DNA of 64,000 nt. It comes from an uncultured bacterium. Lineage in GTDB: Bacteria > Oederibacteriota > Muellerivitia > Muellerivitales > Muellerivitaceae. The translations under genes were made by a program, and so were the position numbers. This document shows positions 1 to 64,000 of the stretch, piece after piece. The stretch is from contig CAZGKT010000001.1 in NCBI GenBank assembly GCA_964525605.1, positions 133,153 through 197,152 of the forward strand, written 5' to 3'. Below the pieces are notes generated by a model. It did no database searches. It was not told where the DNA came from and saw only the letters and a program-made list of their open reading frames with translations. Positions within the stretch are counted from its first letter, which is position 1, and every line of letters starts with the position of its first letter.

Positions 1-23
1 TCAAGCTCAACCCAGGGTTGAAA

Positions 24-998
24 CTAGAAATCCCGTTCCAACAGAAAATCAGCGAAACGAAGAAGTTCCGCCTTGTCGCCCCTTCCATTCAAACTCACGA
101 GAGCCGACTTTGCTTCAGCCGCAAATTGACGGGCAACACCCACGGAGTAGGCGATGGCATCATATTTTTTAAGGAGTTTCGTTAAAAAAGCTAGGTCGGC
201 CGAGGTTTTCACCTTTTTCAGGATACCGGCCTTCAAGCGCTGTTTTTCAATCGAGGTCGCCCGGGCCATGCAATGTAAAACAGGTAATGTTAATTTCCCT
301 TCCCTTAAATCGCTCATGACAGGTTTTCCGACTCGGGAAGCTTTACCAACAAAATCTAATGTGTCGTCAATAATTTGAAAAGCCATACCTACTCCCAGGC
401 CAAAGCGGTAAAGATTGTCCACCGTTTCCTGTTCCGCACCCAAAAGCATAGCGGAAGTTTGACAACTGGCCGCCAGGAGGCAGGCGGTTTTTTCTCGGAC
501 GACCTGGAAATACTGCTCCTGCGTGAGCCCCACATTGAACCGATGAAACGTCTCTGAAATCTCACCTCGACAGATTGTGTTGGTCGTATCGGCCAAGGTG
601 CCCAGGACGTTTTTGGGAAGGTGTTTTGCCATTAAGTAGAAGGAGGAGGCAAAAACATAATCTCCCATCAAAACGGAAATCTCGTTTCCCCACTTGAAGT
701 TGAGGGTCTTTTGTTTGCGTCGGACAGCTGAATTGTCAATGATGTCATCGTGTACAAGAGTGGCCACATGTATCATTTCAAGGGCGGCCCCCAGAACCAA
801 AGTTTCTTCACTGACGCGACCACAATAACGGGCGGAGAGAATGGCCAAAGCAGGCCGAGCCCTTTTTCCAGCTGTTTGCGCTAAATAATCAACCATTTGC
901 TGAATGAAAATATTATCCGTTTTGAGCGATTGGGCTATGACTTGTTCGACTCGATCCAGGTCTTTTTGGATGGGATGGGTTAATTGCTTAAGGTCCAC
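24..998 (-). CDS. polyprenyl diphosphate synthase (trans-isoprenyl diphosphate synthase family, IspB/heptaprenyl-like)
   Basis: 324-aa ORF. Contains the two Asp-rich motifs of trans-IPPS enzymes: 'LVHDDIIDNS' (first DDxxD) and 'FQIIDDTLDF' (second DDxxD). Length is typical of medium/long-chain prenyl synthases. Confidence 0.8.
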   Translation of the reverse strand: MDLKQLTHPIQKDLDRVEQVIAQSLKTDNIFIQQMVDYLAQTAGKRARPALAILSARYCGRVSEETLVLGAALEMIHVATLVHDDIIDNSAVRRKQKTLNFKWGNEISVLMGDYVFASSFYLMAKHLPKNVLGTLADTTNTICRGEISETFHRFNVGLTQEQYFQVVREKTACLLAASCQTSAMLLGAEQETVDNLYRFGLGVGMAFQIIDDTLDFVGKASRVGKPVMSDLREGKLTLPVLHCMARATSIEKQRLKAGILKKVKTSADLAFLTKLLKKYDAIAYSVGVARQFAAEAKSALVSLNGRGDKAELLRFADFLLERDF

Positions 999-1111
999 AG
1001 ACTCTCGCTTGACAAAAATAAACCGCCGACCTGACGAAAGGATATTATTTGGCCGAGTCGCATTTCAACACTACATTTAAAATTGTAAAGAGAAAAGGGG
1101 CGGAACAGGCA

Positions 1112-1768
1112 TCACTCCCCGAACTGTTCTTTCATTTCAAGGAATTTAATAAACTGTTCCAAACTTGCCAAGCTGGTTACCAGAATGGCTTCTCCGCTGA
1201 GACTGACAACCCTGGCCTTTTGAAGCCGATCAACTACTTCCTGGGTTTTCGCCAGTTCCAGTCCGCACATTTTACTTAATTCGCTAACGGAAAAATTGAT
1301 ATCCATCGTAATTCCGCCGGGCCCCTCCACACCATGTTTATGGACCTCCAGAAGAATGGTGTTACATACCAAACGGTTGGCATCTTTAATCATTAAGTTT
1401 GCGATTTGTTTATTGGCTTCACGGATTCTAGTCGTCAGATTCTTTAGTATTTTCTTGACGATTTTGGGATTAGTTTGCATATGCATCTCGAATACTTCTT
1501 CATCGAGAGCGATCAAACGGGATGCTTGCAAAGAAATTGCGTTGGCCGATCGAACATCTTTATCGATAACGGCCATTTCACCAAAAAATTCTCCCGGGCC
1601 CAGAATAACAAGGGTCTTTTCCACCCCATCTTTAAGTTGTTTTGTGATTTTTACTTGGCCTGTTTGAATAATGAACATTTCATTACCGACATCGCCCTCG
1701 CGGAAAATGATATCTCCGGGATTGTAGGACCTACCGCATCGCTCGAAAATTTCTTGTTCAGAGCTCAT
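1112..1768 (-). CDS. Crp/Fnr-family transcriptional regulator (cNMP-binding domain plus C-terminal HTH)
   Basis: 218 aa. N-terminal cyclic-nucleotide-binding beta-roll ('IIFREGDVGNEMFIIQTGQVKI', 'GPGEFFGEMAVI'). C-terminal HTH ('VSELSKMCGLELAKTQEVVDRLQKARVV'). Confidence 0.8.
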   Translation of the reverse strand: MSSEQEIFERCGRSYNPGDIIFREGDVGNEMFIIQTGQVKITKQLKDGVEKTLVILGPGEFFGEMAVIDKDVRSANAISLQASRLIALDEEVFEMHMQTNPKIVKKILKNLTTRIREANKQIANLMIKDANRLVCNTILLEVHKHGVEGPGGITMDINFSVSELSKMCGLELAKTQEVVDRLQKARVVSLSGEAILVTSLASLEQFIKFLEMKEQFGE

Positions 1769-2030
1769 GTTATCCGCCTTTTCTTTGCCGGCTAAAACGT
1801 TGGGATTTTAACAAACGAAACCACACTGTCAAGGGAAGGGCCCAAGGCTTGTGTCTATCTATACTAATGCATGCTTGAGGAAGAAGGTACTATCAGGTCG
1901 AATTTCTTCATTTCATCCTACAAAAAGATAAAAACTAGTTGTACCTTAGGAAAGTGGGGGGGTGGGACTTAAAAAGAACCCGACTCATCAACATTTGAAG
2001 GAGCCCACAGAATGAAAAAGGCGGTAATAT

Positions 2031-3044
2031 TTAGAAATAAAAATCGAGGGCAAAATGGTGGTTGGCTCCTAATATGCCCTGATTTGTCCAGGCATAATCC
2101 AGACCCACGTAATTTTTGAATGCCGGAATTTTGACCCCGGCCCCTAAAAACATTCCTGCTAACCCGCCAATTCCCAATTGATTTTGATCCAGGCTTCCCT
2201 GGAACTCATATCCAAAACGCCCCACTAAAGTATCCTGATACCAATACTCCCCGCCTAAGTTAAGCATTATGGCGTTATCGTTTGGAATATTCATATCAAA
2301 GGCGGTTGTAAAATTATCGTCAAAAAGCCTATAAGCCAACCCCACTTTGAAATTGAGAGGTAGCGGATCCGAAACCTGATCGAATTTCATTCCCGGGCCA
2401 AGGTTTTGAATATCCATCCCAGCGGTCAAATGTGGAATTGGAGTTCGATAAAGGACCCCGATGTCAAAAGCGATATCGGAAGAGTTGCTGACGGAGGCCA
2501 AACTCTTAGAAATATATTTCACCACCAGACCCATATCAAAATAATAACTAAGCCGATAAGCGCCAGCTAAATCCACATCAAAGTAATTTTCACCTACCGT
2601 CCCGCCCGTAAGGTTTCCATTGCTGTCGGTGGCTGGATCGGTTCCGGTCCCAAGGATTTTTGCAGCGGCACCGATTGCGGCATCATTTCCTAATTTAGTT
2701 CCCAAGGCAAAGTAGCTGTATTGTACGGTTTCAATAAATAGGTCGTATTGGGCAGTAAAATGGGTTCCACCGAGTTGCACAAGGCCCGCAGGATTCCAAT
2801 AAATGGCATTAGCATCGTTGGCAACAGCAACAAAGGCTTCCCCCATGGCAATGGCCCTAGGCCCAACAGGAATCTTCAATTCGACCGCTCCCGTACTTCC
2901 GGGGCCACTTTGGGCAAAGAGCGGATTCCAAAAGGACGGAATGATAAACAGCGAGGAAATAAAGAAAAGGCGGACGGTGATTTTCAAGAAATTTTGCTCC
3001 TTCATTTGAATAAAATTATATCCTTTTACGGAAATACCCGTCAA
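2031..3044 (-). CDS. outer-membrane beta-barrel protein, FadL/TodX/PorV family (paralog 1)
   Basis: 337 aa with a signal peptide. N-terminal hatch-like motif '[28 protein letters not shown]', resembling the FadL-family 'GxGRAyAGEAAiADdAS...NPA' signature. Beta-strand-like alternation and a C-terminal aromatic residue (..ALDFYF). The start may instead be the internal Met at 3005 (MKEQNF..), giving a cleaner signal peptide. The ORF start as given overlaps the uvrA stop. Confidence 0.6.
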
Positions 3045-5920
3045 TGTGGAATTCCCCGAGCCGCAACGACCTTTCCGCTATTTCGGAGCCGTTTTTCGTC
3101 CTTTCGGATCTTTTCAGCCAGGTACTGACCAGTATGAGACTGTGAATGATTCATGACGTCCTGAACGGTACCCGAGACCAGCACCTCCCCGCCTTCGTCG
3201 CCACCTTCAGGCCCCAAATCAATAATATGATCTGCGGTCTTTATCACATCCAAATTATGTTCAATCACAACGATGGTGTTACCAGCTTCAACCAGCTTTT
3301 TCAAAACTTTAATCAGGTGGTCGACATCAGCAAAATGAAGGCCAGTCGTTGGTTCGTCCAGGATATACAGGGTACGCCCAGTGGCCCTTTTCCCGAGTTC
3401 AGTTGATAATTTTACTCTTTGAGCTTCCCCGCCAGAGAGGGTGGTTGCGGGTTGTCCCAGGTGGATGTACCCCAAACCGACATCTCGGAGGGTTTCTAAT
3501 ATTTTTCTGATTTTCGGAATGGCGGCAAAGAATTCAAGGGCTTCCAGAATGCTCATTTGAAGAACTTCGGCAATATTTTTACCCTTGTATTGGATTTCCA
3601 AGGTTTCACGATTGTATCGCTTGCCCTTGCAGATTTCGCACGGAACATACACATCTGGAAGAAAATGCATTTCGATTTTTAAAACGCCATCTCCCTCACA
3701 AGCCTCGCATCTCCCCCCTTTTACGTTGAAACTGAATCTCCCTTCTTTATAACCACGGGCTCTTGACTCCGACAAGTGAGCGAAAAGATCTCTGACTTGA
3801 GTAAAAAGCCCTGTATACGTGGCTGGATTCGACCTAGGGGTACGGCCAATGGGGGATTGATCGATTTCAATAACCTTGTCCACATGTTCTACACCCTCCA
3901 GGGAATCATATCCCTCAGGTTTTTTTCGCAGTCCGTATAACCGATGCATAAGGGCGGGATAAAGGGTTTCCATCACGAGTGTGCTTTTCCCAGACCCAGA
4001 AACACCCGTAACGGCGAGAAAAACTCCCAGAGGAAACCGTACAGTGAGATTTTTCAGGTTGTTTTTTATTGCGCCTTTTAAAATCAAATGTTTATCAGGT
4101 TCCACCCGAGGGTTGAAATTAGGTCTGATTGATTGGCGCCCAGAAAGGTAGGCACCGGTAAGCGATTTGGAACTTTCCAAGATTTGCTGGAGACCTCCCA
4201 CAGCCACGACTTCCCCGCCTTCCACTCCAGCTCCAACACCCATGTCAATGATATAGTCGGCCGCTTCAATCGTGTCCTCATCGTGTTCCACGACAATAAC
4301 CGAGTTTCCGATATCTCTTAAATGAGTCAAAGTCTCAAGAAGCCGGATATTATCCCGTTGATGCAAACCAATGGAAGGTTCATCCAAAATATAAAGAACC
4401 CCCACCAAAGCGCTCCCGATCTGCGTCGCCAAATGGATTCTTTGAGCTTCTCCCCCGGAAAGCGAGGCGGTCATCCGATCGAGTGTGAGATAGTCCAATC
4501 CAACGTTTTTTAGGAATCCAAGTCTTGATCCAATTTCTTTTAATATTTGGCCAGCGATAGCCTTTTCCCTTACATCCAAGGACAGGGAATCGAAGAACGC
4601 AAGGCATTGGCGCACTGATAGCCTAGTTAAATCAACAATATTTCTGTCACGAACGGTCATAGCCAGGCTTTCTGGTTTTAATCGAGTCCCTTTACAAGCC
4701 CGGCATGGTTTGCTGACAAGGTATTTTTCTATTTCTTCGCGGATGGATTCAGAATCGGTTTCGTGATAGCGACGTTCCAAATTGGGAATAACGCCTTCAA
4801 AAGGGCCCGAAAACTTTTGTCGGTAGGTTCCTTTCAAAATTTTAAACTCAATTTCCTCTTCGCAACCGTAAAGAATAGCTTTCTTAACCTGATCAGAGAG
4901 TTTCTTAAATGGAACGTGAAGGGACGCCTTAAAATGAAGGCAAACGCCCTCCAGGAGGTTTTGATAATAGAGTGTTTTTGGAGAACTGAAGGGTTCTACG
5001 GCCCCCTGAGCAATCGATAATTCCGTATCCAAAACCAAATCCTCGTCGGCTTCCATCTTATATCCCATTCCGGTGCAGGCCGGGCAGGCCCCATGGGGAT
5101 TATTGAACGAGAAGTTGCGCGGAGCGGGTTCTTCCACGCTTACACCACAATGAACACAAGCAAATCGTTCTGAGAATAAATGTTCTTTTTCTTCCTTTCC
5201 CGTGCCCTCTAGTATTTTGACGACCCCCTCCCCAAGCTTGAGGGCAGTTTCCAATGAATCCGCCAGTCTTTTTTTGATTTCTCTTTTTAACACCAGTCTG
5301 TCAACAACCACCTCAATATCGTGCTTTTTATTTTTTTCGAGAGGTATGTCATCTTCCAAATCCCGGATGACGCCATCAACCCGAATTCGGACAAATCCAT
5401 CTTTCCGAACCTGATCGAATATTTTCTTATATTCACCTTTCCGGCTGGATATCAGGGGAGCCAACAAATGCAATTTAACGCCAGGCTTGAAGGTTAAAAC
5501 TTGATCAACAATTTGTTGGACAGTTTGTCGACTGATGGGCCTTCCGCATTCTGGGCAATGGGGTATACCCACGCGAGCGAAAAGTAATCTGAAGTAATCA
5601 TAAATTTCGGTGGTTGTAGCTACCGTGGAACGTGGATTTTTACTACCCGCTTTCTGTTGAATGGCAACGGCAGGTGATAGCCCCTCAATCATGTCAACAT
5701 CCGGCTTTTCCATTAGGCCCAGAAATTGTCTCGCGTAGGAAGACAATGATTCCACGTAACGTCGTTGACCTTCCGCAAAAAGAGTATCAAAAGCCAAAGA
5801 GGATTTGCCTGAACCAGATACACCCGTAAGAACCACCAACCGATCCCTAGGCATTTCGACGTTTATATTTTTGAGATTATGTTCTCGGGCCCCACGAACC
5901 CGAATGGTGTCGCGTTTCAT
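3041..5920 (-). CDS. uvrA: excinuclease ABC subunit A
   Basis: 959 aa. Canonical UvrA N-terminus '[60 protein letters not shown]'. Two ABC ATPase modules (second Walker A 'GVSGSGKST') and zinc-finger Cys clusters. Confidence 0.95.
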
Positions 5921-6014
5921 ATTTTTACCTTAAAAGGAATGGCCCTGGACAATGCGGGGCAAAAGGAAACTATCCGACTTGACTGATTCTTTTTCAAGCG
6001 CTTTGATAAAAGGA

Positions 6015-8135
6015 TTATTGAAATTGAGTGGCGGCCCCGGTCAAGCCCTGATTTCGAACCCCATTGATCTGTTGAAGTTGTGTGTTTGAAACAGTTAACG
6101 GACGCCCGGGGAAAGCTTTCAAATTAAGGGTAAACATGAGTTGTTCCCCATTTGTGGGATCGTCGGTATAGGTGATTTGGGCCTCCCAATCGTGGAGATC
6201 TCGGTAAAGACTGATACTCCGTGCCTCAAGTTTAGCATTAGTGACATCATAACTTTCAATCATGGCCATTCGGTAATTCGTAAAAAAGGCAAAATCAACT
6301 TCGCCCGCCATATCAAAGGTGGGAGGCACCCCCATGCTAATAAATCCCGTGTTAGAAACGTTAGGGTCCACAAAATTACCCGATAACCGGAAGCGCCACA
6401 TGTCGTTTTTACTTTTTAAATCAAGGACAGAGTTAACGTCTTTTAGAGCATTTGCGTTGACGGAATAATCAAAAATAGCCAGGTAATCATAAAAGGTTGA
6501 TGGGGTCAGATAAAATTCTTGTCGCAGGTAAGACAATCGAGCTGATTCGGCGATGACCTGGGCATTCATGTCATAGGACGTGCTTGTTCGAGCCCGAAAG
6601 TAGGTACCCGCATCAAATTCGAGTGACCCACTCAGAAGATTCGACGTAATCCCATGAGGGGAATCGGTGGCTTGTAAGTTATTCAGTTTTTGGGCATAGG
6701 TATAAGCAAGGGACGTGTTGAAAAAGTCTGTCCATCGGCCGCTCCAGGTATTATTCACATTTATACTGTGTGTTTCCCCCTTGTTGGTGCCGTTTATATC
6801 CAACACATCCTGAAAATTTTCATCAATGGCCGCCCGTGTATAAAGGGTTTGCGATGAAAACAAAAGCAGACTTTGGCTTAGTCCAAATTCACCGGTTAAA
6901 TGGTTCACATAATAACTATCCAATGCGGTCCAGGTGTGATCACCATTTAGCGTGAGGTCCCATTTCAGCCAATTTTTTCCGATGAGCCTTTGGGGGAACA
7001 AACTAAATCCAATTTGAGGAAGATTCTGAAGGGTTCTTTGGAAATTCGTTTCGTTAGGGTCATTGGAGTCACCGAAATTAGGGCTTTCTTGCCGTCTCAA
7101 AAGAAAACTAAGCGTGTACTGGGTTTTAGTCAGCGTGGTTGAAAGATCATATTCGCGATAAGTGGAAACTAAGGATGGATCCCTTCGGGCGGCAGAATAG
7201 TCCTGGCTAAAAAAACCATCGCCGGGAATATCCGCTTCCAGCCTCCCTTGGATACTGGACGAAAAGGCCCATAGTCCCCTGGCCCTAGATTCCCATCTAA
7301 ATCGTTTAGTATCTCCCTCTTCAATTCCATATCCATAGAGGGAAAGTACTGAATAATCATTTAGGGCGATTTCATGCCGTAATCCTAATCCCAGCCCTTT
7401 TTTTGAAAAATAATCCGTATAAAGGGCTCCATAGCTTTTCGGGTTTAGAAGATAGCTATTCGTTAGAAGGCCATAATTCCCAAGGTAATCGGATTGGCCC
7501 ACCGAAAGAGAAAATGGCGTGGAGAGATTGTGAATCGATTGAACAAAAAACGGAAAATAAAAGACGGGAACTTTCCCAATATAAAGAACCACATTTTCAG
7601 CAACGAGATAATTTCCTGAGTAAATAATGATCTTGTCGGCTTGTAAATGAAAGTGACGGTAATCCGGCTCGTAATCACATGTTGTGCTAATTGCCTCCTT
7701 AATAATTACTTTTTGAGCTTCAATGTCTATCTCACTCCCAAAACATATCCAAGGAGGAGACGTCGTCCGTATATTGAAGGCTTTGCCTTTCTGGGTTTTC
7801 AGATTGTAGGTCAGGCTTTGTGCTTCTATTTCTTCGCTTTCGTTTTGCCAAACAACATGTCCTTCAGCGTGGACATCCTGGGCTGTCACGTCATAACGAA
7901 TTTTATCTGCGTAGAGGTGAACTGTGCCCTGTTGGATATGAACATTCCCATGGGCCACTACGAGTTCTTGATCTCGAAGGTATTGAATAAAATCAGCCTG
8001 AATTCTCACATTGGCTTCAAGGTTAAAGGTAAGCTGACACTGCGCTATAGCACTTAAACCAAATGCAAAAATAAAAAATAACCAGCCTTTAACCACACGA
8101 GTTTTTTCCTTCTGTTTCTCCGGGAAATTCCTCAC
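6015..8135 (-). CDS. lptD: LPS-assembly outer membrane protein LptD (OstA family)
   Basis: 706 aa with a signal peptide. N-terminal OstA-like domain ('VVAHGNVHIQQGTVHLYADKIRYDVTAQDVHAEGHVVWQNESEEIEAQSLTYNLKTQKGKAF'). Long C-terminal beta-barrel region rich in aromatic/Gly alternation. Adjacent to, and 4-nt overlapping, an LptF/G-type permease. Confidence 0.75.
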   Translation of the reverse strand: MRNFPEKQKEKTRVVKGWLFFIFAFGLSAIAQCQLTFNLEANVRIQADFIQYLRDQELVVAHGNVHIQQGTVHLYADKIRYDVTAQDVHAEGHVVWQNESEEIEAQSLTYNLKTQKGKAFNIRTTSPPWICFGSEIDIEAQKVIIKEAISTTCDYEPDYRHFHLQADKIIIYSGNYLVAENVVLYIGKVPVFYFPFFVQSIHNLSTPFSLSVGQSDYLGNYGLLTNSYLLNPKSYGALYTDYFSKKGLGLGLRHEIALNDYSVLSLYGYGIEEGDTKRFRWESRARGLWAFSSSIQGRLEADIPGDGFFSQDYSAARRDPSLVSTYREYDLSTTLTKTQYTLSFLLRRQESPNFGDSNDPNETNFQRTLQNLPQIGFSLFPQRLIGKNWLKWDLTLNGDHTWTALDSYYVNHLTGEFGLSQSLLLFSSQTLYTRAAIDENFQDVLDINGTNKGETHSINVNNTWSGRWTDFFNTSLAYTYAQKLNNLQATDSPHGITSNLLSGSLEFDAGTYFRARTSTSYDMNAQVIAESARLSYLRQEFYLTPSTFYDYLAIFDYSVNANALKDVNSVLDLKSKNDMWRFRLSGNFVDPNVSNTGFISMGVPPTFDMAGEVDFAFFTNYRMAMIESYDVTNAKLEARSISLYRDLHDWEAQITYTDDPTNGEQLMFTLNLKAFPGRPLTVSNTQLQQINGVRNQGLTGAATQFQ

Positions 8136-9304
8136 GGGTTAACCCTAGGGTTGGAAGTTTTCTTCAGGCGATTTCGAACAAAGAAGATTATAGAAATCCT
8201 ATTTTCAATCCAAAAGGTTAAAAGGATTCCCACAAGCATCAAAAAGAAATTTGGAACCCACATCGCTAAAAAAGGTGATGAACGTCCCAGAAACCCTCCG
8301 TTATCGCCCAACATTAAAAAGCCCTCGTAAGCTGCTACCATGACGATTGCCAGTACAAATCCCAAATAAGAACCGACACGAGTCATCAGACCCAATGGGA
8401 TGCCGATAAAAACAAAGGCCAAAGCGGAAAAAGGCAAGGAAAACTTTTTATTAAATTCAACTTCATCGTATCGGCTATCTAATCTCTTTCCTTTTTCCTC
8501 GGTAATTTTTCGGGCTAATTCTTTGATCTTCATATTTCGAGAGCTGTTCGCATCTAAAGGTCCAAAGGGAGTGGTTTTGGAGCTTAAATCTATGTCGCAT
8601 CCAGAAAATTTTAGTTGTAACAAGTTTGATAATCCTGGTTCGATTCGATTACCAATTTGTTGCATAATCCCTTTTTTAAGTCGGAGGATGATATGAAATT
8701 GACCGTTTTGCTCCAACCGGCCTTCCTGAGCATAGACCATGCGATAAGGTTTTTCTTTTTCATCTAGCATCTCCACGATAACGTTTTTAAGCTTTCCAGT
8801 TCCCTCGTCTTTTTGGTCAACATAAAGAATATAACCCTCAAAATCTTTTATGAATGATCTTTCCTTTACCACTATCGTGGAATGTTCGACTTTGATTTGA
8901 TAATCCAATTTAAGGTAAGAATTATTTCCCCACGGGATTACGATATCCATGAAAACAACCAGCAAAAGACTAAAGACCACTGATAAACACGCCAATGGCC
9001 AGAACAAAGTCCCCACCGTAAGCCCACTGGCTTGCAAGGCCAAAAACTCTTTATCTGCACTCAGACGTCCGTAAACGACCAAAAGCGCCGTTAAAAATCC
9101 GATCGGAATGACTAATACAAGCACACTAGGCTGGTAATAAACAAAAAGGAGAAAGCAATTCCATATGCCCGCATGGTAAAGAAAAAGATATTCGCTGATC
9201 GGAATCGAAAAATAAAGTAAGTTCAGGAATGCGAGCCATATTCCGGTTGCCAAAAAAAAAGGAGGAAAAAGGGATAAAAGACAGTAACGAAGTAAAACTG
9301 GCAT
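8132..9304 (-). CDS. LptF/LptG-family (YjgP/YjgQ) LPS export permease
   Basis: 390 aa. Transmembrane helices at both ends flank a central ~150-aa periplasmic beta-jellyroll-like segment (topology typical of YjgP/YjgQ). Positioned immediately upstream of lptD in the same orientation. Confidence 0.7.
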   Translation of the reverse strand: MPVLLRYCLLSLFPPFFLATGIWLAFLNLLYFSIPISEYLFLYHAGIWNCFLLFVYYQPSVLVLVIPIGFLTALLVVYGRLSADKEFLALQASGLTVGTLFWPLACLSVVFSLLLVVFMDIVIPWGNNSYLKLDYQIKVEHSTIVVKERSFIKDFEGYILYVDQKDEGTGKLKNVIVEMLDEKEKPYRMVYAQEGRLEQNGQFHIILRLKKGIMQQIGNRIEPGLSNLLQLKFSGCDIDLSSKTTPFGPLDANSSRNMKIKELARKITEEKGKRLDSRYDEVEFNKKFSLPFSALAFVFIGIPLGLMTRVGSYLGFVLAIVMVAAYEGFLMLGDNGGFLGRSSPFLAMWVPNFFLMLVGILLTFWIENRISIIFFVRNRLKKTSNPRVNP

Positions 9305-9429
9305 TGATCATCCTTGAAAAATTGGGGAAGAAAGGCAGTAAATGAAATACCCGTTTCGAATCCCTTCCTGGAGGTGAAACCCAGTCATTATAGCGGATTC
9401 AAAAACGGGCTTGGTATGACGGAAAAAGG

Positions 9430-11622
9430 CTAGGCGGTGGGTTTCGAACCTTGGGACGTAAATGTTGGTATGTCCTGAATGAAACGTCCGTTTACTTGAG
9501 TGGGAACAGGTGGCAAACCTAAATTCATAGCTTCTGCTGAAGAAGCGGAACCTGAAGGATTGCTTAACCCAGGGACCTGAAAATCGTCCAATCCGGGAAT
9601 GCCAGCATCAGTAGAAACTATCGGAACCGGCGGAGCTAGTCCATCAATCCCTTCGGGCGGCAAACCGTCTAAACCCGCCGGAGGAAGCGAATTGTCCAAA
9701 ACAGGTGGAGGCAAAAACGAAGAATCACCCATCACTAAATCAGTCAGCGCTGGCGGAAGAGCTTCGTTTTGTAGTGTAGGGGGAAGATCCGCCGTATTCA
9801 AATCTGGAGGAACTGCAGAGACACCATTATCTAGTGGCTGGGGAACGTTCCCGGGAAGCGCTGCCATTGAGTCATCTGGAATTGCTGGAATTCCAGTATC
9901 GACAGGGTTAGGGAGCCCAGCCAAATTATCTTCGGGTATTACAGGTGAAGTTGCCCCTGGAAGGCCATCTGGTATTGGAAGTGAATCGGTCGAAGAAACA
10001 ACCGGCGATGAATTTAATCCGTCCGGTGTGGGAAGAACTGCCATTGAATCATCCGGTGACGTCAGGGCTGTGTTATCCATCAATCCTTCCGGAACAGGAA
10101 GAGCATTATCCTGGGGAGTCGAAAAGCCAGCATTGGCTTGATCTCCCGGCACGGGGAGTAATGCAGGACTTTCGTCAGGCAATACAGGAAGCCCCAGGTT
10201 ATTTGATGGGTAAGTTCCCGGTAAAACCGCCATATCCGTTTGTGGGGTTGGTAAATCGCCCAAAAGAATGGCCGAATTAGAATCCATATCAGCGGGAGGC
10301 AAAGAGGCGTCCTGATTATTATCCAACGGCAGCGTGTTTAAATCGGCCCCAGGATCAACGGGAAGCGAATTTTGCGCCATTGGTTCAGGATAAACGCCAG
10401 GCAATTCCGATTGAGGTAAAGGAGGGAGCCCTGCTGGCGCATTGTTATCCATTCCAGGCAGTGCGGGAACACTATTATCAGGTGTTGAAGAAGGAGCATT
10501 GGATGCGGCTGGTAATGCTGGGAGACCGGAATCTGGCGTAGCAGGTGTAGGAGCACCCACATTATTATCGGATGGGAGGGCAGGAAGACTCGAATCTGAA
10601 GGGCCGGGTGAAGCCATGCCAGTCGGAGCAGGCACAGGAGGTACAGACGAATTATCAGTTGAAAGTGGGGGAAGAGTTGAAGATTGCCCACTATCCGTTG
10701 GCAAGGGCGGCAAACCCGAAGCCGTATTATCACCGGAAGCGCCAGCAGGAACGGGAGGTAATGAACTTGTAGAGTTGGCAGAAGAGTTATCACCTGTCAT
10801 CGGTGGCAATACAACACCTGACCCAGAAGAGGCAGAATTGTCGCCCGGCAATGGAGGCAGGGCTGATGAAGGTGCTAAAGATGATTGAGGCATCGGCGGA
10901 GCTGCCGAATTGGAATCAGAAACCGCCCCTGGAAGAGGAGGCAACCCGGTTGAATTGCCGTTATCCGTAGCGCCGGGTAAAGGTGGCAATCCGGAAGAGG
11001 ACGCGTCTGAAGCGGCACCTGGCAAGGGGGGCAATACAGCAGAAGCCTGACCCGGAAGGGGAGGTAAAACTTCACCATTTGAAGACGACATTCCAGGGAG
11101 GGGAACGGACACCATAGGCGGACTTTGCTTCAACCGCGCCATCCTCACGCCATTATGATAACGCCGCATATCAGGGTGAGCAGAAAGCATGGATGGCAAC
11201 CGGTCCCGAATATCATTGGTAACTTTCTTCGCTTCAAGTTCATCGGAAGGATTGACGGTTAATTCAAGAAATTCAAAAGAAGAGGTGTATCTTTGCACTT
11301 CAGCTATTTTGATAAATCCAACCGGTTCCCCATTGGGAGAAAAAAGGGCAAATACATCACCTCTTTTAACGCCACCCAAATCGCCAACATCAATGTAGTT
11401 ACCGCTGTATTCTTTTCCAGGGGTATCCCTTAAGGCGATAACCTGTCCCCCGATAAAGGAAGCGTTGTGATGTAAATTCTTTAGGTTATTTTTAAATTGA
11501 ACAGAATAAGGTAAATCAGTACCCGTTGAAGGGCCTAAACCATAGGCCCCATTTCCTGGAGTCGATATCCCAACAGATAGGACAAAAGCCAAGGCGGGGA
11601 GAAGGAAAGAATAACGTCTCAT
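9430..11622 (-). CDS. secreted proline-rich repeat protein (N-terminal ~170-aa globular domain plus ~550-aa disordered LPPLPG/LPxxPG repeat region)
   Basis: 730 aa with a signal peptide (MRRYSFLLPALAFVLSVGIS). Dozens of degenerate 'GLPPLPG', 'LPALP', 'LPPV' repeats rich in Pro/Ser/Asp/Asn. No internal stops across 2.2 kb. The + strand of this region is G-rich as expected for CCN codons on the minus strand. Confidence 0.7.
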   Translation of the reverse strand: MRRYSFLLPALAFVLSVGISTPGNGAYGLGPSTGTDLPYSVQFKNNLKNLHHNASFIGGQVIALRDTPGKEYSGNYIDVGDLGGVKRGDVFALFSPNGEPVGFIKIAEVQRYTSSFEFLELTVNPSDELEAKKVTNDIRDRLPSMLSAHPDMRRYHNGVRMARLKQSPPMVSVPLPGMSSSNGEVLPPLPGQASAVLPPLPGAASDASSSGLPPLPGATDNGNSTGLPPLPGAVSDSNSAAPPMPQSSLAPSSALPPLPGDNSASSGSGVVLPPMTGDNSSANSTSSLPPVPAGASGDNTASGLPPLPTDSGQSSTLPPLSTDNSSVPPVPAPTGMASPGPSDSSLPALPSDNNVGAPTPATPDSGLPALPAASNAPSSTPDNSVPALPGMDNNAPAGLPPLPQSELPGVYPEPMAQNSLPVDPGADLNTLPLDNNQDASLPPADMDSNSAILLGDLPTPQTDMAVLPGTYPSNNLGLPVLPDESPALLPVPGDQANAGFSTPQDNALPVPEGLMDNTALTSPDDSMAVLPTPDGLNSSPVVSSTDSLPIPDGLPGATSPVIPEDNLAGLPNPVDTGIPAIPDDSMAALPGNVPQPLDNGVSAVPPDLNTADLPPTLQNEALPPALTDLVMGDSSFLPPPVLDNSLPPAGLDGLPPEGIDGLAPPVPIVSTDAGIPGLDDFQVPGLSNPSGSASSAEAMNLGLPPVPTQVNGRFIQDIPTFTSQGSKPTA

Positions 11623-11679
11623 GTAAACCTCGAAAGGTTGAGATGAAATTGAAGGCCAAACTGTTTTTCATGATAACAA

Positions 11680-11716
11680 AAAACGATAAAAGGGGGGATT
11701 TTTTTGCCCCCTTTTT
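11680..11716. terminator. bidirectional rho-independent terminator-like hairpin (GGGGG-N9-CCCCC flanked by A/T runs)
   Basis: 'aaaaacgataaaaggggggatttttttgccccctttttaa'. Lies between the start side of the Pro-rich gene and the stop (11728) of the convergent-by-position OMP gene. Gives a G/C stem with a T-tract on either strand. Confidence 0.5.
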
Positions 11717-11727
11717 AAACGCTGATT

Positions 11728-12780
11728 CTATAAACGAGTAATGAGCGAAATGTAATTAATTGACCCGATGGAATTACTTACAAATGCGTAATCAACTTCA
11801 AACAGATAAGCCCATATACCCACCCCCACGGAAGGAGTGAAGTCATCATCATCGAATTGCATTCCTTTTGTTTCAAAACCGCCTCGAATAGCTACGAATT
11901 GTTTATACCAATATTCCAAACCGAGATGATAATTATTGAGAGATTGGCCAGCATAAAGGGTATCCGCATCAAAATTAATCTCAAGGGTACTTACCGGGAC
12001 GGGAGCACCGTTAGTGGTCACCCGTTTACCCAGTTCCTGAGTATAAGAAAGCCCCAGCGTCAAGCTAGGTTGGAGTGTTTGGGTTGGATTGGTGGGGGTA
12101 TTAGACCAAGTCACATATGATCCCCCAGTAATGTCCCGTCCAACTAAACCTATTGCAAATTCCTTGGCTGGTTTAAATATTAAACCAAGATCCGACCCAA
12201 TTCCAAAAGCCGAGGCCCCGGCCGCATCGGTTTTTAAAACCTTAATGGTTCCCCCAATCACTAGCTGATCCGCTACTTTCCATCCGCCTGAAAAAAAACC
12301 AGCCTGATCCGAATAAGAAGTCGTACCAATCACATTGGGACTTGATGCGTTGGTTATTGAAATCCCATCCACACCCAATCGCAGATAACTTATAGCGTAA
12401 GAGCCTGCATCTTTAGTATTGAAAGCAATATTTACAAAGTCGTAACTCTGGAGATCGTTTTCAGCCGCATGCATTGTTGTAATTTCAATATCGTCAATTA
12501 AAGCTAAGCCCGCTGGGTTCCAATATGCCGCCGAAGCATCATTTGCCGCCGCAACAAAAGCCCCTCCCATGGCCAATGGTCTTGCCCCTGCACCTTTGGT
12601 TAAAACTTCGGCGGTGTAATCTGTCGATTGGGCCCGAAGAGTAGCAACCCCTAATCCTAAAAAAATGGCTGACGTAAAAACAGAGATATAAAGTTTTGGA
12701 CCCACTGAACTTCTCCTCTCATGGACCAACAAATTTAGGGGCTTCACAAAAAGTTTATCAACCACCCCTTGAAAATTCAA
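11728..12780 (-). CDS. outer-membrane beta-barrel protein, FadL/TodX/PorV family (paralog 2)
   Basis: 350 aa with a signal peptide. Same N-terminal motif as the 2031..3044 protein ('GARPLAMGGAFVAAANDASAAYWNPAGLA'). Clearly paralogous. Confidence 0.6.
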   Translation of the reverse strand: MNFQGVVDKLFVKPLNLLVHERRSSVGPKLYISVFTSAIFLGLGVATLRAQSTDYTAEVLTKGAGARPLAMGGAFVAAANDASAAYWNPAGLALIDDIEITTMHAAENDLQSYDFVNIAFNTKDAGSYAISYLRLGVDGISITNASSPNVIGTTSYSDQAGFFSGGWKVADQLVIGGTIKVLKTDAAGASAFGIGSDLGLIFKPAKEFAIGLVGRDITGGSYVTWSNTPTNPTQTLQPSLTLGLSYTQELGKRVTTNGAPVPVSTLEINFDADTLYAGQSLNNYHLGLEYWYKQFVAIRGGFETKGMQFDDDDFTPSVGVGIWAYLFEVDYAFVSNSIGSINYISLITRL

Positions 12781-12987
12781 CTTGAATAGATTAAGCGATC
12801 TTTTTACTTTCGAAAGACACTTTTACGATAAACTGTGTCACAACAAAAGTAATCTTCGTGGCGGTTCAGTAACTTTATTGGCTGTCTGAGTCGAATAATC
12901 CGGTAAATCAGTTTCCGTTTTGGAGGGCCTGCTAAAAAGAGACACGATCTCTTCGAACTGTCGATTTGTTGACAAAGAACAAAAACG

Positions 12988-15489
12988 ATGGGTATAGTTA
13001 GCCAATTTCCCAAGCTATTCGAATTTGCAGCCCAATCATTTTGCCTATCAAGGAGACGATTAATGCCTGAGGTTAAACTTTGCGGGAAATGCGGTACGAA
13101 AAATCCATCATCAAATAGTTTTTGCGAACAATGCGGCAGTAAATTAAGCACACAAAACACTTCTTCGGCGACTACAGAAAAAACGGAAAAGAAACAACCG
13201 GTTTCGGTCAAATCTGCAAAGACTGGAATTAGTGCACCACCAGACTTAATAGTCGAAAAAAATCTCACTATCACCACCTCAGGGATGAACGCATCTAGCG
13301 TAACGGTCACATGGATGAATCTTTTTTATGTCGCACTACTGTTGATCACTATTTTTACGCGTTTTGATCATCTTGGTTCCAAACCGCATCATCATGATGA
13401 AAGCATGCACTCCTTTTATTCCTACCAACTTTTCAAAGATGGCGATTACGAATACAACCCAATGATGCACGGGCCCTTCCAGTTCCACGGAAACGCATTG
13501 ATGTATTACCTATTCGGTGTTTCAGATGCCACCTCACGGTATCTGGCAGCTTCTTTTGGCGTCCTAACAGTGATACTCGCCATGTTTCTCTCTCCTTTTC
13601 TCGGCCGCACAGGTGCCTTTCTGGCAACGCTACTCATCGTTTTTTCTCCAAGTTTTATGTATTTTGACCGTTTTACTCGGGAAGACGCTTATATTTGCGG
13701 GGCCACCTTTGCTATGGTCGTATTTTTATTCCGCTATGTTCGTTCCCGTCAACCCATCGACTTGTGGATTGCCTCACTAGGTTTTATCATTGCTTTCTGT
13801 ACCAAAGAATCCATGTTTATCACGATTGCCGTTATTGGGACCTATCTTTTTATTCGTCTGCTTCCCTGGCTCGATGTCTTTATCGCCGGAGGCTTAACTT
13901 GCTTGGGCGTTCTCTCGCAATTAGTCTTGAAAAATGTCGCTCCAGAAATGCCACAATCCACCCGTATTGTTTTCTTGCTCGTTTTTGCCGGCTCGGCTTT
14001 AGCTTGGACCCTTTACAACCTTTACATTCGATGGAAGTCAAACCAAGGAAAAAATTCAGAAAGTAACCTTTGGTCTGTTATCGAAAGCTTACGTATTGAA
14101 AAAGTCCAAATGGAATTAATGCTTTTTGCCGGTTGGTGGGTCCTGTGTCTCTTGTATTTGCGTCTATCCTTTTTGCAGCTTCCGCAGTTTACATTTATTT
14201 CAGTTCTGCTTTTGCTGGCCTACTTCATTCTTATTGGGCGTTTCGCTTGGTTGTGGCTCAGCAACGTATCCTCAGCCCTGACCGGTTCCATAACCATTGT
14301 TTCAGTTGTCTTTACCCTCCTCTTCACCACCTTTTTCACGGTGGGCGCCAATCAGCCGGATTGGCTAAGCCGGCTTCACTATCTTTTAAATGCCCTTTAT
14401 AACGGGGCATTTGGAGGTCTTGAATATTGGTGGGGACAACATGATGTCCACCGGGGTGACGAGCCTTTCTATTATTACCTGGTTGAACTTCCTGCCAACG
14501 AACTGGTTTCGTTCTTGTTTTCTGGGATTGCCATAGTTTATTACGGGGTTTTCAAGCGAAAAAACCTCCCACTTTTCTTGTCGTATTGGTACCTGGGTTC
14601 GTTGGCGCTCTTTTCCTGGGCTGGTGAAAAAATGCCCTGGTTGATCCTCCACCCCCTTCTACCTGCCTTGCTTTTAACCGCCTTTTTTGTGGGTGAAATT
14701 TGGGACGCCGTGCCCATCCAACAAGGTTGGCGATCCGCTCGAATTGCCGCACTTATGGGGTTCGGAATCCTCGCTTCATACTCCTTGCATTCGGCAGTTC
14801 TATTAAGCTTCTACCATGAAGCAAATCCCGTCGAACCCCTCGTCTATGTTCAATCGGGGCCCGATTGCAAAGAAGTGGAGCGAATTATAAGAGAGATTTC
14901 TTATGGAGAAACTGGGGGGCCAGACCTTCCCCTGACCATTGAGGATAAATGTTCCTGGCCATTCGCCTGGCAATTGCGAGATTTCGAAAAACGCAATCAT
15001 CCCTCAATGATTACTCAGGCCGATAACCCCATTATTCTTACCGGAACCGAAGCGGACAACCAATCCTATCCCATACTCAGCCAGGCAGGATATGTGAACA
15101 GGAAATACAAATTAAGGGTCTGGTGGGTTCCGTCCTGGTTTAAAAAGGGCTTTCCGGGCAGCGAAATGAATTTTGGACTTTTCTCGGACTGGCTTTTCAG
15201 TAACTTCATACCTGTCAAGCCGGCACGACCCGACATGGTGGATTGGACCGACCTTAAAAACTGGATTCTTTACCGGCAGGTTTGGTCCGATATGGGCAGT
15301 TATAACATGAGGATGTGGGTTCGCCCCGACTTGGCACAAAAATATGGGTTTACCGAAACGACACGTTCCGACATACCCGTTGATTATCCCAAAGCGGACG
15401 CCGTGACAACAGTATCCGTCCCCCAACCTGAAAATAAAAAAATAAATTTTCTAACATCTAAAAAACAACCCATGCCTAAAAAAAATTAA
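12988..15489 (+). CDS. GT-C-fold polytopic membrane glycosyltransferase-like protein (TIGR03663/PMT/ArnT-like) with N-terminal double-CxxC zinc ribbon
   Basis: 833-aa ORF. The probable true start is the Met at 13063 (MPEVKLCGKCGTKNPSSNSFCEQCGSKL: CxxC-X13-CxxC zinc ribbon). This is followed by >10 predicted TM helices with an early loop motif 'HHHDESMHSFYSYQ' (GT-C-like acidic DE motif), then a ~250-aa C-terminal soluble domain. The C-terminal domain resembles that of the N-terminal half of the 2053-aa protein. Confidence 0.6.
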   Translation: MGIVSQFPKLFEFAAQSFCLSRRRLMPEVKLCGKCGTKNPSSNSFCEQCGSKLSTQNTSSATTEKTEKKQPVSVKSAKTGISAPPDLIVEKNLTITTSGMNASSVTVTWMNLFYVALLLITIFTRFDHLGSKPHHHDESMHSFYSYQLFKDGDYEYNPMMHGPFQFHGNALMYYLFGVSDATSRYLAASFGVLTVILAMFLSPFLGRTGAFLATLLIVFSPSFMYFDRFTREDAYICGATFAMVVFLFRYVRSRQPIDLWIASLGFIIAFCTKESMFITIAVIGTYLFIRLLPWLDVFIAGGLTCLGVLSQLVLKNVAPEMPQSTRIVFLLVFAGSALAWTLYNLYIRWKSNQGKNSESNLWSVIESLRIEKVQMELMLFAGWWVLCLLYLRLSFLQLPQFTFISVLLLLAYFILIGRFAWLWLSNVSSALTGSITIVSVVFTLLFTTFFTVGANQPDWLSRLHYLLNALYNGAFGGLEYWWGQHDVHRGDEPFYYYLVELPANELVSFLFSGIAIVYYGVFKRKNLPLFLSYWYLGSLALFSWAGEKMPWLILHPLLPALLLTAFFVGEIWDAVPIQQGWRSARIAALMGFGILASYSLHSAVLLSFYHEANPVEPLVYVQSGPDCKEVERIIREISYGETGGPDLPLTIEDKCSWPFAWQLRDFEKRNHPSMITQADNPIILTGTEADNQSYPILSQAGYVNRKYKLRVWWVPSWFKKGFPGSEMNFGLFSDWLFSNFIPVKPARPDMVDWTDLKNWILYRQVWSDMGSYNMRMWVRPDLAQKYGFTETTRSDIPVDYPKADAVTTVSVPQPENKKINFLTSKKQPMPKKN

Positions 15490-15503
15490 TAAAGATAGAA
15501 TGA

Positions 15504-15541
15504 AAAAGGAGGAACGGTTATTACCGTCCCTCCTTTTTTTA
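15504..15541. terminator. bidirectional terminator hairpin between convergent genes
   Basis: 'aaaaaggaggaacggttattaccgtccctcctttttttaa': ~10-bp stem (1 mismatch), 6-nt loop, T7 tract on + and A5 on the other side. Confidence 0.5.
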
Positions 15542-15558
15542 ATTCTCGATGCCTTTTT

Positions 15559-16287
15559 TTACAGTTTTCCCAACCACACCATCCACCGAAGCTTCCAGAC
15601 CGTGCAAGCAAACAAGGTTAATTCTTTAAGAGAAAGTTTGCTTTCGCCTTGATGTCGGTTTACAAAAACAATCGGAAATTCTATGACTTTCGCATTTAAA
15701 CGAACGGCCCTGAAAAGAATTTCCACCTGAAACGAATAGCCGGGAGAAAATATTTTATTCAAATCGATTTTCTTCAATAGTTCTGCTCGGTAACATTTGT
15801 AACCGCCGGAGCAGTCTTCCGGTTGAAGGCCTAACAGGTATTTCGTCACCGAGTTGGCAAAACGGCTAATAAAAAAACGCCCCATTCCCCAATTCACCAT
15901 TCCCCCATCCCGTACATATCGGGAACCGATCACCAAGTCATATTCCAAGGCCAATTCCAACATTTTGGGGATATTCACCGGATCATGGGAAAGATCGGCA
16001 TCCATCGCGATCACCCGCCGATATCCCTTTTTTAACCCGAATTGCATCCCCTCCACATAAGCGGTTCCAAGACCACTTTTGGCGGAACGGTGAAGCACCT
16101 TTACCCGCCGATCTTTTTTTGCGATAAGGTCCGCAATTTTCCCTGTCCCATCGGGAGAATTATCGTCAACCACCAGTAGGTCGCAAGCCTTTGTGGCTAA
16201 GAATATTTTTTTGTAGACCGTCTCAATATTTCCCTTTTCGTTGTAAGTGGGGACAACAATTAAGGTTTGGTTTCTGGTTGAAGGCAT
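15559..16287 (-). CDS. GT2-family polyprenyl-phosphate sugar synthase (dolichyl-phosphate mannose synthase Dpm1/Ppm1-like)
   Basis: 242 aa: 'VVPTYNEKGNIETV', 'VVDDNSPDGTGKIA', 'RVIAMDADLSHDP' (DxD / D-A-D catalytic motifs of GT-A Dpm1-like enzymes). Confidence 0.8.
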   Translation of the reverse strand: MPSTRNQTLIVVPTYNEKGNIETVYKKIFLATKACDLLVVDDNSPDGTGKIADLIAKKDRRVKVLHRSAKSGLGTAYVEGMQFGLKKGYRRVIAMDADLSHDPVNIPKMLELALEYDLVIGSRYVRDGGMVNWGMGRFFISRFANSVTKYLLGLQPEDCSGGYKCYRAELLKKIDLNKIFSPGYSFQVEILFRAVRLNAKVIEFPIVFVNRHQGESKLSLKELTLFACTVWKLRWMVWLGKL

Positions 16288-16449
16288 TTAATCCCTATTT
16301 TCGGTCAAATGAAGAAATTTAAAATCTCGTTAAAAATAAAGTTCTTCATAAAATCGACTTAATAGTAGTCTAATTTAAAAGCAGGGAACAACTAACAAAG
16401 GTATGTACGACCAATATCTTTAATCAAGAAAAACACCATCGCTAAAATA

Positions 16450-17481
16450 CTATTTCCCTGGTTTCATAATTGGAACAAACCGAGCTACACGATTAATTCC
16501 CTTTTCAACCACCAAAACTCTACCAGCTGTATCCACGGCGATTCCTGCCGTTTCACCCATCGTATCCTTTCGTTGATAAATGGCTAAAAGTTTCCCATCC
16601 GTAGTAAATCTTAAGACCGCACCACGACTGGCGTTGCTCGCATAAATATTACCCTGGTAAAAAGCTAGATAGGGCATCTCCTCGTTTTTACCTTTCCAGG
16701 TTAAAACTTTAAAGGACCCTAAAAATCTTCCATTTAGATCAAACTTTTGTATCCTGCGATTGTCCGAATCAGCAACATAAAGAAAACCGCCGGGGTCAGC
16801 TGTTATTCCAACTGGTTCCTGAAATTGTCCGTTAGCTGAGCCAAAGCCGCCCCACTCCATTAAAAAATTACCATTTAAATCAAAAACTTGTATTTTGTGG
16901 TTACCCGTATCGCAAACGAAGATTCGATTGCCCACCTCCACCAGATCTCGAGGACCAAAAAAACCATGGTTGAATTTAGAAAGAAATTTTCCCTTTCCAT
17001 CAAACTTTTGCACCCTGTGGTTGAAAGTATCGCAGACCAACAGGTTTCCCTGTCCATCCACGATTAAACCGCTGGGTTGAACAAATTGCCCATCCCCTTT
17101 GCCTTGAGTTCCAAAAGCAAATTCTTCCTGGCCGTTGGAATCAAACTTACGGATATTATGTGCGCTGAAATCGCTGACATAAAATCCTCCATCGGGAGAA
17201 GCCGCCACCACCTGGGCTTCCTTAAATTTCTCGGATTTGGGCCCAGAACCATCCACTTCCATATCCGTGTAGATTTGGACAATTTTTGAGAGTGTCAGGG
17301 CCTGGGTCAATCGATCCACCCCCACATACGTCAAGACAGCCAAAAGGGCCAAACCAAAAACAACTGATAAAACCACCATCCCTTTGCCAATTTTTCTTTT
17401 TTTCGCATTTCCCGTCTGCAACTTCGACTTCTTTGAGCGGAGGGTGGATTTATTGGGCATGCTTTTCTCCTTAGGATTCAA
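16450..17481 (-). CDS. N-terminally membrane-anchored NHL-repeat beta-propeller protein
   Basis: 343 aa. Basic N-terminal tail plus TM (MVVLSVVFGLALLAVLTYVG). Six repeats of the 'G.F..P.G.a.d..G.iyVaD..N.RIQ.Fd..G.F' type (e.g. 'NHRVQKFDGKGKF', 'NHKIQVFDLNGNF', 'NRRIQKFDLNGRF'). Confidence 0.75.
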   Translation of the reverse strand: MNPKEKSMPNKSTLRSKKSKLQTGNAKKRKIGKGMVVLSVVFGLALLAVLTYVGVDRLTQALTLSKIVQIYTDMEVDGSGPKSEKFKEAQVVAASPDGGFYVSDFSAHNIRKFDSNGQEEFAFGTQGKGDGQFVQPSGLIVDGQGNLLVCDTFNHRVQKFDGKGKFLSKFNHGFFGPRDLVEVGNRIFVCDTGNHKIQVFDLNGNFLMEWGGFGSANGQFQEPVGITADPGGFLYVADSDNRRIQKFDLNGRFLGSFKVLTWKGKNEEMPYLAFYQGNIYASNASRGAVLRFTTDGKLLAIYQRKDTMGETAGIAVDTAGRVLVVEKGINRVARFVPIMKPGK

Positions 17482-17493
17482 TCAAACTTGATC

Positions 17494-18546
17494 TTATTGG
17501 CCCTTGATCTTGAAAAGGCTTCCAGCCCCTGCGTCAACAACAAGCAAGTTCCCATCCTTATCGACCGCCAGACCCATCGGAACGCGGAACAGATCGTTAC
17601 CAGCCGAATCCTTTTGAATCGAAGTCACCAAGGTTCCGTCGAGATGGTAGCAAAGAACCTGTTTGCCCCTGCCATCCGAAACGTACAGAAGCTGTTTCGT
17701 TTTATCCAATGCCAAGTGGGGTTCCATATCCACCTGATCCTTGACCCATCCCTTAACCGGCCATTGTTTTAGAAATTGTCCATCGGGGGAGAAAACCTGT
17801 ATCCTGAAATTTAATCGGTCGGCGACGTATAAATTTCCCGCTTGATCCAAAGCCAATCCGATGGGTTCATTGAATTCCCCGGGTTTTGTTCCCGGAATCG
17901 GGGCGCCTGACTTGGGGTCTACCGCACACCAGGTCCGTATTTTTTGGCCCTTGGGGTCGAATTTAACGACACGGTGTTTCCCAGTATCCGCGACATAGAT
18001 AAAACCATTTCCGTCGACCGCAACTTCTCGAGGTCCCCAAAATCCATCTCCAATAGCAAATGCCAACTTAGGATTGCCATTTTTATTGAATATTTGAATA
18101 CGGGCGTTCCAAGTGTCGGCGACATAAATAGTATCGTCAGAACCAATGGCAATACCATTCGGCTCGTTCAACTTTCCAGGAAGGGCTGAAGAAAGTTTCT
18201 TTGCGTCCCCACCGCCCACGTTGCCAAATCCCCCAAACTCACCTTGAAATTGCCAATTCTTGGCGGAGAACCGTTGAATTCGATGGTTCTTGCTGTCAGC
18301 CACAAAGATATCGCCCTTACTGTTGACGGCAATTCCGCGAGGATATGAAAACTGGCCCGGTCCGGATCCAGGAGTGCCCCCCATCAGTAAAACCAGGTTA
18401 GCTGCTGCAGGCGATGGTGCCCGGGAGATGATGGGTTTAGGTTTGGAAAGAACCATTGCCCATACCGCCGCCAAGGCCACTAAAATCAGAAGCCCAGCCA
18501 TGATGAGTTCCTTCAGTGTTACAATGCGTTCCCCGATCTTGATCAT
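17494..18546 (-). CDS. N-terminally membrane-anchored NHL-repeat beta-propeller protein (paralog)
   Basis: 350 aa. TM anchor (LIMAGLLILVALAAVWAMV). NHL repeats ('NHRIQRFSAKNWQF', 'NARIQIFNKNGNP', 'KHRVVKFDPKGQK', 'NFRIQVFSPDGQF'). 12-bp spacing to the downstream NHL gene. Confidence 0.75.
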   Translation of the reverse strand: MIKIGERIVTLKELIMAGLLILVALAAVWAMVLSKPKPIISRAPSPAAANLVLLMGGTPGSGPGQFSYPRGIAVNSKGDIFVADSKNHRIQRFSAKNWQFQGEFGGFGNVGGGDAKKLSSALPGKLNEPNGIAIGSDDTIYVADTWNARIQIFNKNGNPKLAFAIGDGFWGPREVAVDGNGFIYVADTGKHRVVKFDPKGQKIRTWCAVDPKSGAPIPGTKPGEFNEPIGLALDQAGNLYVADRLNFRIQVFSPDGQFLKQWPVKGWVKDQVDMEPHLALDKTKQLLYVSDGRGKQVLCYHLDGTLVTSIQKDSAGNDLFRVPMGLAVDKDGNLLVVDAGAGSLFKIKGQ

Positions 18547-18574
18547 TTTCCAACCCTCCCGTTGAATTTTGAAA

Positions 18575-21118
18575 TTATGGATTTAGTTTGTACAACATGG
18601 AATTCCCAACTGCGTATACCAAACTTCCCAATTGGGCGAATTTGGAAAAAGCACCCGTATTCGCCGAGTATTTCTGCCGTTCCGCATCTCCTACATATAT
18701 GTAATCTATATTGTATTTCGTTAATAAGTCCTTTGTTTTTGCGAGATCCATAGAGGTATAGATGGTTTCTACATCCCCCTGGCGACGTTGAATTGTATCA
18801 TCAGAATTCTGTCCCCGGATAACTGCCTGGTCCCAAGATCCACGCCACTGAGCTTCATGAAAATCCCATCCAAGGACCGTTGGAAATCCTGTCAGAGTGG
18901 CCACGGTATCTGTATCTTGATGATATGACAACCCCGGGCATTCCAAAATGATTGGCACCTTTACTCCTGATAAATTTCCCTGTTTTACAGTCGGTTTCAC
19001 ATTTATTTTAATCCATTGCGCCACTTGAAAATCCGCCGGGAAAGTTCGTTCGTAATAAACAGCTCCATCCATGGTAACGTTATCGACTGAAGAACCGTTC
19101 ATACGTGCTGTGAAGGCCAAAACGGGATAAAGGGCCGCCCCCAACAGCGCTAATCCGATCGTAAAACCCCAAACACTTTTTCCCAAGACAGTCCATTGCG
19201 GCCAAGCGTTTTCCATAATCCACTTGAGCCAAAAACCGGAAGCGAGGCTGAGTAAAATCCACGCCTGGTAATGAAACTTGAAAACCGTATTCATCCGATA
19301 AAGAGATCCTCCGGAAAAATGGTCTTTAATAAACACAATCTCACAGCCAATAATCAATAGAAAAGCAAGAAGTGCCAGAAGAGCAGAAAAAATGGTTTCC
19401 CTTGTTTCGGTCTTTTGAATGATCGATAGAACCGCCAACCCCGCCAACAGAAGCGTGGCGAACAGGGTTCCAAGTTTGAGGGCTTCTAAATCCAATAAGC
19501 CAAGCACTAATCCGATGGTTAATAAAGTAACAATCGGTATAAAACGACCCTTTGATCCGTTTAGATACGATATCAATTTATCGAAAATTCCCTGGAGTTG
19601 TACCTTTGGAAGAACCATGACCTCGGAGTCAGAAGCCAGACTCATTTCTCCACCACAAGTTCCACAGTATTTTTTACCAGGATTCTCTCTTCCGCAAAAG
19701 GAGCAGACAGGCTCCTCAGTCTTTTTCGTTTTGGCTTTACCGTTCTTTTCCAGATTCCCCTTCATGATGGATTTGATGATCAAGGCGGGAGTCAAAATCA
19801 AAAAGAACAAGCCAAATAGGATAAACAAATAATAAAGATGGGTTCGGTCCCCCACTATCCCCAGCCCTTTCGCTTGCGACTGAAACTTCAGATAAAAAGG
19901 TAGGTAGATGATGAAACTTCCAGCAACGATCGGAACACCCACTGTAGCTGTTTGAATTAACCAATCCATGAAAGTATCTTCTTTGGCAAGAGCCCAACCC
20001 TGTTGAAGAAAAAGACAGCTTCCTAATAAAAGCATGAAGGTTGGAAAATCCCAACTATTCATGAAGGATAGTCCGCCAAATAAAACCATGAGTAAAAACC
20101 AATAAATCCATCGAACAACGGGCCGTGCACCCAACACCTGCATGCCCCCGAAAGGCGTTCGTAGGAGCGAATAAGCCGCCGCGATCGCCAAAAGGACAAA
20201 CGGAATGGCCATCACATGGGGATGAAGGTCTGAAAGGAAAAAGCTAAATGAAGGAAACTCATTGATCATTTTATCCGTGGGAGGAACGGGAATGATCCGT
20301 GAGGCTTGAAAATAATCCCAACCATGGGCAAGAGGTGAAAAAAGAAAATCGAGGGCTGCCCCCAATCCTTTTGGGGCGCTGGGATTGGCTGGAAAATTGT
20401 AATAAGGGATTCGCAGGTCCCCTATTTGAAAACTCTGGATAACCCGATACCAATAATCCAAGTTTCCGAACAAGGCGAGAGCCGCCACAGAAAATAGAGA
20501 ATATCGATATCGGCGGGTTAACCCATAGGCCAGGGAAAAAGTACAAACCGCGGCCAAAGACCAAGTCAACGCAATCGCTAGGTTATAGGCCACGCCCGAA
20601 CCCACTCCGCTTAAAAGGGAAAGAGCGGAAACGATCATGTAGCCGAAGTAATAATAGGAAATACTGCCTCCAGAAAGCCAAGGATCCTGAGGAGGCATAG
20701 ACGGGGAAGCCAAAATGCCGTTGATCATGGCGAAATCCATGGGTTTTTCGGTCCCGACAATGTCTGGAGTGCGCATTTTGTAAGCACCGGCTATTAAAAA
20801 CGCCATGAGAAACAAAGATTCCACAACTAATATAAAACCCAGGTTTCTGCCCAGATATTCTTTGATGGAAACCCATTGATCCCAAAGAATCCATGAGGAG
20901 AGGAGAATCATCGTCAAGACCGCAAGCCAAACAGTCCCCCTTCCAAAGGAAACATAACCAAAGATCCAGGAAAAATAACCAACCATTAAAAGCGCAACCA
21001 CCTTACTAAAGGCATAGCCTTTTTCGGGAAGATGTCGCAAAAGGATCAAAGTAATTGGCAAAGCCAATATCCCCAAGATTTCAATCATGAACCACCAACC
21101 CAAAAGCGCCGCCATCAT
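18575..21118 (-). CDS. DUF2298 / 'YYY-domain' (TIGR03662-like) large polytopic membrane protein with internal zinc ribbon
   Basis: 847 aa. Signature 'GTEKPMDFAMINGILASPSMPPQDPWLSGGSISYYYFGY' (the YYY motif after the first TM block). Many TM helices. A cytoplasmic-loop zinc ribbon 'EPVCSFCGRENPGKKYCGTCGG' (aa ~470-490, nt ~19654-19710). C-terminal soluble domain ('PTVLGWDFHEAQWRG..IYTSMDLAKTKDLLTKYNIDYIYVG') homologous to the C-terminus of the 2053-aa protein. Confidence 0.65.
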   Translation of the reverse strand: MMAALLGWWFMIEILGILALPITLILLRHLPEKGYAFSKVVALLMVGYFSWIFGYVSFGRGTVWLAVLTMILLSSWILWDQWVSIKEYLGRNLGFILVVESLFLMAFLIAGAYKMRTPDIVGTEKPMDFAMINGILASPSMPPQDPWLSGGSISYYYFGYMIVSALSLLSGVGSGVAYNLAIALTWSLAAVCTFSLAYGLTRRYRYSLFSVAALALFGNLDYWYRVIQSFQIGDLRIPYYNFPANPSAPKGLGAALDFLFSPLAHGWDYFQASRIIPVPPTDKMINEFPSFSFFLSDLHPHVMAIPFVLLAIAAAYSLLRTPFGGMQVLGARPVVRWIYWFLLMVLFGGLSFMNSWDFPTFMLLLGSCLFLQQGWALAKEDTFMDWLIQTATVGVPIVAGSFIIYLPFYLKFQSQAKGLGIVGDRTHLYYLFILFGLFFLILTPALIIKSIMKGNLEKNGKAKTKKTEEPVCSFCGRENPGKKYCGTCGGEMSLASDSEVMVLPKVQLQGIFDKLISYLNGSKGRFIPIVTLLTIGLVLGLLDLEALKLGTLFATLLLAGLAVLSIIQKTETRETIFSALLALLAFLLIIGCEIVFIKDHFSGGSLYRMNTVFKFHYQAWILLSLASGFWLKWIMENAWPQWTVLGKSVWGFTIGLALLGAALYPVLAFTARMNGSSVDNVTMDGAVYYERTFPADFQVAQWIKINVKPTVKQGNLSGVKVPIILECPGLSYHQDTDTVATLTGFPTVLGWDFHEAQWRGSWDQAVIRGQNSDDTIQRRQGDVETIYTSMDLAKTKDLLTKYNIDYIYVGDAERQKYSANTGAFSKFAQLGSLVYAVGNSMLYKLNP

Positions 21119-21151
21119 GAACCTCCGAGGGTGGATAATAAAATCATGCTG

Positions 21152-24100
21152 TTAATTTCGAACAGGAGGAGGATTGTAATAAATTTCAACTTCCGGATTT
21201 TTATAAATCAATGGCAAAAAATTGGCAAATTTCGCCAATCCCAAGGTGGGGTAACCGGCTTTGCCCCCGGCTCCATTTCGTTCAATAGTCCCCACCATTA
21301 CGAGTCGAACCCCATAAGCGTCCAACATCCGCTTGGCCAATCCCAGATCCGTTGTTTCGTATATTTGGTCCACTGCCGCTTTACGGTTGTAGATATCGGT
21401 GTCCAACTGTTTTCCCACCCATTCATGTACATGTGAATCCCACCCCATAAGCGCCGGAATACCTGTGAAAATTGAAAAGCGCGAGCCCCAAGAATTATAA
21501 CCTGCACCCACAAATTCCATGAGGCAGGGCTGGTTGGGGACATGGTCGTTCAAAAAGCGAATCGCGGCGTCGTCTCCCGGGTTGGAGCGGTGCATATACT
21601 CGAGCCCGTTTAGCGTAGGGCTTTCCACATAACCAACCCATTTCAGACGAGTTGATTCAAAAAAACCATGACACTTCCTTATTGAAGCCGCCAGGGGATA
21701 AATCGATACCGCTATAGCTAGAATCAAAACCAATGTACTCCAGCATCGGAAGGCGAGTTTCGCACCCATATTCTTTTGACCTTCCCATAGGAAGGCAATT
21801 AGGGTTACTGAAAGAGCCGCAAGAGAACCCGGTAAAAGAAATTCAACATTCAGGATGTTGCTCCAATGTTGAATCAGGTTTAGAAGAGAGCCAAAACTTC
21901 CTTGAGGAAGCAAGGAAACTATTGATACAAAAATCGACATCCCTCCCAGTCCCAAACTTAAAACCCAATCAGCTGTCTTTTTCAAAGTGCTCGTTGTCAA
22001 TCTCCATATCAAAAGGCCCGCCACAACAACGATGTTAATGATATAGGTAATGGGTGTTTGGAGCGAATCGGCAAAGTTGAAAAAGATAAGTTCCAAAATT
22101 AAGAATAGAAGCACCCCGGCCACCGCAACCAGCACGCGTTTGGATACGAGAGTCTCTTTTTTAGCCGTTTTAAGCCATCCCAAAATGAAATCAATCATCT
22201 TGGGAATCAAAGCTCCCACGGCGATGGAGGCCAACATCCAGGCGTGAATTCCAAATTTAAACAAGGAGTTGTTCCGCATCCAGTCGCCGCCCAAAAACTC
22301 ACTGACGGCGAACAATTCCAAAACTGCTAAGACCAGAAATAAAAGCGCGGTTAGAATATAGGTAAAAGAAAGAGGCCGGTCCTTGATAACCTTCACGGCA
22401 AGTCCAAGATAAAAGAATCCCAAGAGCCACAAAACCGAGCAAAGACCCAACCCAAGGGTTAAAGCCATATCCTGATAAAGGTGAATTCCCTGGAGGGAGA
22501 GAACAACTATCCACAGCAATACCACCGCTGCTTCCGCCAGCCATATTTCCCAGCGAGTTTTTAACTGAACCGCAAGCACAAGCAAAATCGCGGCTACGCT
22601 GGCCAATAGCTGTGAGAAAAAGACCTTCCCCTGGGGTTCAGACCAATGAACCCAGGAAGCTCCCCAAACCACCATCAGAGAAAAGAACCCCAGTGACAAA
22701 ATTCCCCGAACGGGGTCTTTAGGGGAAAGCAATCCCGATAGAAAATCAAAGGCTTTGTCGGGCAAATTTTTCAAGAATCGTTTTTCCGGCTTGGCTTTAC
22801 CCACCCAGAGCAAAATCTCTTTGGAATAGGCCAGAACAAAACTCATTAAAAGTATTGAAAGAAAAAAACCATAAATACCAATGAAGTCGTTAAGATCCGT
22901 GCGAATGGACGGCAGAACCCAGAGAATCTTGTTTTGCTGAGGAGTAAATCGAAGAAAGTTCGGAATCCAGAACAAGCCCGCGGTCACCAATATTCCTGCC
23001 ACACCTACTGCAATAAACAGCAAGTGTTTCGAAAGAAGCCGCGTAGTTTTTTGTAAATATAGCCAGAGGACAGACGCTAAAAACCCAAGACCAAGAAATA
23101 GAATCAAGTAGAACGTGGACCCACCCAGAGCCTGTTGATCCACCCCAGGCATGATCAAGGTCCACCAACCCAGCAAGGTAAACGCAAGAACCAGAATGCT
23201 GAAAACCATGCCAGACCCTTTCACAATGGTTTTTCCATTGAGAACTACAAGTCCGCGAACCAAAAGAGTGATCCCGATGATCGCGAGCCCCGTGAGAATA
23301 TCCCAAGTATTCAGAAACACGAGCCCGCCCATCAAAAATCCAGCAACCAGAAACTTGAACCAATCCCCTTTCCAACTAAATAGCTTAGGCGCAGGGGATA
23401 AATAAATGGAAGCCACCACTCCCCATAAAAGCATGTCGAAAGGCATGGCTAGCGTATGTGAATGCATGTCGCCATAAAGCACGCTGAAATAGGGAAACTC
23501 GTTGATACTGTTCGGAATCACTCGAGAGGGGCCAAAAAAATCATAGGTAATTCCGTTAAGCGCGGACAAGTTATGGGCGACTATGCATTGGTTAATCGCG
23601 GCCAAATATTGTTTAACTCCGGTGAGGTTGCTCGCCATTGCACATAAAAAACCTGCCACCCAACCTCCCGAAAGCCGTCCCGATAAGACGTAGGCTAGAC
23701 CGAAAGCGGATGAAAAAATCAGGGCAAATAGAGTTATCAAGCTCAAGTTATAGGTCACGGCAGGTACCAGCCCCAGAGTTTTGGAGAGTATCCCCATCAT
23801 TAGATGGCCAAAATAATACGGGTAACCAATAGGTTGGCCCGCCATCCACATATTTTGTGGAGGGAATGTCTCGCCCCGCACGATGGAGGCCAAAAATCCA
23901 AAATCCATACCCGCTTCTCCACCCCCATTGTATCCTTCGCCCGAGGGATCATGCACATGAGAGGAATAAAGACGGACGAATGTGAACGCGATAAAGGCAA
24001 AAACGAACACGCCTTCTTGAATTAACCAGACACGACCCAAACGCTTATAAAAATCTTTGATAACTTTTCGGTCGCGCCAATACCCATAAACCGAAAGACC

Positions 24101-27100
24101 CGTAAGAAGCAAAAACCAAACCCAACAGGCCCCCGCTGTAAAATGCGTGATTTTCAAGCTTGTCATAAACCACACAACCCAGGTGAAAACAAGGAAACCC
24201 AGAACCTTACTGAGCGAATAGGCCCCCGCAGAAATAGGGGAAAGGATGCGAAGCGTCAGCGGTAATACGAGCCATCCGAGGACAACCAAAAGCGCCAGCC
24301 AGGTGAACCAGGCGCGGCATTGATAACCCGTCTTCTCTTCCGGTCGGGGAGGCAAATTCATGATGTCATTTTCCACAACTGGGTGGTCCGCCAGGTCTTG
24401 CAAAACCTTGAGGGTTTGAGTGTCCGGCAAGCCGGGCACGGTCGCAGGGGCCTGAACTGGGGGGGCGTTAACATCGGTCACGGAGGAAGAGGCAGCGGAT
24501 GCCGGAGGAAGTTTCCCCCCTATGGGGGGCACAATAGCAGGCAAGGTTTTTTCAGCTTGTAGTTTGTCGGGCGGCGGAGGAGATTGAGTTGCAGGCGCGG
24601 AAAGGTTGTTAAGCTTTTGAAGCAGCCCGGCCTGTTCCAGAGCCTGGTTATGTTTGCTGATGAAATCATCCACGTTTTCAGGCGTGATTGCCCTCATCTG
24701 GTCACGAGTAATGCCCCGCACGTAATCATCCGAGTTGAGAATTTCCAAGATGCGTTCTGGAGTCACTTGCTCGACTTTTTTGAAAATATAAACCCGAGGA
24801 TGGTCATACACGGAAAAGGATTCCTCAGCCATATCATCCGGATGGGCCCACCCTAGCAAGCTGGGAAAATTGTGAAATTCATGTAACATTTTGTAACCTA
24901 AAAGCCCAGCCCAGAGGGCCCGGTAATACCGGGAGGTCACTGGATAAGCATTAAACCCGTGAGGCCTGAACTCAGGAGTTTCATCCGTTAGGGTGTACCA
25001 GAGTTTCTTTGAAGAAATGGCGATATAGTCAGCCTGAGGAATCATATTGGCGTAATAATTTTTCTTTACCGGGCTGTCGTCCGTTGGAAAACCGTGCAGT
25101 TCGTAGGGAGTCAAATCCTGGAGTTGGTAAAGTCCCGGATTCATCGGCCGATCTAACCGTGAGTCCTGTTGGGGGTTCAAATCCACCGGCAACCCATCTC
25201 CCCAGGCCTCGTTATAAATCTTTGAGCCAAGGGGTATGTTTTTATAAATCCAGCCTGATGAATCAAGCCAGGGATGCGCATACCGATAGACATGCATATA
25301 GGCCATTGAATAAAAAAGGCTTCCACCAACGGTTAATGCCAATAGCGCGGGTTTGATAAACCTTTCCAGGTTTTTAGGGAGCCGATCAAACACATTCCAC
25401 AAAAAAATCGCCGCAAAAATGCAAAAAACAGGGGCCAGGGGAACCATATAGCGTATGAATTTCGTGTTCCATCCGCCAATAAAGGCGAAATAGGGGATGA
25501 ACCAAGAAAGAAGAATGAGTTCTGGCAGGATAAATCTAAACCCTTTGTTTTTCAGAAAAGGCGCTGGGAGGATCGCTCCGGAAGAAACCGGTTGAAAAAG
25601 CTGAAGAACGAATCTTCCTAAAACCCAAACCATCCCTAGTACCGCCGTGATCCCGAGGGGCCACCACAACTCCACACTGATCAGGTTCTGAAGATGAAAA
25701 ATGTATCGGGGCGTGTCTTTAAATTGCAGCACATAGCAGGCGCCCGCATCAGATACCACCGACCACTCATAATTCATTGAGTTCATAAACCCCTGGTAAT
25801 CCAAGAGGGACCATGGTGAAAGCAAACAAAAGATCAGAAATGAAAGAGCACCGGCCGAAGAAAGTCTTAACCACAGGGGTACCTGGGCCCGCAATACCCT
25901 GAATTTCGAGACTCCCCACACAAACAGGACTGCGGCCATACCTGCAAGAGAGAGAAAAAGAACAATCCAAATGCCAATGGAACCGTTGGGGTTCAAAGGG
26001 CAGAGATCACGTATGACACCCTTTAATTTATAACCTGCTCCAACCAAAGCGCCTGTACCCCCAGCGAGAAACAGTGCCGCGAGAATATTGTTCAGGCTTT
26101 GATCGTCCCTGTTTTTATGATCAAGCTTCAGCCAATCCTTTTCAGTGGTTTTCGATAAATACACCAGATGGCCGATCAAAATCATGAACAGGTAATAAAG
26201 GGAGCTTGTTTTTGCCGCCATGGAAAGACCAAAAGCCGCACCAACTAAAAGGTAATTTTTCCAAGACCCCTGCCGAGAAACTTCATACGCACCAAGTGCG
26301 ATGACCACCAACATGAGGGTGATAAAAGATTCCGTGATGCAGTAATGGCAAACCTGGATACTCACAACGGAGAAAGCGAAAAACGCAGACCCCAAAAGGG
26401 CTAGTGGTTTATTTTCATAAACCTTGTTCAGGAACCAATAAATAACCAGAATGGTCAGGGTGGAAAAAAAGGCGGCCCAAATACGCCCAATAATCATGCA
26501 ATCGCTGTAACCAGTGTATTGAAGGCCATAATGCGAGAAAGAGGCGAAAATGGCCCAAATCCCCAGGGCCATTTGAAGAAGTCGGCCCCACCGGGATTCC
26601 CAGCTAAACCAAGTAAATGCCGCTCCGACGACCAACGCAAAGGCCATGGAACCAAAGGTTCTCGCGAAAGCATCTGGAAGGAAAAATGGTATGACACCCA
26701 ATAAAAAGGTCAATCCAGCTGCGATATAAATTGGGAGTCCTAACCATTCCAATCCGATGAAATCGGACAAAAGGGCCGAAACCCCGAAAAACAAAATCGC
26801 GTCCAAGCAAAAATTCGCTCCTTTTAATGGCCAATCATTCAGAAAATCAAACCAGGCCGAAAACACTGGCACGAATTTGATAAACAAAACAAGCAAAAAC
26901 ACCCCGGAGGCGATTAAGAAAGAAGGAATTTTGAATTTTTTCCGTGGGAAAAGCCAACCGATTCCCGCAAATAGAGAGATAAGAAAAGCCCAATAAAAGA
27001 AAGCAGCTAGGAAAGCCTGGTTGGGGAAAAACGAATTGAAAAAAGACGGGGTAGAAATTAGTTCACCGGTGGCTCGATAAAGGTAAACAGGCAGTTGGCC

Positions 27101-27313
27101 GTAAGCAAAGAACTTAACCTTAAAACCATCCGAGGCTTGAATACTTGCGGTTTGACCAAGAATGTTTCTTTCATCAGGATGAAAGGACTTGCCAAAATCC
27201 CAGTTAGGATTGTAAAACCGGAAACCCGCTCCTAAGAGAGTAATAAAAACAAGTATGATAAATGTTGGATTATTCCAACGTCTCAAGACCGATAAATTGC
27301 TTTTTCGGGCCAC
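21152..27313 (-). CDS. giant (2053 aa) polytopic membrane protein: N-terminal GT-C (TIGR03663/PMT-like) module, Pro-rich linker, C-terminal DUF2298 'YYY'-like module
   Basis: N-terminal part has an early-loop 'FHPDERN' acidic motif like the 12988 protein, with >12 TM helices and a soluble domain. Pro-rich segment aa ~905-990 ('ATQSPPPPDKLQAEKTLPAIVPPIGGKLPPASAASSSVTDVNAPPVQAPATVPGLP', nt ~24346-24601). C-terminal half repeats the DUF2298 signature 'GGEAGMDFGFLASIVRGETFPPQNMWMAGQPIGYPYYFGH' (aligns to the YYY motif of the 847-aa protein). C-terminus 'PALMGWDSHVHEWVG..IYETTDLGLAKRMLDAYGVRLVMVG' aligns with the 847-aa protein C-terminus. No internal stops over 6.2 kb. Confidence 0.65.
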   Translation of the reverse strand: MARKSNLSVLRRWNNPTFIILVFITLLGAGFRFYNPNWDFGKSFHPDERNILGQTASIQASDGFKVKFFAYGQLPVYLYRATGELISTPSFFNSFFPNQAFLAAFFYWAFLISLFAGIGWLFPRKKFKIPSFLIASGVFLLVLFIKFVPVFSAWFDFLNDWPLKGANFCLDAILFFGVSALLSDFIGLEWLGLPIYIAAGLTFLLGVIPFFLPDAFARTFGSMAFALVVGAAFTWFSWESRWGRLLQMALGIWAIFASFSHYGLQYTGYSDCMIIGRIWAAFFSTLTILVIYWFLNKVYENKPLALLGSAFFAFSVVSIQVCHYCITESFITLMLVVIALGAYEVSRQGSWKNYLLVGAAFGLSMAAKTSSLYYLFMILIGHLVYLSKTTEKDWLKLDHKNRDDQSLNNILAALFLAGGTGALVGAGYKLKGVIRDLCPLNPNGSIGIWIVLFLSLAGMAAVLFVWGVSKFRVLRAQVPLWLRLSSAGALSFLIFCLLSPWSLLDYQGFMNSMNYEWSVVSDAGACYVLQFKDTPRYIFHLQNLISVELWWPLGITAVLGMVWVLGRFVLQLFQPVSSGAILPAPFLKNKGFRFILPELILLSWFIPYFAFIGGWNTKFIRYMVPLAPVFCIFAAIFLWNVFDRLPKNLERFIKPALLALTVGGSLFYSMAYMHVYRYAHPWLDSSGWIYKNIPLGSKIYNEAWGDGLPVDLNPQQDSRLDRPMNPGLYQLQDLTPYELHGFPTDDSPVKKNYYANMIPQADYIAISSKKLWYTLTDETPEFRPHGFNAYPVTSRYYRALWAGLLGYKMLHEFHNFPSLLGWAHPDDMAEESFSVYDHPRVYIFKKVEQVTPERILEILNSDDYVRGITRDQMRAITPENVDDFISKHNQALEQAGLLQKLNNLSAPATQSPPPPDKLQAEKTLPAIVPPIGGKLPPASAASSSVTDVNAPPVQAPATVPGLPDTQTLKVLQDLADHPVVENDIMNLPPRPEEKTGYQCRAWFTWLALLVVLGWLVLPLTLRILSPISAGAYSLSKVLGFLVFTWVVWFMTSLKITHFTAGACWVWFLLLTGLSVYGYWRDRKVIKDFYKRLGRVWLIQEGVFVFAFIAFTFVRLYSSHVHDPSGEGYNGGGEAGMDFGFLASIVRGETFPPQNMWMAGQPIGYPYYFGHLMMGILSKTLGLVPAVTYNLSLITLFALIFSSAFGLAYVLSGRLSGGWVAGFLCAMASNLTGVKQYLAAINQCIVAHNLSALNGITYDFFGPSRVIPNSINEFPYFSVLYGDMHSHTLAMPFDMLLWGVVASIYLSPAPKLFSWKGDWFKFLVAGFLMGGLVFLNTWDILTGLAIIGITLLVRGLVVLNGKTIVKGSGMVFSILVLAFTLLGWWTLIMPGVDQQALGGSTFYLILFLGLGFLASVLWLYLQKTTRLLSKHLLFIAVGVAGILVTAGLFWIPNFLRFTPQQNKILWVLPSIRTDLNDFIGIYGFFLSILLMSFVLAYSKEILLWVGKAKPEKRFLKNLPDKAFDFLSGLLSPKDPVRGILSLGFFSLMVVWGASWVHWSEPQGKVFFSQLLASVAAILLVLAVQLKTRWEIWLAEAAVVLLWIVVLSLQGIHLYQDMALTLGLGLCSVLWLLGFFYLGLAVKVIKDRPLSFTYILTALLFLVLAVLELFAVSEFLGGDWMRNNSLFKFGIHAWMLASIAVGALIPKMIDFILGWLKTAKKETLVSKRVLVAVAGVLLFLILELIFFNFADSLQTPITYIINIVVVAGLLIWRLTTSTLKKTADWVLSLGLGGMSIFVSIVSLLPQGSFGSLLNLIQHWSNILNVEFLLPGSLAALSVTLIAFLWEGQKNMGAKLAFRCWSTLVLILAIAVSIYPLAASIRKCHGFFESTRLKWVGYVESPTLNGLEYMHRSNPGDDAAIRFLNDHVPNQPCLMEFVGAGYNSWGSRFSIFTGIPALMGWDSHVHEWVGKQLDTDIYNRKAAVDQIYETTDLGLAKRMLDAYGVRLVMVGTIERNGAGGKAGYPTLGLAKFANFLPLIYKNPEVEIYYNPPPVRN

Positions 27314-27413
27314 AACACCCTCTAAATTCGTTGATTTTCGCAGAGAAATTCAAAAAACGTGTTGCAGTATAGCTGAATTACCAAGTAAAAAAAACGTTCA
27401 AATTCTAGACCTA

Positions 27414-27800
27414 TTACCGACAAAAAACCTGGGATCCCCCGACTTGAAGGTTATTACAAAACACCTTAAAAGAATATATTCCCGGGGCTGGAAAGACCAC
27501 CCGCCAACTGGTTATCAGGTCATGAAAGCTCATGTCGGAAAACAAAATCTTGCGTGGAGCCGAATCGGATACTTTGACCCCTTTTTCGTCAAAAAGACTA
27601 ATATCAATTTGAAATTCCCCTCCCGAAGGATGGTTCAGCCTGGTAAAAGTCATAAATTCAACCCCAAATGGATAACCCGGCGGCCCAAACCCTTGAAAAA
27701 CACCTCTTAAGTCGTAATTTTTATTCAAAACATCCTGAAAAATAGAATGACAACAGAGAAAGCTTGAAACCTTTGGCAGATTAAAATCAGTTGAGTTCAC
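27414..27800 (-). CDS. hypothetical small protein (128 aa), possibly translationally coupled to the upstream GT2
   Basis: Start overlaps the GT2 stop in an ATGA arrangement (27797-27800). No recognisable motif. The competing + strand ORF 27255..27710 overlaps the giant gene start and looks less plausible. Confidence 0.35.
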   Translation of the reverse strand: MNSTDFNLPKVSSFLCCHSIFQDVLNKNYDLRGVFQGFGPPGYPFGVEFMTFTRLNHPSGGEFQIDISLFDEKGVKVSDSAPRKILFSDMSFHDLITSWRVVFPAPGIYSFKVFCNNLQVGGSQVFCR

Positions 27801-28585
27801 TGGGGCCGCTTCCCTTTTTCTTTGAAGTACCTCAAAGCTTTTTGATTCATTTCACTTGGCACCTCGAATTTTTCTTTAGCCCCTAATAGCATCCGCCCAA
27901 AACACCAGAGACTCAAGGTTAAAACAATGAACCCATCCAAAACCGTGGTTCCGGCTCGGTAATAGGCAATTTTAACTAAAAATTGATTGTCAATACGGAA
28001 TTTGGCCCTGGCCGTGATAAGAGCGATTTCCTGGGCGCAGGAATATTTTATTCCCGTGTAAAAGGAAAGAATAGTCGGTAGGGTTCGAACCTGTAAGAGG
28101 CGAAGCCCCGATTCGACATCCTGATACCTGTGGCCAGAAAGCACTGAGTTTGTGAATGTTAAAAACCTATTTCCCCATATTTTATATCTTGGGTAGACGG
28201 AAAAATCCCTTTTCGTCAAAACCACATCCACTTTTTTCTTCAGCATGTACCGAACTAATTCGGGAATATATTCGGGTTTGTGTTGTCCATCCGCGTCGAG
28301 GGTGACCACGATGTCTGTATTACTCACGATTCCCTGATCGCGCAAGTATAAGACAAACAAAAACCCCTGTTTTAAGGCGCCGGCCATTCCTGAGTTAAGC
28401 TTTAAATCGACTAGAAACAAACTTTGATCTTTTCTAGAGAAAGCACAAAGAATTTCTCGGCTTCCATCGCTCGAGCCGTCATTCACGCAAACCAAATAAT
28501 CCACCCTCGGCCTTAAAAGGTGAAGAACGGAAAGAAGGTGTTTTTCTTCATTGAAAATTGGTAGTACCGCCACGACTTTTGGCAC
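27797..28585 (-). CDS. GT2-family glycosyltransferase (polyprenyl-phosphate sugar synthase, Dpm1-like)
   Basis: 262 aa: 'AVLPIFNEEKHL', 'VCVNDGSSDGSREIL', 'VVTLDADGQHKPEYIPEL' (DxD / D-x-D catalytic signatures). Basic C-terminal tail with a probable TM segment. Confidence 0.8.
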   Translation of the reverse strand: MPKVVAVLPIFNEEKHLLSVLHLLRPRVDYLVCVNDGSSDGSREILCAFSRKDQSLFLVDLKLNSGMAGALKQGFLFVLYLRDQGIVSNTDIVVTLDADGQHKPEYIPELVRYMLKKKVDVVLTKRDFSVYPRYKIWGNRFLTFTNSVLSGHRYQDVESGLRLLQVRTLPTILSFYTGIKYSCAQEIALITARAKFRIDNQFLVKIAYYRAGTTVLDGFIVLTLSLWCFGRMLLGAKEKFEVPSEMNQKALRYFKEKGKRPQ

Positions 28586-28629
28586 AGTGTTCCTCAGAAA
28601 TTAATTAAAAAAATATGACCCAAATAAAA

Positions 28630-28661
28630 AAACCCGAAACCCCAAGGTTTCGGGTTTTTTC
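28630..28661. terminator. bidirectional rho-independent terminator (downstream of korB and of the GT2 promoter side)
   Basis: 'aaaaaacccgaaaccccaaggtttcgggtttttt': 10-bp perfect stem, 4-nt loop, flanking A6/T6. Confidence 0.55.
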
Positions 28662-28671
28662 CCCCCGCCTT

Positions 28672-29655
28672 TTAAAAAAGGAATTCCTCATAAACTTTGC
28701 TCAAATCGGTGGTCGGCAGGTGGCTAGCGTCCTCGTAAGGCACCCGCGCGGGTGAAAACTTTTTCAGCATTGGGACCTGGGCCTGCATCCGTTCCACGTA
28801 GGTAGGCAACTTGATTTCGTAAAATACGCCCACCGGAATCCGATCCCCGTGATAATAGGCCATTTCAAACGCTTTCTTCTGTTTGTCGGTCACTTCATCA
28901 ATATTGGTCGGATCCTTGACCGACCCATCATGTCCCATATCATTGATATTGAAAATTCGCGGGACCTGGTTATTTTCTCCCTCTCCCTTAATTTTCTTGT
29001 TAAACCATTCAGCCGTATGAATGTCGTTAAAGGTTGGGCAAGGTTGAAGAACATCCAGAAGGGCCATGCCCTTATGTTCGATGGCCTTCTTAATCATTTC
29101 TTTGAGATGCTTTCCGTCAAAAGCATAGCTACGGCCAATCCAGGTGTAACCCGCGCTCAAGGCAAGGGCCAACGGTTGGATTGCGTCATTCGTGTTGGGA
29201 AGAGGCAATGACTTGGTCTGTTGGCCCCGTCCCATGGTGGGTGCCGCCTGACCTTTGGTCAGGCCGTAGACTTCATTGGTATAAACGATATAGGCCATAT
29301 CCACATTGCGACGTCCTGCGTGCACAAAATGACCCGCGCCGATACCGTAACCGTCCCCATCTCCTCCTACGGCAATAACTTCCAGGTCTGGATTGGCTAA
29401 TTTGGCGCCAACCGCAAAGGGAAGGACTCTGCCGTGGAGCGTATGCACTCCATGGCAGGACATATAGTTGAATGTCTTCCCTGAGCAACCAATTCCGGCG
29501 AAAACCATCGTTTCCCAAGGCGGAAGAGACAACTCTGCACAAGATTGCTGGATGGCTTGTAGAATTCCAAAGTCACCGCAACCGGGACACCAGTCGTTAT
29601 GCACTTCACTCTTGTAAGCCGCAACGGTTAATGAGGTTTGCAGTTTAGAGACCAT
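28672..29655 (-). CDS. korB: 2-oxoacid:ferredoxin oxidoreductase beta subunit (TPP-binding; KorB/OorB/PorB family)
   Basis: 327 aa: 'DWCPGCGDFGILQAIQQ' N-terminal Cys motif, plus the TPP-binding 'GDGDGYGIG' region typical of OFOR beta subunits. 11-nt overlap with the upstream alpha subunit. Confidence 0.85.
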   Translation of the reverse strand: MVSKLQTSLTVAAYKSEVHNDWCPGCGDFGILQAIQQSCAELSLPPWETMVFAGIGCSGKTFNYMSCHGVHTLHGRVLPFAVGAKLANPDLEVIAVGGDGDGYGIGAGHFVHAGRRNVDMAYIVYTNEVYGLTKGQAAPTMGRGQQTKSLPLPNTNDAIQPLALALSAGYTWIGRSYAFDGKHLKEMIKKAIEHKGMALLDVLQPCPTFNDIHTAEWFNKKIKGEGENNQVPRIFNINDMGHDGSVKDPTNIDEVTDKQKKAFEMAYYHGDRIPVGVFYEIKLPTYVERMQAQVPMLKKFSPARVPYEDASHLPTTDLSKVYEEFLF

Positions 29656-31513
29656 AGGTCAGCACCACCTTTTCGATAGACTGTCCGGAAAGCGCATCCA
29701 TTTCCGGAGTTACCTGATTTTTCACAAGCTTTTCAATTGAATCCAAAATTTCATTCAAAGACATGGGGCGACCGGTGTATTTGACGATCTGAGATTTAAT
29801 GAAAAGACCGGTGCTCATACGGATCAAGTGTCCCAACTGCGTCCCCCAGTTGCTCTCAACGAGAATCAACCGCTTCGCCTTTTTGAGGATTTTTTCGCTC
29901 GCAATCGGAAACGGATGCAACATACGGATATGCAGGCAATTGGCATTGATACCTGCTTTTTTTAGGAGAGGGAGAGCGTCCGCGATCACCCCAAAGGTGG
30001 TTCCCCAACAAACAATCATGACCTCCGCATTTTCATCACCATGCAGGCTGAACTGCCGATCCTCGGGAATCTGTTCCAGCATAAGTTTATATTTTCCCAT
30101 TCTCTTCTCGTGCATTTTCTTTCGAGATTCAGGATTTTCAGTGATGTGGCCATAATCATCGTGCTCATCCCCTGTCATCCAATAGGGACTTCCTTCCTGA
30201 CCGGGATAGGGCCGGGAAGAAATGCCTGATTTTGCATCAGGGCGAAAACGTGGAAACCCCTTGCCATCCGCTATAGCCGCTTCCAATTCCTGGGGAGTCG
30301 CCAACCTTCCCCGGTCTATCGAAAGATGATTTTCCTTAAAGGGCGGAATAGTTTGGAGGCTGTGCGTTAGAAACTTGTCATTCAGAATAATGACTGGAGT
30401 TTGGAATTTGTCCGCATAGTTGAAGGATTCAAACGCCAGGTGAAAATGATCTTCGATCGTGGAAGGTGACATCACAAGACGCGGATATTCTCCATGGCCA
30501 CCATAGACCGAAAACATCAAATCACCTTGCTCATGTCGGGTAGGCAAACCGGTCGAAGGCCCTCCTCGCTGATAATTAAAAACCACAATAGGAACTTCAT
30601 TCATTCCACCCCACCCCAACCCCTCCGCCATCAGACAAAAACCAGGGCCGGAGGTAGCCGTTGAAGCCCTCACTCCAGTCGTCGAGGCACCCAAAGCCAT
30701 TTCCACTGCGGCAATTTCATCTTCGCATTGAACCACGGCGATCCCGAATTCGGGATGACTTTCAAGGTAATAACTCTCATCCGTCGCAGGGCTAATCGGA
30801 TAATAGGATTGGTAACGACAACCGGCTTTCAGTTTTCCCAATGAGTTGGCTTGGGCTCCGTTAATCAACAACCGCTTTGGCATGTTCTTGATGGGTTCTA
30901 AATGGTAGGGGAACTGAGCATGCATTGCTTCCGGCAAGGCATCAACGGCCTCGTAAGCTTTTTTGACTGCAGCCATGTTAAGTGGGATAAACTTGGCCTT
31001 TTTGCCGGAATAAATTCGGGAAAGTGTTTCTTCCATCAGCGAAATGTCCATACGAAGAAGGGCGACCGAAGCTGCGACCGCAATCGTATTTTTAATGATG
31101 GATAATTTAGAATATTCCTCGCCGGTAACTTCCGCTACATGTCGCAAAACCATGTTGAAATCGATGGGGAGTTTAACAACAGAAGATTTAACATTGAGAT
31201 CATCCAAAGTGATTTTGGTGGGATCGTAAATTAGCGCCCCATCATTCACCACCTCATGGGCATGAAGACGAGCTGTTGAGTCCTCAAAGGTCGCCAGAAT
31301 ATGAACATCATCCACATGGCTGTGAATTGGTTTATCAGACACGCGGACCTGAAAATAACTGTGTTTTCCCTTGATGTTAGAATGGTATTCGCGTTTTCCA
31401 AAAATCCATAACCCGGCGGTGGCGCAAGCCTGGGAAAATAGATTGGCGGAAGAATCCACCCCCGTGCCTTGGGGTCCCCCAATCATCCATGACACTTCAT
31501 TGACAACTTTCAT
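29645..31513 (-). CDS. korA: 2-oxoacid:ferredoxin oxidoreductase alpha subunit (fused gamma-like N-domain plus alpha)
   Basis: 622 aa: 'GGPQGTGVDSSANLF' (gamma-like domain start), 'GYPITPATD' -like 'YYPISPATDESYY', and 'GGMNEVPIVVFNYQRGGPSTGLPT' (alpha domain motifs). Confidence 0.85.
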   Translation of the reverse strand: MKVVNEVSWMIGGPQGTGVDSSANLFSQACATAGLWIFGKREYHSNIKGKHSYFQVRVSDKPIHSHVDDVHILATFEDSTARLHAHEVVNDGALIYDPTKITLDDLNVKSSVVKLPIDFNMVLRHVAEVTGEEYSKLSIIKNTIAVAASVALLRMDISLMEETLSRIYSGKKAKFIPLNMAAVKKAYEAVDALPEAMHAQFPYHLEPIKNMPKRLLINGAQANSLGKLKAGCRYQSYYPISPATDESYYLESHPEFGIAVVQCEDEIAAVEMALGASTTGVRASTATSGPGFCLMAEGLGWGGMNEVPIVVFNYQRGGPSTGLPTRHEQGDLMFSVYGGHGEYPRLVMSPSTIEDHFHLAFESFNYADKFQTPVIILNDKFLTHSLQTIPPFKENHLSIDRGRLATPQELEAAIADGKGFPRFRPDAKSGISSRPYPGQEGSPYWMTGDEHDDYGHITENPESRKKMHEKRMGKYKLMLEQIPEDRQFSLHGDENAEVMIVCWGTTFGVIADALPLLKKAGINANCLHIRMLHPFPIASEKILKKAKRLILVESNWGTQLGHLIRMSTGLFIKSQIVKYTGRPMSLNEILDSIEKLVKNQVTPEMDALSGQSIEKVVLTYGL

Positions 31514-31622
31514 TTACGTCTCCCCATTTTGTTAAAATAAAAGATGCTATTTCGTTAATATAGAATCGGGTTATTTAAAAAACAATTCATTTGTCAATAT
31601 TCATTCCCGCTTTTGGATATAA

Positions 31623-31640
31623 CGATAGGAATGCCTATCG
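31623..31640. promoter_or_regulatory. perfect palindrome cgatagg-aatg-cctatcg in the divergent korA / DUF2723 promoter region
   Basis: Seen directly at 31623-31640 within the AT-rich 240-bp divergent intergenic region. A candidate dimeric regulator site. No known family assigned. Confidence 0.2.
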
Positions 31641-31752
31641 ATTTTGTCATTCTTCTTAGGTCCGTGTCATGATAGAGGTCACAAAGTCACAATTTTGTCT
31701 TAATCTGATTAAGATATGCGGTTTCTTTTAAAGATTTCCCAAAGGATAAACG

Positions 31753-33711
31753 GTGGTATTTAAAAGAAACCAGCCCCTCTCCGCAATCACTTTACCCGGT
31801 ACCGTAAACTTAAATTCGTCGCTTCCAGTTAGTCCCCGTCCGGCCAGTTTGTATATAACCCTCGGAGTTAGCCTAGCGGCCTTTTTGATACCATTTATTG
31901 TTTATTTGGTAACCCTCAATCCTGCGCTTTTTAGGAACGACTCACCAGAGGTTGTGGTTGGTTGTGTGGGGCTGGGAATCATCCATGCGCCCGGGTATCC
32001 CCTCTTCATTCTCATCGGAAGGTTGTTCTCGTTATTTCCCATCGGCAACCCGGCCATGACGCTTAACCTCTTTGCGGCCTTCCTGGGCGGCTTCGCCACT
32101 CTTCTGTTCTTTCTTAACGCACGCCTTTTTTTGAACCGTCCCTCATTTTTTGACCTCACCTCCCCATCCCCGACTCATATGGAACTAATCTGCCTATTCT
32201 CCGCTTTAAATTTCGGCCTCTCCCAAACCTTCTGGAGCAACTCACTGGTTTCCAAGGGAGGCATCTATGTTTTGCAAATCGTCCTGGAACTTTCGCTCGT
32301 TCTTACCACCCAAATTTTTCTCGCAAAGGAGAAAAAACCCAAACCCAGTATTTTTTTATTGTTTCTATTTATTTTCGCGTTGGGGTTCTGCAACCACTGG
32401 CCCACCCAAGCGTTTTTGGGGTTTCTCGTGGCGTCGGCAGCATTATTTTCCCGGGCAAATAAACAAAAACTTGATCTCTCCCCAAAGCAAATCATTTTAG
32501 GATTTTCCCAATCGATTTTCGCCCTCAGCCTTTACCTTTATTTACCCATTCGTGCATTTGCAAAACCCATCATCGATTTTGGTGCACCCACGAATCTTTT
32601 TCGCTTTTTGGAAACAATTACGCGAATGAACTATCTAAAGGTGGAAACCCTAGCGACTGCCCCTGTCGGATCCTATCTGTCATTGTTTTATAAAATGGAA
32701 TATATCTCCAACCACACCTTGAGAGAATTCTGTCCGTTTTTCCTGTTTTTCGTTTTGGCGGGAAGTTATTTTCTGTTCAAACGGGACAAACCATTGTGTC
32801 TTTCTGCCGTAGGTTTGATGGCACTCGTGCTTGTTACCAATATTTTTTATCTTCAGGCCACTCCCATTGAATATTGGCATATCGCCGATCATTTACTAAC
32901 AAATAACTGGGTCATCGGATTTTTGGGGTGTATCGGTTTATTTTCTCTCTTTTCCAAAATTAACCGCTTTGGAAAACACCTTCTTTTATTTTGCTTACTC
33001 GCGATGGTTCCTTTGGTGTACCTCAACGGCATCCAGGCCAACAACCAAACCCGGCAATTTCTTTATGTCGGCTACGGTCTTACCGCTCTCAAATCATTGC
33101 CCCTTGACTCCATTTATTTCTCGGAGAATGATTACGATTACTTCTCAGCTCTCTATCTAACGGAAACCCTCCAGTTACGCCCTGACATCCATTTAATTCT
33201 CACGCCTTTTTTAGACAAGGTTTATCAGTTTGATAACGCGTTAGAACGCGTCAAACCTTTATTTGCAAAACAAAGTGATGTGTTCAGCAAAGAACAAGTC
33301 TACAGATGTGTCACGAACACCGATTTTGGCCATCCTCTTTATTGCACTTTTCCGGACGCCTACTTTTCAACCTCTTATTTAGCCTCGCATTCACGATTAG
33401 CCTTTGAGCCACATGACCTTTTGACCCATATCCTCAACCCAAGTGAAAAACCCATTCCAAAAAGTGATTTCTATTTCTTGCGTGACTTTCAGGAACACTA
33501 CCTCGACCCGGAAATATTTAATCCAAACGAGATCAACGGGCTGCTGAAAGAAATTTGCGCTTACCCACTGCTCAATGCAGCTAAATATGAAACAGTATTT
33601 GGAAATACCCAACACCGGGATTGGTATTTCGTCTCGGCCCTCGAACTAATCAGTGAACCAAATTTCTTCAATACTGTCATACGAGAATACAAAAATAAAA
33701 CAACCCGTTAA
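31753..33711 (+). CDS. DUF2723 / TMEM260-like GT-C polytopic membrane protein (putative protein O-mannosyltransferase family)
   Basis: 652 aa. First loop 'RNDSPEVVVGCVGLGIIHAPGYPLFILIGRLF' resembles the conserved 'HPPGYPL' segment of DUF2723 proteins. ~11 TM helices followed by a C-terminal soluble domain. Confidence 0.55.
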   Translation: MVFKRNQPLSAITLPGTVNLNSSLPVSPRPASLYITLGVSLAAFLIPFIVYLVTLNPALFRNDSPEVVVGCVGLGIIHAPGYPLFILIGRLFSLFPIGNPAMTLNLFAAFLGGFATLLFFLNARLFLNRPSFFDLTSPSPTHMELICLFSALNFGLSQTFWSNSLVSKGGIYVLQIVLELSLVLTTQIFLAKEKKPKPSIFLLFLFIFALGFCNHWPTQAFLGFLVASAALFSRANKQKLDLSPKQIILGFSQSIFALSLYLYLPIRAFAKPIIDFGAPTNLFRFLETITRMNYLKVETLATAPVGSYLSLFYKMEYISNHTLREFCPFFLFFVLAGSYFLFKRDKPLCLSAVGLMALVLVTNIFYLQATPIEYWHIADHLLTNNWVIGFLGCIGLFSLFSKINRFGKHLLLFCLLAMVPLVYLNGIQANNQTRQFLYVGYGLTALKSLPLDSIYFSENDYDYFSALYLTETLQLRPDIHLILTPFLDKVYQFDNALERVKPLFAKQSDVFSKEQVYRCVTNTDFGHPLYCTFPDAYFSTSYLASHSRLAFEPHDLLTHILNPSEKPIPKSDFYFLRDFQEHYLDPEIFNPNEINGLLKEICAYPLLNAAKYETVFGNTQHRDWYFVSALELISEPNFFNTVIREYKNKTTR

Positions 33712-33875
33712 TACCTCTCCTCTACTCTTTTATGAATTAATAAACCCTTTGTAAAACGTATTGGCTTGAAAAATGGTGTTCTAGTTAATATTTTTCCTTT
33801 TTTGTTGGGTTGAAGTAATTCACAAATTGATCATTCCTGATTAAATAAACAAACAACACTGTTCAATAAATAAAA

Positions 33876-33906
33876 AACCCAACCTCTCAATTGAAAGGTT
33901 GGGTTC
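33876..33906. terminator. bidirectional terminator hairpin downstream of 5S rRNA (minus) and of the DUF2723 gene (plus)
   Basis: 'aaaaacccaacctctcaattgaaaggttgggttcgtttt': 9-bp stem with A/T runs on both sides. Confidence 0.5.
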
Positions 33907-33914
33907 GTTTTAAA

Positions 33915-34033
<119 letters not shown>

Positions 34034-34129
34034 ACATCGAGATCGTTAACTGTTATTAGCAGTTAAAAAGATTGATTGAAATACTATCCTTGAACCAAAG
34101 TGGATTAGGAATTGCGGTGAAGATGAAAC

Positions 34130-37163
<3,034 letters not shown>

Positions 37164-37370
37164 CATGCTTCTTCGCCACCGCATAAGAATTCACTAATGC
37201 ACTCGGTTCAGCTAATAATAGTATTTCAATCAATTGTCAAAGAACCGCCCCGCTTTTAAAAAGCGGTTCTGGCCATCAGCCAGAAGATACTTTCACTCAA
37301 GAAGTAAAAGCTCCGTGAATTTCTAGCAATAAAAATTCACGCAACCTTCACTCGAAGCCACCACCATTTA

Positions 37371-37446
37371 TGGTGGAGATGACCGGGATCGAACCGGTGA
37401 CCCCCTGCTTGCAAAGCAGGTGCTCTCCCAACTGAGCTACATCCCC
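37371..37446 (-). tRNA. tRNA-Ala (anticodon TGC), in the 16S-23S spacer
   Basis: Revcomp 'GGGGAUGUAGCUCAGUUGGGAGAGCACCUGCUUUGCAAGCAGGGGGUCACCGGUUCGAUCCCGGUCAUCUCCACCA'. Cloverleaf with G3:U70 and a CCA end. Confidence 0.9.
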
Positions 37447-37475
37447 CCGGATCTAACCAGAAGCCCACGCATAGA

Positions 37476-37552
37476 TGGTGGGCCTAACTGGAGTCGAACC
37501 AGTCACCTCGCCCTTATCAGGGGCGCGCTCTAACCAACTGAGCTATAGGCCC
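37476..37552 (-). tRNA. tRNA-Ile (anticodon GAT), in the 16S-23S spacer
   Basis: Revcomp 'GGGCCUAUAGCUCAGUUGGUUAGAGCGCGCCCCUGAUAAGGGCGAGGUGACUGGUUCGACUCCAGUUAGGCCCACCA'. Confidence 0.9.
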
Positions 37553-37712
37553 ATCCCAGTTTGGCGCAGACAGGCAAAAAAATGCCCTCAACTTTAAAAG
37601 AACCGATTCGGTATCGGTCTCTCAAAACTAAATAGTGCTCAACTTGTTTAGGTATCCACTTGGAGTTACGTTAAGGCGCACCCTAAATAGGGTTCCCCTA
37701 ACATGTTCTCCA

Positions 37713-39262
<1,550 letters not shown>

Positions 39263-39578
39263 GAATTTGAGGCTCTAAAAACTCAAACTACTATTGACTA
39301 GCACCCAAACTTATTTCGTAAGCACTATTTAGTTTTCAAAGACCGATCACAGACAAGCATCCATACGATGCTTACCCCACCGGAGACAACAATATTCGCC
39401 GGTGCCGTAAGCACCGCAATCGAAGCCAACTTACATTCGATTGTGTGGGTATCGTATTTAAAAGAACAACTTCACCGCTCACCAGAGGAGCAGGGGCCAC
39501 AAGCCATAGTGGCCGGGGAATGTGTTATACAAAAATAGCTCTTCCCCGTCAACAATATTTTACATAATCTTTAAATAT

Positions 39579-41063
39579 TCAGCCAACACTTAAAGAGGCG
39601 CCAGACGCCTTATATATTGGGCTTTTTTCATTGGAATCGTGGGAAATCCAGCTATTTATAAAATCTTTCGCTTGAAAATATGTCTTTTGAAAATCGTTCC
39701 AGCTATGGATTTTTTTTAATCTTTTAAAAATATAGGTTGGTCTTAAATAAAATTCACGGTATGCGCGAATTCGGGCTTTCTGCAGTTGCTCCGACGATAA
39801 TGTCGGTAAATTCAAAACAGGTTGATTTAACTCATATTTTGAATAATCTTCGGTTGAAATCCATCCATTTTTTTTGCCCATGTCTTCCAATTCCGTTTTG
39901 GGGAAAGGTATGGCGCAATAAAACTGAGCGTAATCAGGGTCCATTTCCTTAACATATTCTATGGTTTTATTAATCGTTTCAATCGTCTCGCCAGGCAATC
40001 CAAAAATGATATGGGTTAGTACTTCGATTCCAGCCATCTTTGTTAAGCGAACCGCGTCTTTAGCCTGTTGGGCGTTTGCTCCTTTTTTCATTTTTTCTAA
40101 GATTTCATCAACGCCCGATTCAACTCCATATGAAACACCTATACATCCCGAGGATTTCATCTCGCCAAGAACTTCTGCATCCACATGATCAACACGGCTA
40201 TTCGCCATCCAACGGATTTTCTTATCCATTCCCCGGCGGTTGATCTCCGCGCATACGTCCAAGACGAATTTTTTACTCTGATTAAACGTATCAGACCACA
40301 TAGTAAAGTTTCGAATATGATGTTTCTCAAGACACTCCTGCATCTCATCGCCTACATTTTCCGCGCTTCGCAATCGTAATTTTTTTCCATAATATTGATG
40401 GGCTGTGCAATAAATACAAGAGTAGGGACATCCCCGGCTGGTGATAATAAGGGTATAGGGTTCATTAATCACGGGAAGGGTGTATCGGGCATTTTCAAGC
40501 AAATGCCGAGCGGCAAAGGGCAAGTCATCTAAATTCTCATTAAAGGGACGATCGTCATTGTTTACGATCGTTCCATCGGTGTTTTTAAACGTAATTCCCA
40601 GGACCTGACCAAGTCCCTTTCCTTTTTCGATCGCATCAACAAGATCTTGGGTTGTCAATTCAGGTTCGCGACGAATCACCGAATCCAAGCCCGAAGCCAT
40701 AAGAACTTCTTCTGGCAAAGATGTGGCGTGATTTCCGATCACTGTGAAATGCGATTTCGTGAGTGGTCGCATCCGGTTGATGACCTCAATATCGCTTGCC
40801 GAGGTCGCGGTTGACATATTAAACAATACAAAACCCGGGTTGAATTCTGTAATAGCCGTCTTTAAGCCTTCCACATCCACATCATTGGCAATACAATCTA
40901 AAATCTTCACATCATGATTTTTGGCTTCTAGGGCTCCCGCTATCATCGGAAGTGAGATGGGGACCATAACATATTGGAAAGAATTGAGTCTTTGTTCGCA
41001 CCTGCCTTCACGGATATATTTCATGCCATTGCAAGTCGGTGGATTCACAATCAAGGTTTTCAA
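39579..41063 (-). CDS. B12-binding-domain radical SAM protein (class B rSAM)
   Basis: 494 aa. N-terminal cobalamin-binding Rossmann-like domain. 'SRGCPYSCIYCTA' CxxxCxxC [4Fe-4S]/SAM motif. TIM-barrel rSAM core. Confidence 0.8.
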   Translation of the reverse strand: MKTLIVNPPTCNGMKYIREGRCEQRLNSFQYVMVPISLPMIAGALEAKNHDVKILDCIANDVDVEGLKTAITEFNPGFVLFNMSTATSASDIEVINRMRPLTKSHFTVIGNHATSLPEEVLMASGLDSVIRREPELTTQDLVDAIEKGKGLGQVLGITFKNTDGTIVNNDDRPFNENLDDLPFAARHLLENARYTLPVINEPYTLIITSRGCPYSCIYCTAHQYYGKKLRLRSAENVGDEMQECLEKHHIRNFTMWSDTFNQSKKFVLDVCAEINRRGMDKKIRWMANSRVDHVDAEVLGEMKSSGCIGVSYGVESGVDEILEKMKKGANAQQAKDAVRLTKMAGIEVLTHIIFGLPGETIETINKTIEYVKEMDPDYAQFYCAIPFPKTELEDMGKKNGWISTEDYSKYELNQPVLNLPTLSSEQLQKARIRAYREFYLRPTYIFKRLKKIHSWNDFQKTYFQAKDFINSWISHDSNEKSPIYKASGASLSVG

Positions 41064-41196
41064 GCGAGTCTCCCCAGAAGCTGTGATGGAATTGAAGAAT
41101 TTAATTTGGATAATTTTGACGGGCAGGTCTAATTGATATTCATTTTCAGGCTACCACCATTTTGGATATTTAGCCATACCGGTACCTTTTATCTCG

Positions 41197-42141
41197 TCAC
41201 CGCAAGGCTTTCCAGCAGGCCACCCTCCAATTTTCGCCAATTTTCTCAAGCTTTTGTGGACTTTCTTTACATCTGTTTTCTACAAGTGGACAACGAGAAG
41301 TAAATGGGCATCTCTGCAATATTTTTGTGGGACTTGGCGGATCCCCATTTAAAAAAATGTGTTTTCCTTCGCTCGCGGCAAGCAATACCTGGGTATAGGG
41401 ATGTCGGGGTTGTTCCAAAACCTTATCAGTCGGTCCCAGTTCAACAATTTTTCCCAAATACATCACCGCCACTCGATCACTTAGATCTCCGACGATTCGC
41501 AAATCATGTGATATGAACAGGTAACCAACTCCCGTCCGTTCGTTTATTTCCTTTAACAAATTCAAAATTGAACTTTGTGTCGTAACATCTAAGCTCGACA
41601 GCGGTTCATCCAAAATGATTAATTTCGGATTCAACGCCAAGACCCGAGCTAGGGCGATTCTTTGCCTTTGTCCACCTGAAAATTGATGCGGATATTTATT
41701 CAAATCTTTGACTGATAATCCCACGCGCTCGATCAAAGTTGTAATTATCCCATCATGGGGCCCAATTTCTTTTTTTCTTTTAACCTTGTGCAAAGCCTCT
41801 TCAAGCATTGATTTAGTTTTTTGGCGTGGATTTAAAGACGCATAGGGATTTTGAAATACCATTTGATAACTCGACCGTAGGAGAGGAACCGAACCATGCC
41901 CCGAGTCGGAAATATCGTTTCCATCCCATTCTACATTTCCTTCTGTGGGGCGGATCAACCCTATAGCGCAGCGCCCCAATGTGCTTTTACCGCATCCCGA
42001 TTCCCCTACGACTCCGAGAATTTCACCCCGTTCAATATCCAATGAGACATCGTTTAAGGCATAAACATAGGTTTCAGGCGCCCCCCAAAATGTTTTTCTG
42101 CCCGTGAATCGATGGCTTACATTTACAAGGGATAAAAGCAA
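41197..42141 (-). CDS. ABC transporter ATP-binding protein, oligopeptide/dipeptide (OppF/DppF-like) type
   Basis: 314 aa: Walker A 'GESGCGKSTL', signature 'FSGGQRQRIALARVL', Walker B 'LIILDEPLSSLD', and the C-terminal oligopeptide-ABC extension with Cys residues. Confidence 0.8.
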   Translation of the reverse strand: MLLSLVNVSHRFTGRKTFWGAPETYVYALNDVSLDIERGEILGVVGESGCGKSTLGRCAIGLIRPTEGNVEWDGNDISDSGHGSVPLLRSSYQMVFQNPYASLNPRQKTKSMLEEALHKVKRKKEIGPHDGIITTLIERVGLSVKDLNKYPHQFSGGQRQRIALARVLALNPKLIILDEPLSSLDVTTQSSILNLLKEINERTGVGYLFISHDLRIVGDLSDRVAVMYLGKIVELGPTDKVLEQPRHPYTQVLLAASEGKHIFLNGDPPSPTKILQRCPFTSRCPLVENRCKESPQKLEKIGENWRVACWKALR

Positions 42142-43100
42142 CGAACTTTCCTCCCATCGTTATTTACGGTTAACAAAGGCTTTTGGGCAAAGCAATCGAG
42201 GTTTGATTTTGAACAACGAGTGGCAAAACTACATCCAGAAGCAACATCATTTGGCGTTTTATCCCTTCCGTTATTCACGTTTAAATTGTCTGTTTTCTTA
42301 TTCTTTTTTAAAAGAGACACAATCAAAGTTTCTGTATATGGGTGCAGGGGATTTGTCAGAACATCTAAAGTCTTTCCTTCCTCTACCACTTGACCCGCAT
42401 AAATCACTGCCACCCTGTCACAAAAACCTTCCACTAATCGGAGATTATGCGTGATAAATAATAAGGAGAATTTTCGGGTCTTTATTTCTTTTTTGAGCAA
42501 TTGAAGAATTTGGCTTTGAACCGTTACATCCAGGGAAGTGGTGGGCTCATCTGCGATCAAAAGCCCCGGGGAAGCGGCTAAAGCCATGGCGATTCCAACT
42601 CGTTGACACATACCGCCGGAAAGTTGATGGGGATATTGACGGTAAATTCGATCAGGATCAGGAAGCCCCATTTCATAAAAAAGACGAATAACTTCAGTCG
42701 TAGCCATTGGCGCATTATTAATCGGGCCACATTCACTGTTCAAAGCCTCACGGACTTGTTCTCCAACCGTGATGAGAGGATTTAACGCTGATAACGGATC
42801 CTGAAATATGATAGAAATTTTTTTGCCGCGTATATCAGGCCAAATTTTTTCGTCTGCCTTCGTTAAATCCCTCCCCTCAAAACATATGGAGCCTTCAGTT
42901 ATTTTCATTTTTGCAGTGGGAAGCAAGTTAACAATCGCCAATGCAGAAATGGTCTTGCCGCATCCCGACTCGCCTACCAAAGCAAGTTTTTGACCAGAAT
43001 AGAGGTCAATATCAAACCCGTTTAAAATTTGTCTTTGGAAATTTCCATCAGCATCAAAAAGACCGATTTTTAAATTTTTAATTTCTAAAACGGGTACCAA
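42123..43100 (-). CDS. ABC transporter ATP-binding protein, oligopeptide/dipeptide (OppD/DppD-like) type
   Basis: 325 aa: Walker A 'GESGCGKTIS', signature 'LSGGMCQRVGIAMAL', Walker B 'LLIADEPTTSLD'. 19-nt overlap with the downstream ATPase gene. Confidence 0.8.
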   Translation of the reverse strand: MVPVLEIKNLKIGLFDADGNFQRQILNGFDIDLYSGQKLALVGESGCGKTISALAIVNLLPTAKMKITEGSICFEGRDLTKADEKIWPDIRGKKISIIFQDPLSALNPLITVGEQVREALNSECGPINNAPMATTEVIRLFYEMGLPDPDRIYRQYPHQLSGGMCQRVGIAMALAASPGLLIADEPTTSLDVTVQSQILQLLKKEIKTRKFSLLFITHNLRLVEGFCDRVAVIYAGQVVEEGKTLDVLTNPLHPYTETLIVSLLKKNKKTDNLNVNNGRDKTPNDVASGCSFATRCSKSNLDCFAQKPLLTVNNDGRKVRCFYPL

Positions 43101-43126
43101 TGCTGTCCTTGTGTTTTATGTTTGGG

Positions 43127-43945
43127 TTAGAAGTCTTCCATGTTACCGAAGCGAACATCCAAACTTGGGAAATCAACCACAGCATAATTCCCTTGAAATA
43201 GGGGGCCAGGGTTCACCACCGTGGTTTTGCCCATTTTCACCAAACCTTGCCCCAATTTTGCGCGGCCACAAATGACAAGAGTAGGTGAAACCCTTTCAAT
43301 AATTTCATTGATTAACAAAACTCCACAATGTTCACCGTCAGACATATCCAAACGACAGACAGGCGGGGAATGGAACAGCAAAATCTTATCCCCTGGGAAA
43401 TACTCCAAACGCCTAAGCGAAAATTCAGCCCATGAGGTTGAATATTGAAGGATCAATTCCCTTTGATCTTCGCTCAATGTTATTTCACCTCCGAAACCCG
43501 CCACCGAAAAAGCTTCCTCATGGTGAAGCATTTCATGCGTTGGCTGTAAATTGGGGTAGATGCTCGAAAGATTGTAAATGGTTTTGAAATAATGGGCCTC
43601 GGGCGCATCCTCCAAACCCGGTATCTCATAGATGGTTTTTTGTGTGTCCGCCAGGGCCAATAAAAACTGCTGGAGATGGATGCTGTCCTCGTGAAATTCT
43701 TTTTGTATCACTGGGGAATCAAGGTCGGGTTTGCTGTGAAACTTTCGCGCCGTCTCATATTCTAACAACCTTTTTTCACCACGCATGGATCCGCCACAAT
43801 AGAAAATAAAATCTGGTTCCTCATTCCGCACCAACAAAGGAATGAAGGGCAAATATTTGGTGGCACCTTGATAATCGGAAAGGCAAATAAATTTCAAAGA
43901 AACCCCCGGTTTAGTTTTCGCGGCCCGCACCAATTCTGTCGACAA
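43127..43945 (-). CDS. metallophosphoesterase-fold (calcineurin-like) protein with degenerate metal-binding motifs
   Basis: 272 aa. Motif order 'FICLSD' / 'IFYCGG' / 'LLFHSPP' / 'VICGRAK' mimics the GDxHG / GDxxDRG / GNHE / GHxH blocks, but several metal ligands are substituted. Assignment is tentative. Confidence 0.4.
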   Translation of the reverse strand: MSTELVRAAKTKPGVSLKFICLSDYQGATKYLPFIPLLVRNEEPDFIFYCGGSMRGEKRLLEYETARKFHSKPDLDSPVIQKEFHEDSIHLQQFLLALADTQKTIYEIPGLEDAPEAHYFKTIYNLSSIYPNLQPTHEMLHHEEAFSVAGFGGEITLSEDQRELILQYSTSWAEFSLRRLEYFPGDKILLFHSPPVCRLDMSDGEHCGVLLINEIIERVSPTLVICGRAKLGQGLVKMGKTTVVNPGPLFQGNYAVVDFPSLDVRFGNMEDF

Positions 43946-43950
43946 CTCAT

Positions 43951-45357
43951 ATGACTCATTGCTTCAAGTTTCGAGTTTCATTACAATTCAATATAACATT
44001 TTCCCACCCTCAATGGATGAGAGAAGGCTCAATGAGGAAATTTCAAAATCTATACCTCAAGATGACCGACGGGACTTTAAAACACATCAATCCCCTAACC
44101 GGCACAGAGGTTTGGACAGTTCCCGACCGAGCCCACCGCCCTCTGACCAACCGATCCCTTAGTCCTCCGAAGCTTTTGGAACACCAGGCGAAGGAAAATT
44201 ATTGCGATTTTTGCACTTCGGGATATTTTCGGACCCCTCCCGAAAAGTCCCGGTTGATTCAAAACTGGGACGGCCATTATCAGAAGCTTGATAAGGTCAA
44301 CCCTGACATGATTGACGCCACGAAGTCGGTTTTCCGCCGGGTGGCCAATTTATTTGAGATCGTCACGATCGATTATTGGGTCAAAAACCACGGTTTTAAA
44401 TTATCACTTCCCCAATCCCAATGGATGCAGAATTACCTGGACAATCCGAAGGGCTGGGAACATGTCAGCCAAATCATCTATACGAAGCTTCGTCTGCTGG
44501 GAAAAACTCCGGAAGATATTGAGTCATTGACTTCAAACGATATTCGCAAACTGTCCGAGTCTTTCTTCGGAGGAGCCCATGAATTGATTATCGCGGGTCG
44601 GCATTTCAAACCCGGTGCCACAACGGATCATGAGTATTATTCCTCTGGAGAAATGTCCGATGAAGAACATTATTGGTTCATGCAATTCACGATCGAAGCC
44701 TTGACGGATATTTATCAGCACAATCCCTTCATCCGATATGTGACTATTTTTCAAAACTGGCTTCAACCCGCCGGAGCATCCCTTGATCATCTTCACAAAC
44801 AGCTCGTGGGCCTAGACGAATGGGGGACCTCTATTCAAGCCGAGGTGGAAATCGCCCGGGATCATCCCAACATTTACAATGACGCCATTATTAATTTTTC
44901 CGCCCAAAACCACCTGATTTTCGCTGAGAACGATCATGCGATCGCCCTAGCGGAACTCGGACACCGCTTTCCCACCTTAGCAATCTATTCCAAATCTAAA
45001 AATGCCCGCCCCGAGGAACATACTCCGGAAGAGTTGCGAGGATTTTCCGATCTGGTTCACGCCTGTCACGCCGCCATGGGAAGTCATATTCCCTGTAACG
45101 AGGAATGGTATTATTCTCCCCGGGACGCGGTAAATGTCATGCCTTGGCATATCCTTATCAAGTGGAGGACCGTTAATCAGGCGGGTTTTGAAGGTGGAAC
45201 CAAAATATACATTAACCCGCTCTCCCCAGTCGCAGTGAGGGATATCATTGTTCCAAGACTCTACGAATTACGACACACCGGAAAATTAAAAAATTTGCGG
45301 ATCGCCACCGAATGCGTCCTAACCCCAAATCCGCTTCAATACTGCCAAAACAAGTAA
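43951..45357 (+). CDS. GalT/HIT-like nucleotidyltransferase-superfamily protein (DUF4921/DUF4931-like)
   Basis: 468-aa ORF. The likely real start is Met at 44032 (MRKFQNLYLKM..). N-terminal 'CDFCTSGYF' Cys pair followed by a histidine-triad-like 'SLDHLHKQLVG', reminiscent of the galactose-1-phosphate uridylyltransferase 'HPHGQ' block. Tentative. Confidence 0.45.
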   Translation: MTHCFKFRVSLQFNITFSHPQWMREGSMRKFQNLYLKMTDGTLKHINPLTGTEVWTVPDRAHRPLTNRSLSPPKLLEHQAKENYCDFCTSGYFRTPPEKSRLIQNWDGHYQKLDKVNPDMIDATKSVFRRVANLFEIVTIDYWVKNHGFKLSLPQSQWMQNYLDNPKGWEHVSQIIYTKLRLLGKTPEDIESLTSNDIRKLSESFFGGAHELIIAGRHFKPGATTDHEYYSSGEMSDEEHYWFMQFTIEALTDIYQHNPFIRYVTIFQNWLQPAGASLDHLHKQLVGLDEWGTSIQAEVEIARDHPNIYNDAIINFSAQNHLIFAENDHAIALAELGHRFPTLAIYSKSKNARPEEHTPEELRGFSDLVHACHAAMGSHIPCNEEWYYSPRDAVNVMPWHILIKWRTVNQAGFEGGTKIYINPLSPVAVRDIIVPRLYELRHTGKLKNLRIATECVLTPNPLQYCQNK

Positions 45358-45368
45358 AATCCACACAA

Positions 45369-47648
45369 TCATTCGACTTGTCGGTAATCTTTCAAAGCTC
45401 CTTTGCACAAACTTCCGACGTCAATGGATTTACCATAAACCATTCCTCCATTGCCTGGTGCCATTCTTAAATAACACCCGAGGGCCCGTGCAGCACTTTT
45501 TTTGTCTCCCGCGCTTAAGTCAACGCGTCTTTCAATCTCATACCCCCATCCCCACTCAGGACAACGTTTTAATAATAGTTTAGCTTCTTCTAATCCCTCG
45601 CGAACATTATCTGGATTCGATTCCACCAACCGAATAATTTTTTCCTGCAACCCCGGCAAATCCTTTAACGGGAAGGAATGTGGGGATGGCGTTTCCTCAA
45701 CAAGATACACTGTGCAATTTTCAAGGCAAAGAAGGGGGTTGGCATAGTGCTTCCAAAATTCGATGTATGAAACCTCCGGTATCCCAGTTACCTCAAATCC
45801 CTTCTCCTTCCCCGACATCATGACCGCCTCTTCCCTTTGATACAGGATGTATTTAACACCTTCTTCCTTTAATCGTCTGGCCAATCCCTCTGCCGTCTGA
45901 GCACTTGCCGCCCACTTGAAAAGAATTGGTTCTTTCCAAAAGAAATCAACATACGACATTCGGCACAGGGGATAGGTTTGGAAAACCCCAAAGGCCAAAA
46001 CCTTATCCCGCGGAGAGGAGTTATTTTCTATTTCGCGATAAGCAGCATAGGTATCCAAGTTAAAAGAATAATTTCTTTTAAGGCGAACCAACGAATCTTC
46101 CATTCCGATAGCCGTGGCATAGGGAGCGGTCGTTTGAATTTGCGTGAAAAGAGTTAACACGAACGAAAAAATGATCCCCACGAAAAATATTAATTTCGCC
46201 TTCGATCCCCCGTCCCGAAAGGCCTCGCCCCAAAGAAAAGTGGCCAGAACCAATAATGCCAAGCAACCACCCGATCCATGTCTGAGGTTCGTACAAAGTA
46301 GAGCCCAGATCCCAAAATAAATTAAAGTGAATATGATCAATAGAAAAATTCTTTTTTCTCTAGTTTTAATCCATACCCCCCATGGCAAGGACATAAAAAC
46401 CAATGGCGTCCAGGAAGCCCCCAATCCATTTTCAGGGGTAAAAAAAACAAGCCAAAGCCGCTTTAACGATTCAAAAATATTTTCGCCGAAAATCCTTCCC
46501 GTGTCGGTCCAAAGCGCCATTTCCATAGAGGGATCAAACCCTGGAGGTCCACCGAAAACACCTGTCCCGAGAGGATAAACAGGGTTCCCATTGGCCATTC
46601 CATTTCGTAAATACCAGGGTAATGGGCAAAGAACAAAAACAGCAAATAACACCCAATTCATCTTTGTTTTAAATACTCCCGGCTTTGCAAGCAAAAGCAA
46701 TGCGGTTACCCCCACCATCCCCAACAGCGCCGTGTATTTCGTGGCAATAGCCGCGCCCATAAAAAAGAACCCGTTCAGAAGCCAAACCTTTTGGCGCGGT
46801 TTTTCAATAAATTCCAAAAGCGAGATCAGGGATAAAATCTCAAACAGAGCCAAATGTCCCTCGACATATCCCCATGCAAACAATGCCAAAAAGAAGGGAC
46901 AGGTTAAAAAGATGCAGGGCCCTAGATACGCGGGAAATCCTTTGGAAGCGGGATATACCATTAAAATCCAAACGGTCAATCCTACTGAGATGGCCATGGA
47001 AGCTTTCGCCATAAATTCTCCGCCCATAGCCCAAAATCCGGCCCAAATCATTTCAACGAATTTGGGCATATCCCCTGTGTGATTTGTCCAATGAATGGGG
47101 AGCGAGTGAAGTCTCACCACTTCGCCTGCAAAGCGGAAATGATCCAATACCGCGTCCCAAATTAAAGGGGGTGATAAAAACTCAAACATCCAGACACAAA
47201 GAATGAAAATTCCACCCCCGATCACCCAGGGTTTCAGAACCGGAATTTTAAAATTTTTAACCCGGGATACAAAATCAAATAATCCTCGGGGAACGAAGGG
47301 CAGAAAAAAACAAATAGCTGTCAGGGGAAATAAAAGTCCATTAACCGCCCATCCAAACGAATAACATGAAAACATGCACAGGACCGCGGTATGGGCAAAA
47401 GGATCTCGAAGTTTTGAATCCAAAGAGCCAAGAAAAAGTCTCGAGATTGAAGAGGCCCACCCGCACCAGCCAAGCCAAACCGGGATGGCCATTAAGATCG
47501 CTGTCAGACGAATACGCCAATAGTCCCCCGCGAGGCTCGGATCCCAGGGAGTGTCCAAAAGTATGCGAAACGAGGGATGTAAAAATGAAAATTTTGTTGC
47601 CAAAAGAAAAAGAACGAAAAAGAAGAGTGAAAAAAGCGTTCGGGTCAA
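45369..47648 (-). CDS. large polytopic membrane protein with C-terminal soluble domain (possible GT-C / lipid-linked glycosyl- or aminoarabinosyl-transferase-like)
   Basis: 759 aa, ~14 predicted TM helices over the first ~500 aa, then a ~250-aa soluble domain. No firm motif assignment. Similar overall architecture to the other GT-C-like proteins in the window. Confidence 0.45.
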   Translation of the reverse strand: MTRTLFSLFFFVLFLLATKFSFLHPSFRILLDTPWDPSLAGDYWRIRLTAILMAIPVWLGWCGWASSISRLFLGSLDSKLRDPFAHTAVLCMFSCYSFGWAVNGLLFPLTAICFFLPFVPRGLFDFVSRVKNFKIPVLKPWVIGGGIFILCVWMFEFLSPPLIWDAVLDHFRFAGEVVRLHSLPIHWTNHTGDMPKFVEMIWAGFWAMGGEFMAKASMAISVGLTVWILMVYPASKGFPAYLGPCIFLTCPFFLALFAWGYVEGHLALFEILSLISLLEFIEKPRQKVWLLNGFFFMGAAIATKYTALLGMVGVTALLLLAKPGVFKTKMNWVLFAVFVLCPLPWYLRNGMANGNPVYPLGTGVFGGPPGFDPSMEMALWTDTGRIFGENIFESLKRLWLVFFTPENGLGASWTPLVFMSLPWGVWIKTREKRIFLLIIFTLIYFGIWALLCTNLRHGSGGCLALLVLATFLWGEAFRDGGSKAKLIFFVGIIFSFVLTLFTQIQTTAPYATAIGMEDSLVRLKRNYSFNLDTYAAYREIENNSSPRDKVLAFGVFQTYPLCRMSYVDFFWKEPILFKWAASAQTAEGLARRLKEEGVKYILYQREEAVMMSGKEKGFEVTGIPEVSYIEFWKHYANPLLCLENCTVYLVEETPSPHSFPLKDLPGLQEKIIRLVESNPDNVREGLEEAKLLLKRCPEWGWGYEIERRVDLSAGDKKSAARALGCYLRMAPGNGGMVYGKSIDVGSLCKGALKDYRQVE

Positions 47649-47754
47649 TCCATGGCCTTTAAATCATACTTACCGGTTGGTTTGACAATCAGTGTTCAAA
47701 AAGTATAATACGCTTCCTTTCCATTGGAAGGAATCAGCCTTCACGTTGATTTAA

Positions 47755-47838
47755 GCCCGGGTGGTGAAATGGCAGACACGTACGCTTGAGGTGCGTATGG
47801 GGAAACCCGTGCGGGTTCGAGTCCCGCCTCGGGCACCA
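47755..47838 (+). tRNA. tRNA-Leu (anticodon GAG), class II with long variable arm
   Basis: 'GCCCGGGUGGUGAAAUGGCAGACACGUACGCUUGAGGUGCGUAUGGGGAAACCCGUGCGGGUUCGAGUCCCGCCUCGGGCACCA': 7-bp acceptor stem, anticodon loop cUUGAGg, extended variable stem-loop, CCA encoded. Confidence 0.85.
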
Positions 47839-47855
47839 TTTTGAACAAATTCAAA

Positions 47856-47889
47856 GCCACAAATTCCTTAGGAATTTGTGGCTTTTTTA
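47856..47889 (+). terminator. rho-independent terminator after tRNA-Leu
   Basis: Perfect 27-nt palindrome 'gccacaaattccttaggaatttgtggc' followed by 'ttttttat'. Confidence 0.55.
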
Positions 47890-47943
47890 TAAAGAGAAAT
47901 TGATAGTACCCCGCCAAAGGGCGGGTTCACCATTAAAACAAAA

Positions 47944-47976
47944 AACCGTGAAACCTTATCGGGTTCACGGTTTTTT
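47944..47976. terminator. bidirectional terminator between tRNA-Leu and the convergent 48009 gene
   Basis: 'aaaaaccgtgaaaccttatcgggttcacggtttttt': ~10-bp stem (1 mismatch), with an A-run and a T-run on the flanks. Confidence 0.5.
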
Positions 47977-48008
47977 CACCGAACTTTCAGCCTTATTTTG
48001 AATTTGTC

Positions 48009-49103
48009 CTACTTCATCTTCTCTTTCACCGCCAAAGCGTCCGGGTTATCACTCTGGAAAGTAAAGGCGGTTTTTAAATAAAAAGTCGCGTCCTTTTTTG
48101 ATCCTTTGTCCAGCAGAGCTTGTGCGACTGCCGCATAGTATGTGGCTCTCATGGACGCGAAATCCTTTCCAACGATTCCGCTTTTGTGAACTTCTTGGAA
48201 AAATGCGCTAGCTTCCTGCCCGAGTTGGGCGATTTTATTATCTTGAATCCGGGCCGGTACTATTTCGGTCTTTAGTTTCACAAGAGAAGCCTGAGCGTCC
48301 AAGGGTTCATCCCACCATCCCTTTCCCTTCTTTTTAGGCGCCGCTGCCACTGCAACGGGAGTCGCGGCAGAGACCACCACCGCCGGTGCCGTGACGGGCA
48401 CAGGAGTCGCAATTCGAAGAGAGCTTCCAGCCCAAGTACCCGCGGCCGAAACCACGATTTGATCCACATACAGATCCTGCGTCTCGTCCCAATCAAAAGC
48501 ATGGTCCGCTGTCGCTCGATCCTTGGGGGTTTCCTTCGCGGAACAAAGAATCTCGTTCGGGGTAACCGCCGCAAAAAGCTGGGGCGACATAACTTCTAAT
48601 ACCGGCTTCATTGTACCGGCCAGATAGGTGTAACCCCGAACCACCTGGTTTCCCTTCAAGTCATCCCGTTGATAAATGAGAAAGACGTGCCTTTTTTCAG
48701 TGTCCGTGAAGACCTTGACCCAGAGAATGGGACCGCCGTCATCCGAGAAATTTTTGATGTACTTCTTCTGGGTCGGATCGTAAAAACAAACCGCCAAGGT
48801 CTGGCTGTGGGGTTTGTCTAAATCACCGACCGGAACAGCCTGGCGGTATATCAAAATCAAATCCCTTTGGTTCAAGCCCCTCACATCCTCGAAATCGAAC
48901 AAGCCCTTGCTTTCCAGTTTCCCATCGTCGGAAAGCCATGGAAGATTCTCAAGTAAATGATCCTTGGGTAGAACCGAATCGGTCGGGGAATCCTGAGCCC
49001 AAACCCTGACCGGCAAAGTTGTCCACGCCAAAACTGCCAAAACGATGATTCCCTTTATCCCCTTGCACATAAACCCCTCCGGTATAAATCTGCGATTGGC
49101 CAC
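48009..49103 (-). CDS. secreted hypothetical protein with Pro/Ala/Val-rich linker and Lys-rich patch
   Basis: 364 aa with a signal peptide (GIIVLAVLAWTTLPVRVWAQ). Internal 'PVPVTAPAVVVSAATPVAVAAAPKKKGKGWW' low-complexity linker. C-terminal helical domain. No family recognised. Confidence 0.5.
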   Translation of the reverse strand: MANRRFIPEGFMCKGIKGIIVLAVLAWTTLPVRVWAQDSPTDSVLPKDHLLENLPWLSDDGKLESKGLFDFEDVRGLNQRDLILIYRQAVPVGDLDKPHSQTLAVCFYDPTQKKYIKNFSDDGGPILWVKVFTDTEKRHVFLIYQRDDLKGNQVVRGYTYLAGTMKPVLEVMSPQLFAAVTPNEILCSAKETPKDRATADHAFDWDETQDLYVDQIVVSAAGTWAGSSLRIATPVPVTAPAVVVSAATPVAVAAAPKKKGKGWWDEPLDAQASLVKLKTEIVPARIQDNKIAQLGQEASAFFQEVHKSGIVGKDFASMRATYYAAVAQALLDKGSKKDATFYLKTAFTFQSDNPDALAVKEKMK

Positions 49104-49104
49104 A

Positions 49105-50121
49105 TTATCCCTTTATCCAGCCCTCTTGTTGATAAAAACTTGCCGCATCCCGCACGCCTTTTTCAAGGTTCCATTGTGGCTTGAAACCCAATTGGGCGCG
49201 AATCTTTCCGTTATCACAGGTCCAATGGGTATAAAAAGCCTCTTTTACCTTGTCCACATTCAGCATGGAGGCTTTCCCGCTTATTTTCTCAGCCAATTCT
49301 CCCGCATAAGCGACAATCCGAACCACCCCCATGGGAATCGGGATGGTTCGAAATTTCCGCCTCATCGCCTTGCCGATTTCCCGGGTCAGCTCCTGCCAAC
49401 TGTAGGGTATGCCGTCCGACACGAAATAAACCTGACCTACCGCCTTAGGCGAATGGCCCGCCAATAGAATGGCGTTCACTAGATCTTGCACATGGACGAA
49501 ACTGACTTCCTGCTTTAAGGATGGGAGCAAAACCCAGCCATCCTTCACCATTTTGAAATAGGCGAAAATATCGGTTTCACGCGGCCCATACACAGCGCCT
49601 GGCCGGAGAATCGTCAAGGGAAGTCTTTTTCCGTAAGCCTGGGCTAATTCCTCTCCCTTGAATTTCGTCACACCATAAAGCGAAACAGGCTGACAGGGTA
49701 AATTTTCTTTGAGGGGCTTTCCGTCCCGGCTAGGTCCCGCCGCAGACAAAGAGCTGACATAAACAAGCCTTTTCAGCCCTTTCACTTTCAACGCCGCCTC
49801 GCACACATTCCGTGTTCCCTCGGCGTTGACCTCGTTTAATTTTATAAAGCTAGAACCTCGTAATATTCCCGCCAAATGGTAAATGACCTTAACGCCTTGA
49901 GCGGCCTTCACCACCGAATCGCGATCCGTGACATCCCCATAGCACAATTGAATTTGCGGCCCCACTTTGAAAGGAATTTTGCTTGTCTTGCGAACTAGCA
50001 GGTTTACCTTCACGCCGTTTTGGGCCAGTTTTTCCGCCAAGTGGCTTCCCACAAAGCCGCTTGCGCCGGTCACTAATACTGGGGATGAAAATTTCATGGT
50101 AAGTCCTGGTTTATTAGGCAA
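49105..50121 (-). CDS. NAD(P)-dependent epimerase/dehydratase-family (extended SDR) oxidoreductase; candidate 3-ketosphinganine/ceramide reductase
   Basis: 338 aa: N-terminal 'VLVTGASGFVGSHLAEKL' Rossmann motif and an extended-SDR 'Y..xK'-type catalytic region ('LYGVTKFKGE'). Divergently adjacent to an SPT-like gene. Confidence 0.8.
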   Translation of the reverse strand: MPNKPGLTMKFSSPVLVTGASGFVGSHLAEKLAQNGVKVNLLVRKTSKIPFKVGPQIQLCYGDVTDRDSVVKAAQGVKVIYHLAGILRGSSFIKLNEVNAEGTRNVCEAALKVKGLKRLVYVSSLSAAGPSRDGKPLKENLPCQPVSLYGVTKFKGEELAQAYGKRLPLTILRPGAVYGPRETDIFAYFKMVKDGWVLLPSLKQEVSFVHVQDLVNAILLAGHSPKAVGQVYFVSDGIPYSWQELTREIGKAMRRKFRTIPIPMGVVRIVAYAGELAEKISGKASMLNVDKVKEAFYTHWTCDNGKIRAQLGFKPQWNLEKGVRDAASFYQQEGWIKG

Positions 50122-50296
50122 AAAGTTTGAACTGGCAAGCGGGCATCATTATAATGCCCCCGCTTCTGGCAACAACCTTTCGAACCGTGTTTATACAAAA
50201 TTTGCCCCTCCGATCGGTTTAAGACCCGCTCCCAATGGGTAAGCCGGAAAATTCAAGCTGTATTGATTAAACCAACCCAAATCATGAAGAGGCCCC

Positions 50297-51478
50297 ATGG
50301 ATATTTTTGATAAGGCGAACAATTGGACTGCGGCAGATGACGTGCGGAAGGCCGGCCTTTATCCCTACTTCCGCCCCAACACTTCCAAAATGGGGACTGA
50401 AGTCACCATTGGCGGCAAAAAAATGATCATGGTGGGCTCTAACAATTACCTGGGACTGGTTACCCATCCTGAAGTGCTTGAAGCCATGGTTAATGCCATC
50501 AATAAGTATGGTTCCGCCTGCACCGGCTCCCCTTTCCTGAACGGCACCCTCGATATCCGAGTGGAATTGGAAGAAAAATTGGCCGATTTTGTCCACATGG
50601 AAGAGACCCTTGTCTATTCCACCGGCTTCCTGGCTAACCTGGGAGCGCTCTCCACTATTGCCACCCGGGGCGATTACATCATTTCCGACCGCGATAACCA
50701 CGCCTCCATCGTCGATGGCCAAAAGCTTTCCTACGCCAAGACGGTCAAGTACCTTCATAACGACATGGAAGACCTGGAGCGGGTCCTTTCGAACCATCCG
50801 GATGTCCCCAAACTTATCGTGACCGATGGGGTCTTCTCCATGGGAGGGGATGTTTGCCACCTTCCCAAGATCGTCGAGCTTAAGAAAAAATACAAAGCCC
50901 GGCTGATGGTGGACGAGGCCCATTCCATCGGCGTTCTCGGCCCCCAGGGGGATGGTACCGGCCCCCATTTCGGCGTTCAAAAAGATGTGGATATGGTCAT
51001 GGGTACCTTTTCCAAGTCCCTGGTCTCCATCGGCGGCTTTATCGCCTCTACACACAAGGTCATCGATTATCTGCGCCACAATAGCCGCCCGCTCATCTTC
51101 ACGGCCAGCCTATCCCCCGCCGACACGGCCGCCGTTTTGAAGAGCCTGGAAATCATCAAGCGCGAACCCGACCGCCAGAAACGCCTTTGGGAAATCATCA
51201 AGCGTATGCGCACCGAGTTCAACGCCATGGGTTACAACACCCTCAACACCAATTCCGCCATCATTCCCCTCATGGTGGGAGACAACTTGAAAACCTTCGC
51301 CATGACCAAGGAACTGGGCGAAATGGGGGTCTTCGCCACACCCGTGGTATCGCCCGCCGTGCCGCCAGAACAAACCCTCATCCGCACTTCCTACACCGCC
51401 ACCCACACCGACGCCCAGTTGAGCCATGTATTGGAGGCGTTCCGCACGGTGGGCAAGAAGTATGGGGTTATCCACTAA
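50297..51478 (+). CDS. spt: alpha-oxoamine synthase family PLP enzyme, serine palmitoyltransferase-like
   Basis: 393 aa. PLP-lysine region 'GTFSKSLVSIGGF'. 'MVDEAHSIGVLGPQGDG'. N-terminal 'VGSNNYLGL' and C-terminal 'IRTSYTATHTDAQLSHVLEAFRTVGKKYGVIH'. These track the Sphingomonas SPT blocks 'LGTYNYMGM', 'LVDEAHSMGFFGPNGRG', 'GTFSKSVGTVGGF', '..CSICAEHTPAQIQTVLGMFQAAGRAVGVIG' more closely than BioF/Kbl. Confidence 0.75.
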   Translation: MDIFDKANNWTAADDVRKAGLYPYFRPNTSKMGTEVTIGGKKMIMVGSNNYLGLVTHPEVLEAMVNAINKYGSACTGSPFLNGTLDIRVELEEKLADFVHMEETLVYSTGFLANLGALSTIATRGDYIISDRDNHASIVDGQKLSYAKTVKYLHNDMEDLERVLSNHPDVPKLIVTDGVFSMGGDVCHLPKIVELKKKYKARLMVDEAHSIGVLGPQGDGTGPHFGVQKDVDMVMGTFSKSLVSIGGFIASTHKVIDYLRHNSRPLIFTASLSPADTAAVLKSLEIIKREPDRQKRLWEIIKRMRTEFNAMGYNTLNTNSAIIPLMVGDNLKTFAMTKELGEMGVFATPVVSPAVPPEQTLIRTSYTATHTDAQLSHVLEAFRTVGKKYGVIH

Positions 51479-51593
51479 CCAGGTTGCGGGAAGGTAAACT
51501 TGCCTTCCCTGCTCCCTTAAAAAATTGTCCCCGAAGTCAAATTTCTATAGAATCTTGTCCTGTCTATTTAATTTTTTATAGCGAGGGAAAAAC

Positions 51594-52742
51594 GTGGCTA
51601 TCACGATTAAGACAGTTGAAACCAAGCAGGATATCGAAACCTTTCTTCATCTACCGTGGAAAATCTATGTCTCGCCGGATGGAAAAAGAGACCCCAACTG
51701 GGTGCCACCCTTCCTCGACGACCAGCGCAGTCTGCTCAGCCCGCAAAAAAACCCCTACCACCAGCACAGCCGAACCAAACTCTTCATGGCCTTCAACGAT
51801 AAGAACGAGCTGGTGGGCCGCATCTCCGCCAGCGTGGACGACAATTTCAACCGGTTCTGGACCTCCAAGGTCGGTTTTTTCGGATGGTTCGAGTGCGTGA
51901 ACGACCAGACCGTGGCCAACGCCCTATTCGCCGAGGGGGAGAAGTTCTTCAAGTCGGAGGGTATCAGCGAAGTTCGGGGCCCGGCCAGTTTCACCTCCAA
52001 CGACGATTATTTCGGTTTTCTCTTAGAAGGATATGATTCCCCGGCTCGCATTGCCATGACCTACAACCCGCCCTATTACCTCCAACTAACCGAAAAAGCT
52101 GGTTACACCAAGGCCAAAGATCTTTACGCCTGGTACCTTTCCGCGGAAATTGACATTCCAGAGCGTATCGCGAAAATCGTCGATCGCACCATGAAACGTG
52201 AAAGAATCACGATCCGTCCCCTCAACATGAAGCGGCTCTTCGAGGATGCGAAGATTCTTCAAGAACTCTACAACAAGATCTGGGAAAAGAACTGGGGCTT
52301 CGTGCCCATGACCGACGAGGAATTCAAATATCAGGTCAAGAAACTCAAGGACATCGTCTGGGCCGATTTCGTGGTTTTCGCCGAGGTCGATGGCAAGGCA
52401 GTTGGCTTCAATCTGGTGGTACCGGATATCAACCAGGTTCTGATCAAAATGGACGGCGAGCTCTTTTCGTTGAAAACACCCTTCGCCCTGATCACCTTCC
52501 TCACGAATATCGGAAAAATCAACGATACCCGCGAAATGGCCATGGGAATCCATCCCGATTACCGTAAAAAGGGGTTGGAAGCCGTTCTCTATCTGGAAGG
52601 GCTTAAAACCGGCAAGAAACGCAAGATCAAGGGGGGGGAGCTGTCCTGGACCCTGGAAGACAACGAGGGCATCAACAGCGGCATCACGGCCATGGGTGGA
52701 AAGATCGTCAAAAAGTACCGTATCTACTCAAAAGCCATTTAG
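51594..52742 (+). CDS. GNAT/FemAB-fold N-acyltransferase-like protein (~380 aa); candidate bacterial ceramide synthase
   Basis: 382 aa. Two tandem acyl-CoA N-acyltransferase-like halves (a pattern seen in FemAB/bCerS-type proteins). Located 115 bp downstream of the SPT-like gene on the same strand. The family assignment is from fold-level impression, not a specific motif. Confidence 0.4.
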   Translation: MAITIKTVETKQDIETFLHLPWKIYVSPDGKRDPNWVPPFLDDQRSLLSPQKNPYHQHSRTKLFMAFNDKNELVGRISASVDDNFNRFWTSKVGFFGWFECVNDQTVANALFAEGEKFFKSEGISEVRGPASFTSNDDYFGFLLEGYDSPARIAMTYNPPYYLQLTEKAGYTKAKDLYAWYLSAEIDIPERIAKIVDRTMKRERITIRPLNMKRLFEDAKILQELYNKIWEKNWGFVPMTDEEFKYQVKKLKDIVWADFVVFAEVDGKAVGFNLVVPDINQVLIKMDGELFSLKTPFALITFLTNIGKINDTREMAMGIHPDYRKKGLEAVLYLEGLKTGKKRKIKGGELSWTLEDNEGINSGITAMGGKIVKKYRIYSKAI

Positions 52743-52761
52743 CTAACCTTTTAAAACAAAA

Positions 52762-52794
52762 AAAGCCATTCCCTTCCCGGGGATGGCTTTTTTT
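52762..52794. terminator. bidirectional terminator between convergent genes
   Basis: 'aaaaaaagccattcccttcccggggatggcttttttt': imperfect 9-bp stem flanked by A7/T7. Confidence 0.5.
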
Positions 52795-52830
52795 GTTTAA
52801 GGCCAAATGCGTAACCCAATTTCAACAACT

Positions 52831-55350
52831 CTATCGAAGAATCAACACCTTCTTAAGCCACTTATCTGATGGGGTGGTCACAACGGCGTAGAAAAGGCCA
52901 TTGCTGATCTTGGAGAGGTCGAAATCATCCAGGATGAGGGTATAGGCCCCGGCGGACACGTATGGCCAATTACGCTGATAGATCTTCCGGTATGCCGTGG
53001 TGAAAATCTTGACCGTTACGTAATCGTGCGGCTGGCTGAAATAAACAGCAACCTGGAGGGGTCCATTCCCCTTCACCGGGTTGGGATAAATAACCGGCGG
53101 TTGGTTGGTCGCAATAGTTGGTGACGGCGTCGCGGTTAGCGTGACGGTAACGGTTACAGTTTGTGTTATCGATAAGGTCGGGCTAGGCGTGAAGGTGAAG
53201 GTATTTGTGGGGGTAGAGGAATAGGTCCAGGTCGAGGTCACAGTGGGTGTATTGGTTATCGTGCTGGTAACGGTCCATGTGGGGGTAAAGGTGGGAGTTA
53301 GAGTAACGGTGGGCGTTAAAGAGATGGTCGGGGTATTGGTGATAGTGGGGGTATTGGTCGCCGTGAGTGTATTGGTCACGGTTCCCGTATTGGTGGGCGT
53401 CATGGTCCAGGTGGGGGACAGGGTTTCCGTAGGTGAGGGGGTATAAGTAAGGGTATTGGTGATCGTGGGGGTATTGGACGAAGTGGCTGTATTGGTGGGT
53501 GTTCCGGTCCAAGTGGAGGTATTTGTATTTGTTGGCGAAAGAGTAAATGTCGAAGTGTTGGTAATCGTAAGAGTCGAAGTCACCGTGGGAGTGTTGGTGG
53601 ATGTCGTAGTGGAAGTCGCTGTCGAGGTCGCAGTGGGGCTTAGGGTATCCGTGATAGTAGAAGTTACCGTTGGCGTGTCTGAAACCGTAAAGGTTGAGGT
53701 AACGGTGGATGTAACTGTTGGAGTGCTGGTAAAGGTAAATGTCGGGGACAGGGTCGAGGTTAAGGTATTGGTGGGGCTTAGCGTAATGGTAGGAGTGTTG
53801 GTGACGGTATTGGTAAAGGTCATCGTGAGGGTATTTGTTATGGTGCTTGTCTGGGTAATGGTGGGCGAAAGCGTGGGGGTACTGGTGTTGACCGTCCCGG
53901 GACAAAAACTGGCATAGATCGAATCCCACCCGTTATTACCACCGTTCACCGTGAAATAGGAAACAGGGCTACTGAACCCCGAAGATGCATTCGGAAAGGT
54001 AAAACCCGGGTTTAAAACGTAGCCGATGACCCCCCAGGTGGTGGCCGGGGAGTTCTGGTAATTAAAGACGAAACTCAGAGGCGCGTCAAATTCGTAGGTC
54101 AGCCAATAGTTCCCCGCCGCCAGGTAGGTTGGGTTCATCTGCAGGATGTTCCATTGTCCCGGGGTTACCATCATATAAGTCACGGATTGGGCCTGCAGGT
54201 TTCCCATAACCCAGGTGGTCCCAGATGAAGCCGCACTATATATGGCGGATTGAATGTAAGCTCCGGTGTCCAAACTGTTGTTCGGGACATAGAGCGACAT
54301 CGTATAAACCGTCCCCGCCTGAGGCAGGTTATAAAAGTCGGCCCGCATTTCCTCTTGGACAGCCGTAGCCGGGCCTCCAGCTGAAATTGTATCCCCAAAA
54401 TAAGTTACAGCGCTCCCGCATGGCGGGGTTAAGGAAAGATTGGGAGTGACTGTATCAGTTTGAGACGGAGTCTCGGACATCGTTGGGACAGGCGTATAGG
54501 TGAAGGTTAAAGTCGGAGTGTTGGTATAAATCGTCCCGGTCATTGTTGCGGTTGATGTGATGGTGGGCGTCGGTGAAACGGTGGGCGTGTTGGTCGGAGT
54601 GATGGTGTTGGATACTGTCGGGGTGCTGGTCGGAACAATACAATAGTTGGCGTAAATGGGCACATTACCCGCGCCATAGGCGATGCTTGCCGGGGCGGAA
54701 CTGGGTAGACTCCCAAAGACTTGGGATGCGGTCGTATAAACTAAATATCCATTCGTCCCTGTCGCGTAATTCAGGCTGTACCCGTTTGTGTTGTACATAT
54801 AAACCAACCAATAGAACCCCGAACTTAACTCGGTCGGTGTTATGAAAAATCCATTCCAGCCGGCTACGACCGGTTGAGGTGCTGATTGAACGACGAGAGT
54901 CCCCAGACTGCTGACGCTCCCAGAGTAGATGCCGACGATCAAAGACGCTCCCCCGGAATTGCTCCAAGCCGTGAGGCTGTAAACCGAAGCCGGTTTGCTC
55001 AAAGTATATAAACTTCCGTAAATTCCAGGAGCGGTAGCCGCACTCCCATTGTTTAATCCGGTCGCGTTATTCCCAAAGAAAGTCGCCGAAGCTCCGCAGG
55101 GGGGAGTAAGTGTTAAATTCTGGGTTGGTGAATCGGTGGGGGTATTCGTCGGCAGGTTGGTGTTTGTGATGGTCGGGGTCATTGTGATCGTTGGAGTATT
55201 GGTCATCGTTCGGGTCATTGTGGGCGTCGAGGAATTCGTGAAAGTCCGCGTTACCGTGGGCGTGGAAGTATTGGCTGCAAAACCGTTGGTCGACACGAGT
55301 AAAAGTAATCCCGTTAACAAAACCAAAGACGTAAACCGCAAGGTGGTCAT
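52831..55350 (-). CDS. secreted Thr/Pro/Ser-rich mucin-like surface protein with T9SS-type C-terminal sorting domain (Por_Secre_tail-like)
   Basis: 839 aa with a signal peptide ([17 protein letters not shown]). Two lectin/Ig-like globular segments separated by long 'TPT(V/I)T(N/S)T' low-complexity tracts (hundreds of Thr). C-terminal ~85 aa '[79 protein letters not shown]' matches the T9SS CTD pattern (YPNP ... G.Y.... G.Y...V....... K.L). Confidence 0.7.
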
Positions 55351-55463
55351 TGAATGGTATCCAGATTGAACATGAATAAACTAACGGCAAATTCCTTTAT
55401 AACTTGATCAATTCTAATCGTTTAGTTGACCTGGGGATGACAAGCCATCCATGCGCTTTGCGC

Positions 55464-57023
55464 CTAATTGTCCGACCGGCGGAGCACCTGGCCTGGGTAA
55501 CCGTTCAAGAAGTATCCCTTCCCGAAAACCTGTTGGCCGTTGACTAATACCATCCTCATGCCGGTGGGCGGAACCCCGGGATTAACGGCCGTGGCATTGT
55601 CCCCGATCGTCTTGTAGTCGAAGACTACCACATCTCCCCAGAAACCGGGTTTCAACTGGCCCCTATCTTTCAATCCCATCAACCCAGCCGGTTCCTTCGT
55701 GAGCCGTTCAATCGCCTCGGAAAGACGAATGACACCCTGATCCCTGACGTAGGTTCCCAAAAGACGGGGAAAGGCACCCACATCCCTGGGGTGAGGGATG
55801 GTGGCTGCCGAATCGGACCCAAAAAGCACGTAGGGCGATTGGATCTTCTTGATCAGCCCCTCTTCCGAAAGACCGTGGTAACAGATTTTGACATCCTTTC
55901 CGTTTTCAAGGAGCAGGGCCAGAATCGTGTTCTCCTCCGATAGATTGCGTTGTTGGGCCAGTTCTTTGAGGGTTAATCCTAGTGCGGAACGGGAAGATTT
56001 ATTTCGCACCATCGTGATTTCGATTTTGTCCCCACCGCCGTATTCCTGAAGCCGGCGCTTAATTCGGGCCATCGCGTCGTCCGCCTTGTCTTCTTTGTGG
56101 TAGAAAGACCAGCGGGATGTATCCTCAGGCAAGTAAAGGAACTGATAGAGGGGGATTTGAACCTCGTTGCCCCAAAAGTCATAAGGGTAAACCGTGGCAT
56201 AGGCCTGTAAGCCCCGTCCCCTCGCCTCTTCCAACAAACGAAGCCCGCTTTCCGTCTGGTCCCAGTTGCTGGGCAATTTGAAGAGCAAATGTTGAATCAC
56301 CACAGGAACCTTATCCGTCTCCCCCAAGTGAAGGGCCTCTTTGATGGCATCGAGCACGCCCGAACGGTAATTGCGGATATGGGTGTAATAAACCGCGTGG
56401 GGATATTTGGAAAGTACGGATGCGAGATCTTCTAATTCGGCGCTTTGGCACCATTCCCCCGGCTCGTAGCCCAACCCGCTGGAAAGGCCGAAAGCCCCGG
56501 CTTTGAGACCCAATTCTAAAAAGTTCTTCATCTTGGTCATGGCAACGGCATCGGCCGGCTTTTGCTTTTGGGTCTTTACGAACCAATCCCTCACGCTTCC
56601 CTGGCCTAACAGGGTCCCCAGGTTGATCAGACCCCTGTGTTTTTGCAATTTTTGGAGGTTTTTTTCGACATCTAGGATCGAAAAGCCGCAATTACCCGCC
56701 AAGCCGGAAGTGACCCCCCTGCGGATGGCCTTTTGCTGTTCCGTGAAGGACCAGAGCAGGTCATTGTGGCAAAGCAGGTCGATAAAGCCCGGGGCCACCA
56801 CAAAGCCCTTTACATCCACTTCTTTCTTGGCCGTATAGGGTGGCAAAACCCCAACCGCGGCGATCTTGCCGTCTTTAATGGCCAAGTTGCCCTGGTAGGG
56901 CGGAAGACCGGACCCATCCATGATGGTCCCGTTCAAGAGGACGAAGTCATACTGCACTGGCTCGACGGCAAAGGCCGAGGCCGAGAGGACGAGAACGATG
57001 ATGATAAAGAAAAACTTGTTCAA
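55464..57023 (-). CDS. amidohydrolase-superfamily enzyme, N-acyl-D-amino-acid deacylase (D-aminoacylase) family, secreted
   Basis: 519 aa with a signal peptide. 'DFVLLNGTIMDGSG', 'GFIDLLCHND' (metal-binding HxH-type start of a TIM-barrel amidohydrolase). Length and C-terminal beta-sandwich insert typical of D-aminoacylases. Confidence 0.7.
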   Translation of the reverse strand: MNKFFFIIIVLVLSASAFAVEPVQYDFVLLNGTIMDGSGLPPYQGNLAIKDGKIAAVGVLPPYTAKKEVDVKGFVVAPGFIDLLCHNDLLWSFTEQQKAIRRGVTSGLAGNCGFSILDVEKNLQKLQKHRGLINLGTLLGQGSVRDWFVKTQKQKPADAVAMTKMKNFLELGLKAGAFGLSSGLGYEPGEWCQSAELEDLASVLSKYPHAVYYTHIRNYRSGVLDAIKEALHLGETDKVPVVIQHLLFKLPSNWDQTESGLRLLEEARGRGLQAYATVYPYDFWGNEVQIPLYQFLYLPEDTSRWSFYHKEDKADDAMARIKRRLQEYGGGDKIEITMVRNKSSRSALGLTLKELAQQRNLSEENTILALLLENGKDVKICYHGLSEEGLIKKIQSPYVLFGSDSAATIPHPRDVGAFPRLLGTYVRDQGVIRLSEAIERLTKEPAGLMGLKDRGQLKPGFWGDVVVFDYKTIGDNATAVNPGVPPTGMRMVLVNGQQVFGKGYFLNGYPGQVLRRSDN

Positions 57024-57123
57024 TTCAGTTTTACCTTCTCAATTAAGTTTGGTGTCATTGCGAGGAATGCCCGACGAATAGTCGGGCGTTCATGACGAAG
57101 CAATCCCAGTTTAAATATGCCTT

Positions 57124-57185
57124 ACAACAATCTAACGCGAACATCGAACTGAGATTGCCACGTCGGCAAACGCCCCGATTGGGGC
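57124..57185 (+). repeat. 62-bp conserved intergenic element, copy 1 (between the amidohydrolase start and rsmB stop)
   Basis: 'aacgcgaacatcgaactgagattgccacgtcggcaaacgccccgattggggcgcctcctcgc' matches 61833-61894 with 3 mismatches. Contains the hairpin cgcccc-gatt-ggggcg. Copy 1 is bracketed by a 12-13-bp inverted repeat (tgtcattgcgagg at 57053 / cctcgcaatgaca at 57182). Confidence 0.5.
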
Positions 57186-57214
57186 GCCTCCTCGCAATGA
57201 CAACTTGGGAACTT

Positions 57215-59338
57215 CTAATTCCTAATCTTCTGCACTACCGACAAGAAACCTCCGTCCCGGTCACCCGTGGGGAGGAACGTAACTCCCCATTTGTCCTTCA
57301 AAAGATTCGTAACCTCTGAAGGAGAATCGGGTATGGCCAAGTCCCATCCTGGATGGGATTCCATGAACGTCTTTATTAAATCCTGGTTTTCTTCCCTTTC
57401 CAGCGAGCAGGTGCTGTAAATCAAATAGCCCTTGGGGTAAAGATGCCCGTGGACTTCCTCCAGTAGTTTGAGCTGTTCGATCGCGTGCTTTTTGATTTCA
57501 TCGGGCCTTAACTTCCACCGCAAATCAGCCCGGCGGGACAAGACGCCCGTGCCGCTACAAGGCGCATCCACCCAGATAAGATCAAACTTCTGAGAGGGCG
57601 GAATTTTTTCGATGGCTTCCTCATACACCCTCACCTTGTTCAACCCCAACCGGCGCAGGTTTTCTTTCAGTTTCACCATGCGAACAGGCGAAAAGTCGGT
57701 GGCCCAAACCTCGCCCTTCTCGCCCAGCTTCCAGGCCAGGCCCGCCGTCTTACCGCCCGGGGCCGCGCAAACATCCCACGCCCTAAAGACATTATTGAAG
57801 GGGAGCATTTCCAACATGGCCTGGGGGGTCCAATCCTGCACAAACCAATCGCCCTGTCCAAAACTATCGCCGGAAAAGAGACCGCCTTCATGGCTTGCCA
57901 ACCGAAGGGTGTAGGGAGGCCAAGCCAAGGGCTCGACCCGAACATTCTGGGTCAGCAGATCGGCCTGAACTTTCGCACCCGTGCCGGGTTTGGAACGCAA
58001 AAAGACCGGATGGGGCTTGTTGTTGGCGGCCAGCACCGGTTCCAGGTTCTCGGTATTGAGGCCGTCGGCTGACAGGCCGGTCGCCCAACGGCGTACCAAC
58101 CAGGTGGGATGGGAATACTTGATGGCTAGGGTATCCATGTCGTCTTCGCCCGTGATCTTGAAATCGGCTTTTTGTTTTTCGGCGTTGCGTAGGACCGCGT
58201 TGGAAAAACCGGCAAGGGATTCCTGCCCCGCGCCTTTGACCAGGTTCACCGCCTCGTGTACCGCCGCGTGGGCGGGTACCCGGGTGAGGAACAAAAGTTG
58301 GTAGATTCCCATGCGCAGGGAAATTTTGACCTCGACCGGTAATTTGGCGAAGGGTGATTGGCAAAGCTTATCCAGATGGTAATCCAGCAAACGCTTTTGG
58401 CGGGTGCAGCCATATACTATTTCCCGAAAGAGGGCCATATCCTCGGGAATCAATCCACGAACTTCCATTACATCCGCCACCTTAGCGCCCTTTTCAATCT
58501 TCAAAAGCGCCTTGGCCGATTCAAGCCTAGAAGGAGAAACGGTATCACTGGGGCCGACTTCTCCCGCAGGGCGGGGACCGGTAGGCCTGGGGCCGGTGGG
58601 CATGGAACCTGAAACCATTCCTGGCCGTGGCCTAATAGAATCGGGACCACCCGGCTTGCTGGGGCCGCGAAAGGTCGGGCGGCTGCCGGGGCCAGGGCCC
58701 CTGCGATCCCCAAACTTTGAAGGACCACTTGGCCTGGGGTGGAACGATTCTTTTGGCCGAGGCGCGGCCTGATCAACGGATTTCACCGGAGGCGCGAGTT
58801 TGCTTACGGATGCTGGAATTACTATTCCAGCTCCCGCGAACGTCGGCACGAATGGGGCTGGCGCGGGTGGTTTGGGGGGGTCATCCGAATGCACAGGCGA
58901 GGAAACAACTGGAGACGTTCCCGACCTGTAGGATTTTCTTGGACCGCCAAAATTTTTGGTGCCCATCGGTCCCTTCGGACGATAGGGCCCCTTGGAATCA
59001 TGGGATTTAAATCTCCCCCTGGGAGCGTTTGGATCTCTGGGTTTGTACGAACCCTTGGGAAGAGACGGTCTCGGGGGGCCACTGGGCCCCTTGGAATCAA
59101 ACGAACGCTTGGGTTCAAACGACCGCGGGGGAGCATTTGGATCACCTGACTTGTACGGGCCCTTCGAGTCAAACGGTCGCTTGGGGCCGAACGACCCCTT
59201 CGGTTTATAGGGAGCCTTGGACGCATTTGGGTCACGGGGTTTATAAGGCCCTTTGGCGTCCCGTGGTTTGTAAGGGCCTTTCGGCTTGTAGGGGCCTTTA
59301 GGTTTGTCGTTTCTTGGTTTATGGGGAGGGGGGGTCAC
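57215..59338 (-). CDS. rsmB: 16S rRNA m5C967 methyltransferase RsmB/Sun with a ~260-aa N-terminal Lys/Pro/Gly-rich repeat extension
   Basis: The C-terminal ~440 aa carry the NusB-like domain ('ALFREIVYGCTRQKRLLDYHL') and the MTase motifs 'VCAAPGGKT', 'DAPCSGTGV', 'YSTCSL'. The N-terminal 260 aa are in-frame degenerate repeats 'KPKGPYKPKGPYKPRDAKGPYKPRDPNASKAPYKPKGSFGPKRP..'. The GTG start overlaps the fmt stop (GTGA). Confidence 0.8.
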   Translation of the reverse strand: MTPPPHKPRNDKPKGPYKPKGPYKPRDAKGPYKPRDPNASKAPYKPKGSFGPKRPFDSKGPYKSGDPNAPPRSFEPKRSFDSKGPSGPPRPSLPKGSYKPRDPNAPRGRFKSHDSKGPYRPKGPMGTKNFGGPRKSYRSGTSPVVSSPVHSDDPPKPPAPAPFVPTFAGAGIVIPASVSKLAPPVKSVDQAAPRPKESFHPRPSGPSKFGDRRGPGPGSRPTFRGPSKPGGPDSIRPRPGMVSGSMPTGPRPTGPRPAGEVGPSDTVSPSRLESAKALLKIEKGAKVADVMEVRGLIPEDMALFREIVYGCTRQKRLLDYHLDKLCQSPFAKLPVEVKISLRMGIYQLLFLTRVPAHAAVHEAVNLVKGAGQESLAGFSNAVLRNAEKQKADFKITGEDDMDTLAIKYSHPTWLVRRWATGLSADGLNTENLEPVLAANNKPHPVFLRSKPGTGAKVQADLLTQNVRVEPLAWPPYTLRLASHEGGLFSGDSFGQGDWFVQDWTPQAMLEMLPFNNVFRAWDVCAAPGGKTAGLAWKLGEKGEVWATDFSPVRMVKLKENLRRLGLNKVRVYEEAIEKIPPSQKFDLIWVDAPCSGTGVLSRRADLRWKLRPDEIKKHAIEQLKLLEEVHGHLYPKGYLIYSTCSLEREENQDLIKTFMESHPGWDLAIPDSPSEVTNLLKDKWGVTFLPTGDRDGGFLSVVQKIRN

Positions 59339-60396
59339 TTGAGCCTTTCACCTGGTTTGAAATTGGGATGGCCTAAGGTGAACTCGAAGGCGCCCATGCG
59401 TTTTTTCCCTGGAGGCTGAATTTCCTTCAACAGCACTCTTCCCTTCCCTGATGCAACTTCCACGCCTTCTTTACCGACCGCCAACACCTCGCCGGGTGTG
59501 GTGGAAACCGTTCCATCAAGCGCCTTCGCCGAAAATAGTCTTAAGGGCATTTCGCCCCACTGGGTTTCCGCCACGGGCCAGGGGGCCAAGCCCCGAATCT
59601 GGTTGACGACTTCAGGAGCTGATTTCTCCCATTGCACCCTGCACTTTTCCCTTTTGATGCTCGGGGAGAAGGTGGCTAGGGAGTGGTCCTGTGGAATGCG
59701 GGGAGCCTTGTTCTCAGCAAGGAGGGCCAGCGCCTCCACGATGCCTTCTGCGCCAAGAATGGCCAAACGATCGTGCACATCGCCAGTGCATTCATCCGGC
59801 CCGATAGGGGTTTTCTTGACCAGTAACATGTCGCCGTCATCCAGCTTTTCGCCCATGTACATGATGGTGACGCCCGTTTCAGTTTCACCCGCCATCACGG
59901 CGTAATGGATCGGAGCCGCGCCCCGGTATTTGGGAAGAATCGAGCCGTGAATATTCAAGTTGGTGACCGTGGGCACCTGCAAAACGGAGAGGGGGAGAAT
60001 TTGTCCGTAGGCCGCGACCACCGTGACGTCGGGCGGGTGGGACTTTAACATCTCGACCGATTCGGGAAATTTTATTTTTTCAGGCTGAAACACCTCGAGG
60101 CCCAGTTCCACCGCGGTCTTCTTGACCGGCGAGGCCTTGAGCTCCAGGCCGCGACCCGCGGGACGGTCGGGCTGGGTAACGACCAGCGTTAGGGGATACC
60201 CGGCCCCATGGAGGGCCTTTAGGGCGGGCACGGCAAAATCCGACGTTCCCATGAACAAGATTTTTAAAGGTGGTTTCAAGGACGATCCGATGACCTTCGA
60301 ATGTGCTTCGCCAGGAGGGAAATTATAAGGTAATTCGTCGTGGATAATGTAGGAATATCCAGTAAACAAGGCAAGGCACAGACAACACAAAGCCAC
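59335..60396 (-). CDS. fmt: methionyl-tRNA formyltransferase
   Basis: Core 'ILFMGTSDFAVPALKAL..', 'HGSILPKYRGAAPI', and the C-terminal Fmt domain. The annotated ORF start probably over-extends; the conserved N-terminus (KILFMGT) begins near 60252-60270. Confidence 0.85.
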   Translation of the reverse strand: MALCCLCLALFTGYSYIIHDELPYNFPPGEAHSKVIGSSLKPPLKILFMGTSDFAVPALKALHGAGYPLTLVVTQPDRPAGRGLELKASPVKKTAVELGLEVFQPEKIKFPESVEMLKSHPPDVTVVAAYGQILPLSVLQVPTVTNLNIHGSILPKYRGAAPIHYAVMAGETETGVTIMYMGEKLDDGDMLLVKKTPIGPDECTGDVHDRLAILGAEGIVEALALLAENKAPRIPQDHSLATFSPSIKREKCRVQWEKSAPEVVNQIRGLAPWPVAETQWGEMPLRLFSAKALDGTVSTTPGEVLAVGKEGVEVASGKGRVLLKEIQPPGKKRMGAFEFTLGHPNFKPGERLK

Positions 60397-60518
60397 GAAG
60401 ACACTAAGTAAACCAAAATTAGAGAATCAAGGCCAATCGGAAGCCAAAAACTAAGACCTTAGGTAGTTATTCAAAATTCTTGTTTTCACTTTGTGTCTTC
60501 GTGTCTTTGTGTTGGATG
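60379..60518. other. long inverted repeat (19-bp arms, ~95-bp spacer) spanning the def-fmt intergenic region
   Basis: 'cacaaagccacgaagacac' (60386-60404) versus 'gtgtcttcgtgtctttgtg' (60494-60512): 18/19 complementary. The spacer is A-rich. Confidence 0.3.
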
Positions 60519-60531
60519 CTGGTTTGGCTTT

Positions 60532-61059
60532 TTAAAGCCGGATGGGGGCTTTTTCGAAGTTCTTCTTCAGCTGATGCAGTTGTTTCTGGTGGAAAAGCCT
60601 TTTGACGGCGGGTATTCGCTGAATGAAAAGCTGGCCGTTCATGTGGTCGATCTCGTGTAATACGCAGCGTGCCAAGAGGCCCTCGTAATCGCGGGTTTGT
60701 TCCTTGCCCTCCAAGTCTTGAAACTTCACCTTCACCTTCAGAGCCCTCTCTACCTCTTCCCTGACATCGGGGATGGAAAGACAACCTTCTTCGGACAGAT
60801 CGCTTCCATCCTCTTCCAACACCACGGGGTTGACCAAGGCGGTGGATTCACCCTTTTCTTCCTGATCGTAACGCTCGTCCATCACCATCATACGGATCGC
60901 TTCGCCAATCTGGATGGCCGCCAACCCCACGCCGTTGGCATCCCGCATGGTTTCGGTCATGTTTCCGGCCAGGGTCTTGAGTTCGGGTGTGAAGGCGGTC
61001 ACGGGCTTGCTCTTGTGCTTCAAGCGGGGATCGGGATATAGAACGATTGGAAGAACCAT
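60532..61059 (-). CDS. def: peptide deformylase
   Basis: 175 aa: 'GVGLAAIQIGE' (motif 1), 'EGCLSIPD' (motif 2), 'HEIDHMNGQLF' (HExxH motif 3). Confidence 0.9.
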   Translation of the reverse strand: MVLPIVLYPDPRLKHKSKPVTAFTPELKTLAGNMTETMRDANGVGLAAIQIGEAIRMMVMDERYDQEEKGESTALVNPVVLEEDGSDLSEEGCLSIPDVREEVERALKVKVKFQDLEGKEQTRDYEGLLARCVLHEIDHMNGQLFIQRIPAVKRLFHQKQLHQLKKNFEKAPIRL

Positions 61060-61132
61060 CGGCTCACTTTCCTTGTATGAATTCTAAGTAAAATTATAAG
61101 GTTTGGATTTTGCTTAACTCAAGGGGGGAGGA

Positions 61133-61783
61133 TCATAAAACAAAGTTTTTGAGGTTGGCTTTGAGGTTTTGAGCCATCGATTCGGGGTTCTCGGCTTCCA
61201 TCAAGCACCGGACAACCGAGACCCGGGTGGCCCCTGACTGGAGTACAGAATTAAGATTGCTAAGGTCAATCCCGCCGATGGCGAAAAAGGGAATGGAAAG
61301 ATTCATTCCCGTTACTTCTGTGACGAATGAAAGACCCGCCGCCGGACGGCCTTGTTTGGTGGGGGTAGCGAAGATCGGGCCCACACCGATATAGTCCGCG
61401 CCTTCGGTGACGGCCCTTTTGGCCTGGTCCGGATCGTGGGTGGAGAGTCCGACGATCTTGCCTTCCCCGATCACGGTCCTGGCCGCGAAAACCGGCAGGT
61501 CTTCCTGGCCCACGTGAACCCCATCCGCCCCGGAAAGAAAGGCGATATCGGGCCGGTTATTGACGATGAAAAGAGCATCGTACTTAATGGTCAGGTTACG
61601 AAGTTGGCAGGCCATCTCCAGCAAGATCTCATCCGGGACTTCATAGTTACGCAGTTGAACAATATCCACACCGCCCTTCAAGGCCGCTTCCACCGTTGTC
61701 AGGAGGGGCCGTCCACCCGGCTTTTCTGGGCTAGTGACGAGGTAAAGCCTGGCGGTTAAAAGTCGTTCTTGCAGGGTGTTCAT
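61133..61783 (-). CDS. thiE: thiamine-phosphate synthase
   Basis: 216 aa TIM barrel: 'VDIVQLRNYEVPD', 'DGVHVGQEDL', 'YIGVGPIFATPTK'. Confidence 0.85.
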   Translation of the reverse strand: MNTLQERLLTARLYLVTSPEKPGGRPLLTTVEAALKGGVDIVQLRNYEVPDEILLEMACQLRNLTIKYDALFIVNNRPDIAFLSGADGVHVGQEDLPVFAARTVIGEGKIVGLSTHDPDQAKRAVTEGADYIGVGPIFATPTKQGRPAAGLSFVTEVTGMNLSIPFFAIGGIDLSNLNSVLQSGATRVSVVRCLMEAENPESMAQNLKANLKNFVL

Positions 61784-61832
61784 AAAATATTAGTCTCTTT
61801 CCAAATTTGGCCGATGGAAATCAAAAAAGGCC

Positions 61833-61894
61833 AACACGAACATCGAACGGAGATCGCCACGTCGGCAAACGCCCCGATTGGGGCGCCTCCTCGC
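61833..61894 (+). repeat. 62-bp conserved intergenic element, copy 2 (between thiG stop and thiE start)
   Basis: Matches 57124-57185 at 59/62 positions. The downstream 17-bp segment 'ctcctcgcgataaaaga' pairs with 'tcttttatcggggaggag' at 61961-61979. Confidence 0.5.
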
Positions 61895-61953
61895 GATAAA
61901 AGACAACAAAAATCTTTACTCCGCGTCTTCGCGGTGAAATCTTTTTTTCAGCA

Positions 61954-62754
61954 TTAAAAATCTTTTATCGGGGAGGAGGCCTGCGCATAAAGTTTTTTGG
62001 GGATGCGGCCAGCCAGGTAAGAGAGTCGGCCAGCTTCGGTGGCGTTCTTCATGGCGTAGGCCATCTTCAAAGGGTCTTTCGCGTGGGCGATGGCGGTGTT
62101 CAAGAGGACGGCCTGCACGCCCAGCTCCATGGCCACAGCCACATCCGAGGCCGAACCAACCCCAGCGTCAATCAAGACCGGGCATTTGAGCCTTTCCAGG
62201 ATGATACGGATGTTGTTGGGGTTGAGGACTCCCTGCCCCGAGCCGATAGGTGACCCCGCCGGCATGACCGCGTGAGCGCCCGCTTGTTCCAGCTTCTGGG
62301 CCATGACAGGGTCGTCGGACGTGTAGCACATGACGGTGAAGCCTTCCTTCACCAATATCTGGGTGGCTTCCAGCGTGGCGATCGGGTCGGGCAAAAGGGT
62401 CTTTTCGTCGAAGAGCACTTCCAGCTTCACGAAGTCGGAAATTCCGGAAGCGCGCGACAAGTGCGCCACCCGGATAGCCTCCTCGGCATTGAAACAGCCG
62501 GCCGTGTTGGGAAGCAGGGTGTATTTCTTGAGGTCAATGAAATCGAGCAGGTTCTTCTCGTTCTTCTTGTCGAGGGGAATGCGGCGCAGGGCCACCGTAA
62601 CGATCTGGGTTCCGGAGGCTTCCAGGCACTCGGCCATGAGCTCATGGGTGGCGTACTTCCCCGTCCCCACCAACAGGCGGGAGGTGAAATTCTTTCCATT
62701 GATGGTCCAGCTATCCTGGGATTTGATCTGTTCCAATGTTTGAGTCATGGTCAT
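61954..62754 (-). CDS. thiG: thiazole synthase
   Basis: 266 aa: '[32 protein letters not shown]', '[13 protein letters not shown]', '[19 protein letters not shown]'. 4-nt overlap with thiS. Confidence 0.9.
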
Positions 62755-62972
62755 CCACCCCCGACAAATTGAATAAGCTCGATTTGATCGCCCTCGGCAA
62801 GTTTCAAGTCCGCCCGATCGATAGGCTGGATGATCTTACGGTTTACTTCAGCCACAACGGCTTCCTTCTTGATTCCCAATTGAAGGATCAAGGCTTCCAG
62901 TCCCAGGCCATCGGAAAACTCTCGGATCTCCCCATTGACGAGCAATTTCAAAAAACACCTCGATCCAACCAT
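62751..62972 (-). CDS. thiS: sulfur-carrier protein ThiS (ubiquitin-like, C-terminal GG)
   Basis: '[12 protein letters not shown]....[16 protein letters not shown]': ThiS/MoaD fold with the terminal Gly-Gly. The true start is probably internal (~66 aa). Confidence 0.7.
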
Positions 62973-63014
62973 TTAATTTTCGAGTGGTTATATTTATTTA
63001 ATTGTCGGAGGTTT

Positions 63015-63422
63015 TCAAGACCGGCTTTTGAGCTGGCGGAGAATCTCGAGGGCCTTCGCTTCCAATTCGTTTTCCTCGGCGCTATTTTCGATTTCCAACA
63101 GATGATTCAGGGCAATTCGCATGAGTTGGCTGGGAGAAAGCTGGGTATCCCGGCCGTGAATTTCCTCCAAAGCCTTCAGCTGGAGGAGGGTCAGTTTCGC
63201 GCTTTTGCGTTTTCCCTCAAACTTTGTGCGTTTTTGTCCAGGAGTTTGGGCGGCCTTTTTCTTCATGGCTGTAAGCCTGTCGGTGGTCCGCTCGACATTG
63301 GTTTTCTGGTGGAAAAAGGTTTTTTCGGCCGAATCCTTGGATTCCTGCTCTTTGCGAAGACGTAATTGCTCAAGCCGTTGGATTTGCTTTTCCGCCTCGG
63401 TCAAGTGCTTTTCTTCACTCAT
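63015..63422 (-). CDS. hypothetical basic coiled-coil protein
   Basis: 135 aa, Lys/Glu/Gln-rich helical sequence. No motif recognised. Confidence 0.4.
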   Translation of the reverse strand: MSEEKHLTEAEKQIQRLEQLRLRKEQESKDSAEKTFFHQKTNVERTTDRLTAMKKKAAQTPGQKRTKFEGKRKSAKLTLLQLKALEEIHGRDTQLSPSQLMRIALNHLLEIENSAEENELEAKALEILRQLKSRS

Positions 63423-63578
63423 GAGTCAGCGCCTCCTGAAGATTCCGGCTGATAAACAACTTCCATAACAATAGATGATAACTCCCGCCAATGATTCCGG
63501 CAAACATCCCTTTGGCAAAAAAAATAGGGTTTTATTAGGAAGATCCGGATCATAAGACAAGAATAAAATTTCCATCTA

Positions 63579-63959
63579 TTAGGGACTAAACGGATGGATC
63601 ACCGAGGGAGTTCCATTCAAAGCCGACTTATAAAAGTAGATTTCCGATTCTCCCGGTTTTCCGTCAGCCCTCAAGGTCAACCTTGCCGCTCCCATCTCAG
63701 GAACCTCAAAATCGGTCTCAATGGAAATATCAGAAATGACGCTGACATCTTCATCTCCTCCACTCAAGCTGATCCGCGGGTGCAGGTAACGGTCCCCCGT
63801 GTTCACGATGAAGAGATTCACCGTCCGAGTGGACTCTTCCTCAGAAGCGAAAACATAAAGATTCGACATGCGAGTCTGGGCCGATAACACCTTGCCTTTC
63901 AAATGGGGGGCCATCATTTTCATCGCCCAGTAAAGCGGCCCCGGAACACCGGAAACCAT
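63579..63959 (-). CDS. hypothetical protein (may extend upstream beyond the window end)
   Basis: 126-aa ORF with a plausible beta-rich composition. No motif recognised. Confidence 0.3.
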   Translation of the reverse strand: MVSGVPGPLYWAMKMMAPHLKGKVLSAQTRMSNLYVFASEEESTRTVNLFIVNTGDRYLHPRISLSGGDEDVSVISDISIETDFEVPEMGAARLTLRADGKPGESEIYFYKSALNGTPSVIHPFSP

Positions 63960-64000
63960 CGCATCCAGGGCAGGGTTGCCGGATAAAGTTGAAAAATGAA

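Follow-up and report, generated by a model that had tools for sequence, protein, structure and literature searches.

Do three adjacent genes in a 64,000-nucleotide stretch of DNA (henceforth the window) encode a bacterial route to ceramide? Such a pathway was reportedly described in Caulobacter by Olea-Ozuna in 2021 and by Stankeviciute in 2022. The bacterial ceramide cluster was described in 2021-2022 and had been reported in ~40 phyla by 2024 (PMC11334938). The enzymes of the known pathway, Spt, bCerS and CerR, are often encoded in a cluster (PMC11334938, PMC11087976). They are CC_1162/CCNA_01220, CC_1154/CCNA_01212 and CC_1164/CCNA_01222 in Caulobacter crescentus, with Swit_3900, Swit_3908 and Swit_3897 as the respective orthologs in Sphingomonas wittichii (PMC11324152).

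Gene organization of the locus

The three open reading frames, with a divergent reductase gene and a trailing GNAT gene, have the coordinates and layout of the original prediction. The cerR-like gene (49105..50121, minus strand) encodes an extended short-chain dehydrogenase/reductase (SDR), a candidate ceramide (3-keto) reductase. It is divergent from spt (50297..51478, plus strand), which encodes a serine palmitoyltransferase-like PLP-dependent alpha-oxoamine synthase (AOS) of 393 aa, with 175 nt between the two genes. The C-terminus of the PLP enzyme, ...AQLSHVLEAFRTVGKKYGVIH, matches the tail that had been quoted for it. After a gap of 115 nt, bcerS follows on the same strand (51594..52742, plus strand, GTG start) and encodes a tandem-GNAT N-acyltransferase of 382 aa that is homologous to bacterial ceramide synthase. 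Read from its TTG start, the SDR has 338 aa (49105-50121); an independent gene call (contig L084) begins at an internal ATG and yields 330 aa (49105-50097), and the ATG at 50097 is probably the true start.

The divergent intergenic region (50122..50296) is presumed to be the promoter region for both transcription units. It contains sigma-70-like matches on the plus strand (50127-50155, 10/12) and on the minus strand (50172-50145, 9/12), which we regard as weak evidence because the scanned region as a whole held no more such matches than expected from shuffled sequence. An intrinsic-terminator-like hairpin (52758..52794; AAAAAAAGCCATTCCCTTCCCGGGGATGGCTTTTTTT) lies 3' of bcerS, with a stem at 52765-52787, an A-run on one side and a T-run on the other; in the terminator scan, the inner stem spans 52770-52783 and precedes a T-run. 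This hairpin probably ends both the spt-bcerS operon and the convergent 839-aa gene.

The PLP enzyme groups with serine palmitoyltransferases

The PLP enzyme, which matches Pfam PF00155 with 200.6 bits, had been proposed to be an SPT rather than BioF or Kbl. Among the NCBIfam models, it scored 517.5 bits with NF047600 (Spt-CFB) and 387.5 bits with the next family; the Kbl and BioF models still gave ~385 bits. The best PDB match, and thus the best solved relative, was the Sphingobacterium multivorum SPT (SmSPT; 3a2b/8guh), with 409 bits over residues 5-386, and the next group reached ≤285 bits. In a distance-based neighbor-joining (NJ) tree with few outgroups, from which HemA and CqsA sequences were left out, the PLP enzyme, the GNAT-adjacent Spts and the characterised SmSPT formed one clade in 50/50 bootstraps. 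With margins of ~125-130 bits in the NCBIfam and PDB searches and this clade, the SPT assignment held and Kbl and BioF were ruled out. The AOS catalytic set of a fold-type I PLP enzyme is complete, comprising the PLP-binding Lys, the ring-stacking His, the Asp/His contacting PLP and the carboxylate-binding Arg: H135, D206, H209, K240 and R363 align with H138, D210, H213, K244 and a conserved Arg of SmSPT. The same catalytic residues occur in the Caulobacter and S. wittichii Spts. The predicted activity of the enzyme is the condensation of serine with a long-chain acyl-CoA or acyl-ACP to give 3-ketosphinganine.

The enzyme does not reach the curated cut-off of NF047600 (SerpalmtaseCFB; 517.5 versus 640 bits), the one NCBIfam equivalog that is close to it. 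The Spts of Myxococcus (515 bits) and Archangium (511 bits) fail the same cut-off, whereas the true Bacteroidota Spts pass it (Pedobacter 715 bits, Taibaiella 722 bits). Because it scores below the cut-off, as the two myxobacterial enzymes do, the PLP enzyme belongs, by its sequence, to a sister Spt branch outside the CFB equivalog group. The nearest branch in the NJ tree is that of the Spts from Myxococcota spt-bcerS-cerR loci. Unlike the Spts of Caulobacter and S. wittichii, the window enzyme is placed by these scores in the CFB/myxobacterial branch and not in the alphaproteobacterial one, whose model NF047603 gave it 322 bits compared with 517 bits for NF047600.

The GNAT protein shows homology to bCerS along its whole length

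Our comparison of the window proteins with Caulobacter bCerS and CerR was indirect and ran through their S. wittichii orthologs, which we located using PDB 2x8u, the locus on the RW1 chromosome and a protein search. The S. wittichii numbering was confirmed on its locus (L081) by five other orthologs and their Pfam domains. Swit_3908 is the ortholog of CC_1154 (45% identical, 97% coverage; PMC11324152 Table S2B). The GNAT protein aligns with Swit_3908, which also has 382 aa, from end to end (32% identity, 382/382 aa, E 4e-67), and the family profile matches it with an hhalign probability of 100% (E 4e-74). Several residues are invariant across the family including Swit_3908, e.g., N227, W230, N233, W234, W352, E355 and N357. 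The suggestion that the protein fits bCerS is thus borne out by its full-length homology to Swit_3908.

The protein had also been described as a tandem GNAT of ~380 aa. At the sequence level, Pfam returned a single weak GNAT match, and a search against the PDB gave nothing significant. The AlphaFold (AF2) model is confident (pLDDT 90.9), and its top PDB matches in Foldseek are tandem GNATs (TM ~0.55-0.62, E down to ~1e-15), in agreement with that description. They include glucosamine N-acetyltransferase (5kf1), MAB_4324 (7q3a), the clavulanate protein (2wpx) and mycothiol synthase MshD (1ozp), which share the two-GNAT-domain fold but have ≤18% identity to the window protein and different substrates, so the matches show fold and not function. 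A FemAB-type, aminoacyl-tRNA-dependent peptidoglycan branch transferase, whose fold combines two GNAT-like domains with a coiled-coil or tRNA-binding insertion, was rejected: we found no FemAB Pfam match in the protein, and FemX/FemA rank 26th or lower against the model with TM 0.38-0.44, i.e., ~0.4 versus ~0.6 for the tandem-GNAT N-acyltransferases. The protein is predicted to N-acylate 3-ketosphinganine or sphinganine.

The divergent SDR resembles CerR

The SDR carries the NAD(P)-binding motif G19xxG22xxG25 and the catalytic motif Y149xxxK153. It matches the Pfam families Epimerase (PF01370, 144.5 bits) and 3Beta_HSD (103 bits). Its best NCBIfam partial match is HpnA (132.7 bits), with GalE at 68 bits; the best NCBIfam model for the CerR ortholog Swit_3897, likewise an extended SDR and with the same ranking of partial matches, reaches only 72 bits. 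The two proteins align over nearly their full length with modest identity (28%, E 7e-33). We built an HMM from 31 SDRs that adjoin spt/bcerS in other phyla. Against a small outgroup set (one classical SDR, two non-syntenic ones and two enzymes from E. coli), this model gave the window SDR 354 bits and Swit_3897 179.7 bits, compared with 103-108 bits for the non-syntenic SDRs, 94.8 bits for E. coli GalE and 65.2 bits for HldD. These scores back the proposed membership in the CerR family and led us to reject a UDP-sugar epimerase.

The three genes are adjacent in many phyla

We examined 80 loci of other species that encode the GNAT family, of which 71 have room upstream. In at least 43 of these 71, the gene that immediately precedes the GNAT gene, in the same orientation, is an spt homolog; all three genes are adjacent in 35 of the 80. 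The SDR gene is divergent upstream of spt, as in the window, in 26 loci and downstream of bcerS in 11. The clusters occur in Myxococcota, Bacteroidota, Ignavibacteria, Zixibacteria, Planctomycetota, Gemmatimonadota and other phyla. The three-gene arrangement is far beyond chance. As the remaining 28 of the 71 loci have no adjacent spt, the function of the bCerS family may extend beyond ceramide synthesis. The closest species-representative loci (L001 and L002) are from metagenome-assembled genomes (MAGs) deposited as 'uncultured proteobacterium'.

The window resembles the Myxococcota loci (Myxococcus dinghuensis, L035; Archangium gephyra, L051; and Myxococcaceae MAGs, L019 and L038) in some respects and differs from them in others. 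The likeness lies in the near-identical NCBIfam score profiles, including NF047600 scores of 515 (Myxococcus) and 511 (Archangium) versus 517.5 bits, and in a bcerS gene that directly follows spt in the same orientation. However, identity is only ~40% for bCerS and ~53% for Spt, and in L019, L035 and L038 the SDR gene comes after bcerS in the same orientation. That of the window is divergent upstream of spt, a layout it shares with loci of Ignavibacteria, Bacteroidota and Zixibacteria. The A. gephyra locus showed no adjacent SDR.

Proposed pathway and alternatives

Each of the three proteins is homologous to a validated family, their catalytic and cofactor motifs are intact, the GNAT protein has a predicted tandem-GNAT fold, and the three-gene arrangement is conserved across phyla. 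On this basis, the locus very probably encodes a three-enzyme bacterial route to (dihydro)ceramide. The original prediction had recognized the logic of this pathway in the three genes, and the homologies together with the adjacency in 35 of 80 loci sustain it. The substrates, step order, lipid product and head group are inferred. Spt would condense L-serine with a long-chain acyl thioester to give 3-ketosphinganine. The bCerS homolog, co-transcribed with spt, would N-acylate the long-chain base, and the divergently transcribed CerR homolog would use NAD(P)H to reduce the 3-keto group, yielding dihydroceramide. Following the Caulobacter model, acylation would probably precede reduction.

The acyl donor for Spt would most likely be acyl-CoA, given that no dedicated ACP is present. 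A nearby ACP or acyl-ACP synthetase had been suggested as a check, which was negative: no ORF in the window has a PP-binding or AMP-binding domain, and neither the window nor any of the 80 loci gave a match to Swit AcpR or E. coli AcpP in tblastn, a search with limited sensitivity for proteins of ~80 aa. The window therefore differs from Caulobacter and S. wittichii in having no dedicated AcpR or AasR, and a dedicated ACP and acyl-ACP synthetase encoded with spt, the mark of the AcpR/AasR-dependent ('Rhodobacteria'-type) pathway, were not found. AcpR and AasR are needed only by the Spts of alpha-, beta- and gamma-proteobacteria, and Bacteroidetes-type Spts use acyl-CoA (PMC11324152); the missing proteins are thus no contradiction.

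The strongest alternative is a eukaryote-like order, in which reduction comes first: the SDR would convert 3-ketosphinganine to sphinganine, which the GNAT enzyme would then N-acylate. As the summary in PMC11324152 has it, this order was first proposed for Caulobacter by Olea-Ozuna et al., and bCerS is reported to take both 3-oxo-sphinganine and sphinganine (PMC11324152 supplement). The SDR has no evident N-terminal signal peptide, and its Rossmann motif starts from ~residue 15 (~residue 5 in Swit_3897), which also favors this order. Caulobacter CerR, however, behaves as a periplasmic protein and is reported to associate with the inner membrane, whereas Spt and bCerS are cytoplasmic, and oxidised ceramide builds up in a Caulobacter cerR deletion (PMC11087976). 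The co-transcription of spt and bcerS, with the SDR as a separate unit, fits coupling of Spt to bCerS but is no proof of it. We consider the eukaryote-like order a serious contender that is nonetheless unlikely, and prefer acylation before reduction.

The same enzymes could also act on an amino acid other than serine, such as cysteate (giving capnine/sulfonolipid-type products), alanine or glycine (1-deoxy bases) or lysine, in which case the product would not be a canonical ceramide. Other amino acids have been hypothesised for Spt-like enzymes (PMC11334938), and Lys-ceramides have been proposed for the Black Sea. The score under the curated Spt-CFB cut-off and the proximity of cysteate-C-fatty acyltransferases within the superfamily (28eh, 261 bits; 7u7h, 227 bits; PDB search) point in this direction. 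Yet the myxobacterial Spts are equally below the cut-off, the serine-using SmSPT is much closer than the cysteate acyltransferase (409 versus 261 bits), and the window enzyme falls within the clade of SmSPT and the myxobacterial Spts, which together make a non-serine substrate quite improbable. Hardly more probable is a broader proposal: the substrate of this Spt branch might be an amino acid other than serine, or its acyl donor might be unusual; relatedly, the 364-aa protein encoded next to cerR might be a new accessory factor that handles the lipid in the envelope. An unusual substrate would mean a sphingoid lipid of a non-canonical type, like those detected in anoxic waters that still lack assigned genes.

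That the genes are unrelated neighbours, encoding a Kbl/BioF-type enzyme for amino-acid or biotin metabolism, an epimerase of sugar nucleotides and an acetyltransferase of generic or FemAB type, could draw on the ~385 bits of the Kbl and BioF models, on the low-scoring matches of the SDR to many sugar-nucleotide-modifying families in NCBIfam and on the FemAB-like PF13480 match carried by a few GNAT family members, but is effectively refuted by the 50/50 bootstraps that exclude Kbl and BioF, the syntenic-SDR HMM scores (GalE 95 and HldD 65 versus 354 bits), the full-length bCerS homology with FemX/FemA at TM ~0.4, and the three-gene adjacency kept across many phyla.

Novelty and genomic context

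The cluster, which had not been annotated, is a further example of an already described pathway, and our understanding of the ceramide pathway is unchanged by it. With it, another uncultured diderm lineage that bears LPS joins the likely bacterial sphingolipid producers. Pfam and NCBIfam hold no model for bCerS (the window protein and Swit_3908 both return nothing in NCBIfam) and there is no dedicated CerR model. Because of these absences, and because this Spt branch scores under the curated cut-offs, standard pipelines will annotate such clusters as 'aminotransferase / GNAT / epimerase' and overlook them.

The window encodes the same three enzyme families as Caulobacter and S. wittichii. In S. 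wittichii, the three genes span ~12 kb and are separated by Lpt, kinase and hydroxylase genes, whereas those of the window are contiguous, a compact form that should be easy to express heterologously. The other genes in the sphingolipid region of S. wittichii (ceramide kinase, CC_1161-like and fatty-acid hydroxylase) have no homolog in the window, and, unlike in Caulobacter and S. wittichii, no ceramide kinase or head-group genes lie near the cluster. A search across the loci for a conserved fourth gene beside the cluster gave only lineage-restricted neighbours. The flanking genes in the window (the 364-aa ORF, a PMT_2-like gene and a DUF4921 gene) are common only to L001 and L002; the 364-aa protein encoded directly after cerR is secreted and lineage-specific. 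The window also carries a 16S gene.

Three contiguous genes with the organization of a probable ceramide locus

The locus is very probably a module for making the ceramide backbone, a prediction that rests on the identities of three neighbouring genes and on the conservation of their order. All three ORFs of the original prediction were found where it had placed them, with the SDR gene divergent from the gene of the PLP enzyme. Read from its TTG start, the cerR-like SDR gene (49105-50121, minus strand) encodes 338 aa; gene calling done independently on another contig places the start at the internal ATG (50097) instead, for a protein of 330 aa. A spacer of 175 nt separates the SDR gene from spt, the gene of the PLP enzyme (50297-51478, plus strand, 393 aa), which is followed after 115 nt by the bcerS-like gene of the 382-aa GNAT protein (51594-52742, plus strand). 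A clean hairpin (stem 52765-52787) with a T-run extending to 52794 lies 3' of the bcerS-like gene. Given the divergent SDR gene, the order from spt to the GNAT gene and this hairpin with its T-run, spt and the GNAT gene apparently form an operon of two genes, with the SDR gene opposite as a separate transcription unit.

The PLP enzyme is a serine palmitoyltransferase homolog

The PLP enzyme had been judged closer to Spt than to BioF or Kbl, and profile, PDB and tree comparisons agree. It matches Aminotran_1_2 in Pfam (200 bits), and its top model among 18,950 in NCBIfam is the CFB-group serine palmitoyltransferase, NF047600 (517.5 bits), with lower scores for Kbl/BioF (~383-388), betaproteobacterial Spt (378), alphaproteobacterial Spt (322) and ALAS (269 bits). 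The closest of all PDB sequences is the Sphingobacterium multivorum enzyme, SmSPT (3a2b/8guh; 409 bits over residues 5-386); the runners-up are a Thermus BioF/Kbl enzyme (285), Sphingomonas SPTs (~274), E. coli Kbl (267) and cysteate-C-fatty acyltransferase (261 bits). In the alignment, the PLP lysine K240 falls on SmSPT K244, H135 corresponds to H138 and D206/H209 to D210/H213, and the conserved arginine (R363) is present.

We constructed a neighbour-joining tree (51 sequences, 393 trimmed columns, 50 bootstraps) from the window protein, the GNAT-adjacent Spts of other genomes, SmSPT, the Sphingomonas wittichii Spt, E. coli Kbl and BioF, and the Thermus enzyme. In 50/50 bootstraps one clade united the window protein with SmSPT and every GNAT-adjacent Spt and left out Kbl and BioF, and the nearest named neighbours of the window Spt were Myxococcaceae. 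The window Spt scores below the 640-bit cut-off of NF047600. Because two other GNAT-adjacent Spts, from Myxococcus dinghuensis (515) and Archangium gephyra (511), likewise miss this cut-off, whereas those of Pedobacter (715) and Taibaiella (722) clear it, the low score points to a sister Spt branch and not to a different enzyme.

The 382-aa protein is homologous to bacterial ceramide synthase

The 382-aa protein has a single weak GNAT match in Pfam, and library sequence searches returned neither an NCBIfam family nor a PDB sequence for it. Its own family is nevertheless large and conserved: a search retrieved 3082 proteins at E ≤ 0.001, most of which either lack a name or carry the label "GNAT superfamily N-acetyltransferase". 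The AlphaFold model, built on an input alignment of 23 sequences, is confident (pLDDT 90.9, pTM 0.88), and its first Foldseek matches in the PDB are the tandem-GNAT N-acyltransferases 5kf1, 7q3a, 2wpx and MshD (TM ~0.55-0.62), confirming the tandem-GNAT label. A FemAB-type enzyme is disfavoured, with FemX and FemA far down the ranking at TM 0.38-0.44.

The S. wittichii RW1 orthologs served as stand-ins for the Caulobacter proteins. These are Swit_3900 for Spt (CC_1162), Swit_3899 for the acyl carrier protein AcpR, Swit_3897 for CerR (CC_1164; 40% identity) and Swit_3908 for bCerS (CC_1154; 45% identity, 97% coverage) (PMC11324152 Table S2B). We located Swit_3908 through the S. wittichii Spt sequence (PDB 2x8u alignment), which led to an exact protein (P0129) and from there to its chromosomal locus, L081. 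Seven L081 genes agree with the published Swit numbering in order and Pfam domains (the anchors include PP-binding as Swit_3899, DAGK_cat as Swit_3903 and LptF_LptG as Swit_3905 and Swit_3906), so we take the Pfam-less 382-aa ORF at 19091-20239 of this locus to be Swit_3908. The window protein aligns with it over residues 1-380 (32% identity, E 4e-67), and the family profile matches it with an hhalign probability of 100% (E 4e-74). On these sequence comparisons the window protein is linked by direct homology to the experimentally defined bCerS family, consistent with the bCerS assignment proposed originally.

The divergent SDR belongs with CerR-type reductases

The SDR is of the extended type, with Pfam matches to Epimerase, 3Beta_HSD, NmrA and related families and with the motifs GxxGxxG at 19-25 and YxxxK at 149-153. 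Its top NCBIfam partial match, HpnA (132.7 bits), is far under that model's cut-off and is followed by LegB, OleD-type reductases and SdmB, GalE reaching merely 68 bits. HpnA is likewise the top partial match of the CerR ortholog Swit_3897, ahead of OleD-type reductases and SdmB, with GalE far lower. Aligned with each other, the two cover almost their entire lengths (28% identity, E 7e-33), in keeping with the earlier view of this reductase as a CerR relative.

As SDRs are highly paralogous, we built a dedicated HMM from 31 spt/bcerS-adjacent SDRs of other phyla, with neither the window nor its two close relatives in the training set. The SDR of the window scored 354 bits, at the low end of the training range (354-517), and Swit_3897 scored 179.7 bits; the outgroups were two non-syntenic extended SDRs from the same loci (103-108), E. 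coli GalE (94.8), HldD (65.2) and a classical SDR (15 bits). This separation is good evidence, not exhaustive given the small outgroup set, for placing the window SDR in an spt-associated reductase family that includes validated CerR orthologs. With these outgroups, the window SDR stands apart from the UDP-sugar epimerases.

Conservation of the three-gene unit across phyla

A scan of one genome per species gave 575 relatives of the GNAT protein, of which we kept the best 80 loci for analysis. These 80 come from Myxococcota (Myxococcus, Corallococcus, Archangium), Bacteroidota (Pedobacter, Taibaiella, Sphingobacteriales, Chitinophagaceae), Ignavibacteria/Melioribacter, Zixibacteria, WOR-3, Nitrospirota, Planctomycetota, Gemmatimonadota, Acidobacteria and others. 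An Spt homolog lies directly upstream of the GNAT gene, on the same strand, in at least 43 of the 71 loci with upstream room. All three genes occur together in 35 of the best 80; the SDR gene is divergent upstream of spt, as in the window, in 26 loci and downstream of bcerS in 11. No fourth gene family recurred beside the cluster across phyla in the best 80 loci, and the window's remaining genes beside the cluster (a secreted-looking ORF of 364 aa, a PMT_2-like membrane protein and DUF4921) have counterparts in just two close relatives, L001 and L002, so the conserved unit is exactly three genes. Conserved adjacency and the homology of all three proteins thus support the three-gene logic of the bacterial ceramide pathway that had been proposed here.

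The bCerS-family gene lacks a neighbouring spt in 28 of the 71 loci with upstream room (including L003-L006, L009, L011 and L014-L017; for example in Nitrospirota, Firestonebacteria, WOR-3 and some Zixibacteria), and three of these 28 have an Spt-like match elsewhere in the locus. Either the genes are dispersed in such genomes, as reported for Bacteroidota, or the bCerS family also N-acylates other amines. Six myxobacterial loci encode, ≤ 5 kb from spt-bcerS-cerR, a ~300-aa membrane protein with PAP2-like motifs identified by eye (SGH ... HYATD; for example 4532-5485 of L019). The window has no counterpart of this protein, which might be a head-group transferase.

The window locus is a further instance of an already known pathway, Spt-bCerS-CerR, which was reportedly worked out in Caulobacter in 2021-2022. 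Unlike the Caulobacter/Sphingomonas version, it has its three genes contiguous and lacks AcpR and the acyl-ACP synthetase AasR; compared with the myxobacterial version, its SDR gene sits in another position. In 2024, a survey of metagenomes detected Spt-like genes, frequently together with those of bCerS and CerR, in MAGs from 38 phyla, which brought the number of phyla known to have them to 40 (PMC11334938).

Neither Pfam nor NCBIfam has a dedicated profile for bCerS, a family with thousands of members, and Swit_3908, like the window protein, has zero NCBIfam families. CerR likewise has no model in either database. Because the window-type Spt branch also falls under curated cut-offs, routine annotation overlooks such clusters, and the practical lesson is an annotation gap for ceramide clusters of this type.

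Proposed pathway and acyl donor

In the proposed pathway, Spt would convert L-serine and a long-chain acyl-CoA to 3-ketosphinganine, the bCerS homolog would N-acylate this long-chain base, and the CerR homolog would reduce the 3-keto group to yield dihydroceramide. By analogy with Caulobacter, this order of steps is the most likely one: there, deletion of cerR leads to a build-up of oxidised ceramide, and CerR is periplasmic whereas Spt and bCerS are cytoplasmic (PMC11087976), which argues for acylation before reduction. The presumed co-transcription of spt and bcerS is compatible with this order; a eukaryote-like order is still argued (PMC11324152) and may apply instead.

The ACP and acyl-ACP synthetase that the original prediction had raised as possible neighbours were not found: the 64-kb window contains no PP-binding or AMP-binding ORF, and neither S. 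wittichii AcpR nor E. coli AcpP, used as tblastn queries, gave a match in the window or the 80 loci. A preference for acyl-AcpR, the product of AasR, is confined to alpha-, beta- and gamma-proteobacterial Spts, whereas Bacteroidetes Spts use acyl-CoA in a eukaryote-like manner (PMC11324152). This absence is therefore expected, since the window Spt lies on the Bacteroidetes side of the tree. The ceramide kinase, CC_1161-type and hydroxylase genes that S. wittichii carries in its sphingolipid region likewise have no homolog in the window.

Genomic surroundings

The remainder of the window is an ordinary diderm chromosome, encoding UvrA, LptD, LptF/G, PorV/PorQ-family proteins, a 2-oxoacid:ferredoxin oxidoreductase, RsmB-Fmt-Def and ThiE-ThiG. 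A complete rRNA operon occupies 33916-39263 on the minus strand (16S, 37716-39263; tRNA-Ile, 37476-37552; tRNA-Ala, 37371-37446; 23S, 34132-37162; 5S, 33916-34031). The closest deposited relatives of the organism carry the label "uncultured proteobacterium".

Because the 364-aa ORF (48009-49103, minus strand) begins one base past the cerR-like gene's stop, the two are probably co-transcribed. The N-terminus of its product is signal-peptide-like and is accompanied by an Ala/Pro/Val-rich linker; Pfam and NCBIfam give no match. Conservation at the same position (~50% identity) is confined to L001 and L002, the two closest relatives, and the ORF could be an accessory gene particular to this lineage or have no connection with the cluster. 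Convergent with bcerS is the gene of an 839-aa Thr/Pro-rich repeat protein (52831-55350, minus strand) with long TPT/TNT-type low-complexity runs, a signal-peptide-like N-terminus and no Pfam or NCBIfam family; this gene coincides with a stretch of strongly positive GC skew (52-54 kb). About 2.7 kb from bcerS lies the gene of a 519-aa amidohydrolase with a signal-peptide-like N-terminus (55464-57023, minus strand), whose cluster members are labelled N-acyl-D-amino-acid deacylase by JGI. It also occurs near the cluster in L002 (70% identity) and not in other phyla, and a tie to N-acyl lipid turnover is speculation.

Two adjacent minus-strand genes encode very large membrane proteins of 847 and 2053 aa with DUF2298/chlor_Arch_YYY domains (18575-21118 and 21152-27313). 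They adjoin NHL-repeat beta-propeller proteins, GT2 glycosyltransferases and several PMT_2/TMEM260-like GT-C-type proteins (12988-15489, 31753-33711 and 45369-47648), an unusually dense group of putative envelope glycosylation genes. Two PorV/PorQ-family outer-membrane proteins (2031-3044 and 11728-12780, minus strand) score 180 and 87 bits with NF033709 (cut-off 90), the second having PorV2 as its top match (129 bits); the pair hints at machinery resembling type IX secretion.

Follow-up and report, generated by a model that had tools for sequence, protein, structure and literature searches.

A Thr/Pro-rich modular protein with a C-terminal sorting-type domain, a candidate T9SS-like cargo of an FCPU426-like bacterium

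Introduction

This locus raises the question of whether a long open reading frame crowded with Thr codons codes for a real protein of the cell surface, and by which route such a protein would leave the cell. Here we analyzed the open reading frame within its window, by which is meant the whole 64-kb stretch of DNA under study, and compared it with related loci of other genomes. The reading which we favour, and hold with somewhat better than even confidence, is that of a divergent T9SS-like cargo/adhesin, a binding protein which an FCPU426-like bacterium exports by Sec and which is located on the cell surface or outside the cell. The evidence is given below for the gene and its modules, for the Thr-rich linkers and for the C-terminal domain (CTD), and the alternative explanations are weighed where this evidence bears on them.

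Results

The open reading frame starts with ATG in the ORF listing and is a real gene, and its product is supported as a modular secreted protein, rich in Thr and Pro, whose C-terminal domain is of sorting type (Table 1). Its 839-aa product contains 209 Thr (25%), 89 Ser and 76 Pro. An earlier sequence-only reading had assigned it a signal peptide and two globular beta-rich segments, and both segments, Thr tracts and the C-terminal sequence (aa 749-839) are present. A catalytic domain is absent, and the only globular passenger is an undescribed jelly-roll module, present twice. Scans of the whole protein against Pfam and NCBIfam gave no match, probably on account of its compositional bias, and segment-wise scans were needed. 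The promoter and terminator scan gave no signal beyond chance level.

Table 1. Position of the gene, of the segments of its product and of the associated genes in the window
Feature	Coordinates	Strand	Evidence
Whole CDS, 839 aa and stop codon	52831..55350	minus	ORF listing, full-length orthologs, positional ortholog with conserved flanks
Signal peptide, aa 1-25 (MTTLRF..NGFA|AN)	55276..55350	minus	By inspection: positive n-region, Leu-rich h-region, GFA-A cleavage-type motif
Thr/Pro-rich linker 1, aa 26-76	55123..55275	minus	Sliding composition, 43-47% Thr
Globular module A, aa 77-240 (PPCG...YANYC), predicted beta-jelly-roll	54631..55122	minus	Module HMM, AF2, Foldseek, Cys pair C85/C237
Thr/Pro-rich linker 2, aa 241-302	54445..54630	minus	Composition; aligned in orthologs
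Globular module B, aa 303-486, homologous to module A	53893..54444	minus	BLASTP, module HMM, Cys311/Cys483
Long Thr/Pro-rich linker 3, aa 487-748, T-x-T-x register	53107..53892	minus	45-50% Thr; ortholog alignment
CTD, aa 749-839, T9SS type A / FlgD-Ig-like sorting-type domain	52834..53106	minus	HMM, PDB profile, AF2, K834
PMT_2-type GT-C membrane glycosyltransferase, candidate linker O-glycosyltransferase	45369..47648	minus	PF13231 23 bits, L055 ortholog
PorV/PorQ-family outer-membrane beta-barrel, candidate CTD carrier (putative association)	2031..3044	minus	NF033709, PF19572
Second PorV-family paralog, best match 'PorV2' (putative association)	11728..12780	minus	NF052325, NF033709, UPF0164

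Full-length orthologs (P0001-P0003) are 53-66% identical to the target protein, and a positional ortholog was located in a related locus (L055) in which the target is 53% identical and the flanking genes 76-89%. Such a difference from the flanks is typical of exposed surface proteins.

The two globular modules (about 165 aa each) are homologous to each other (BLASTP E=7e-14, 34% identity), and module B scores 139.6 bits with the module HMM. Each is bracketed by an invariant Cys pair, and the modules have a family-specific GWN...YW motif. The AF2 model of the module is all-beta with 10 strands (pLDDT 90.6), and its nearest folds in Foldseek are the lectin-like domain of Cwp84 (TM 0.64-0.68), the acetyl-xylan esterase CBM, the polymer-binding domain of PVA-esterase and CBM6/35, the lectin/CBM-like matches as a whole lying at TM 0.5-0.68, with modest E-values. 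A beta-jelly-roll of lectin/CBM-like fold is predicted for the modules on the basis of these models. Pfam and NCBIfam gave no match to a described CBM or lectin family, and the module profile had no match below E=1.6 in the PDB. The module family counts 10,278 representatives; in relatives the module is also attached to GH16, peptidase M64 and beta-propeller proteins, it occurs in 1-4 copies, and the module-only proteins among these relatives are without Pfam annotation.

The three linkers contain 43-50% Thr, and 60-77% Thr, Pro and Ser together, by sliding composition, with a Pro at about every 6 residues. In linker 3, 100 of the 118 Thr have another Thr at i+2, which gives a cryptic T-x-T-x pattern at the peptide level, and the periodicity of the linkers is likewise cryptic, of 2 and 6 residues only. 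The sequence-only reading had described Thr in TPTVT-type repeats; the Thr richness was borne out by the count of 209, and true repeats at the DNA level were not. A search for tandem-repeat (VNTR-like) organisation by TRF, self-match and copy comparison found no DNA repeats of high identity: no exact self-match exceeds 13 nt, Thr is encoded by all four of its codons, TRF gave only 3 weak arrays of 2.4-3.3 copies, and the copies of a 42-nt 'family' share a mutual identity of 60-81%.

The composition is of low complexity, an exact copy of the 839-aa protein is absent from public records, and no further assembly of this gene from the same strain was found (the codon-degenerate pattern search gave 0 matches, and the ortholog alignment gave one 48% relative only). 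It may therefore be asked whether the feature arose from repeats which the assembly collapsed or made chimeric, or whether a non-coding stretch of low complexity was misread as an open reading frame. We regard such an artefact as hardly credible, since the self-match is short, the Thr codons are mixed and the TRF output is essentially empty; four orthologs, each of independent assembly, can be aligned over their whole length with almost no gaps in the linkers, L055 shows synteny around the gene, and the modules and the CTD fold with pLDDT of at least 90 in AF2. Linker 3 also keeps its length (about 255-271 aa) and its alternate Thr positions across the four orthologs. Because length and Thr register are conserved in this way, the linkers are no assembly artefact.

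O-glycosylation of these linkers is plausible. In analogous systems, GT2 and GT-C enzymes glycosylate Thr-rich regions of surface proteins (PMC5856776, PMC12041528, PMC5882110). Five GT-C and two GT2 genes were found in the window (GT2 at 15559-16287 and 27797-28585). The GT-C genes comprise an Agl23-like gene (241.9 vs 126), two of YYY/DUF2298 type, a TMEM260-like gene (80 vs 24) and PMT_2, the PMT_2 scores in the window being 31.4 vs 26.1 and 23 vs 26.1. The best NCBIfam resemblances of the window enzymes include PgfS, AglJ and Dol-P-hexose transferase, none at the equivalog cutoff, and no glycosyltransferase of the window is an equivalog of a proven protein O-glycosyltransferase. The PMT_2-type gene of Table 1 is a conserved neighbour at about 5 kb from the target, its PF13231 score is below GA (26.1), and its ortholog is found at the same relative position in L055 (60% identity). 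The immediate conserved neighbours of the target are an amidohydrolase, a GNAT-like protein, a serine-palmitoyltransferase-like enzyme and an SDR.

In the orthologs the Thr positions are invariant, and the residues between them are variable, with many hydrophobic or aromatic ones among them (F, W, V, I, L, Y). Such a strict T-x-T-x register, together with a target gene that no glycosyltransferase gene immediately adjoins, would also fit tracts which are self-sufficient structures and not glycosylation substrates, either as extended Pro-kinked spacers or as beta-structured Thr ladders which themselves bind a surface, e.g. crystalline polysaccharide, mineral or ice. We consider this quite improbable, since Pro recurs at about every 6 residues and the confident models do not include the segment, genes of GT-C/PMT-like and polyprenyl-P-sugar synthase-like type are unusually numerous in the window and the lineage, and streptococci and actinobacteria glycosylate similar Ser/Thr-rich extracytoplasmic regions (PMC12041528, PMC5882110). 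The structural reading of the tracts is compatible with the main explanation and the two are not mutually exclusive.

The C-terminal ~85 aa had been said to fit a T9SS CTD, and of this claim the membership of the superfamily stood, while a significant Por_Secre_tail match of the target itself did not. Taken alone, the CTD aligned over its full length with PF18962 at 18.8-18.9 bits (cutoff 27), and it scored 14.8 bits with TIGR04183 (cutoff 23) and 12 bits with FlgD_ig (PF13860; cutoff 27), all below the curated cutoffs. Among the 66 related CTDs, 37 matched Por_Secre_tail (E<=0.01; best 1.3e-9) and 32 matched FlgD_ig. When the CTD family profile was compared with the PDB, the best sequence match was a T9SS CTD, that of PorU (E=7.8e-6), and the F. 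johnsoniae CTDs 8glj/8glk were also matched; FlgD came at 5e-4, which indicates a relation at the superfamily level only, and the FlgD hook-cap N-terminal domain is absent from the 839-aa protein in the Pfam scan. The AF2 model of the CTD is a 7-strand Ig-like sandwich (pLDDT 95.2), and its Foldseek neighbours include the mirolase CTD 8qb1 and the PorU CTD (TM 0.69) as well as FlgD and other Ig domains, T9SS CTDs being not separable from other small Ig sandwiches by this method.

The hallmark of type A CTDs is a Lys close to the C-terminus, in the last beta-strand, which hardly ever varies (PMC10994853, PMC11285876). In the target, K834 (KKVLILR) stands five residues from the C-terminus, is kept in at least 90% of the 66 CTDs and, in the profile alignment, falls on the Lys of the PorU CTD. 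Because of the family HMM matches, the PorU CTD profile match, the 7-strand model and this conserved Lys, the family is placed in the T9SS type A / FlgD-Ig superfamily and is homologous to these CTDs despite the sub-cutoff scores of the target. The domain ends at most 2 aa from the C-terminus in 79 of 92 related occurrences, as it does in the target (aa 749-839 of 839), and the final residue is basic (R or K) in 71 of 83. The cargo set in relatives (GH5/8/9/16/18, NHL, BNR, discoidin) is typical of T9SS, and Thr makes up 18.6% (median) of the CTD proteins of the lineage vs 4.8% in the background. Dozens of secreted CAZymes and adhesin-like proteins of the lineage carry the CTD as a common C-terminal tag.

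The protein, together with two FadL/PorV paralogs, had been taken by the sequence-only reading to link secretion with the putative glycosylation locus; the paralogs are present (2031-3044 and 11728-12780), and the link comes down to co-occurrence within 64 kb. The first passes NF033709 (180.1 vs cutoff 90) and PF19572 (31.6 vs 27), and the second narrowly fails NF033709 (87 vs 90) and scores 22.6 vs 21.4 with UPF0164. Both are below all equivalog cutoffs, namely PorV NF033710 (77 and 25.5, respectively, vs 250), PorQ NF033711 (96 and 46 vs 220) and PorV2 NF052325 (52 and 128.7 vs 325). The phmmer comparison of the first with solved PorV gave no match, and that of the second gave a weak one with F. 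johnsoniae PorV 6h3i_F (E=0.17). Both genes are 40-50 kb from the target, and the intervening DNA includes an rRNA operon and housekeeping genes. The 16S gene of the window stands at 37716-39263. In at least 5 genomes of relatives, a CTD gene which passes the Pfam Por_Secre_tail threshold stands directly upstream of a PorV-family gene.

SprA/Sov, PorU, PorZ and GldKLMN were seen neither in the 64-kb window nor in ~0.85 Mb of related loci searched by size, Pfam on selected ORFs and motif scan, a coverage too small to establish absence; the scan of all ORFs of the examined related loci for the FGE-sulfatase-type GldK/PorK motif was also empty, at a coverage too small to mean much. As candidates for such machinery, a 2271-aa ORF in a further related locus (L044) was rejected as SprA (a repetitive surface protein with no Pfam match), the 730-aa neighbour of the PorV2-like gene was rejected as PorU (a Pro-rich low-complexity protein), and eight low-Thr CTD-bearing ORFs were rejected as PorU/PorZ-like machinery (ordinary cargo with GH9, NHL, BNR and discoidin).

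A genome scan with a 10-sequence alignment of the CTD subfamily placed its loci almost entirely in MAGs titled candidate division FCPU426, with one Firestonebacteria MAG in addition. NCBI taxonomy lists FCPU426 under 'Bacteria candidate phyla', outside the FCB group. A homology search with UvrA gave no more precise taxonomic label. The T9SS-like CTD had been held to suggest an FCB-superphylum affiliation, and this fails because the closest labelled relatives are FCPU426 MAGs and not FCB. T9SS genes are stated to be absent outside the FCB group (PMC11285876), and we found no literature on T9SS or Thr-rich linkers in FCPU426/Goldbacteria.

Discussion

A different account of the CTD has to be weighed here, in which it is only a structural or anchoring Ig-like domain of FlgD_ig type and no T9SS signal, the protein passes the outer membrane by T2SS, vesicles or lysis or remains in the periplasm, and the barrels of the PorV family, as FadL-like transporters, have nothing to do with it. 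We find this unlikely, though still deserving of weight. The target CTD is sub-threshold for Por_Secre_tail, and FlgD_ig is matched by nearly as many relatives, but the best PDB sequence match is a T9SS CTD. Foldseek has no power to tell T9SS CTDs from other small Ig sandwiches, yet a domain which is strictly C-terminal, keeps its Lys, ends in a basic residue and is common to very diverse secreted enzymes behaves like a sorting tag and unlike a functional Ig module. PorV-family barrels overlap the FadL and UPF0164 families, which are present in bacteria without T9SS, whereas in relatives the genes of CTD cargo stand next to PorV-family genes in pairs. The structural account also gains from the lack of any T9SS core gene in the window and the examined related loci, and from a lineage outside FCB, where T9SS is said to be absent.

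Under the preferred reading of a T9SS-like cargo protein, the target would first be exported by Sec, after which its Thr-rich spacers would be O-glycosylated in the periplasm by GT-C (PMT-like) enzymes, whose donors may be polyprenyl-phosphate sugars made by GT2 enzymes. The CTD would then be recognised by a T9SS-like outer-membrane route with a PorV/PorQ-family barrel as putative carrier, and the protein would end on or outside the cell. There the lectin/CBM-like modules may bind a polymer, probably a polysaccharide, at the tip of extended glycosylated stalks.

A wider proposal, which we put forward as doubtful, is that the FCPU426/Goldbacteria-like lineage, which stands outside FCB, runs a divergent T9SS-like pathway with its own CTD class (FTTAFRKV/ANGLYY/KLLILR) and several PorV-family carriers, some of them gene-paired with cargo, possibly without canonical SprA/PorU, and coupled to an O-glycosylation of T-x-T-x linkers which an expanded GT-C set carries out in the periplasm throughout the phylum. 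If this were true, CTD-based outer-membrane sorting would extend beyond its accepted phylogenetic range and a new architecture of a glycoprotein secretome would be at hand.

Value of the findings

Taken alone, the target is another hypothetical surface protein of a MAG and a fairly ordinary putative cargo protein. If its CTD is a true sorting signal, T9SS-style tagging with PorV-family partners would occur in a candidate phylum outside the published range, and a lineage-specific CTD class would have been missed by the curated models. Two findings merit a description of their own. One is the family of ~165-aa jelly-roll modules, which counts more than 10,000 representatives and is not covered by Pfam, and the other is the secretome-wide use of very Thr-rich, register-conserved linkers in a genome region crowded with PMT-like GT-C genes. 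For polysaccharide degraders of the FCPU426/Goldbacteria type, the target is a candidate substrate-binding or adhesion factor.

Comparison with known systems

The substrates of the S. mutans Pgf system (Cnm/WapA, with GT2 PgfS and GT-C PgfM1/M2) and of actinobacterial Ppm1/Pmt likewise have extracytoplasmic Thr-rich low-complexity tracts, and the genome of the target also encodes GT2 polyprenyl-P-sugar-synthase-like and GT-C/PMT-like enzymes. The target differs from them in its diderm host, in far longer tracts (~45% Thr over 262 aa) and in the strict T-x-T-x register. With lectin/CBM-like jelly-rolls (C. difficile Cwp84, acetyl-xylan esterase CBM, CBM6/CBM35, PHR domains) the modules share the same predicted fold (TM 0.5-0.68) and the role of an accessory module beside enzymes, which is seen in relatives of the target. 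Unlike them, the modules have their own invariant Cys pair and GWN...YW motif, less than 20% identity and no sequence-level family match in Pfam, NCBIfam or PDB.

The type A cargo of T9SS in Bacteroidota (F. johnsoniae RemA/RemZ/NucA, P. gingivalis RgpB, T. forsythia KLIKK proteases) has the same order of Sec signal peptide, passengers and CTD, and the same ~80-90-aa 7-strand Ig-like CTD with a conserved Lys in its last strand; there too the cargo is mostly CAZymes and adhesins, and PorV-family barrels are encoded in the genome. In contrast, the target CTD has its own motif set (YPNP...FTTA[FY]RK[IV]...ANGLYY...KLLILR) and is below the PF18962/TIGR04183 cutoffs, its host is FCPU426-like and outside Bacteroidota/FCB, and its PorV-family proteins are not PorV/PorQ equivalogs. 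The FlgD_ig/Por_Secre_tail-tailed glycoside hydrolases of Goldbacteria, Firestonebacteria and other candidate-phylum MAGs differ from the target in having a catalytic domain, share its CTD type and Thr-rich linkers, and probably use the same sorting pathway.

Target protein and its architecture

The description that fits the Thr/Pro-rich target best is that of a divergent T9SS-like cargo of an FCPU426-like bacterium: from its predicted folds, a binding protein of the cell surface or exterior whose two novel jelly-roll modules sit on long, probably O-glycosylated Thr-rich stalks. The observation of the sequence-only reading is confirmed, and its interpretation is partly supported. The ORF listing gave the open reading frame with exact coordinates, strand and ATG start, and its product is 25% Thr (209 residues), with 89 Ser and 76 Pro besides. 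The signal peptide and the two globular segments were also recovered; modules A and B match each other by BLASTP (E=7e-14, 34% identity) and are paralogous.

Features of the target protein (aa) and of the window (nt), with scores against model cutoffs
Feature	Position	Strand	Remark
Target ORF	52831-55350	-	839 aa
Signal peptide	aa 1-25		cleavage before AN; by inspection
Thr/Pro linker 1	aa 26-76
Globular module A	aa 77-240
Linker 2	aa 241-302
Globular module B	aa 303-486
Linker 3	aa 487-748
C-terminal domain (CTD)	aa 749-839
PorV/PorQ-family barrel	2031-3044		NF033709 180 bits vs 90; Pfam PorV 31.6 vs 27
730-aa secreted protein	9430-11622	-
Second PorV-family barrel	11728-12780		best fit PorV2 128.7 vs 325; NF033709 87 vs 90
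Agl23-like GT-C	12988-15489
Small GT2 enzyme	15559-16287
Two NHL-repeat proteins	16450-18546
YYY/DUF2298 GT-C (chlor_Arch_YYY)	18575-21118
YYY/DUF2298 GT-C (chlor_Arch_YYY)	21152-27313		2053 aa
Small GT2 enzyme	27797-28585
TMEM260-like GT-C	31753-33711
Complete rRNA operon	33916-39263	-
5S	33916-34031	-
23S	34132-37162	-
tRNA-Ala	37371-37446	-
tRNA-Ile	37476-37552	-
16S	37716-39263	-	full-length
PMT_2 GT-C	45369-47648
Trio adjoining target	49105-52742

The Thr-rich tracts are real, but the mucin-like tandem-repeat character first given to them is not. Tandem Repeats Finder reported three weak arrays only (2.4-3.3 copies), copies of the best direct-repeat family are 60-81% identical, no exact DNA self-match within the coding sequence exceeds 13 nt, and Thr is encoded by all four codons (ACC 99, ACG 45, ACT 36, ACA 29). 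The full-length orthologs from three independent assemblies, 53-66% identical to the target, can be aligned over their whole length with hardly a gap in the linkers; linker 3 measures about 255-271 aa in all four proteins, and Thr at alternate positions is invariant, with variable residues in between. Because DNA repeats are nearly absent and linker length and Thr positions are conserved, these tracts are not mucin-type tandem repeats; they follow a cryptic T-x-T-x pattern, in which 100 of the 118 Thr of linker 3 have another Thr at i+2 and Pro recurs about every six residues. A collapsed-repeat assembly artefact is ruled out by the short self-match, the mixed codons, the weak arrays, the ortholog alignment and synteny.

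Neither module A nor module B matched a Pfam or NCBIfam model, and a profile of 31 modules had no match in PDB. Among 121 proteins examined, the module of about 165 aa occurs 90 times in 38, with 1-4 copies each, at times joined to GH16, peptidase M64 or beta-propeller domains; module-only proteins have no Pfam annotation. The module sequence carries an invariant pair of Cys, located near its two ends, and a GWN...YW(L/I)(A/V)Y core. An exhaustive profile search at E<=1e-3 gave 10,278 cluster representatives (2,886 at E<=1e-10), and the PPCG...GWN...YW...YC jelly-roll module defines a family of this size. Its AlphaFold model is an all-beta jelly-roll (pLDDT 90.6, pTM 0.88), and the nearest solved folds are the Cwp84 lectin-like domain (TM 0.64-0.68), the acetyl-xylan esterase CBM, a PVA esterase polymer-binding domain, CBM6/35, PHR domains and a cyanophage capsid decoration protein; none of them reaches 20% identity. 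The module is most economically read as an undescribed lectin/CBM-like binding module.

Gene neighborhood and glycosylation enzymes

P0003, one of the three orthologs, is the positional ortholog, and its contig keeps the gene order of the window: RsmB, amidohydrolase, target, GNAT, aminotransferase, SDR, unknown, PMT_2, DUF4921. The flanking proteins are 76-89% identical to their counterparts whereas the target reaches only 53%, a pattern typical of a fast-evolving exposed protein. The trio adjoining the target (serine-palmitoyltransferase-like alpha-oxoamine synthase, SDR/epimerase-family reductase and a 382-aa GNAT-like protein) keeps its order at 80-89% identity in L055, the related locus with the positional ortholog. 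The first enzyme scored 517 bits against a cutoff of 640 for NF047600 (CFB-type), and the trio resembles a bacterial sphingolipid/ceramide-type synthesis cluster; the immediate neighbors look like lipid metabolism and not glycosylation.

GT-C membrane glycosyltransferase-like genes are unusually concentrated at 12988-33711 and 45369-47648, and two NHL-repeat proteins lie among the GT-C and GT2 genes. The GT2 enzymes best resemble the polyprenyl-phosphate-sugar synthases AglJ, PgfS, Dol-P-hexose transferase and PpgS; none of the window's enzymes reached the equivalog cutoff of a proven protein O-glycosyltransferase. In L055, PMT_2 is likewise a neighbor of the target, a conserved arrangement, and high Thr content is a class feature of the lineage's CTD proteins (median 18.6% against a 4.8% background). 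Systems of GT2 plus GT-C glycosylate Thr-rich surface-protein regions in streptococci (PMC5856776, PMC12041528) and actinobacteria (PMC5882110), and the window holds the gene kinds of that design. From these enzymes, the PMT_2 neighbor, the Thr-richness and the analogous systems, O-glycosylation of the target's stalk linkers is plausible.

C-terminal domain

The whole target protein had no match in Pfam or NCBIfam. The isolated CTD aligned to the full length of Por_Secre_tail but scored too low for the curated models (18.8 bits for PF18962 with E=0.002, cutoff 27; 14.8 for TIGR04183, cutoff 23); for FlgD_ig it gave 12 where 27 is needed. Taken strictly, the lack of a significant Por_Secre_tail match refutes the T9SS-type assignment made from the sequence; at superfamily level the assignment stands, on family matches, the PorU CTD, fold and a conserved Lys. 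The same terminal domain is found in 94 of the 120 best database matches, with the consensus YPNP...(V/I)FT(T/L)AFRKV...(A)NGLYYVV...KLLILR. When 66 related CTDs were scanned individually, 37 matched Por_Secre_tail (best 1.3e-9), 32 FlgD_ig and 2 CHU_C, and their profile found the P. gingivalis PorU CTD in PDB (E=7.8e-6). At least 90% of the family members share K834, the counterpart of the PorU Lys in the alignment. The AlphaFold model is a seven-stranded sandwich (pLDDT 95.2) whose neighbors, the mirolase CTD, PorU CTD (TM 0.69), DUF3244 and FlgD, are consistent with a T9SS CTD without discriminating it. We conclude that the CTD belongs, in divergent form, to the T9SS type A/FlgD-Ig CTD superfamily.

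Across the window and 53 related loci, 79 of 92 copies of the domain stop no more than two residues short of the C-terminus; of 83 CTD proteins, 71 have R or K as their final residue. We conclude that it probably behaves as a lineage-wide sorting tag. A 117-aa protein of L055 (13903-14256) consists of a signal peptide and a single canonical CHU_C/FlgD_ig-type CTD-like domain and nothing else; similar domains occur in ORFs of L019, L029, L042, L046 and L049, and this type is a second CTD flavor of the lineage. Adjoining CTD cargo genes in L044, on a 2-Mb contig labelled 'uncultured proteobacterium', is a gene (13099-19911) whose secreted product of 2271 aa is repetitive, with some ten Cys-containing repeats of about 200 aa each, and has no Pfam match.

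Lineage and secretion genes

The close CTD subfamily, searched in one genome per GTDB species, gave 47 loci, almost all in MAGs titled 'candidate division FCPU426', with one Firestonebacteria MAG and one 'proteobacterium' sub-clade having the same CTD, modules and linkers. The proteobacterial titles of such MAGs ('uncultured proteobacterium' or 'Proteobacteria bacterium'; L009, L013, L014, L021, L039 and others) are probably taxonomic mislabels. NCBI taxonomy places FCPU426 under 'Bacteria candidate phyla' and outside the FCB group, so the FCB affiliation first suggested is wrong on present evidence; Doud et al. tied the FCPU426 16S cluster to Goldbacteria (PMC7031533). The host appears FCPU426-like by these comparisons, a label moderately secure and not certain because the window UvrA is only 62% identical to a UvrA labelled FCPU426, whereas closer relatives (74-89%) carry no such label.

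Both FadL/PorV paralogs of the sequence-only reading are PorV/PorQ-family genes, very distant from solved PorV; the family model accepts the first and narrowly misses the second, and the first is also under the PorV, PorQ and PorV2 equivalog cutoffs. They adjoin UvrA and LptD/LptFG, respectively. The proposed link of secretion with glycosylation is mere co-occurrence in the window, because the barrels lie 40-50 kb from the target with the rRNA operon between. Between the second barrel and lptFG/lptD lies the gene of the 730-aa protein, almost wholly low-complexity and Pro-rich with 'LPPLPG'-type repeats and no family match.

No SprA/Sov, PorU, PorZ or GldKLMN gene was found in the window or in about 0.85 Mb from related loci, which covers very little of the genomes concerned. 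T9SS genes are reported to occur in Bacteroidota, perhaps also in further FCB phyla, and to be lacking in all others (PMC11285876); complete genomes with T9SS outside FCB, or CTD-based sorting without the canonical core, would if true raise the interest of the target. In L012 (gene pair at 15361-17823) a CTD-bearing NHL protein, with a tail that scores 28.4 for Pfam Por_Secre_tail and so exceeds the cutoff of 27, is encoded just upstream of the gene for a third PorV-family OMP paralog. This pair recurs in L009, L015, L016 and L001/L013, and in L053 a PorV/PorP_SprF-like gene has a CHU_C/FlgD_ig protein as its partner. Such pairs recall the cargo-carrier pairs of Bacteroidota, and the CTD-bearing proteins of this lineage (GH5/8/9/16/18/26/116 enzymes, NHL and BNR propellers, discoidin-domain proteins) are typical T9SS-style cargo.

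Follow-up and report, generated by a model that had tools for sequence, protein, structure and literature searches.

An RsmB rRNA methyltransferase with a long basic, predicted disordered N-terminal tail in candidate division FCPU426

E. coli RsmB (Fmu/Sun) methylates naked 16S rRNA and not 30S subunits (PMC2836557), and RsmB and RsmD change the folding of nascent 16S rRNA without a need for SAM (PMC13004024). In the solved chains of 424-425 residues (PDB 1SQF/1SQG), the E. coli protein starts directly at its NusB-like domain. Here, we describe an RsmB variant encoded on a 64,000-nucleotide stretch of DNA (hereafter the window) from an uncultured soil/peat bacterium of candidate division FCPU426. 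The window protein shares with E. coli RsmB the NusB-like, central and m5C methyltransferase domains, the PC and TC catalytic cysteine motifs and the def-fmt-rsmB gene order. Unlike E. coli RsmB, it has 265 additional disordered basic residues in front, and the two cores are 29% identical. The enzyme itself is known; what is new is an RsmB variant with a long basic disordered tail.

Lineage-specific disordered regions at the RNA-binding end of a conserved enzyme are known from atypical Rho proteins, such as the NID of M. tuberculosis and the region of Bacteroides thetaiotaomicron Rho (PMC11347177, PMC13650167). M. tuberculosis Rho recruits RNA productively only with its disordered insertion domain (PMC13650167). 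Like the RsmB tail, these regions are compositionally extreme and hypervariable, yet retained. Nonetheless, Rho is a hexameric helicase whereas the enzyme studied here is a methyltransferase, and E. coli RsmB is treated as monomeric (PMC13004024). Many of the Rho regions are inserted into the protein instead of forming an N-terminal tail, there is no homology between them and the RsmB tail, and their function has been shown while we infer that of the RsmB tail.

Eukaryotic NOP2 (NSUN1, p120), a nucleolar homologue, has a long basic low-complexity N-terminal region, which is linked to nucleolar localisation. It resembles the window protein in its homologous m5C methyltransferase domain (RsmB/Nol1 family) and in its overall arrangement, with a basic disordered N-terminus in front of the methyltransferase. 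Unlike the window RsmB, NOP2 has no NusB-like domain and targets 25S/28S rRNA in pre-60S particles. The two tails are non-homologous and their likeness would be convergent.

Five other bacterial RsmB proteins (P0182, P0197, P0107, P0240 and P0201) likewise have repetitive N-termini, 100-400 aa long and composed of Arg/Lys, Pro, Gly and Tyr/Phe, for example GDRAPRPYGDRAPRPGG in P0182 and KPFRKPGAKPFGKPYGKPGG in P0197. Their cores are 35-38% identical to that of the window protein and their tail sequences are unrelated to its tail; these tails are therefore probably independent acquisitions. In the literature searched, we found no description of these five tails, nor of any RsmB with a disordered N-terminal extension.

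The rsmB locus and its catalytic core

The rsmB gene lies directly behind fmt on the minus strand (Table 1), a strand that the preliminary description of the locus had left unstated. This order is found at all 28 FCPU426-type loci (L001-L028) and at five of seven out-group loci, with fmt absent from that position in L029 and L032. An Rfam scan of positions 57000-60600 gave no match at E<=1, and thus no known RNA element between fmt and the core.

Table 1. Features of the rsmB locus and related genes in the window
Feature	Residues	Coordinates	Strand
Full rsmB ORF, 707 aa with N-terminal tail, GTG start at 59338	1-707	57215..59338	minus
GTGA junction: rsmB GTG (59338-59336) overlapping fmt TGA (59337-59335)		59335..59338	minus
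AGGTGA Shine-Dalgarno-like element, within the fmt 3' end, 9 nt upstream of GTG		59348..59353	minus
Tail segment 1, degenerate KGPYKP(RDPNAP) basic-aromatic repeats	12-130	58949..59305	minus
Tail segment 2, Pro/Ala/Val-rich, weakly charged, PPKPPAPAPFVPTFAGAGIVIPASVSK...	146-200	58739..58903	minus
Tail segment 3, Arg/Pro/Gly/Ser-rich	201-265	58544..58738	minus
RPTFR in segment 3, copy of the [RK]P.[FY][RKS] motif	220-224	58667-58681	minus
Internal Met codons M241 (58616-58618) and M246 (58601-58603)	241, 246	58601..58618	minus
NusB-like RNA-binding domain, after the lineage-conserved helix SPSRLESAKALLKIEKGAKVADV	272-388	58175..58525	minus
RsmF/B ferredoxin-like central domain (Pfam)	410-482	57893..58111	minus
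m5C methyltransferase domain with CAAPGGKT, DAPCSG (Cys594) and STCS (Cys644)	520-698	57245..57781	minus
fmt, methionyl-tRNA formyltransferase, directly upstream of rsmB, def-fmt-rsmB operon		59335..60396	minus
def, peptide deformylase		60532..61059	minus
16S rRNA of the same organism, presumed RsmB substrate		37716..39263	minus

Based on sequence and structure model, residues 266-707 are predicted to be a complete, catalytically intact 16S rRNA m5C967 methyltransferase RsmB. A preliminary description of this locus had called the catalytic and NusB-like domains canonical, and domain, motif and fold matches all agree. Pfam PF01029 (NusB, E 5e-26) covers a helical bundle modelled at pLDDT >90, PF01189 (Methyltr_RsmB-F, E 1e-40) covers the methyltransferase domain, and the SAM-binding motif and the two catalytic cysteine motifs of this domain (Table 1) are invariant across 47 clade sequences. 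The best Foldseek matches are 1sqf and 1sqg, both E. coli Fmu (E 5e-29, target-normalised TM 0.85, 29% identity); after these and archaeal PH0851, Nop2 chains in pre-60S structures come next.

Scores against the RsmB family models fall just under their cut-offs (268.3 bits versus 269.05 for NCBIfam TIGR00563, 281 versus 319 for PRK14902), as expected for a deep-branching phylum. Membership in the NOP2/NSUN1 subfamily was also considered and is ruled out by the score against TIGR00446 (nop2p; 102 bits versus a cut-off of 210) together with the presence of the NusB domain. The window's own 16S rRNA has the equivalents of G966 and C967 in its helix-31 loop (TTCGACGCAACGCGAAG) and ends in the 3' tail GGATCACCTCCTTTCT.

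The tail and its coding frame

The tail comprises residues 1-265 and is rich in Lys, Pro, Gly, Arg and Ser, with a pI of 10.9 and a net charge of +35. The preliminary description had proposed an in-frame, stop-free extension of about 260 aa built of KPKGPY repeats. The extension is real, and the repeats hold for residues 14-126 but not for residues 131-265, which are Pro/Ala/Val-rich and then Arg/Pro/Gly/Ser-rich. Residues 14-126 contain about 13 degenerate [KR]-G/A/R-P/S-[YF]-K units, four of them with an exact KGPYK and some with RDPNAP spacers. At the DNA level, tandem repeats (periods 18 and 27) are detectable only in the first ~110 nt.

The number of units in segment 1 differs between strains: the sole tail indel between the window and its close relative L038 is an in-frame repeat gain of 36 codons in L038. 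Segment 2 is almost unchanged in L038, and a similar Pro/Ala-rich stretch is found in the relative L001. The motif to which RPTFR in segment 3 belongs (mostly RPPFR) is shared by 18 of the 27 scored tails, that of the window among them.

AlphaFold2 gives residues 1-262 a pLDDT of 36-49 and zero secondary structure, compared to >90 for the core. With values below 50 across their whole length, these residues are predicted to be disordered, in line with the initial impression of the locus. Pfam has no match to residues 1-265, and the tail alone has none at E<=0.001 (with composition correction) in a 5.8-billion-protein database and none at E<=10 among PDB sequences. Scanning the window ORFs of at least 80 aa for similar basic Pro/Gly/Ser-rich segments returned none besides rsmB. 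Peptides of the tail include the long tryptic SGTSPVVSSPVHSDDPPKPPAPAPFVPTFAGAGIVIPASVSK and also GPSGPPRPSLPK.

We compared the frames of the tail. Over its 265 codons, the rsmB frame has no stop while the other two sense frames have 5 and 15, and a stop-free frame was obtained in just 0.26% of 5000 dinucleotide-preserving shuffles. Between the window and L038, the tail has a dS of 0.43 and a dN of 0.064 (dN/dS 0.15), compared to a dN/dS of 1.4-2.3 in the shifted sense frames, and substitutions fall 23/13/67 on the three codon positions. L038 was used since dN/dS against L001 is unusable, with synonymous sites saturated (pS 0.72-0.78) and an ambiguous tail alignment; a 99%-identical strain (L036) has 4 tail substitutions, too few for a rate test. 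These rates exclude that the open frame is a mere composition effect, as had been considered at the outset. By these sequence comparisons, the tail is protein-coding in the rsmB frame and under purifying selection, which argues that it is translated, and it is very probably part of the RsmB protein.

The comparison with related genomes points the same way. All 27 FCPU426-type loci with at least 47% core identity have a basic extension, of 42-530 aa, and none of them has a stop in the rsmB frame between the first start codon and the core; their other five frames mostly contain stops, up to 25 per frame. Shorter tails (3-29 aa) or none are found in L026, the deepest FCPU426-labelled relative, and in all out-groups. 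Across these loci, the tail is accordingly a lineage-wide feature, which qualifies the earlier remark that it is atypical for bacterial RsmB: this stands for the family as a whole, where comparable tails are found in about 8 (~5%) of the 150 best RsmB family representatives from other lineages, but not within the phylum, where the tail is the rule.

Tail sequences diverge fast (42% identity between the window and L001, compared to 85% for the core) while their charge and position persist. The chemistry varies widely among lineages, from K/P/G/Y or R/P/S/F to K/A/V of a histone-H1-like type. All 27 tails have a pI of 10.6-12. Nonetheless, three of the five alternative frames also encode basic peptides (mean +0.12 to +0.16 per residue); positive charge is thus not specific to the coding frame and we do not use it as an argument for selection. 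Basic-aromatic motifs persist despite the divergence (KGPYKP in the window, GRPPFR elsewhere), and around tail Tyr/Phe residues G is enriched at position -4, R/K at -3, P at -1 and R/K at +1 and +2. The sequence and length of the tail drift quickly through in-frame gain and loss of repeats, and the drifting tail still stays under purifying selection as protein.

Start codon choice

The GTG start overlapping the fmt stop, noted in the preliminary description, is real, and the GTGA overlap is a translational-coupling junction. Of the 27 related loci analysed, 18 have such a 4-nt ATGA/GTGA overlap, as do the window itself and L038, and in most of the 27 loci the first start codon lies at the fmt stop. 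L006 would be a further case of overlap if the GTG 48 codons before its core is the true start. Translation would begin at this GTG, coupled to fmt and helped by AGGTGA, which is complementary to UCACCU in the 3' tail of the 16S rRNA encoded in the window, with a duplex energy of -8.4 kcal/mol.

Met codons are also present within the tail, at residues 125, 241 and 246. If the sole real start were M241 or M246, the ~720 nt after fmt would be an untranslated spacer kept open by repeat composition. A public gene call on a 99%-identical contig does begin at M241, leaving 716 nt unannotated, and a length of 410-450 aa is common among the clade's database entries. A first scan of Shine-Dalgarno energies with a truncated generic anti-SD was non-discriminating. 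When the anti-SD was taken from the 16S rRNA of the window, M246 scored -7.2 kcal/mol, a moderate SD-like match, and M241, at -3.2 kcal/mol, had no SD. Both positions were compared among relatives: M246 is shared by the window and L038, while the sister strain L036 has Ile in its place, and in 11 relatives, among them L001, the 60 codons before the core contain no ATG, GTG or TTG. The internal-start check thus favours the long protein. Added to the low dN/dS of the tail with its mostly third-position substitutions, the unbroken frame at 27 of 27 loci, the rarity of stop-free shuffles and the empty Rfam scan, it makes a start at M241 or M246 only extremely improbable, and the coding, start-codon and Rfam results effectively refute it already.

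The same codons could instead provide a second product, with the long protein initiated at the coupled GTG and an RsmB of conventional length at M241 or M246, giving tailed and untailed pools. The SD-like match of M246 is compatible with this, as are the retention of M241 in the window, L036 and L038 and the Met found 6-29 codons before the core in several relatives. We nevertheless consider two isoforms quite unlikely: the internal Met is not conserved clade-wide, being absent from 11 loci, M241 is without SD, and no feature of the sequence calls for a second start.

Putative role of the tail

Because no homologue of the tail is detectable outside RsmB, its function has to be read from its composition, that of a polycationic, intrinsically disordered chain in which basic-aromatic units (KGPYKP) are parted by Pro/Gly/Ser spacers. 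RsmB would act on naked, probably nascent, 16S rRNA and not on assembled 30S subunits. The tail would then serve as a flexible, non-specific RNA-binding arm, with Lys/Arg contacting phosphates and Tyr/Phe contacting bases. The preliminary description had likewise suggested that the extension could tether the enzyme to rRNA, or else to condensates. Such an arm would raise the capture rate and the dwell time on unfolded rRNA, and it may also add RNA-chaperone activity. We infer that the tail thereby affects RsmB catalysis. Taken as a whole, a coupled-start 707-aa RsmB with a disordered RNA-capturing tail is the explanation that we find reasonably probable; for RNA capture as the main role of the tail, we see about an even chance.

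The main partner of a real tail may not be rRNA. The nucleoid or DNA near rrn operons (in the manner of histone H1 or AlgP), polyphosphate or condensates would be candidates, and the varied tail chemistry fits a loose requirement for a polycation, by which DNA or polyphosphate could be bound just as well. Some clade members have KKAAVKK-type tails resembling bacterial H1-like DNA-binding repeats. The regular spacing of aromatic and basic units is a sticker-spacer pattern, and disordered additions of bacterial Rho are predicted to phase-separate, as shown for one of them (PMC11347177). However, strong condensate drivers do not typically have 21-24% Pro and a charge dominated by Lys. RNA is the simpler assumption, since the known substrate of RsmB is RNA, and we regard a partner other than rRNA as unlikely. 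A tail with essentially no function, tolerated as a product of replication slippage at the 5' end of the gene and kept because the start is locked to the fmt stop, seems improbable to us. The huge range of lengths, the fast turnover relative to L001, the repeat-unit indels and a charge that is partly a composition effect would all suit such a tail. On the other hand, the dN/dS points to purifying selection on the peptide, no locus with at least 47% core identity has lost the tail, and comparable tails recur in other RsmB lineages. Moreover, seven loci with an intergenic spacer and an independent start still have tails of 97-284 aa; the lock to fmt therefore cannot account for retention.

Beyond RNA capture by a single enzyme, there is a slim chance that the tail works as a multivalent module, forming condensates with nascent rRNA and concentrating the early steps of 30S assembly and modification where rrn operons are transcribed. 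If true, the tail would be a bacterial parallel, reached by convergence, to the disordered N-terminus that nucleolar NOP2 carries.

These findings also bear on annotation. Within one clade, called RsmB lengths range from 410 to 753 aa and gene callers disagree; given these differing calls and the unannotated 716 nt, some database entries lack up to one third of the protein. The overlap of the fmt stop and the rsmB start provides a simple rule for mending rsmB annotation.

With this tail, a housekeeping enzyme of rRNA modification joins Rho and RNase E among the few conserved RNA enzymes of bacteria with lineage-specific disordered regions. Because the substrate of RsmB is naked rRNA, the tail makes it possible to ask directly if polycationic disorder helps bacterial ribosome assembly in its early, co-transcriptional stage, and the uncultured phylum supplies a natural series of tail lengths, from 42 to 530 aa, suited to probing what such tails do. 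There is likewise a slim chance that tails of this kind are not confined to RsmB but characterise further ribosome-biogenesis factors, both in FCPU426 and in those lineages whose RsmB gained a similar tail independently.

Architecture of the rsmB product

The gene lies in the classical def-fmt-rsmB arrangement, and the preliminary description had read it as RsmB with an N-terminal extension. This is correct: the ORF encodes 707 aa, and its strand, left unsaid earlier, is minus. The NusB-like and catalytic domains, described as canonical, are both found by Pfam (see table), with no match over aa 1-265 (the tail, preceding the core at aa 266-707). The best structural match of the core is E. coli Fmu/RsmB (1sqf; E 5e-29, target-normalised TM 0.85), and the clade alignment shows no variation in the SAM motif or in either catalytic cysteine. 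With the NCBIfam rsmB equivalog model the protein falls narrowly short of the cut-off (268.3 bits; cut-off 269.05). The window contains a complete rRNA operon, some 18 kb away from rsmB, from which both the anti-SD tail and the C967 target are directly readable: the 16S retains the helix-31 loop with G966/C967 equivalents, and its 3' tail carries a canonical anti-SD. On architecture, fold, motifs, synteny and target base, we file the protein as RsmB, a predicted methyltransferase.

Features of the rsmB locus and other features of the window
Feature	Position	Strand	Remark
rsmB ORF	57215..59338	minus	707 aa, GTG start
rsmB tail	58544-59338	minus	
rsmB core	57215-58543	minus	
NusB-like domain	aa 272-388		Pfam
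RsmF/B ferredoxin-like domain	aa 410-482		Pfam
RsmB/F methyltransferase domain	aa 520-698		Pfam
fmt, longest ORF	59335-60396	minus	
Unannotated fmt-rsmB gap	58619-59334		616-1331 in L036/L037 (99%-identical strain/contig)
rRNA operon	33916-39263	minus	complete
16S rRNA	37716-39263	minus	
tRNA-Ile(gat)	37476-37552	minus	
tRNA-Ala(tgc)	37371-37446	minus	
23S rRNA	34132-37162	minus	
5S rRNA	33916-34031	minus	
839-aa ORF	52831-55350	minus	no Pfam match
Two DUF2298 proteins	18575-27313	minus	847 aa and 2053 aa

The tail begins VTPPPHKPRNDKPKGPYKPKGPYKPRDAKGPYKPRDPNASKAPYKPKG... and is composed of 24% Pro, 12% Gly, 11% Lys, 9% Arg and 7% Tyr+Phe (pI 10.9, net charge +35). The Lys/Pro/Gly/Tyr repeats described earlier hold for aa 14-126, which contain about 13 degenerate [KR]-G-P-[YF]-K units; aa ~146-200 are weakly charged and rich in Pro/Ala/Val, and from aa ~200 to the core the tail is rich in Arg/Pro/Gly/Ser. 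Recognisable DNA tandem repeats (periods 18 and 27) are confined to the first ~110 nt of rsmB. AlphaFold2 (47-sequence alignment) gives residues 1-262 a pLDDT of 36-49 without secondary structure, and the core a pLDDT above 90.

The longest fmt ORF begins ~43 residues ahead of the TIGR00460 model start, and by tblastn part of this stretch is kept in some relatives (matches beginning at query residues 4-15), which leaves the true start of fmt uncertain. The 839-aa ORF has an apparent signal-like hydrophobic N-terminus and long Thr/Pro/Ser/Asn-rich (TNTPT...) low-complexity linkers around two ~200-aa globular segments. The two large DUF2298 membrane proteins lie side by side, the larger with ~1000 additional N-terminal residues without a Pfam match.

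Translation of the tail

On sequence evidence, five independent lines indicate that the tail is translated. As described earlier, the tail is in frame without stops: there are 0 in its 265 codons, compared to 5 and 15 in the remaining sense frames, and a stop-free outcome arises in 0.26% of 5000 dinucleotide-preserving shuffles of the tail DNA.

Relatives were gathered by scanning a set in which each GTDB species has one genome. This gave 28 loci (core identity 44-85%), labelled mostly candidate division FCPU426, with one Firestonebacteria and some mislabelled proteobacterium, and seven out-group loci from Neomarinimicrobiota, Glassbacteria and Gemmatimonadota. In all 27 FCPU426-type loci with a core identity of at least 47%, no stop interrupts the rsmB frame between the first start codon and the NusB-like domain, giving basic extensions of 42-530 aa; most of the five alternative frames of the same DNA contain stops, up to 25 per frame.

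The GTGA overlap of the rsmB start with the fmt stop is present as described. Such a 4-nt overlap (ATGA or GTGA) occurs, independently of tail length, in 18 of the 27 loci, and L006 would be an additional case if the GTG 48 codons ahead of its core is the true start. In most loci the first rsmB start codon sits at the fmt stop; seven (L003, L005, L009, L010, L013, L016 and L028) have it 65-453 nt further downstream, without overlap. These seven nonetheless have basic tails of 97-284 aa, with a conserved A-rich leader (aagaaagtaa) upstream of rsmB and an N-terminus of ME(T/I/N)..., mostly METPS..., in six and MKPN in L013. No ATG, GTG or TTG was found in the 60 codons preceding the core in eleven loci, L001 among them, making a conventional-length enzyme impossible there.

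Scanning metagenomes with residues 1-150 of the tail yielded a close relative (L038) with a 743-aa orthologue and the same GTGA junction. Its tail is 88% identical to that of the window across 265 aligned codons, the sole indel being an in-frame gain of 36 codons (repeat units) in L038. Tail substitutions at codon positions 1/2/3 number 23/13/67, and dN is 0.064 with dS 0.43 (dN/dS 0.15; 0.027 in the core), whereas the shifted sense frames of this alignment give dN/dS of 1.4 and 2.3. This comparison rules out composition alone as the source of the open frame and indicates purifying selection on the tail peptide in the rsmB frame. Tail dS is lower than that of the core (0.75), and against L036 there are 2 synonymous changes in the tail and 17 in the core; possible causes of the lower tail dS are codon-choice constraint, repeat homogenisation or nucleotide-level constraint.

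An internal start near aa ~232-237 had been raised as a check. Scored against the 3' tail of the window's own 16S, the upstream GTG is preceded by an AGGTGA element of -8.4 kcal/mol (median for window gene starts -5.8, weaker). Of the internal Met codons shortly before the core, M241 scores -3.2, under background, and M246 scores -7.2 and is Ile in the 99%-identical strain. A short isoform may be produced here in addition to the long protein. The public gene call on the 99%-identical contig starts rsmB at M241, leaving a 716-nt gap unannotated, and called rsmB lengths within the clade span 410-753 aa; it is thus the annotation that is inconsistent, not the biology.

Chemistry and distribution of the tails

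All lineage tails are strongly basic, with a pI of 10.6-12 and a net charge between +9 and +73; pooled, they contain P 21%, R 14%, S 13%, G 13% and K 8%. Their sequences are hardly alignable: identity to L001 is 42% in the tail and 85% in the core. The window's tail is of K/P/G/Y type; those of L003, L016 and L028 have GRPPFR-type repeats, and L017, L022 and L023 show K/A/V-rich, histone-H1-like runs. Despite this divergence a local sequence grammar persists. Around the 203 tail Tyr/Phe we found enrichment of Arg/Lys at -3, +1 and +2, of Gly at -4 and of Pro at -1, and 18 of 27 scored tails, counting the window's own, contain a [RK]P.[FY][RKS] copy (mostly RPPFR; RPTFR at aa 220-224 in the window), often ~25-60 residues or less from the core. 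Constant positive charge alone does not demonstrate selection, since alternative reading frames of the tail DNA likewise give basic peptides.

In the out-group loci, either 3-29 residues precede the core or there are none. With the core as query against 1.84 billion 50%-identity representatives, 10 of the best 150 RsmB representatives have at least 100 residues ahead of the matched region. Eight of these are basic low-complexity tails, as in P0182 (GDRAPRPYGDRAPRPGG repeats) and P0197 (KPFRKPGAKPFGKPYGKPGG), both from other lineages; the other two are a folded additional domain and an internal insertion. Long basic tails are therefore a recurrent minority of about 5% of best representatives, probably of independent origin in separate lineages. 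The earlier wording, atypical for bacterial RsmB, holds family-wide but not within FCPU426, where such tails are the rule among the loci compared. In the literature library searched, no paper joins RsmB, N-terminal extension and disorder.

Proposed role of the tail

E. coli RsmB methylates naked 16S rRNA, not assembled 30S subunits (PMC2836557), and RsmB/RsmD reshape nascent 16S folding in a SAM-independent manner (PMC13004024). Given these properties, an RNA-capturing arm is most likely the best explanation of the tail, which would act as a flexible polycation with regularly spaced aromatics that captures RNA non-specifically and possibly chaperones it, Lys/Arg contacting phosphates and Tyr/Phe stacking on bases. 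The nearest worked example is M. tuberculosis Rho, whose disordered insertion domain is required for productive RNA recruitment (PMC13650167); disordered additions to Rho are a broad pattern (PMC11347177).

Alternatively, the tail may bind nucleoid or polyphosphate, or drive condensate formation. It may also be a largely neutral product of slippage, but its dN/dS and the retention of tails at loci without a start locked to fmt argue against this.

Eukaryotic NOP2, whose N-terminus is basic and disordered, parallels the tailed RsmB in layout. Its methyltransferase domain is among the structural matches that follow the best one, behind archaeal PH0851, and the resemblance would be convergent.

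The overall reading of the preliminary description is supported: a disordered basic tail, real, translated and lineage-conserved, sits on an otherwise canonical RsmB. This is a known enzyme in altered form and not a new system; its significance would be greater if the tail organises early ribosome assembly or is found on other biogenesis factors of the phylum as well.
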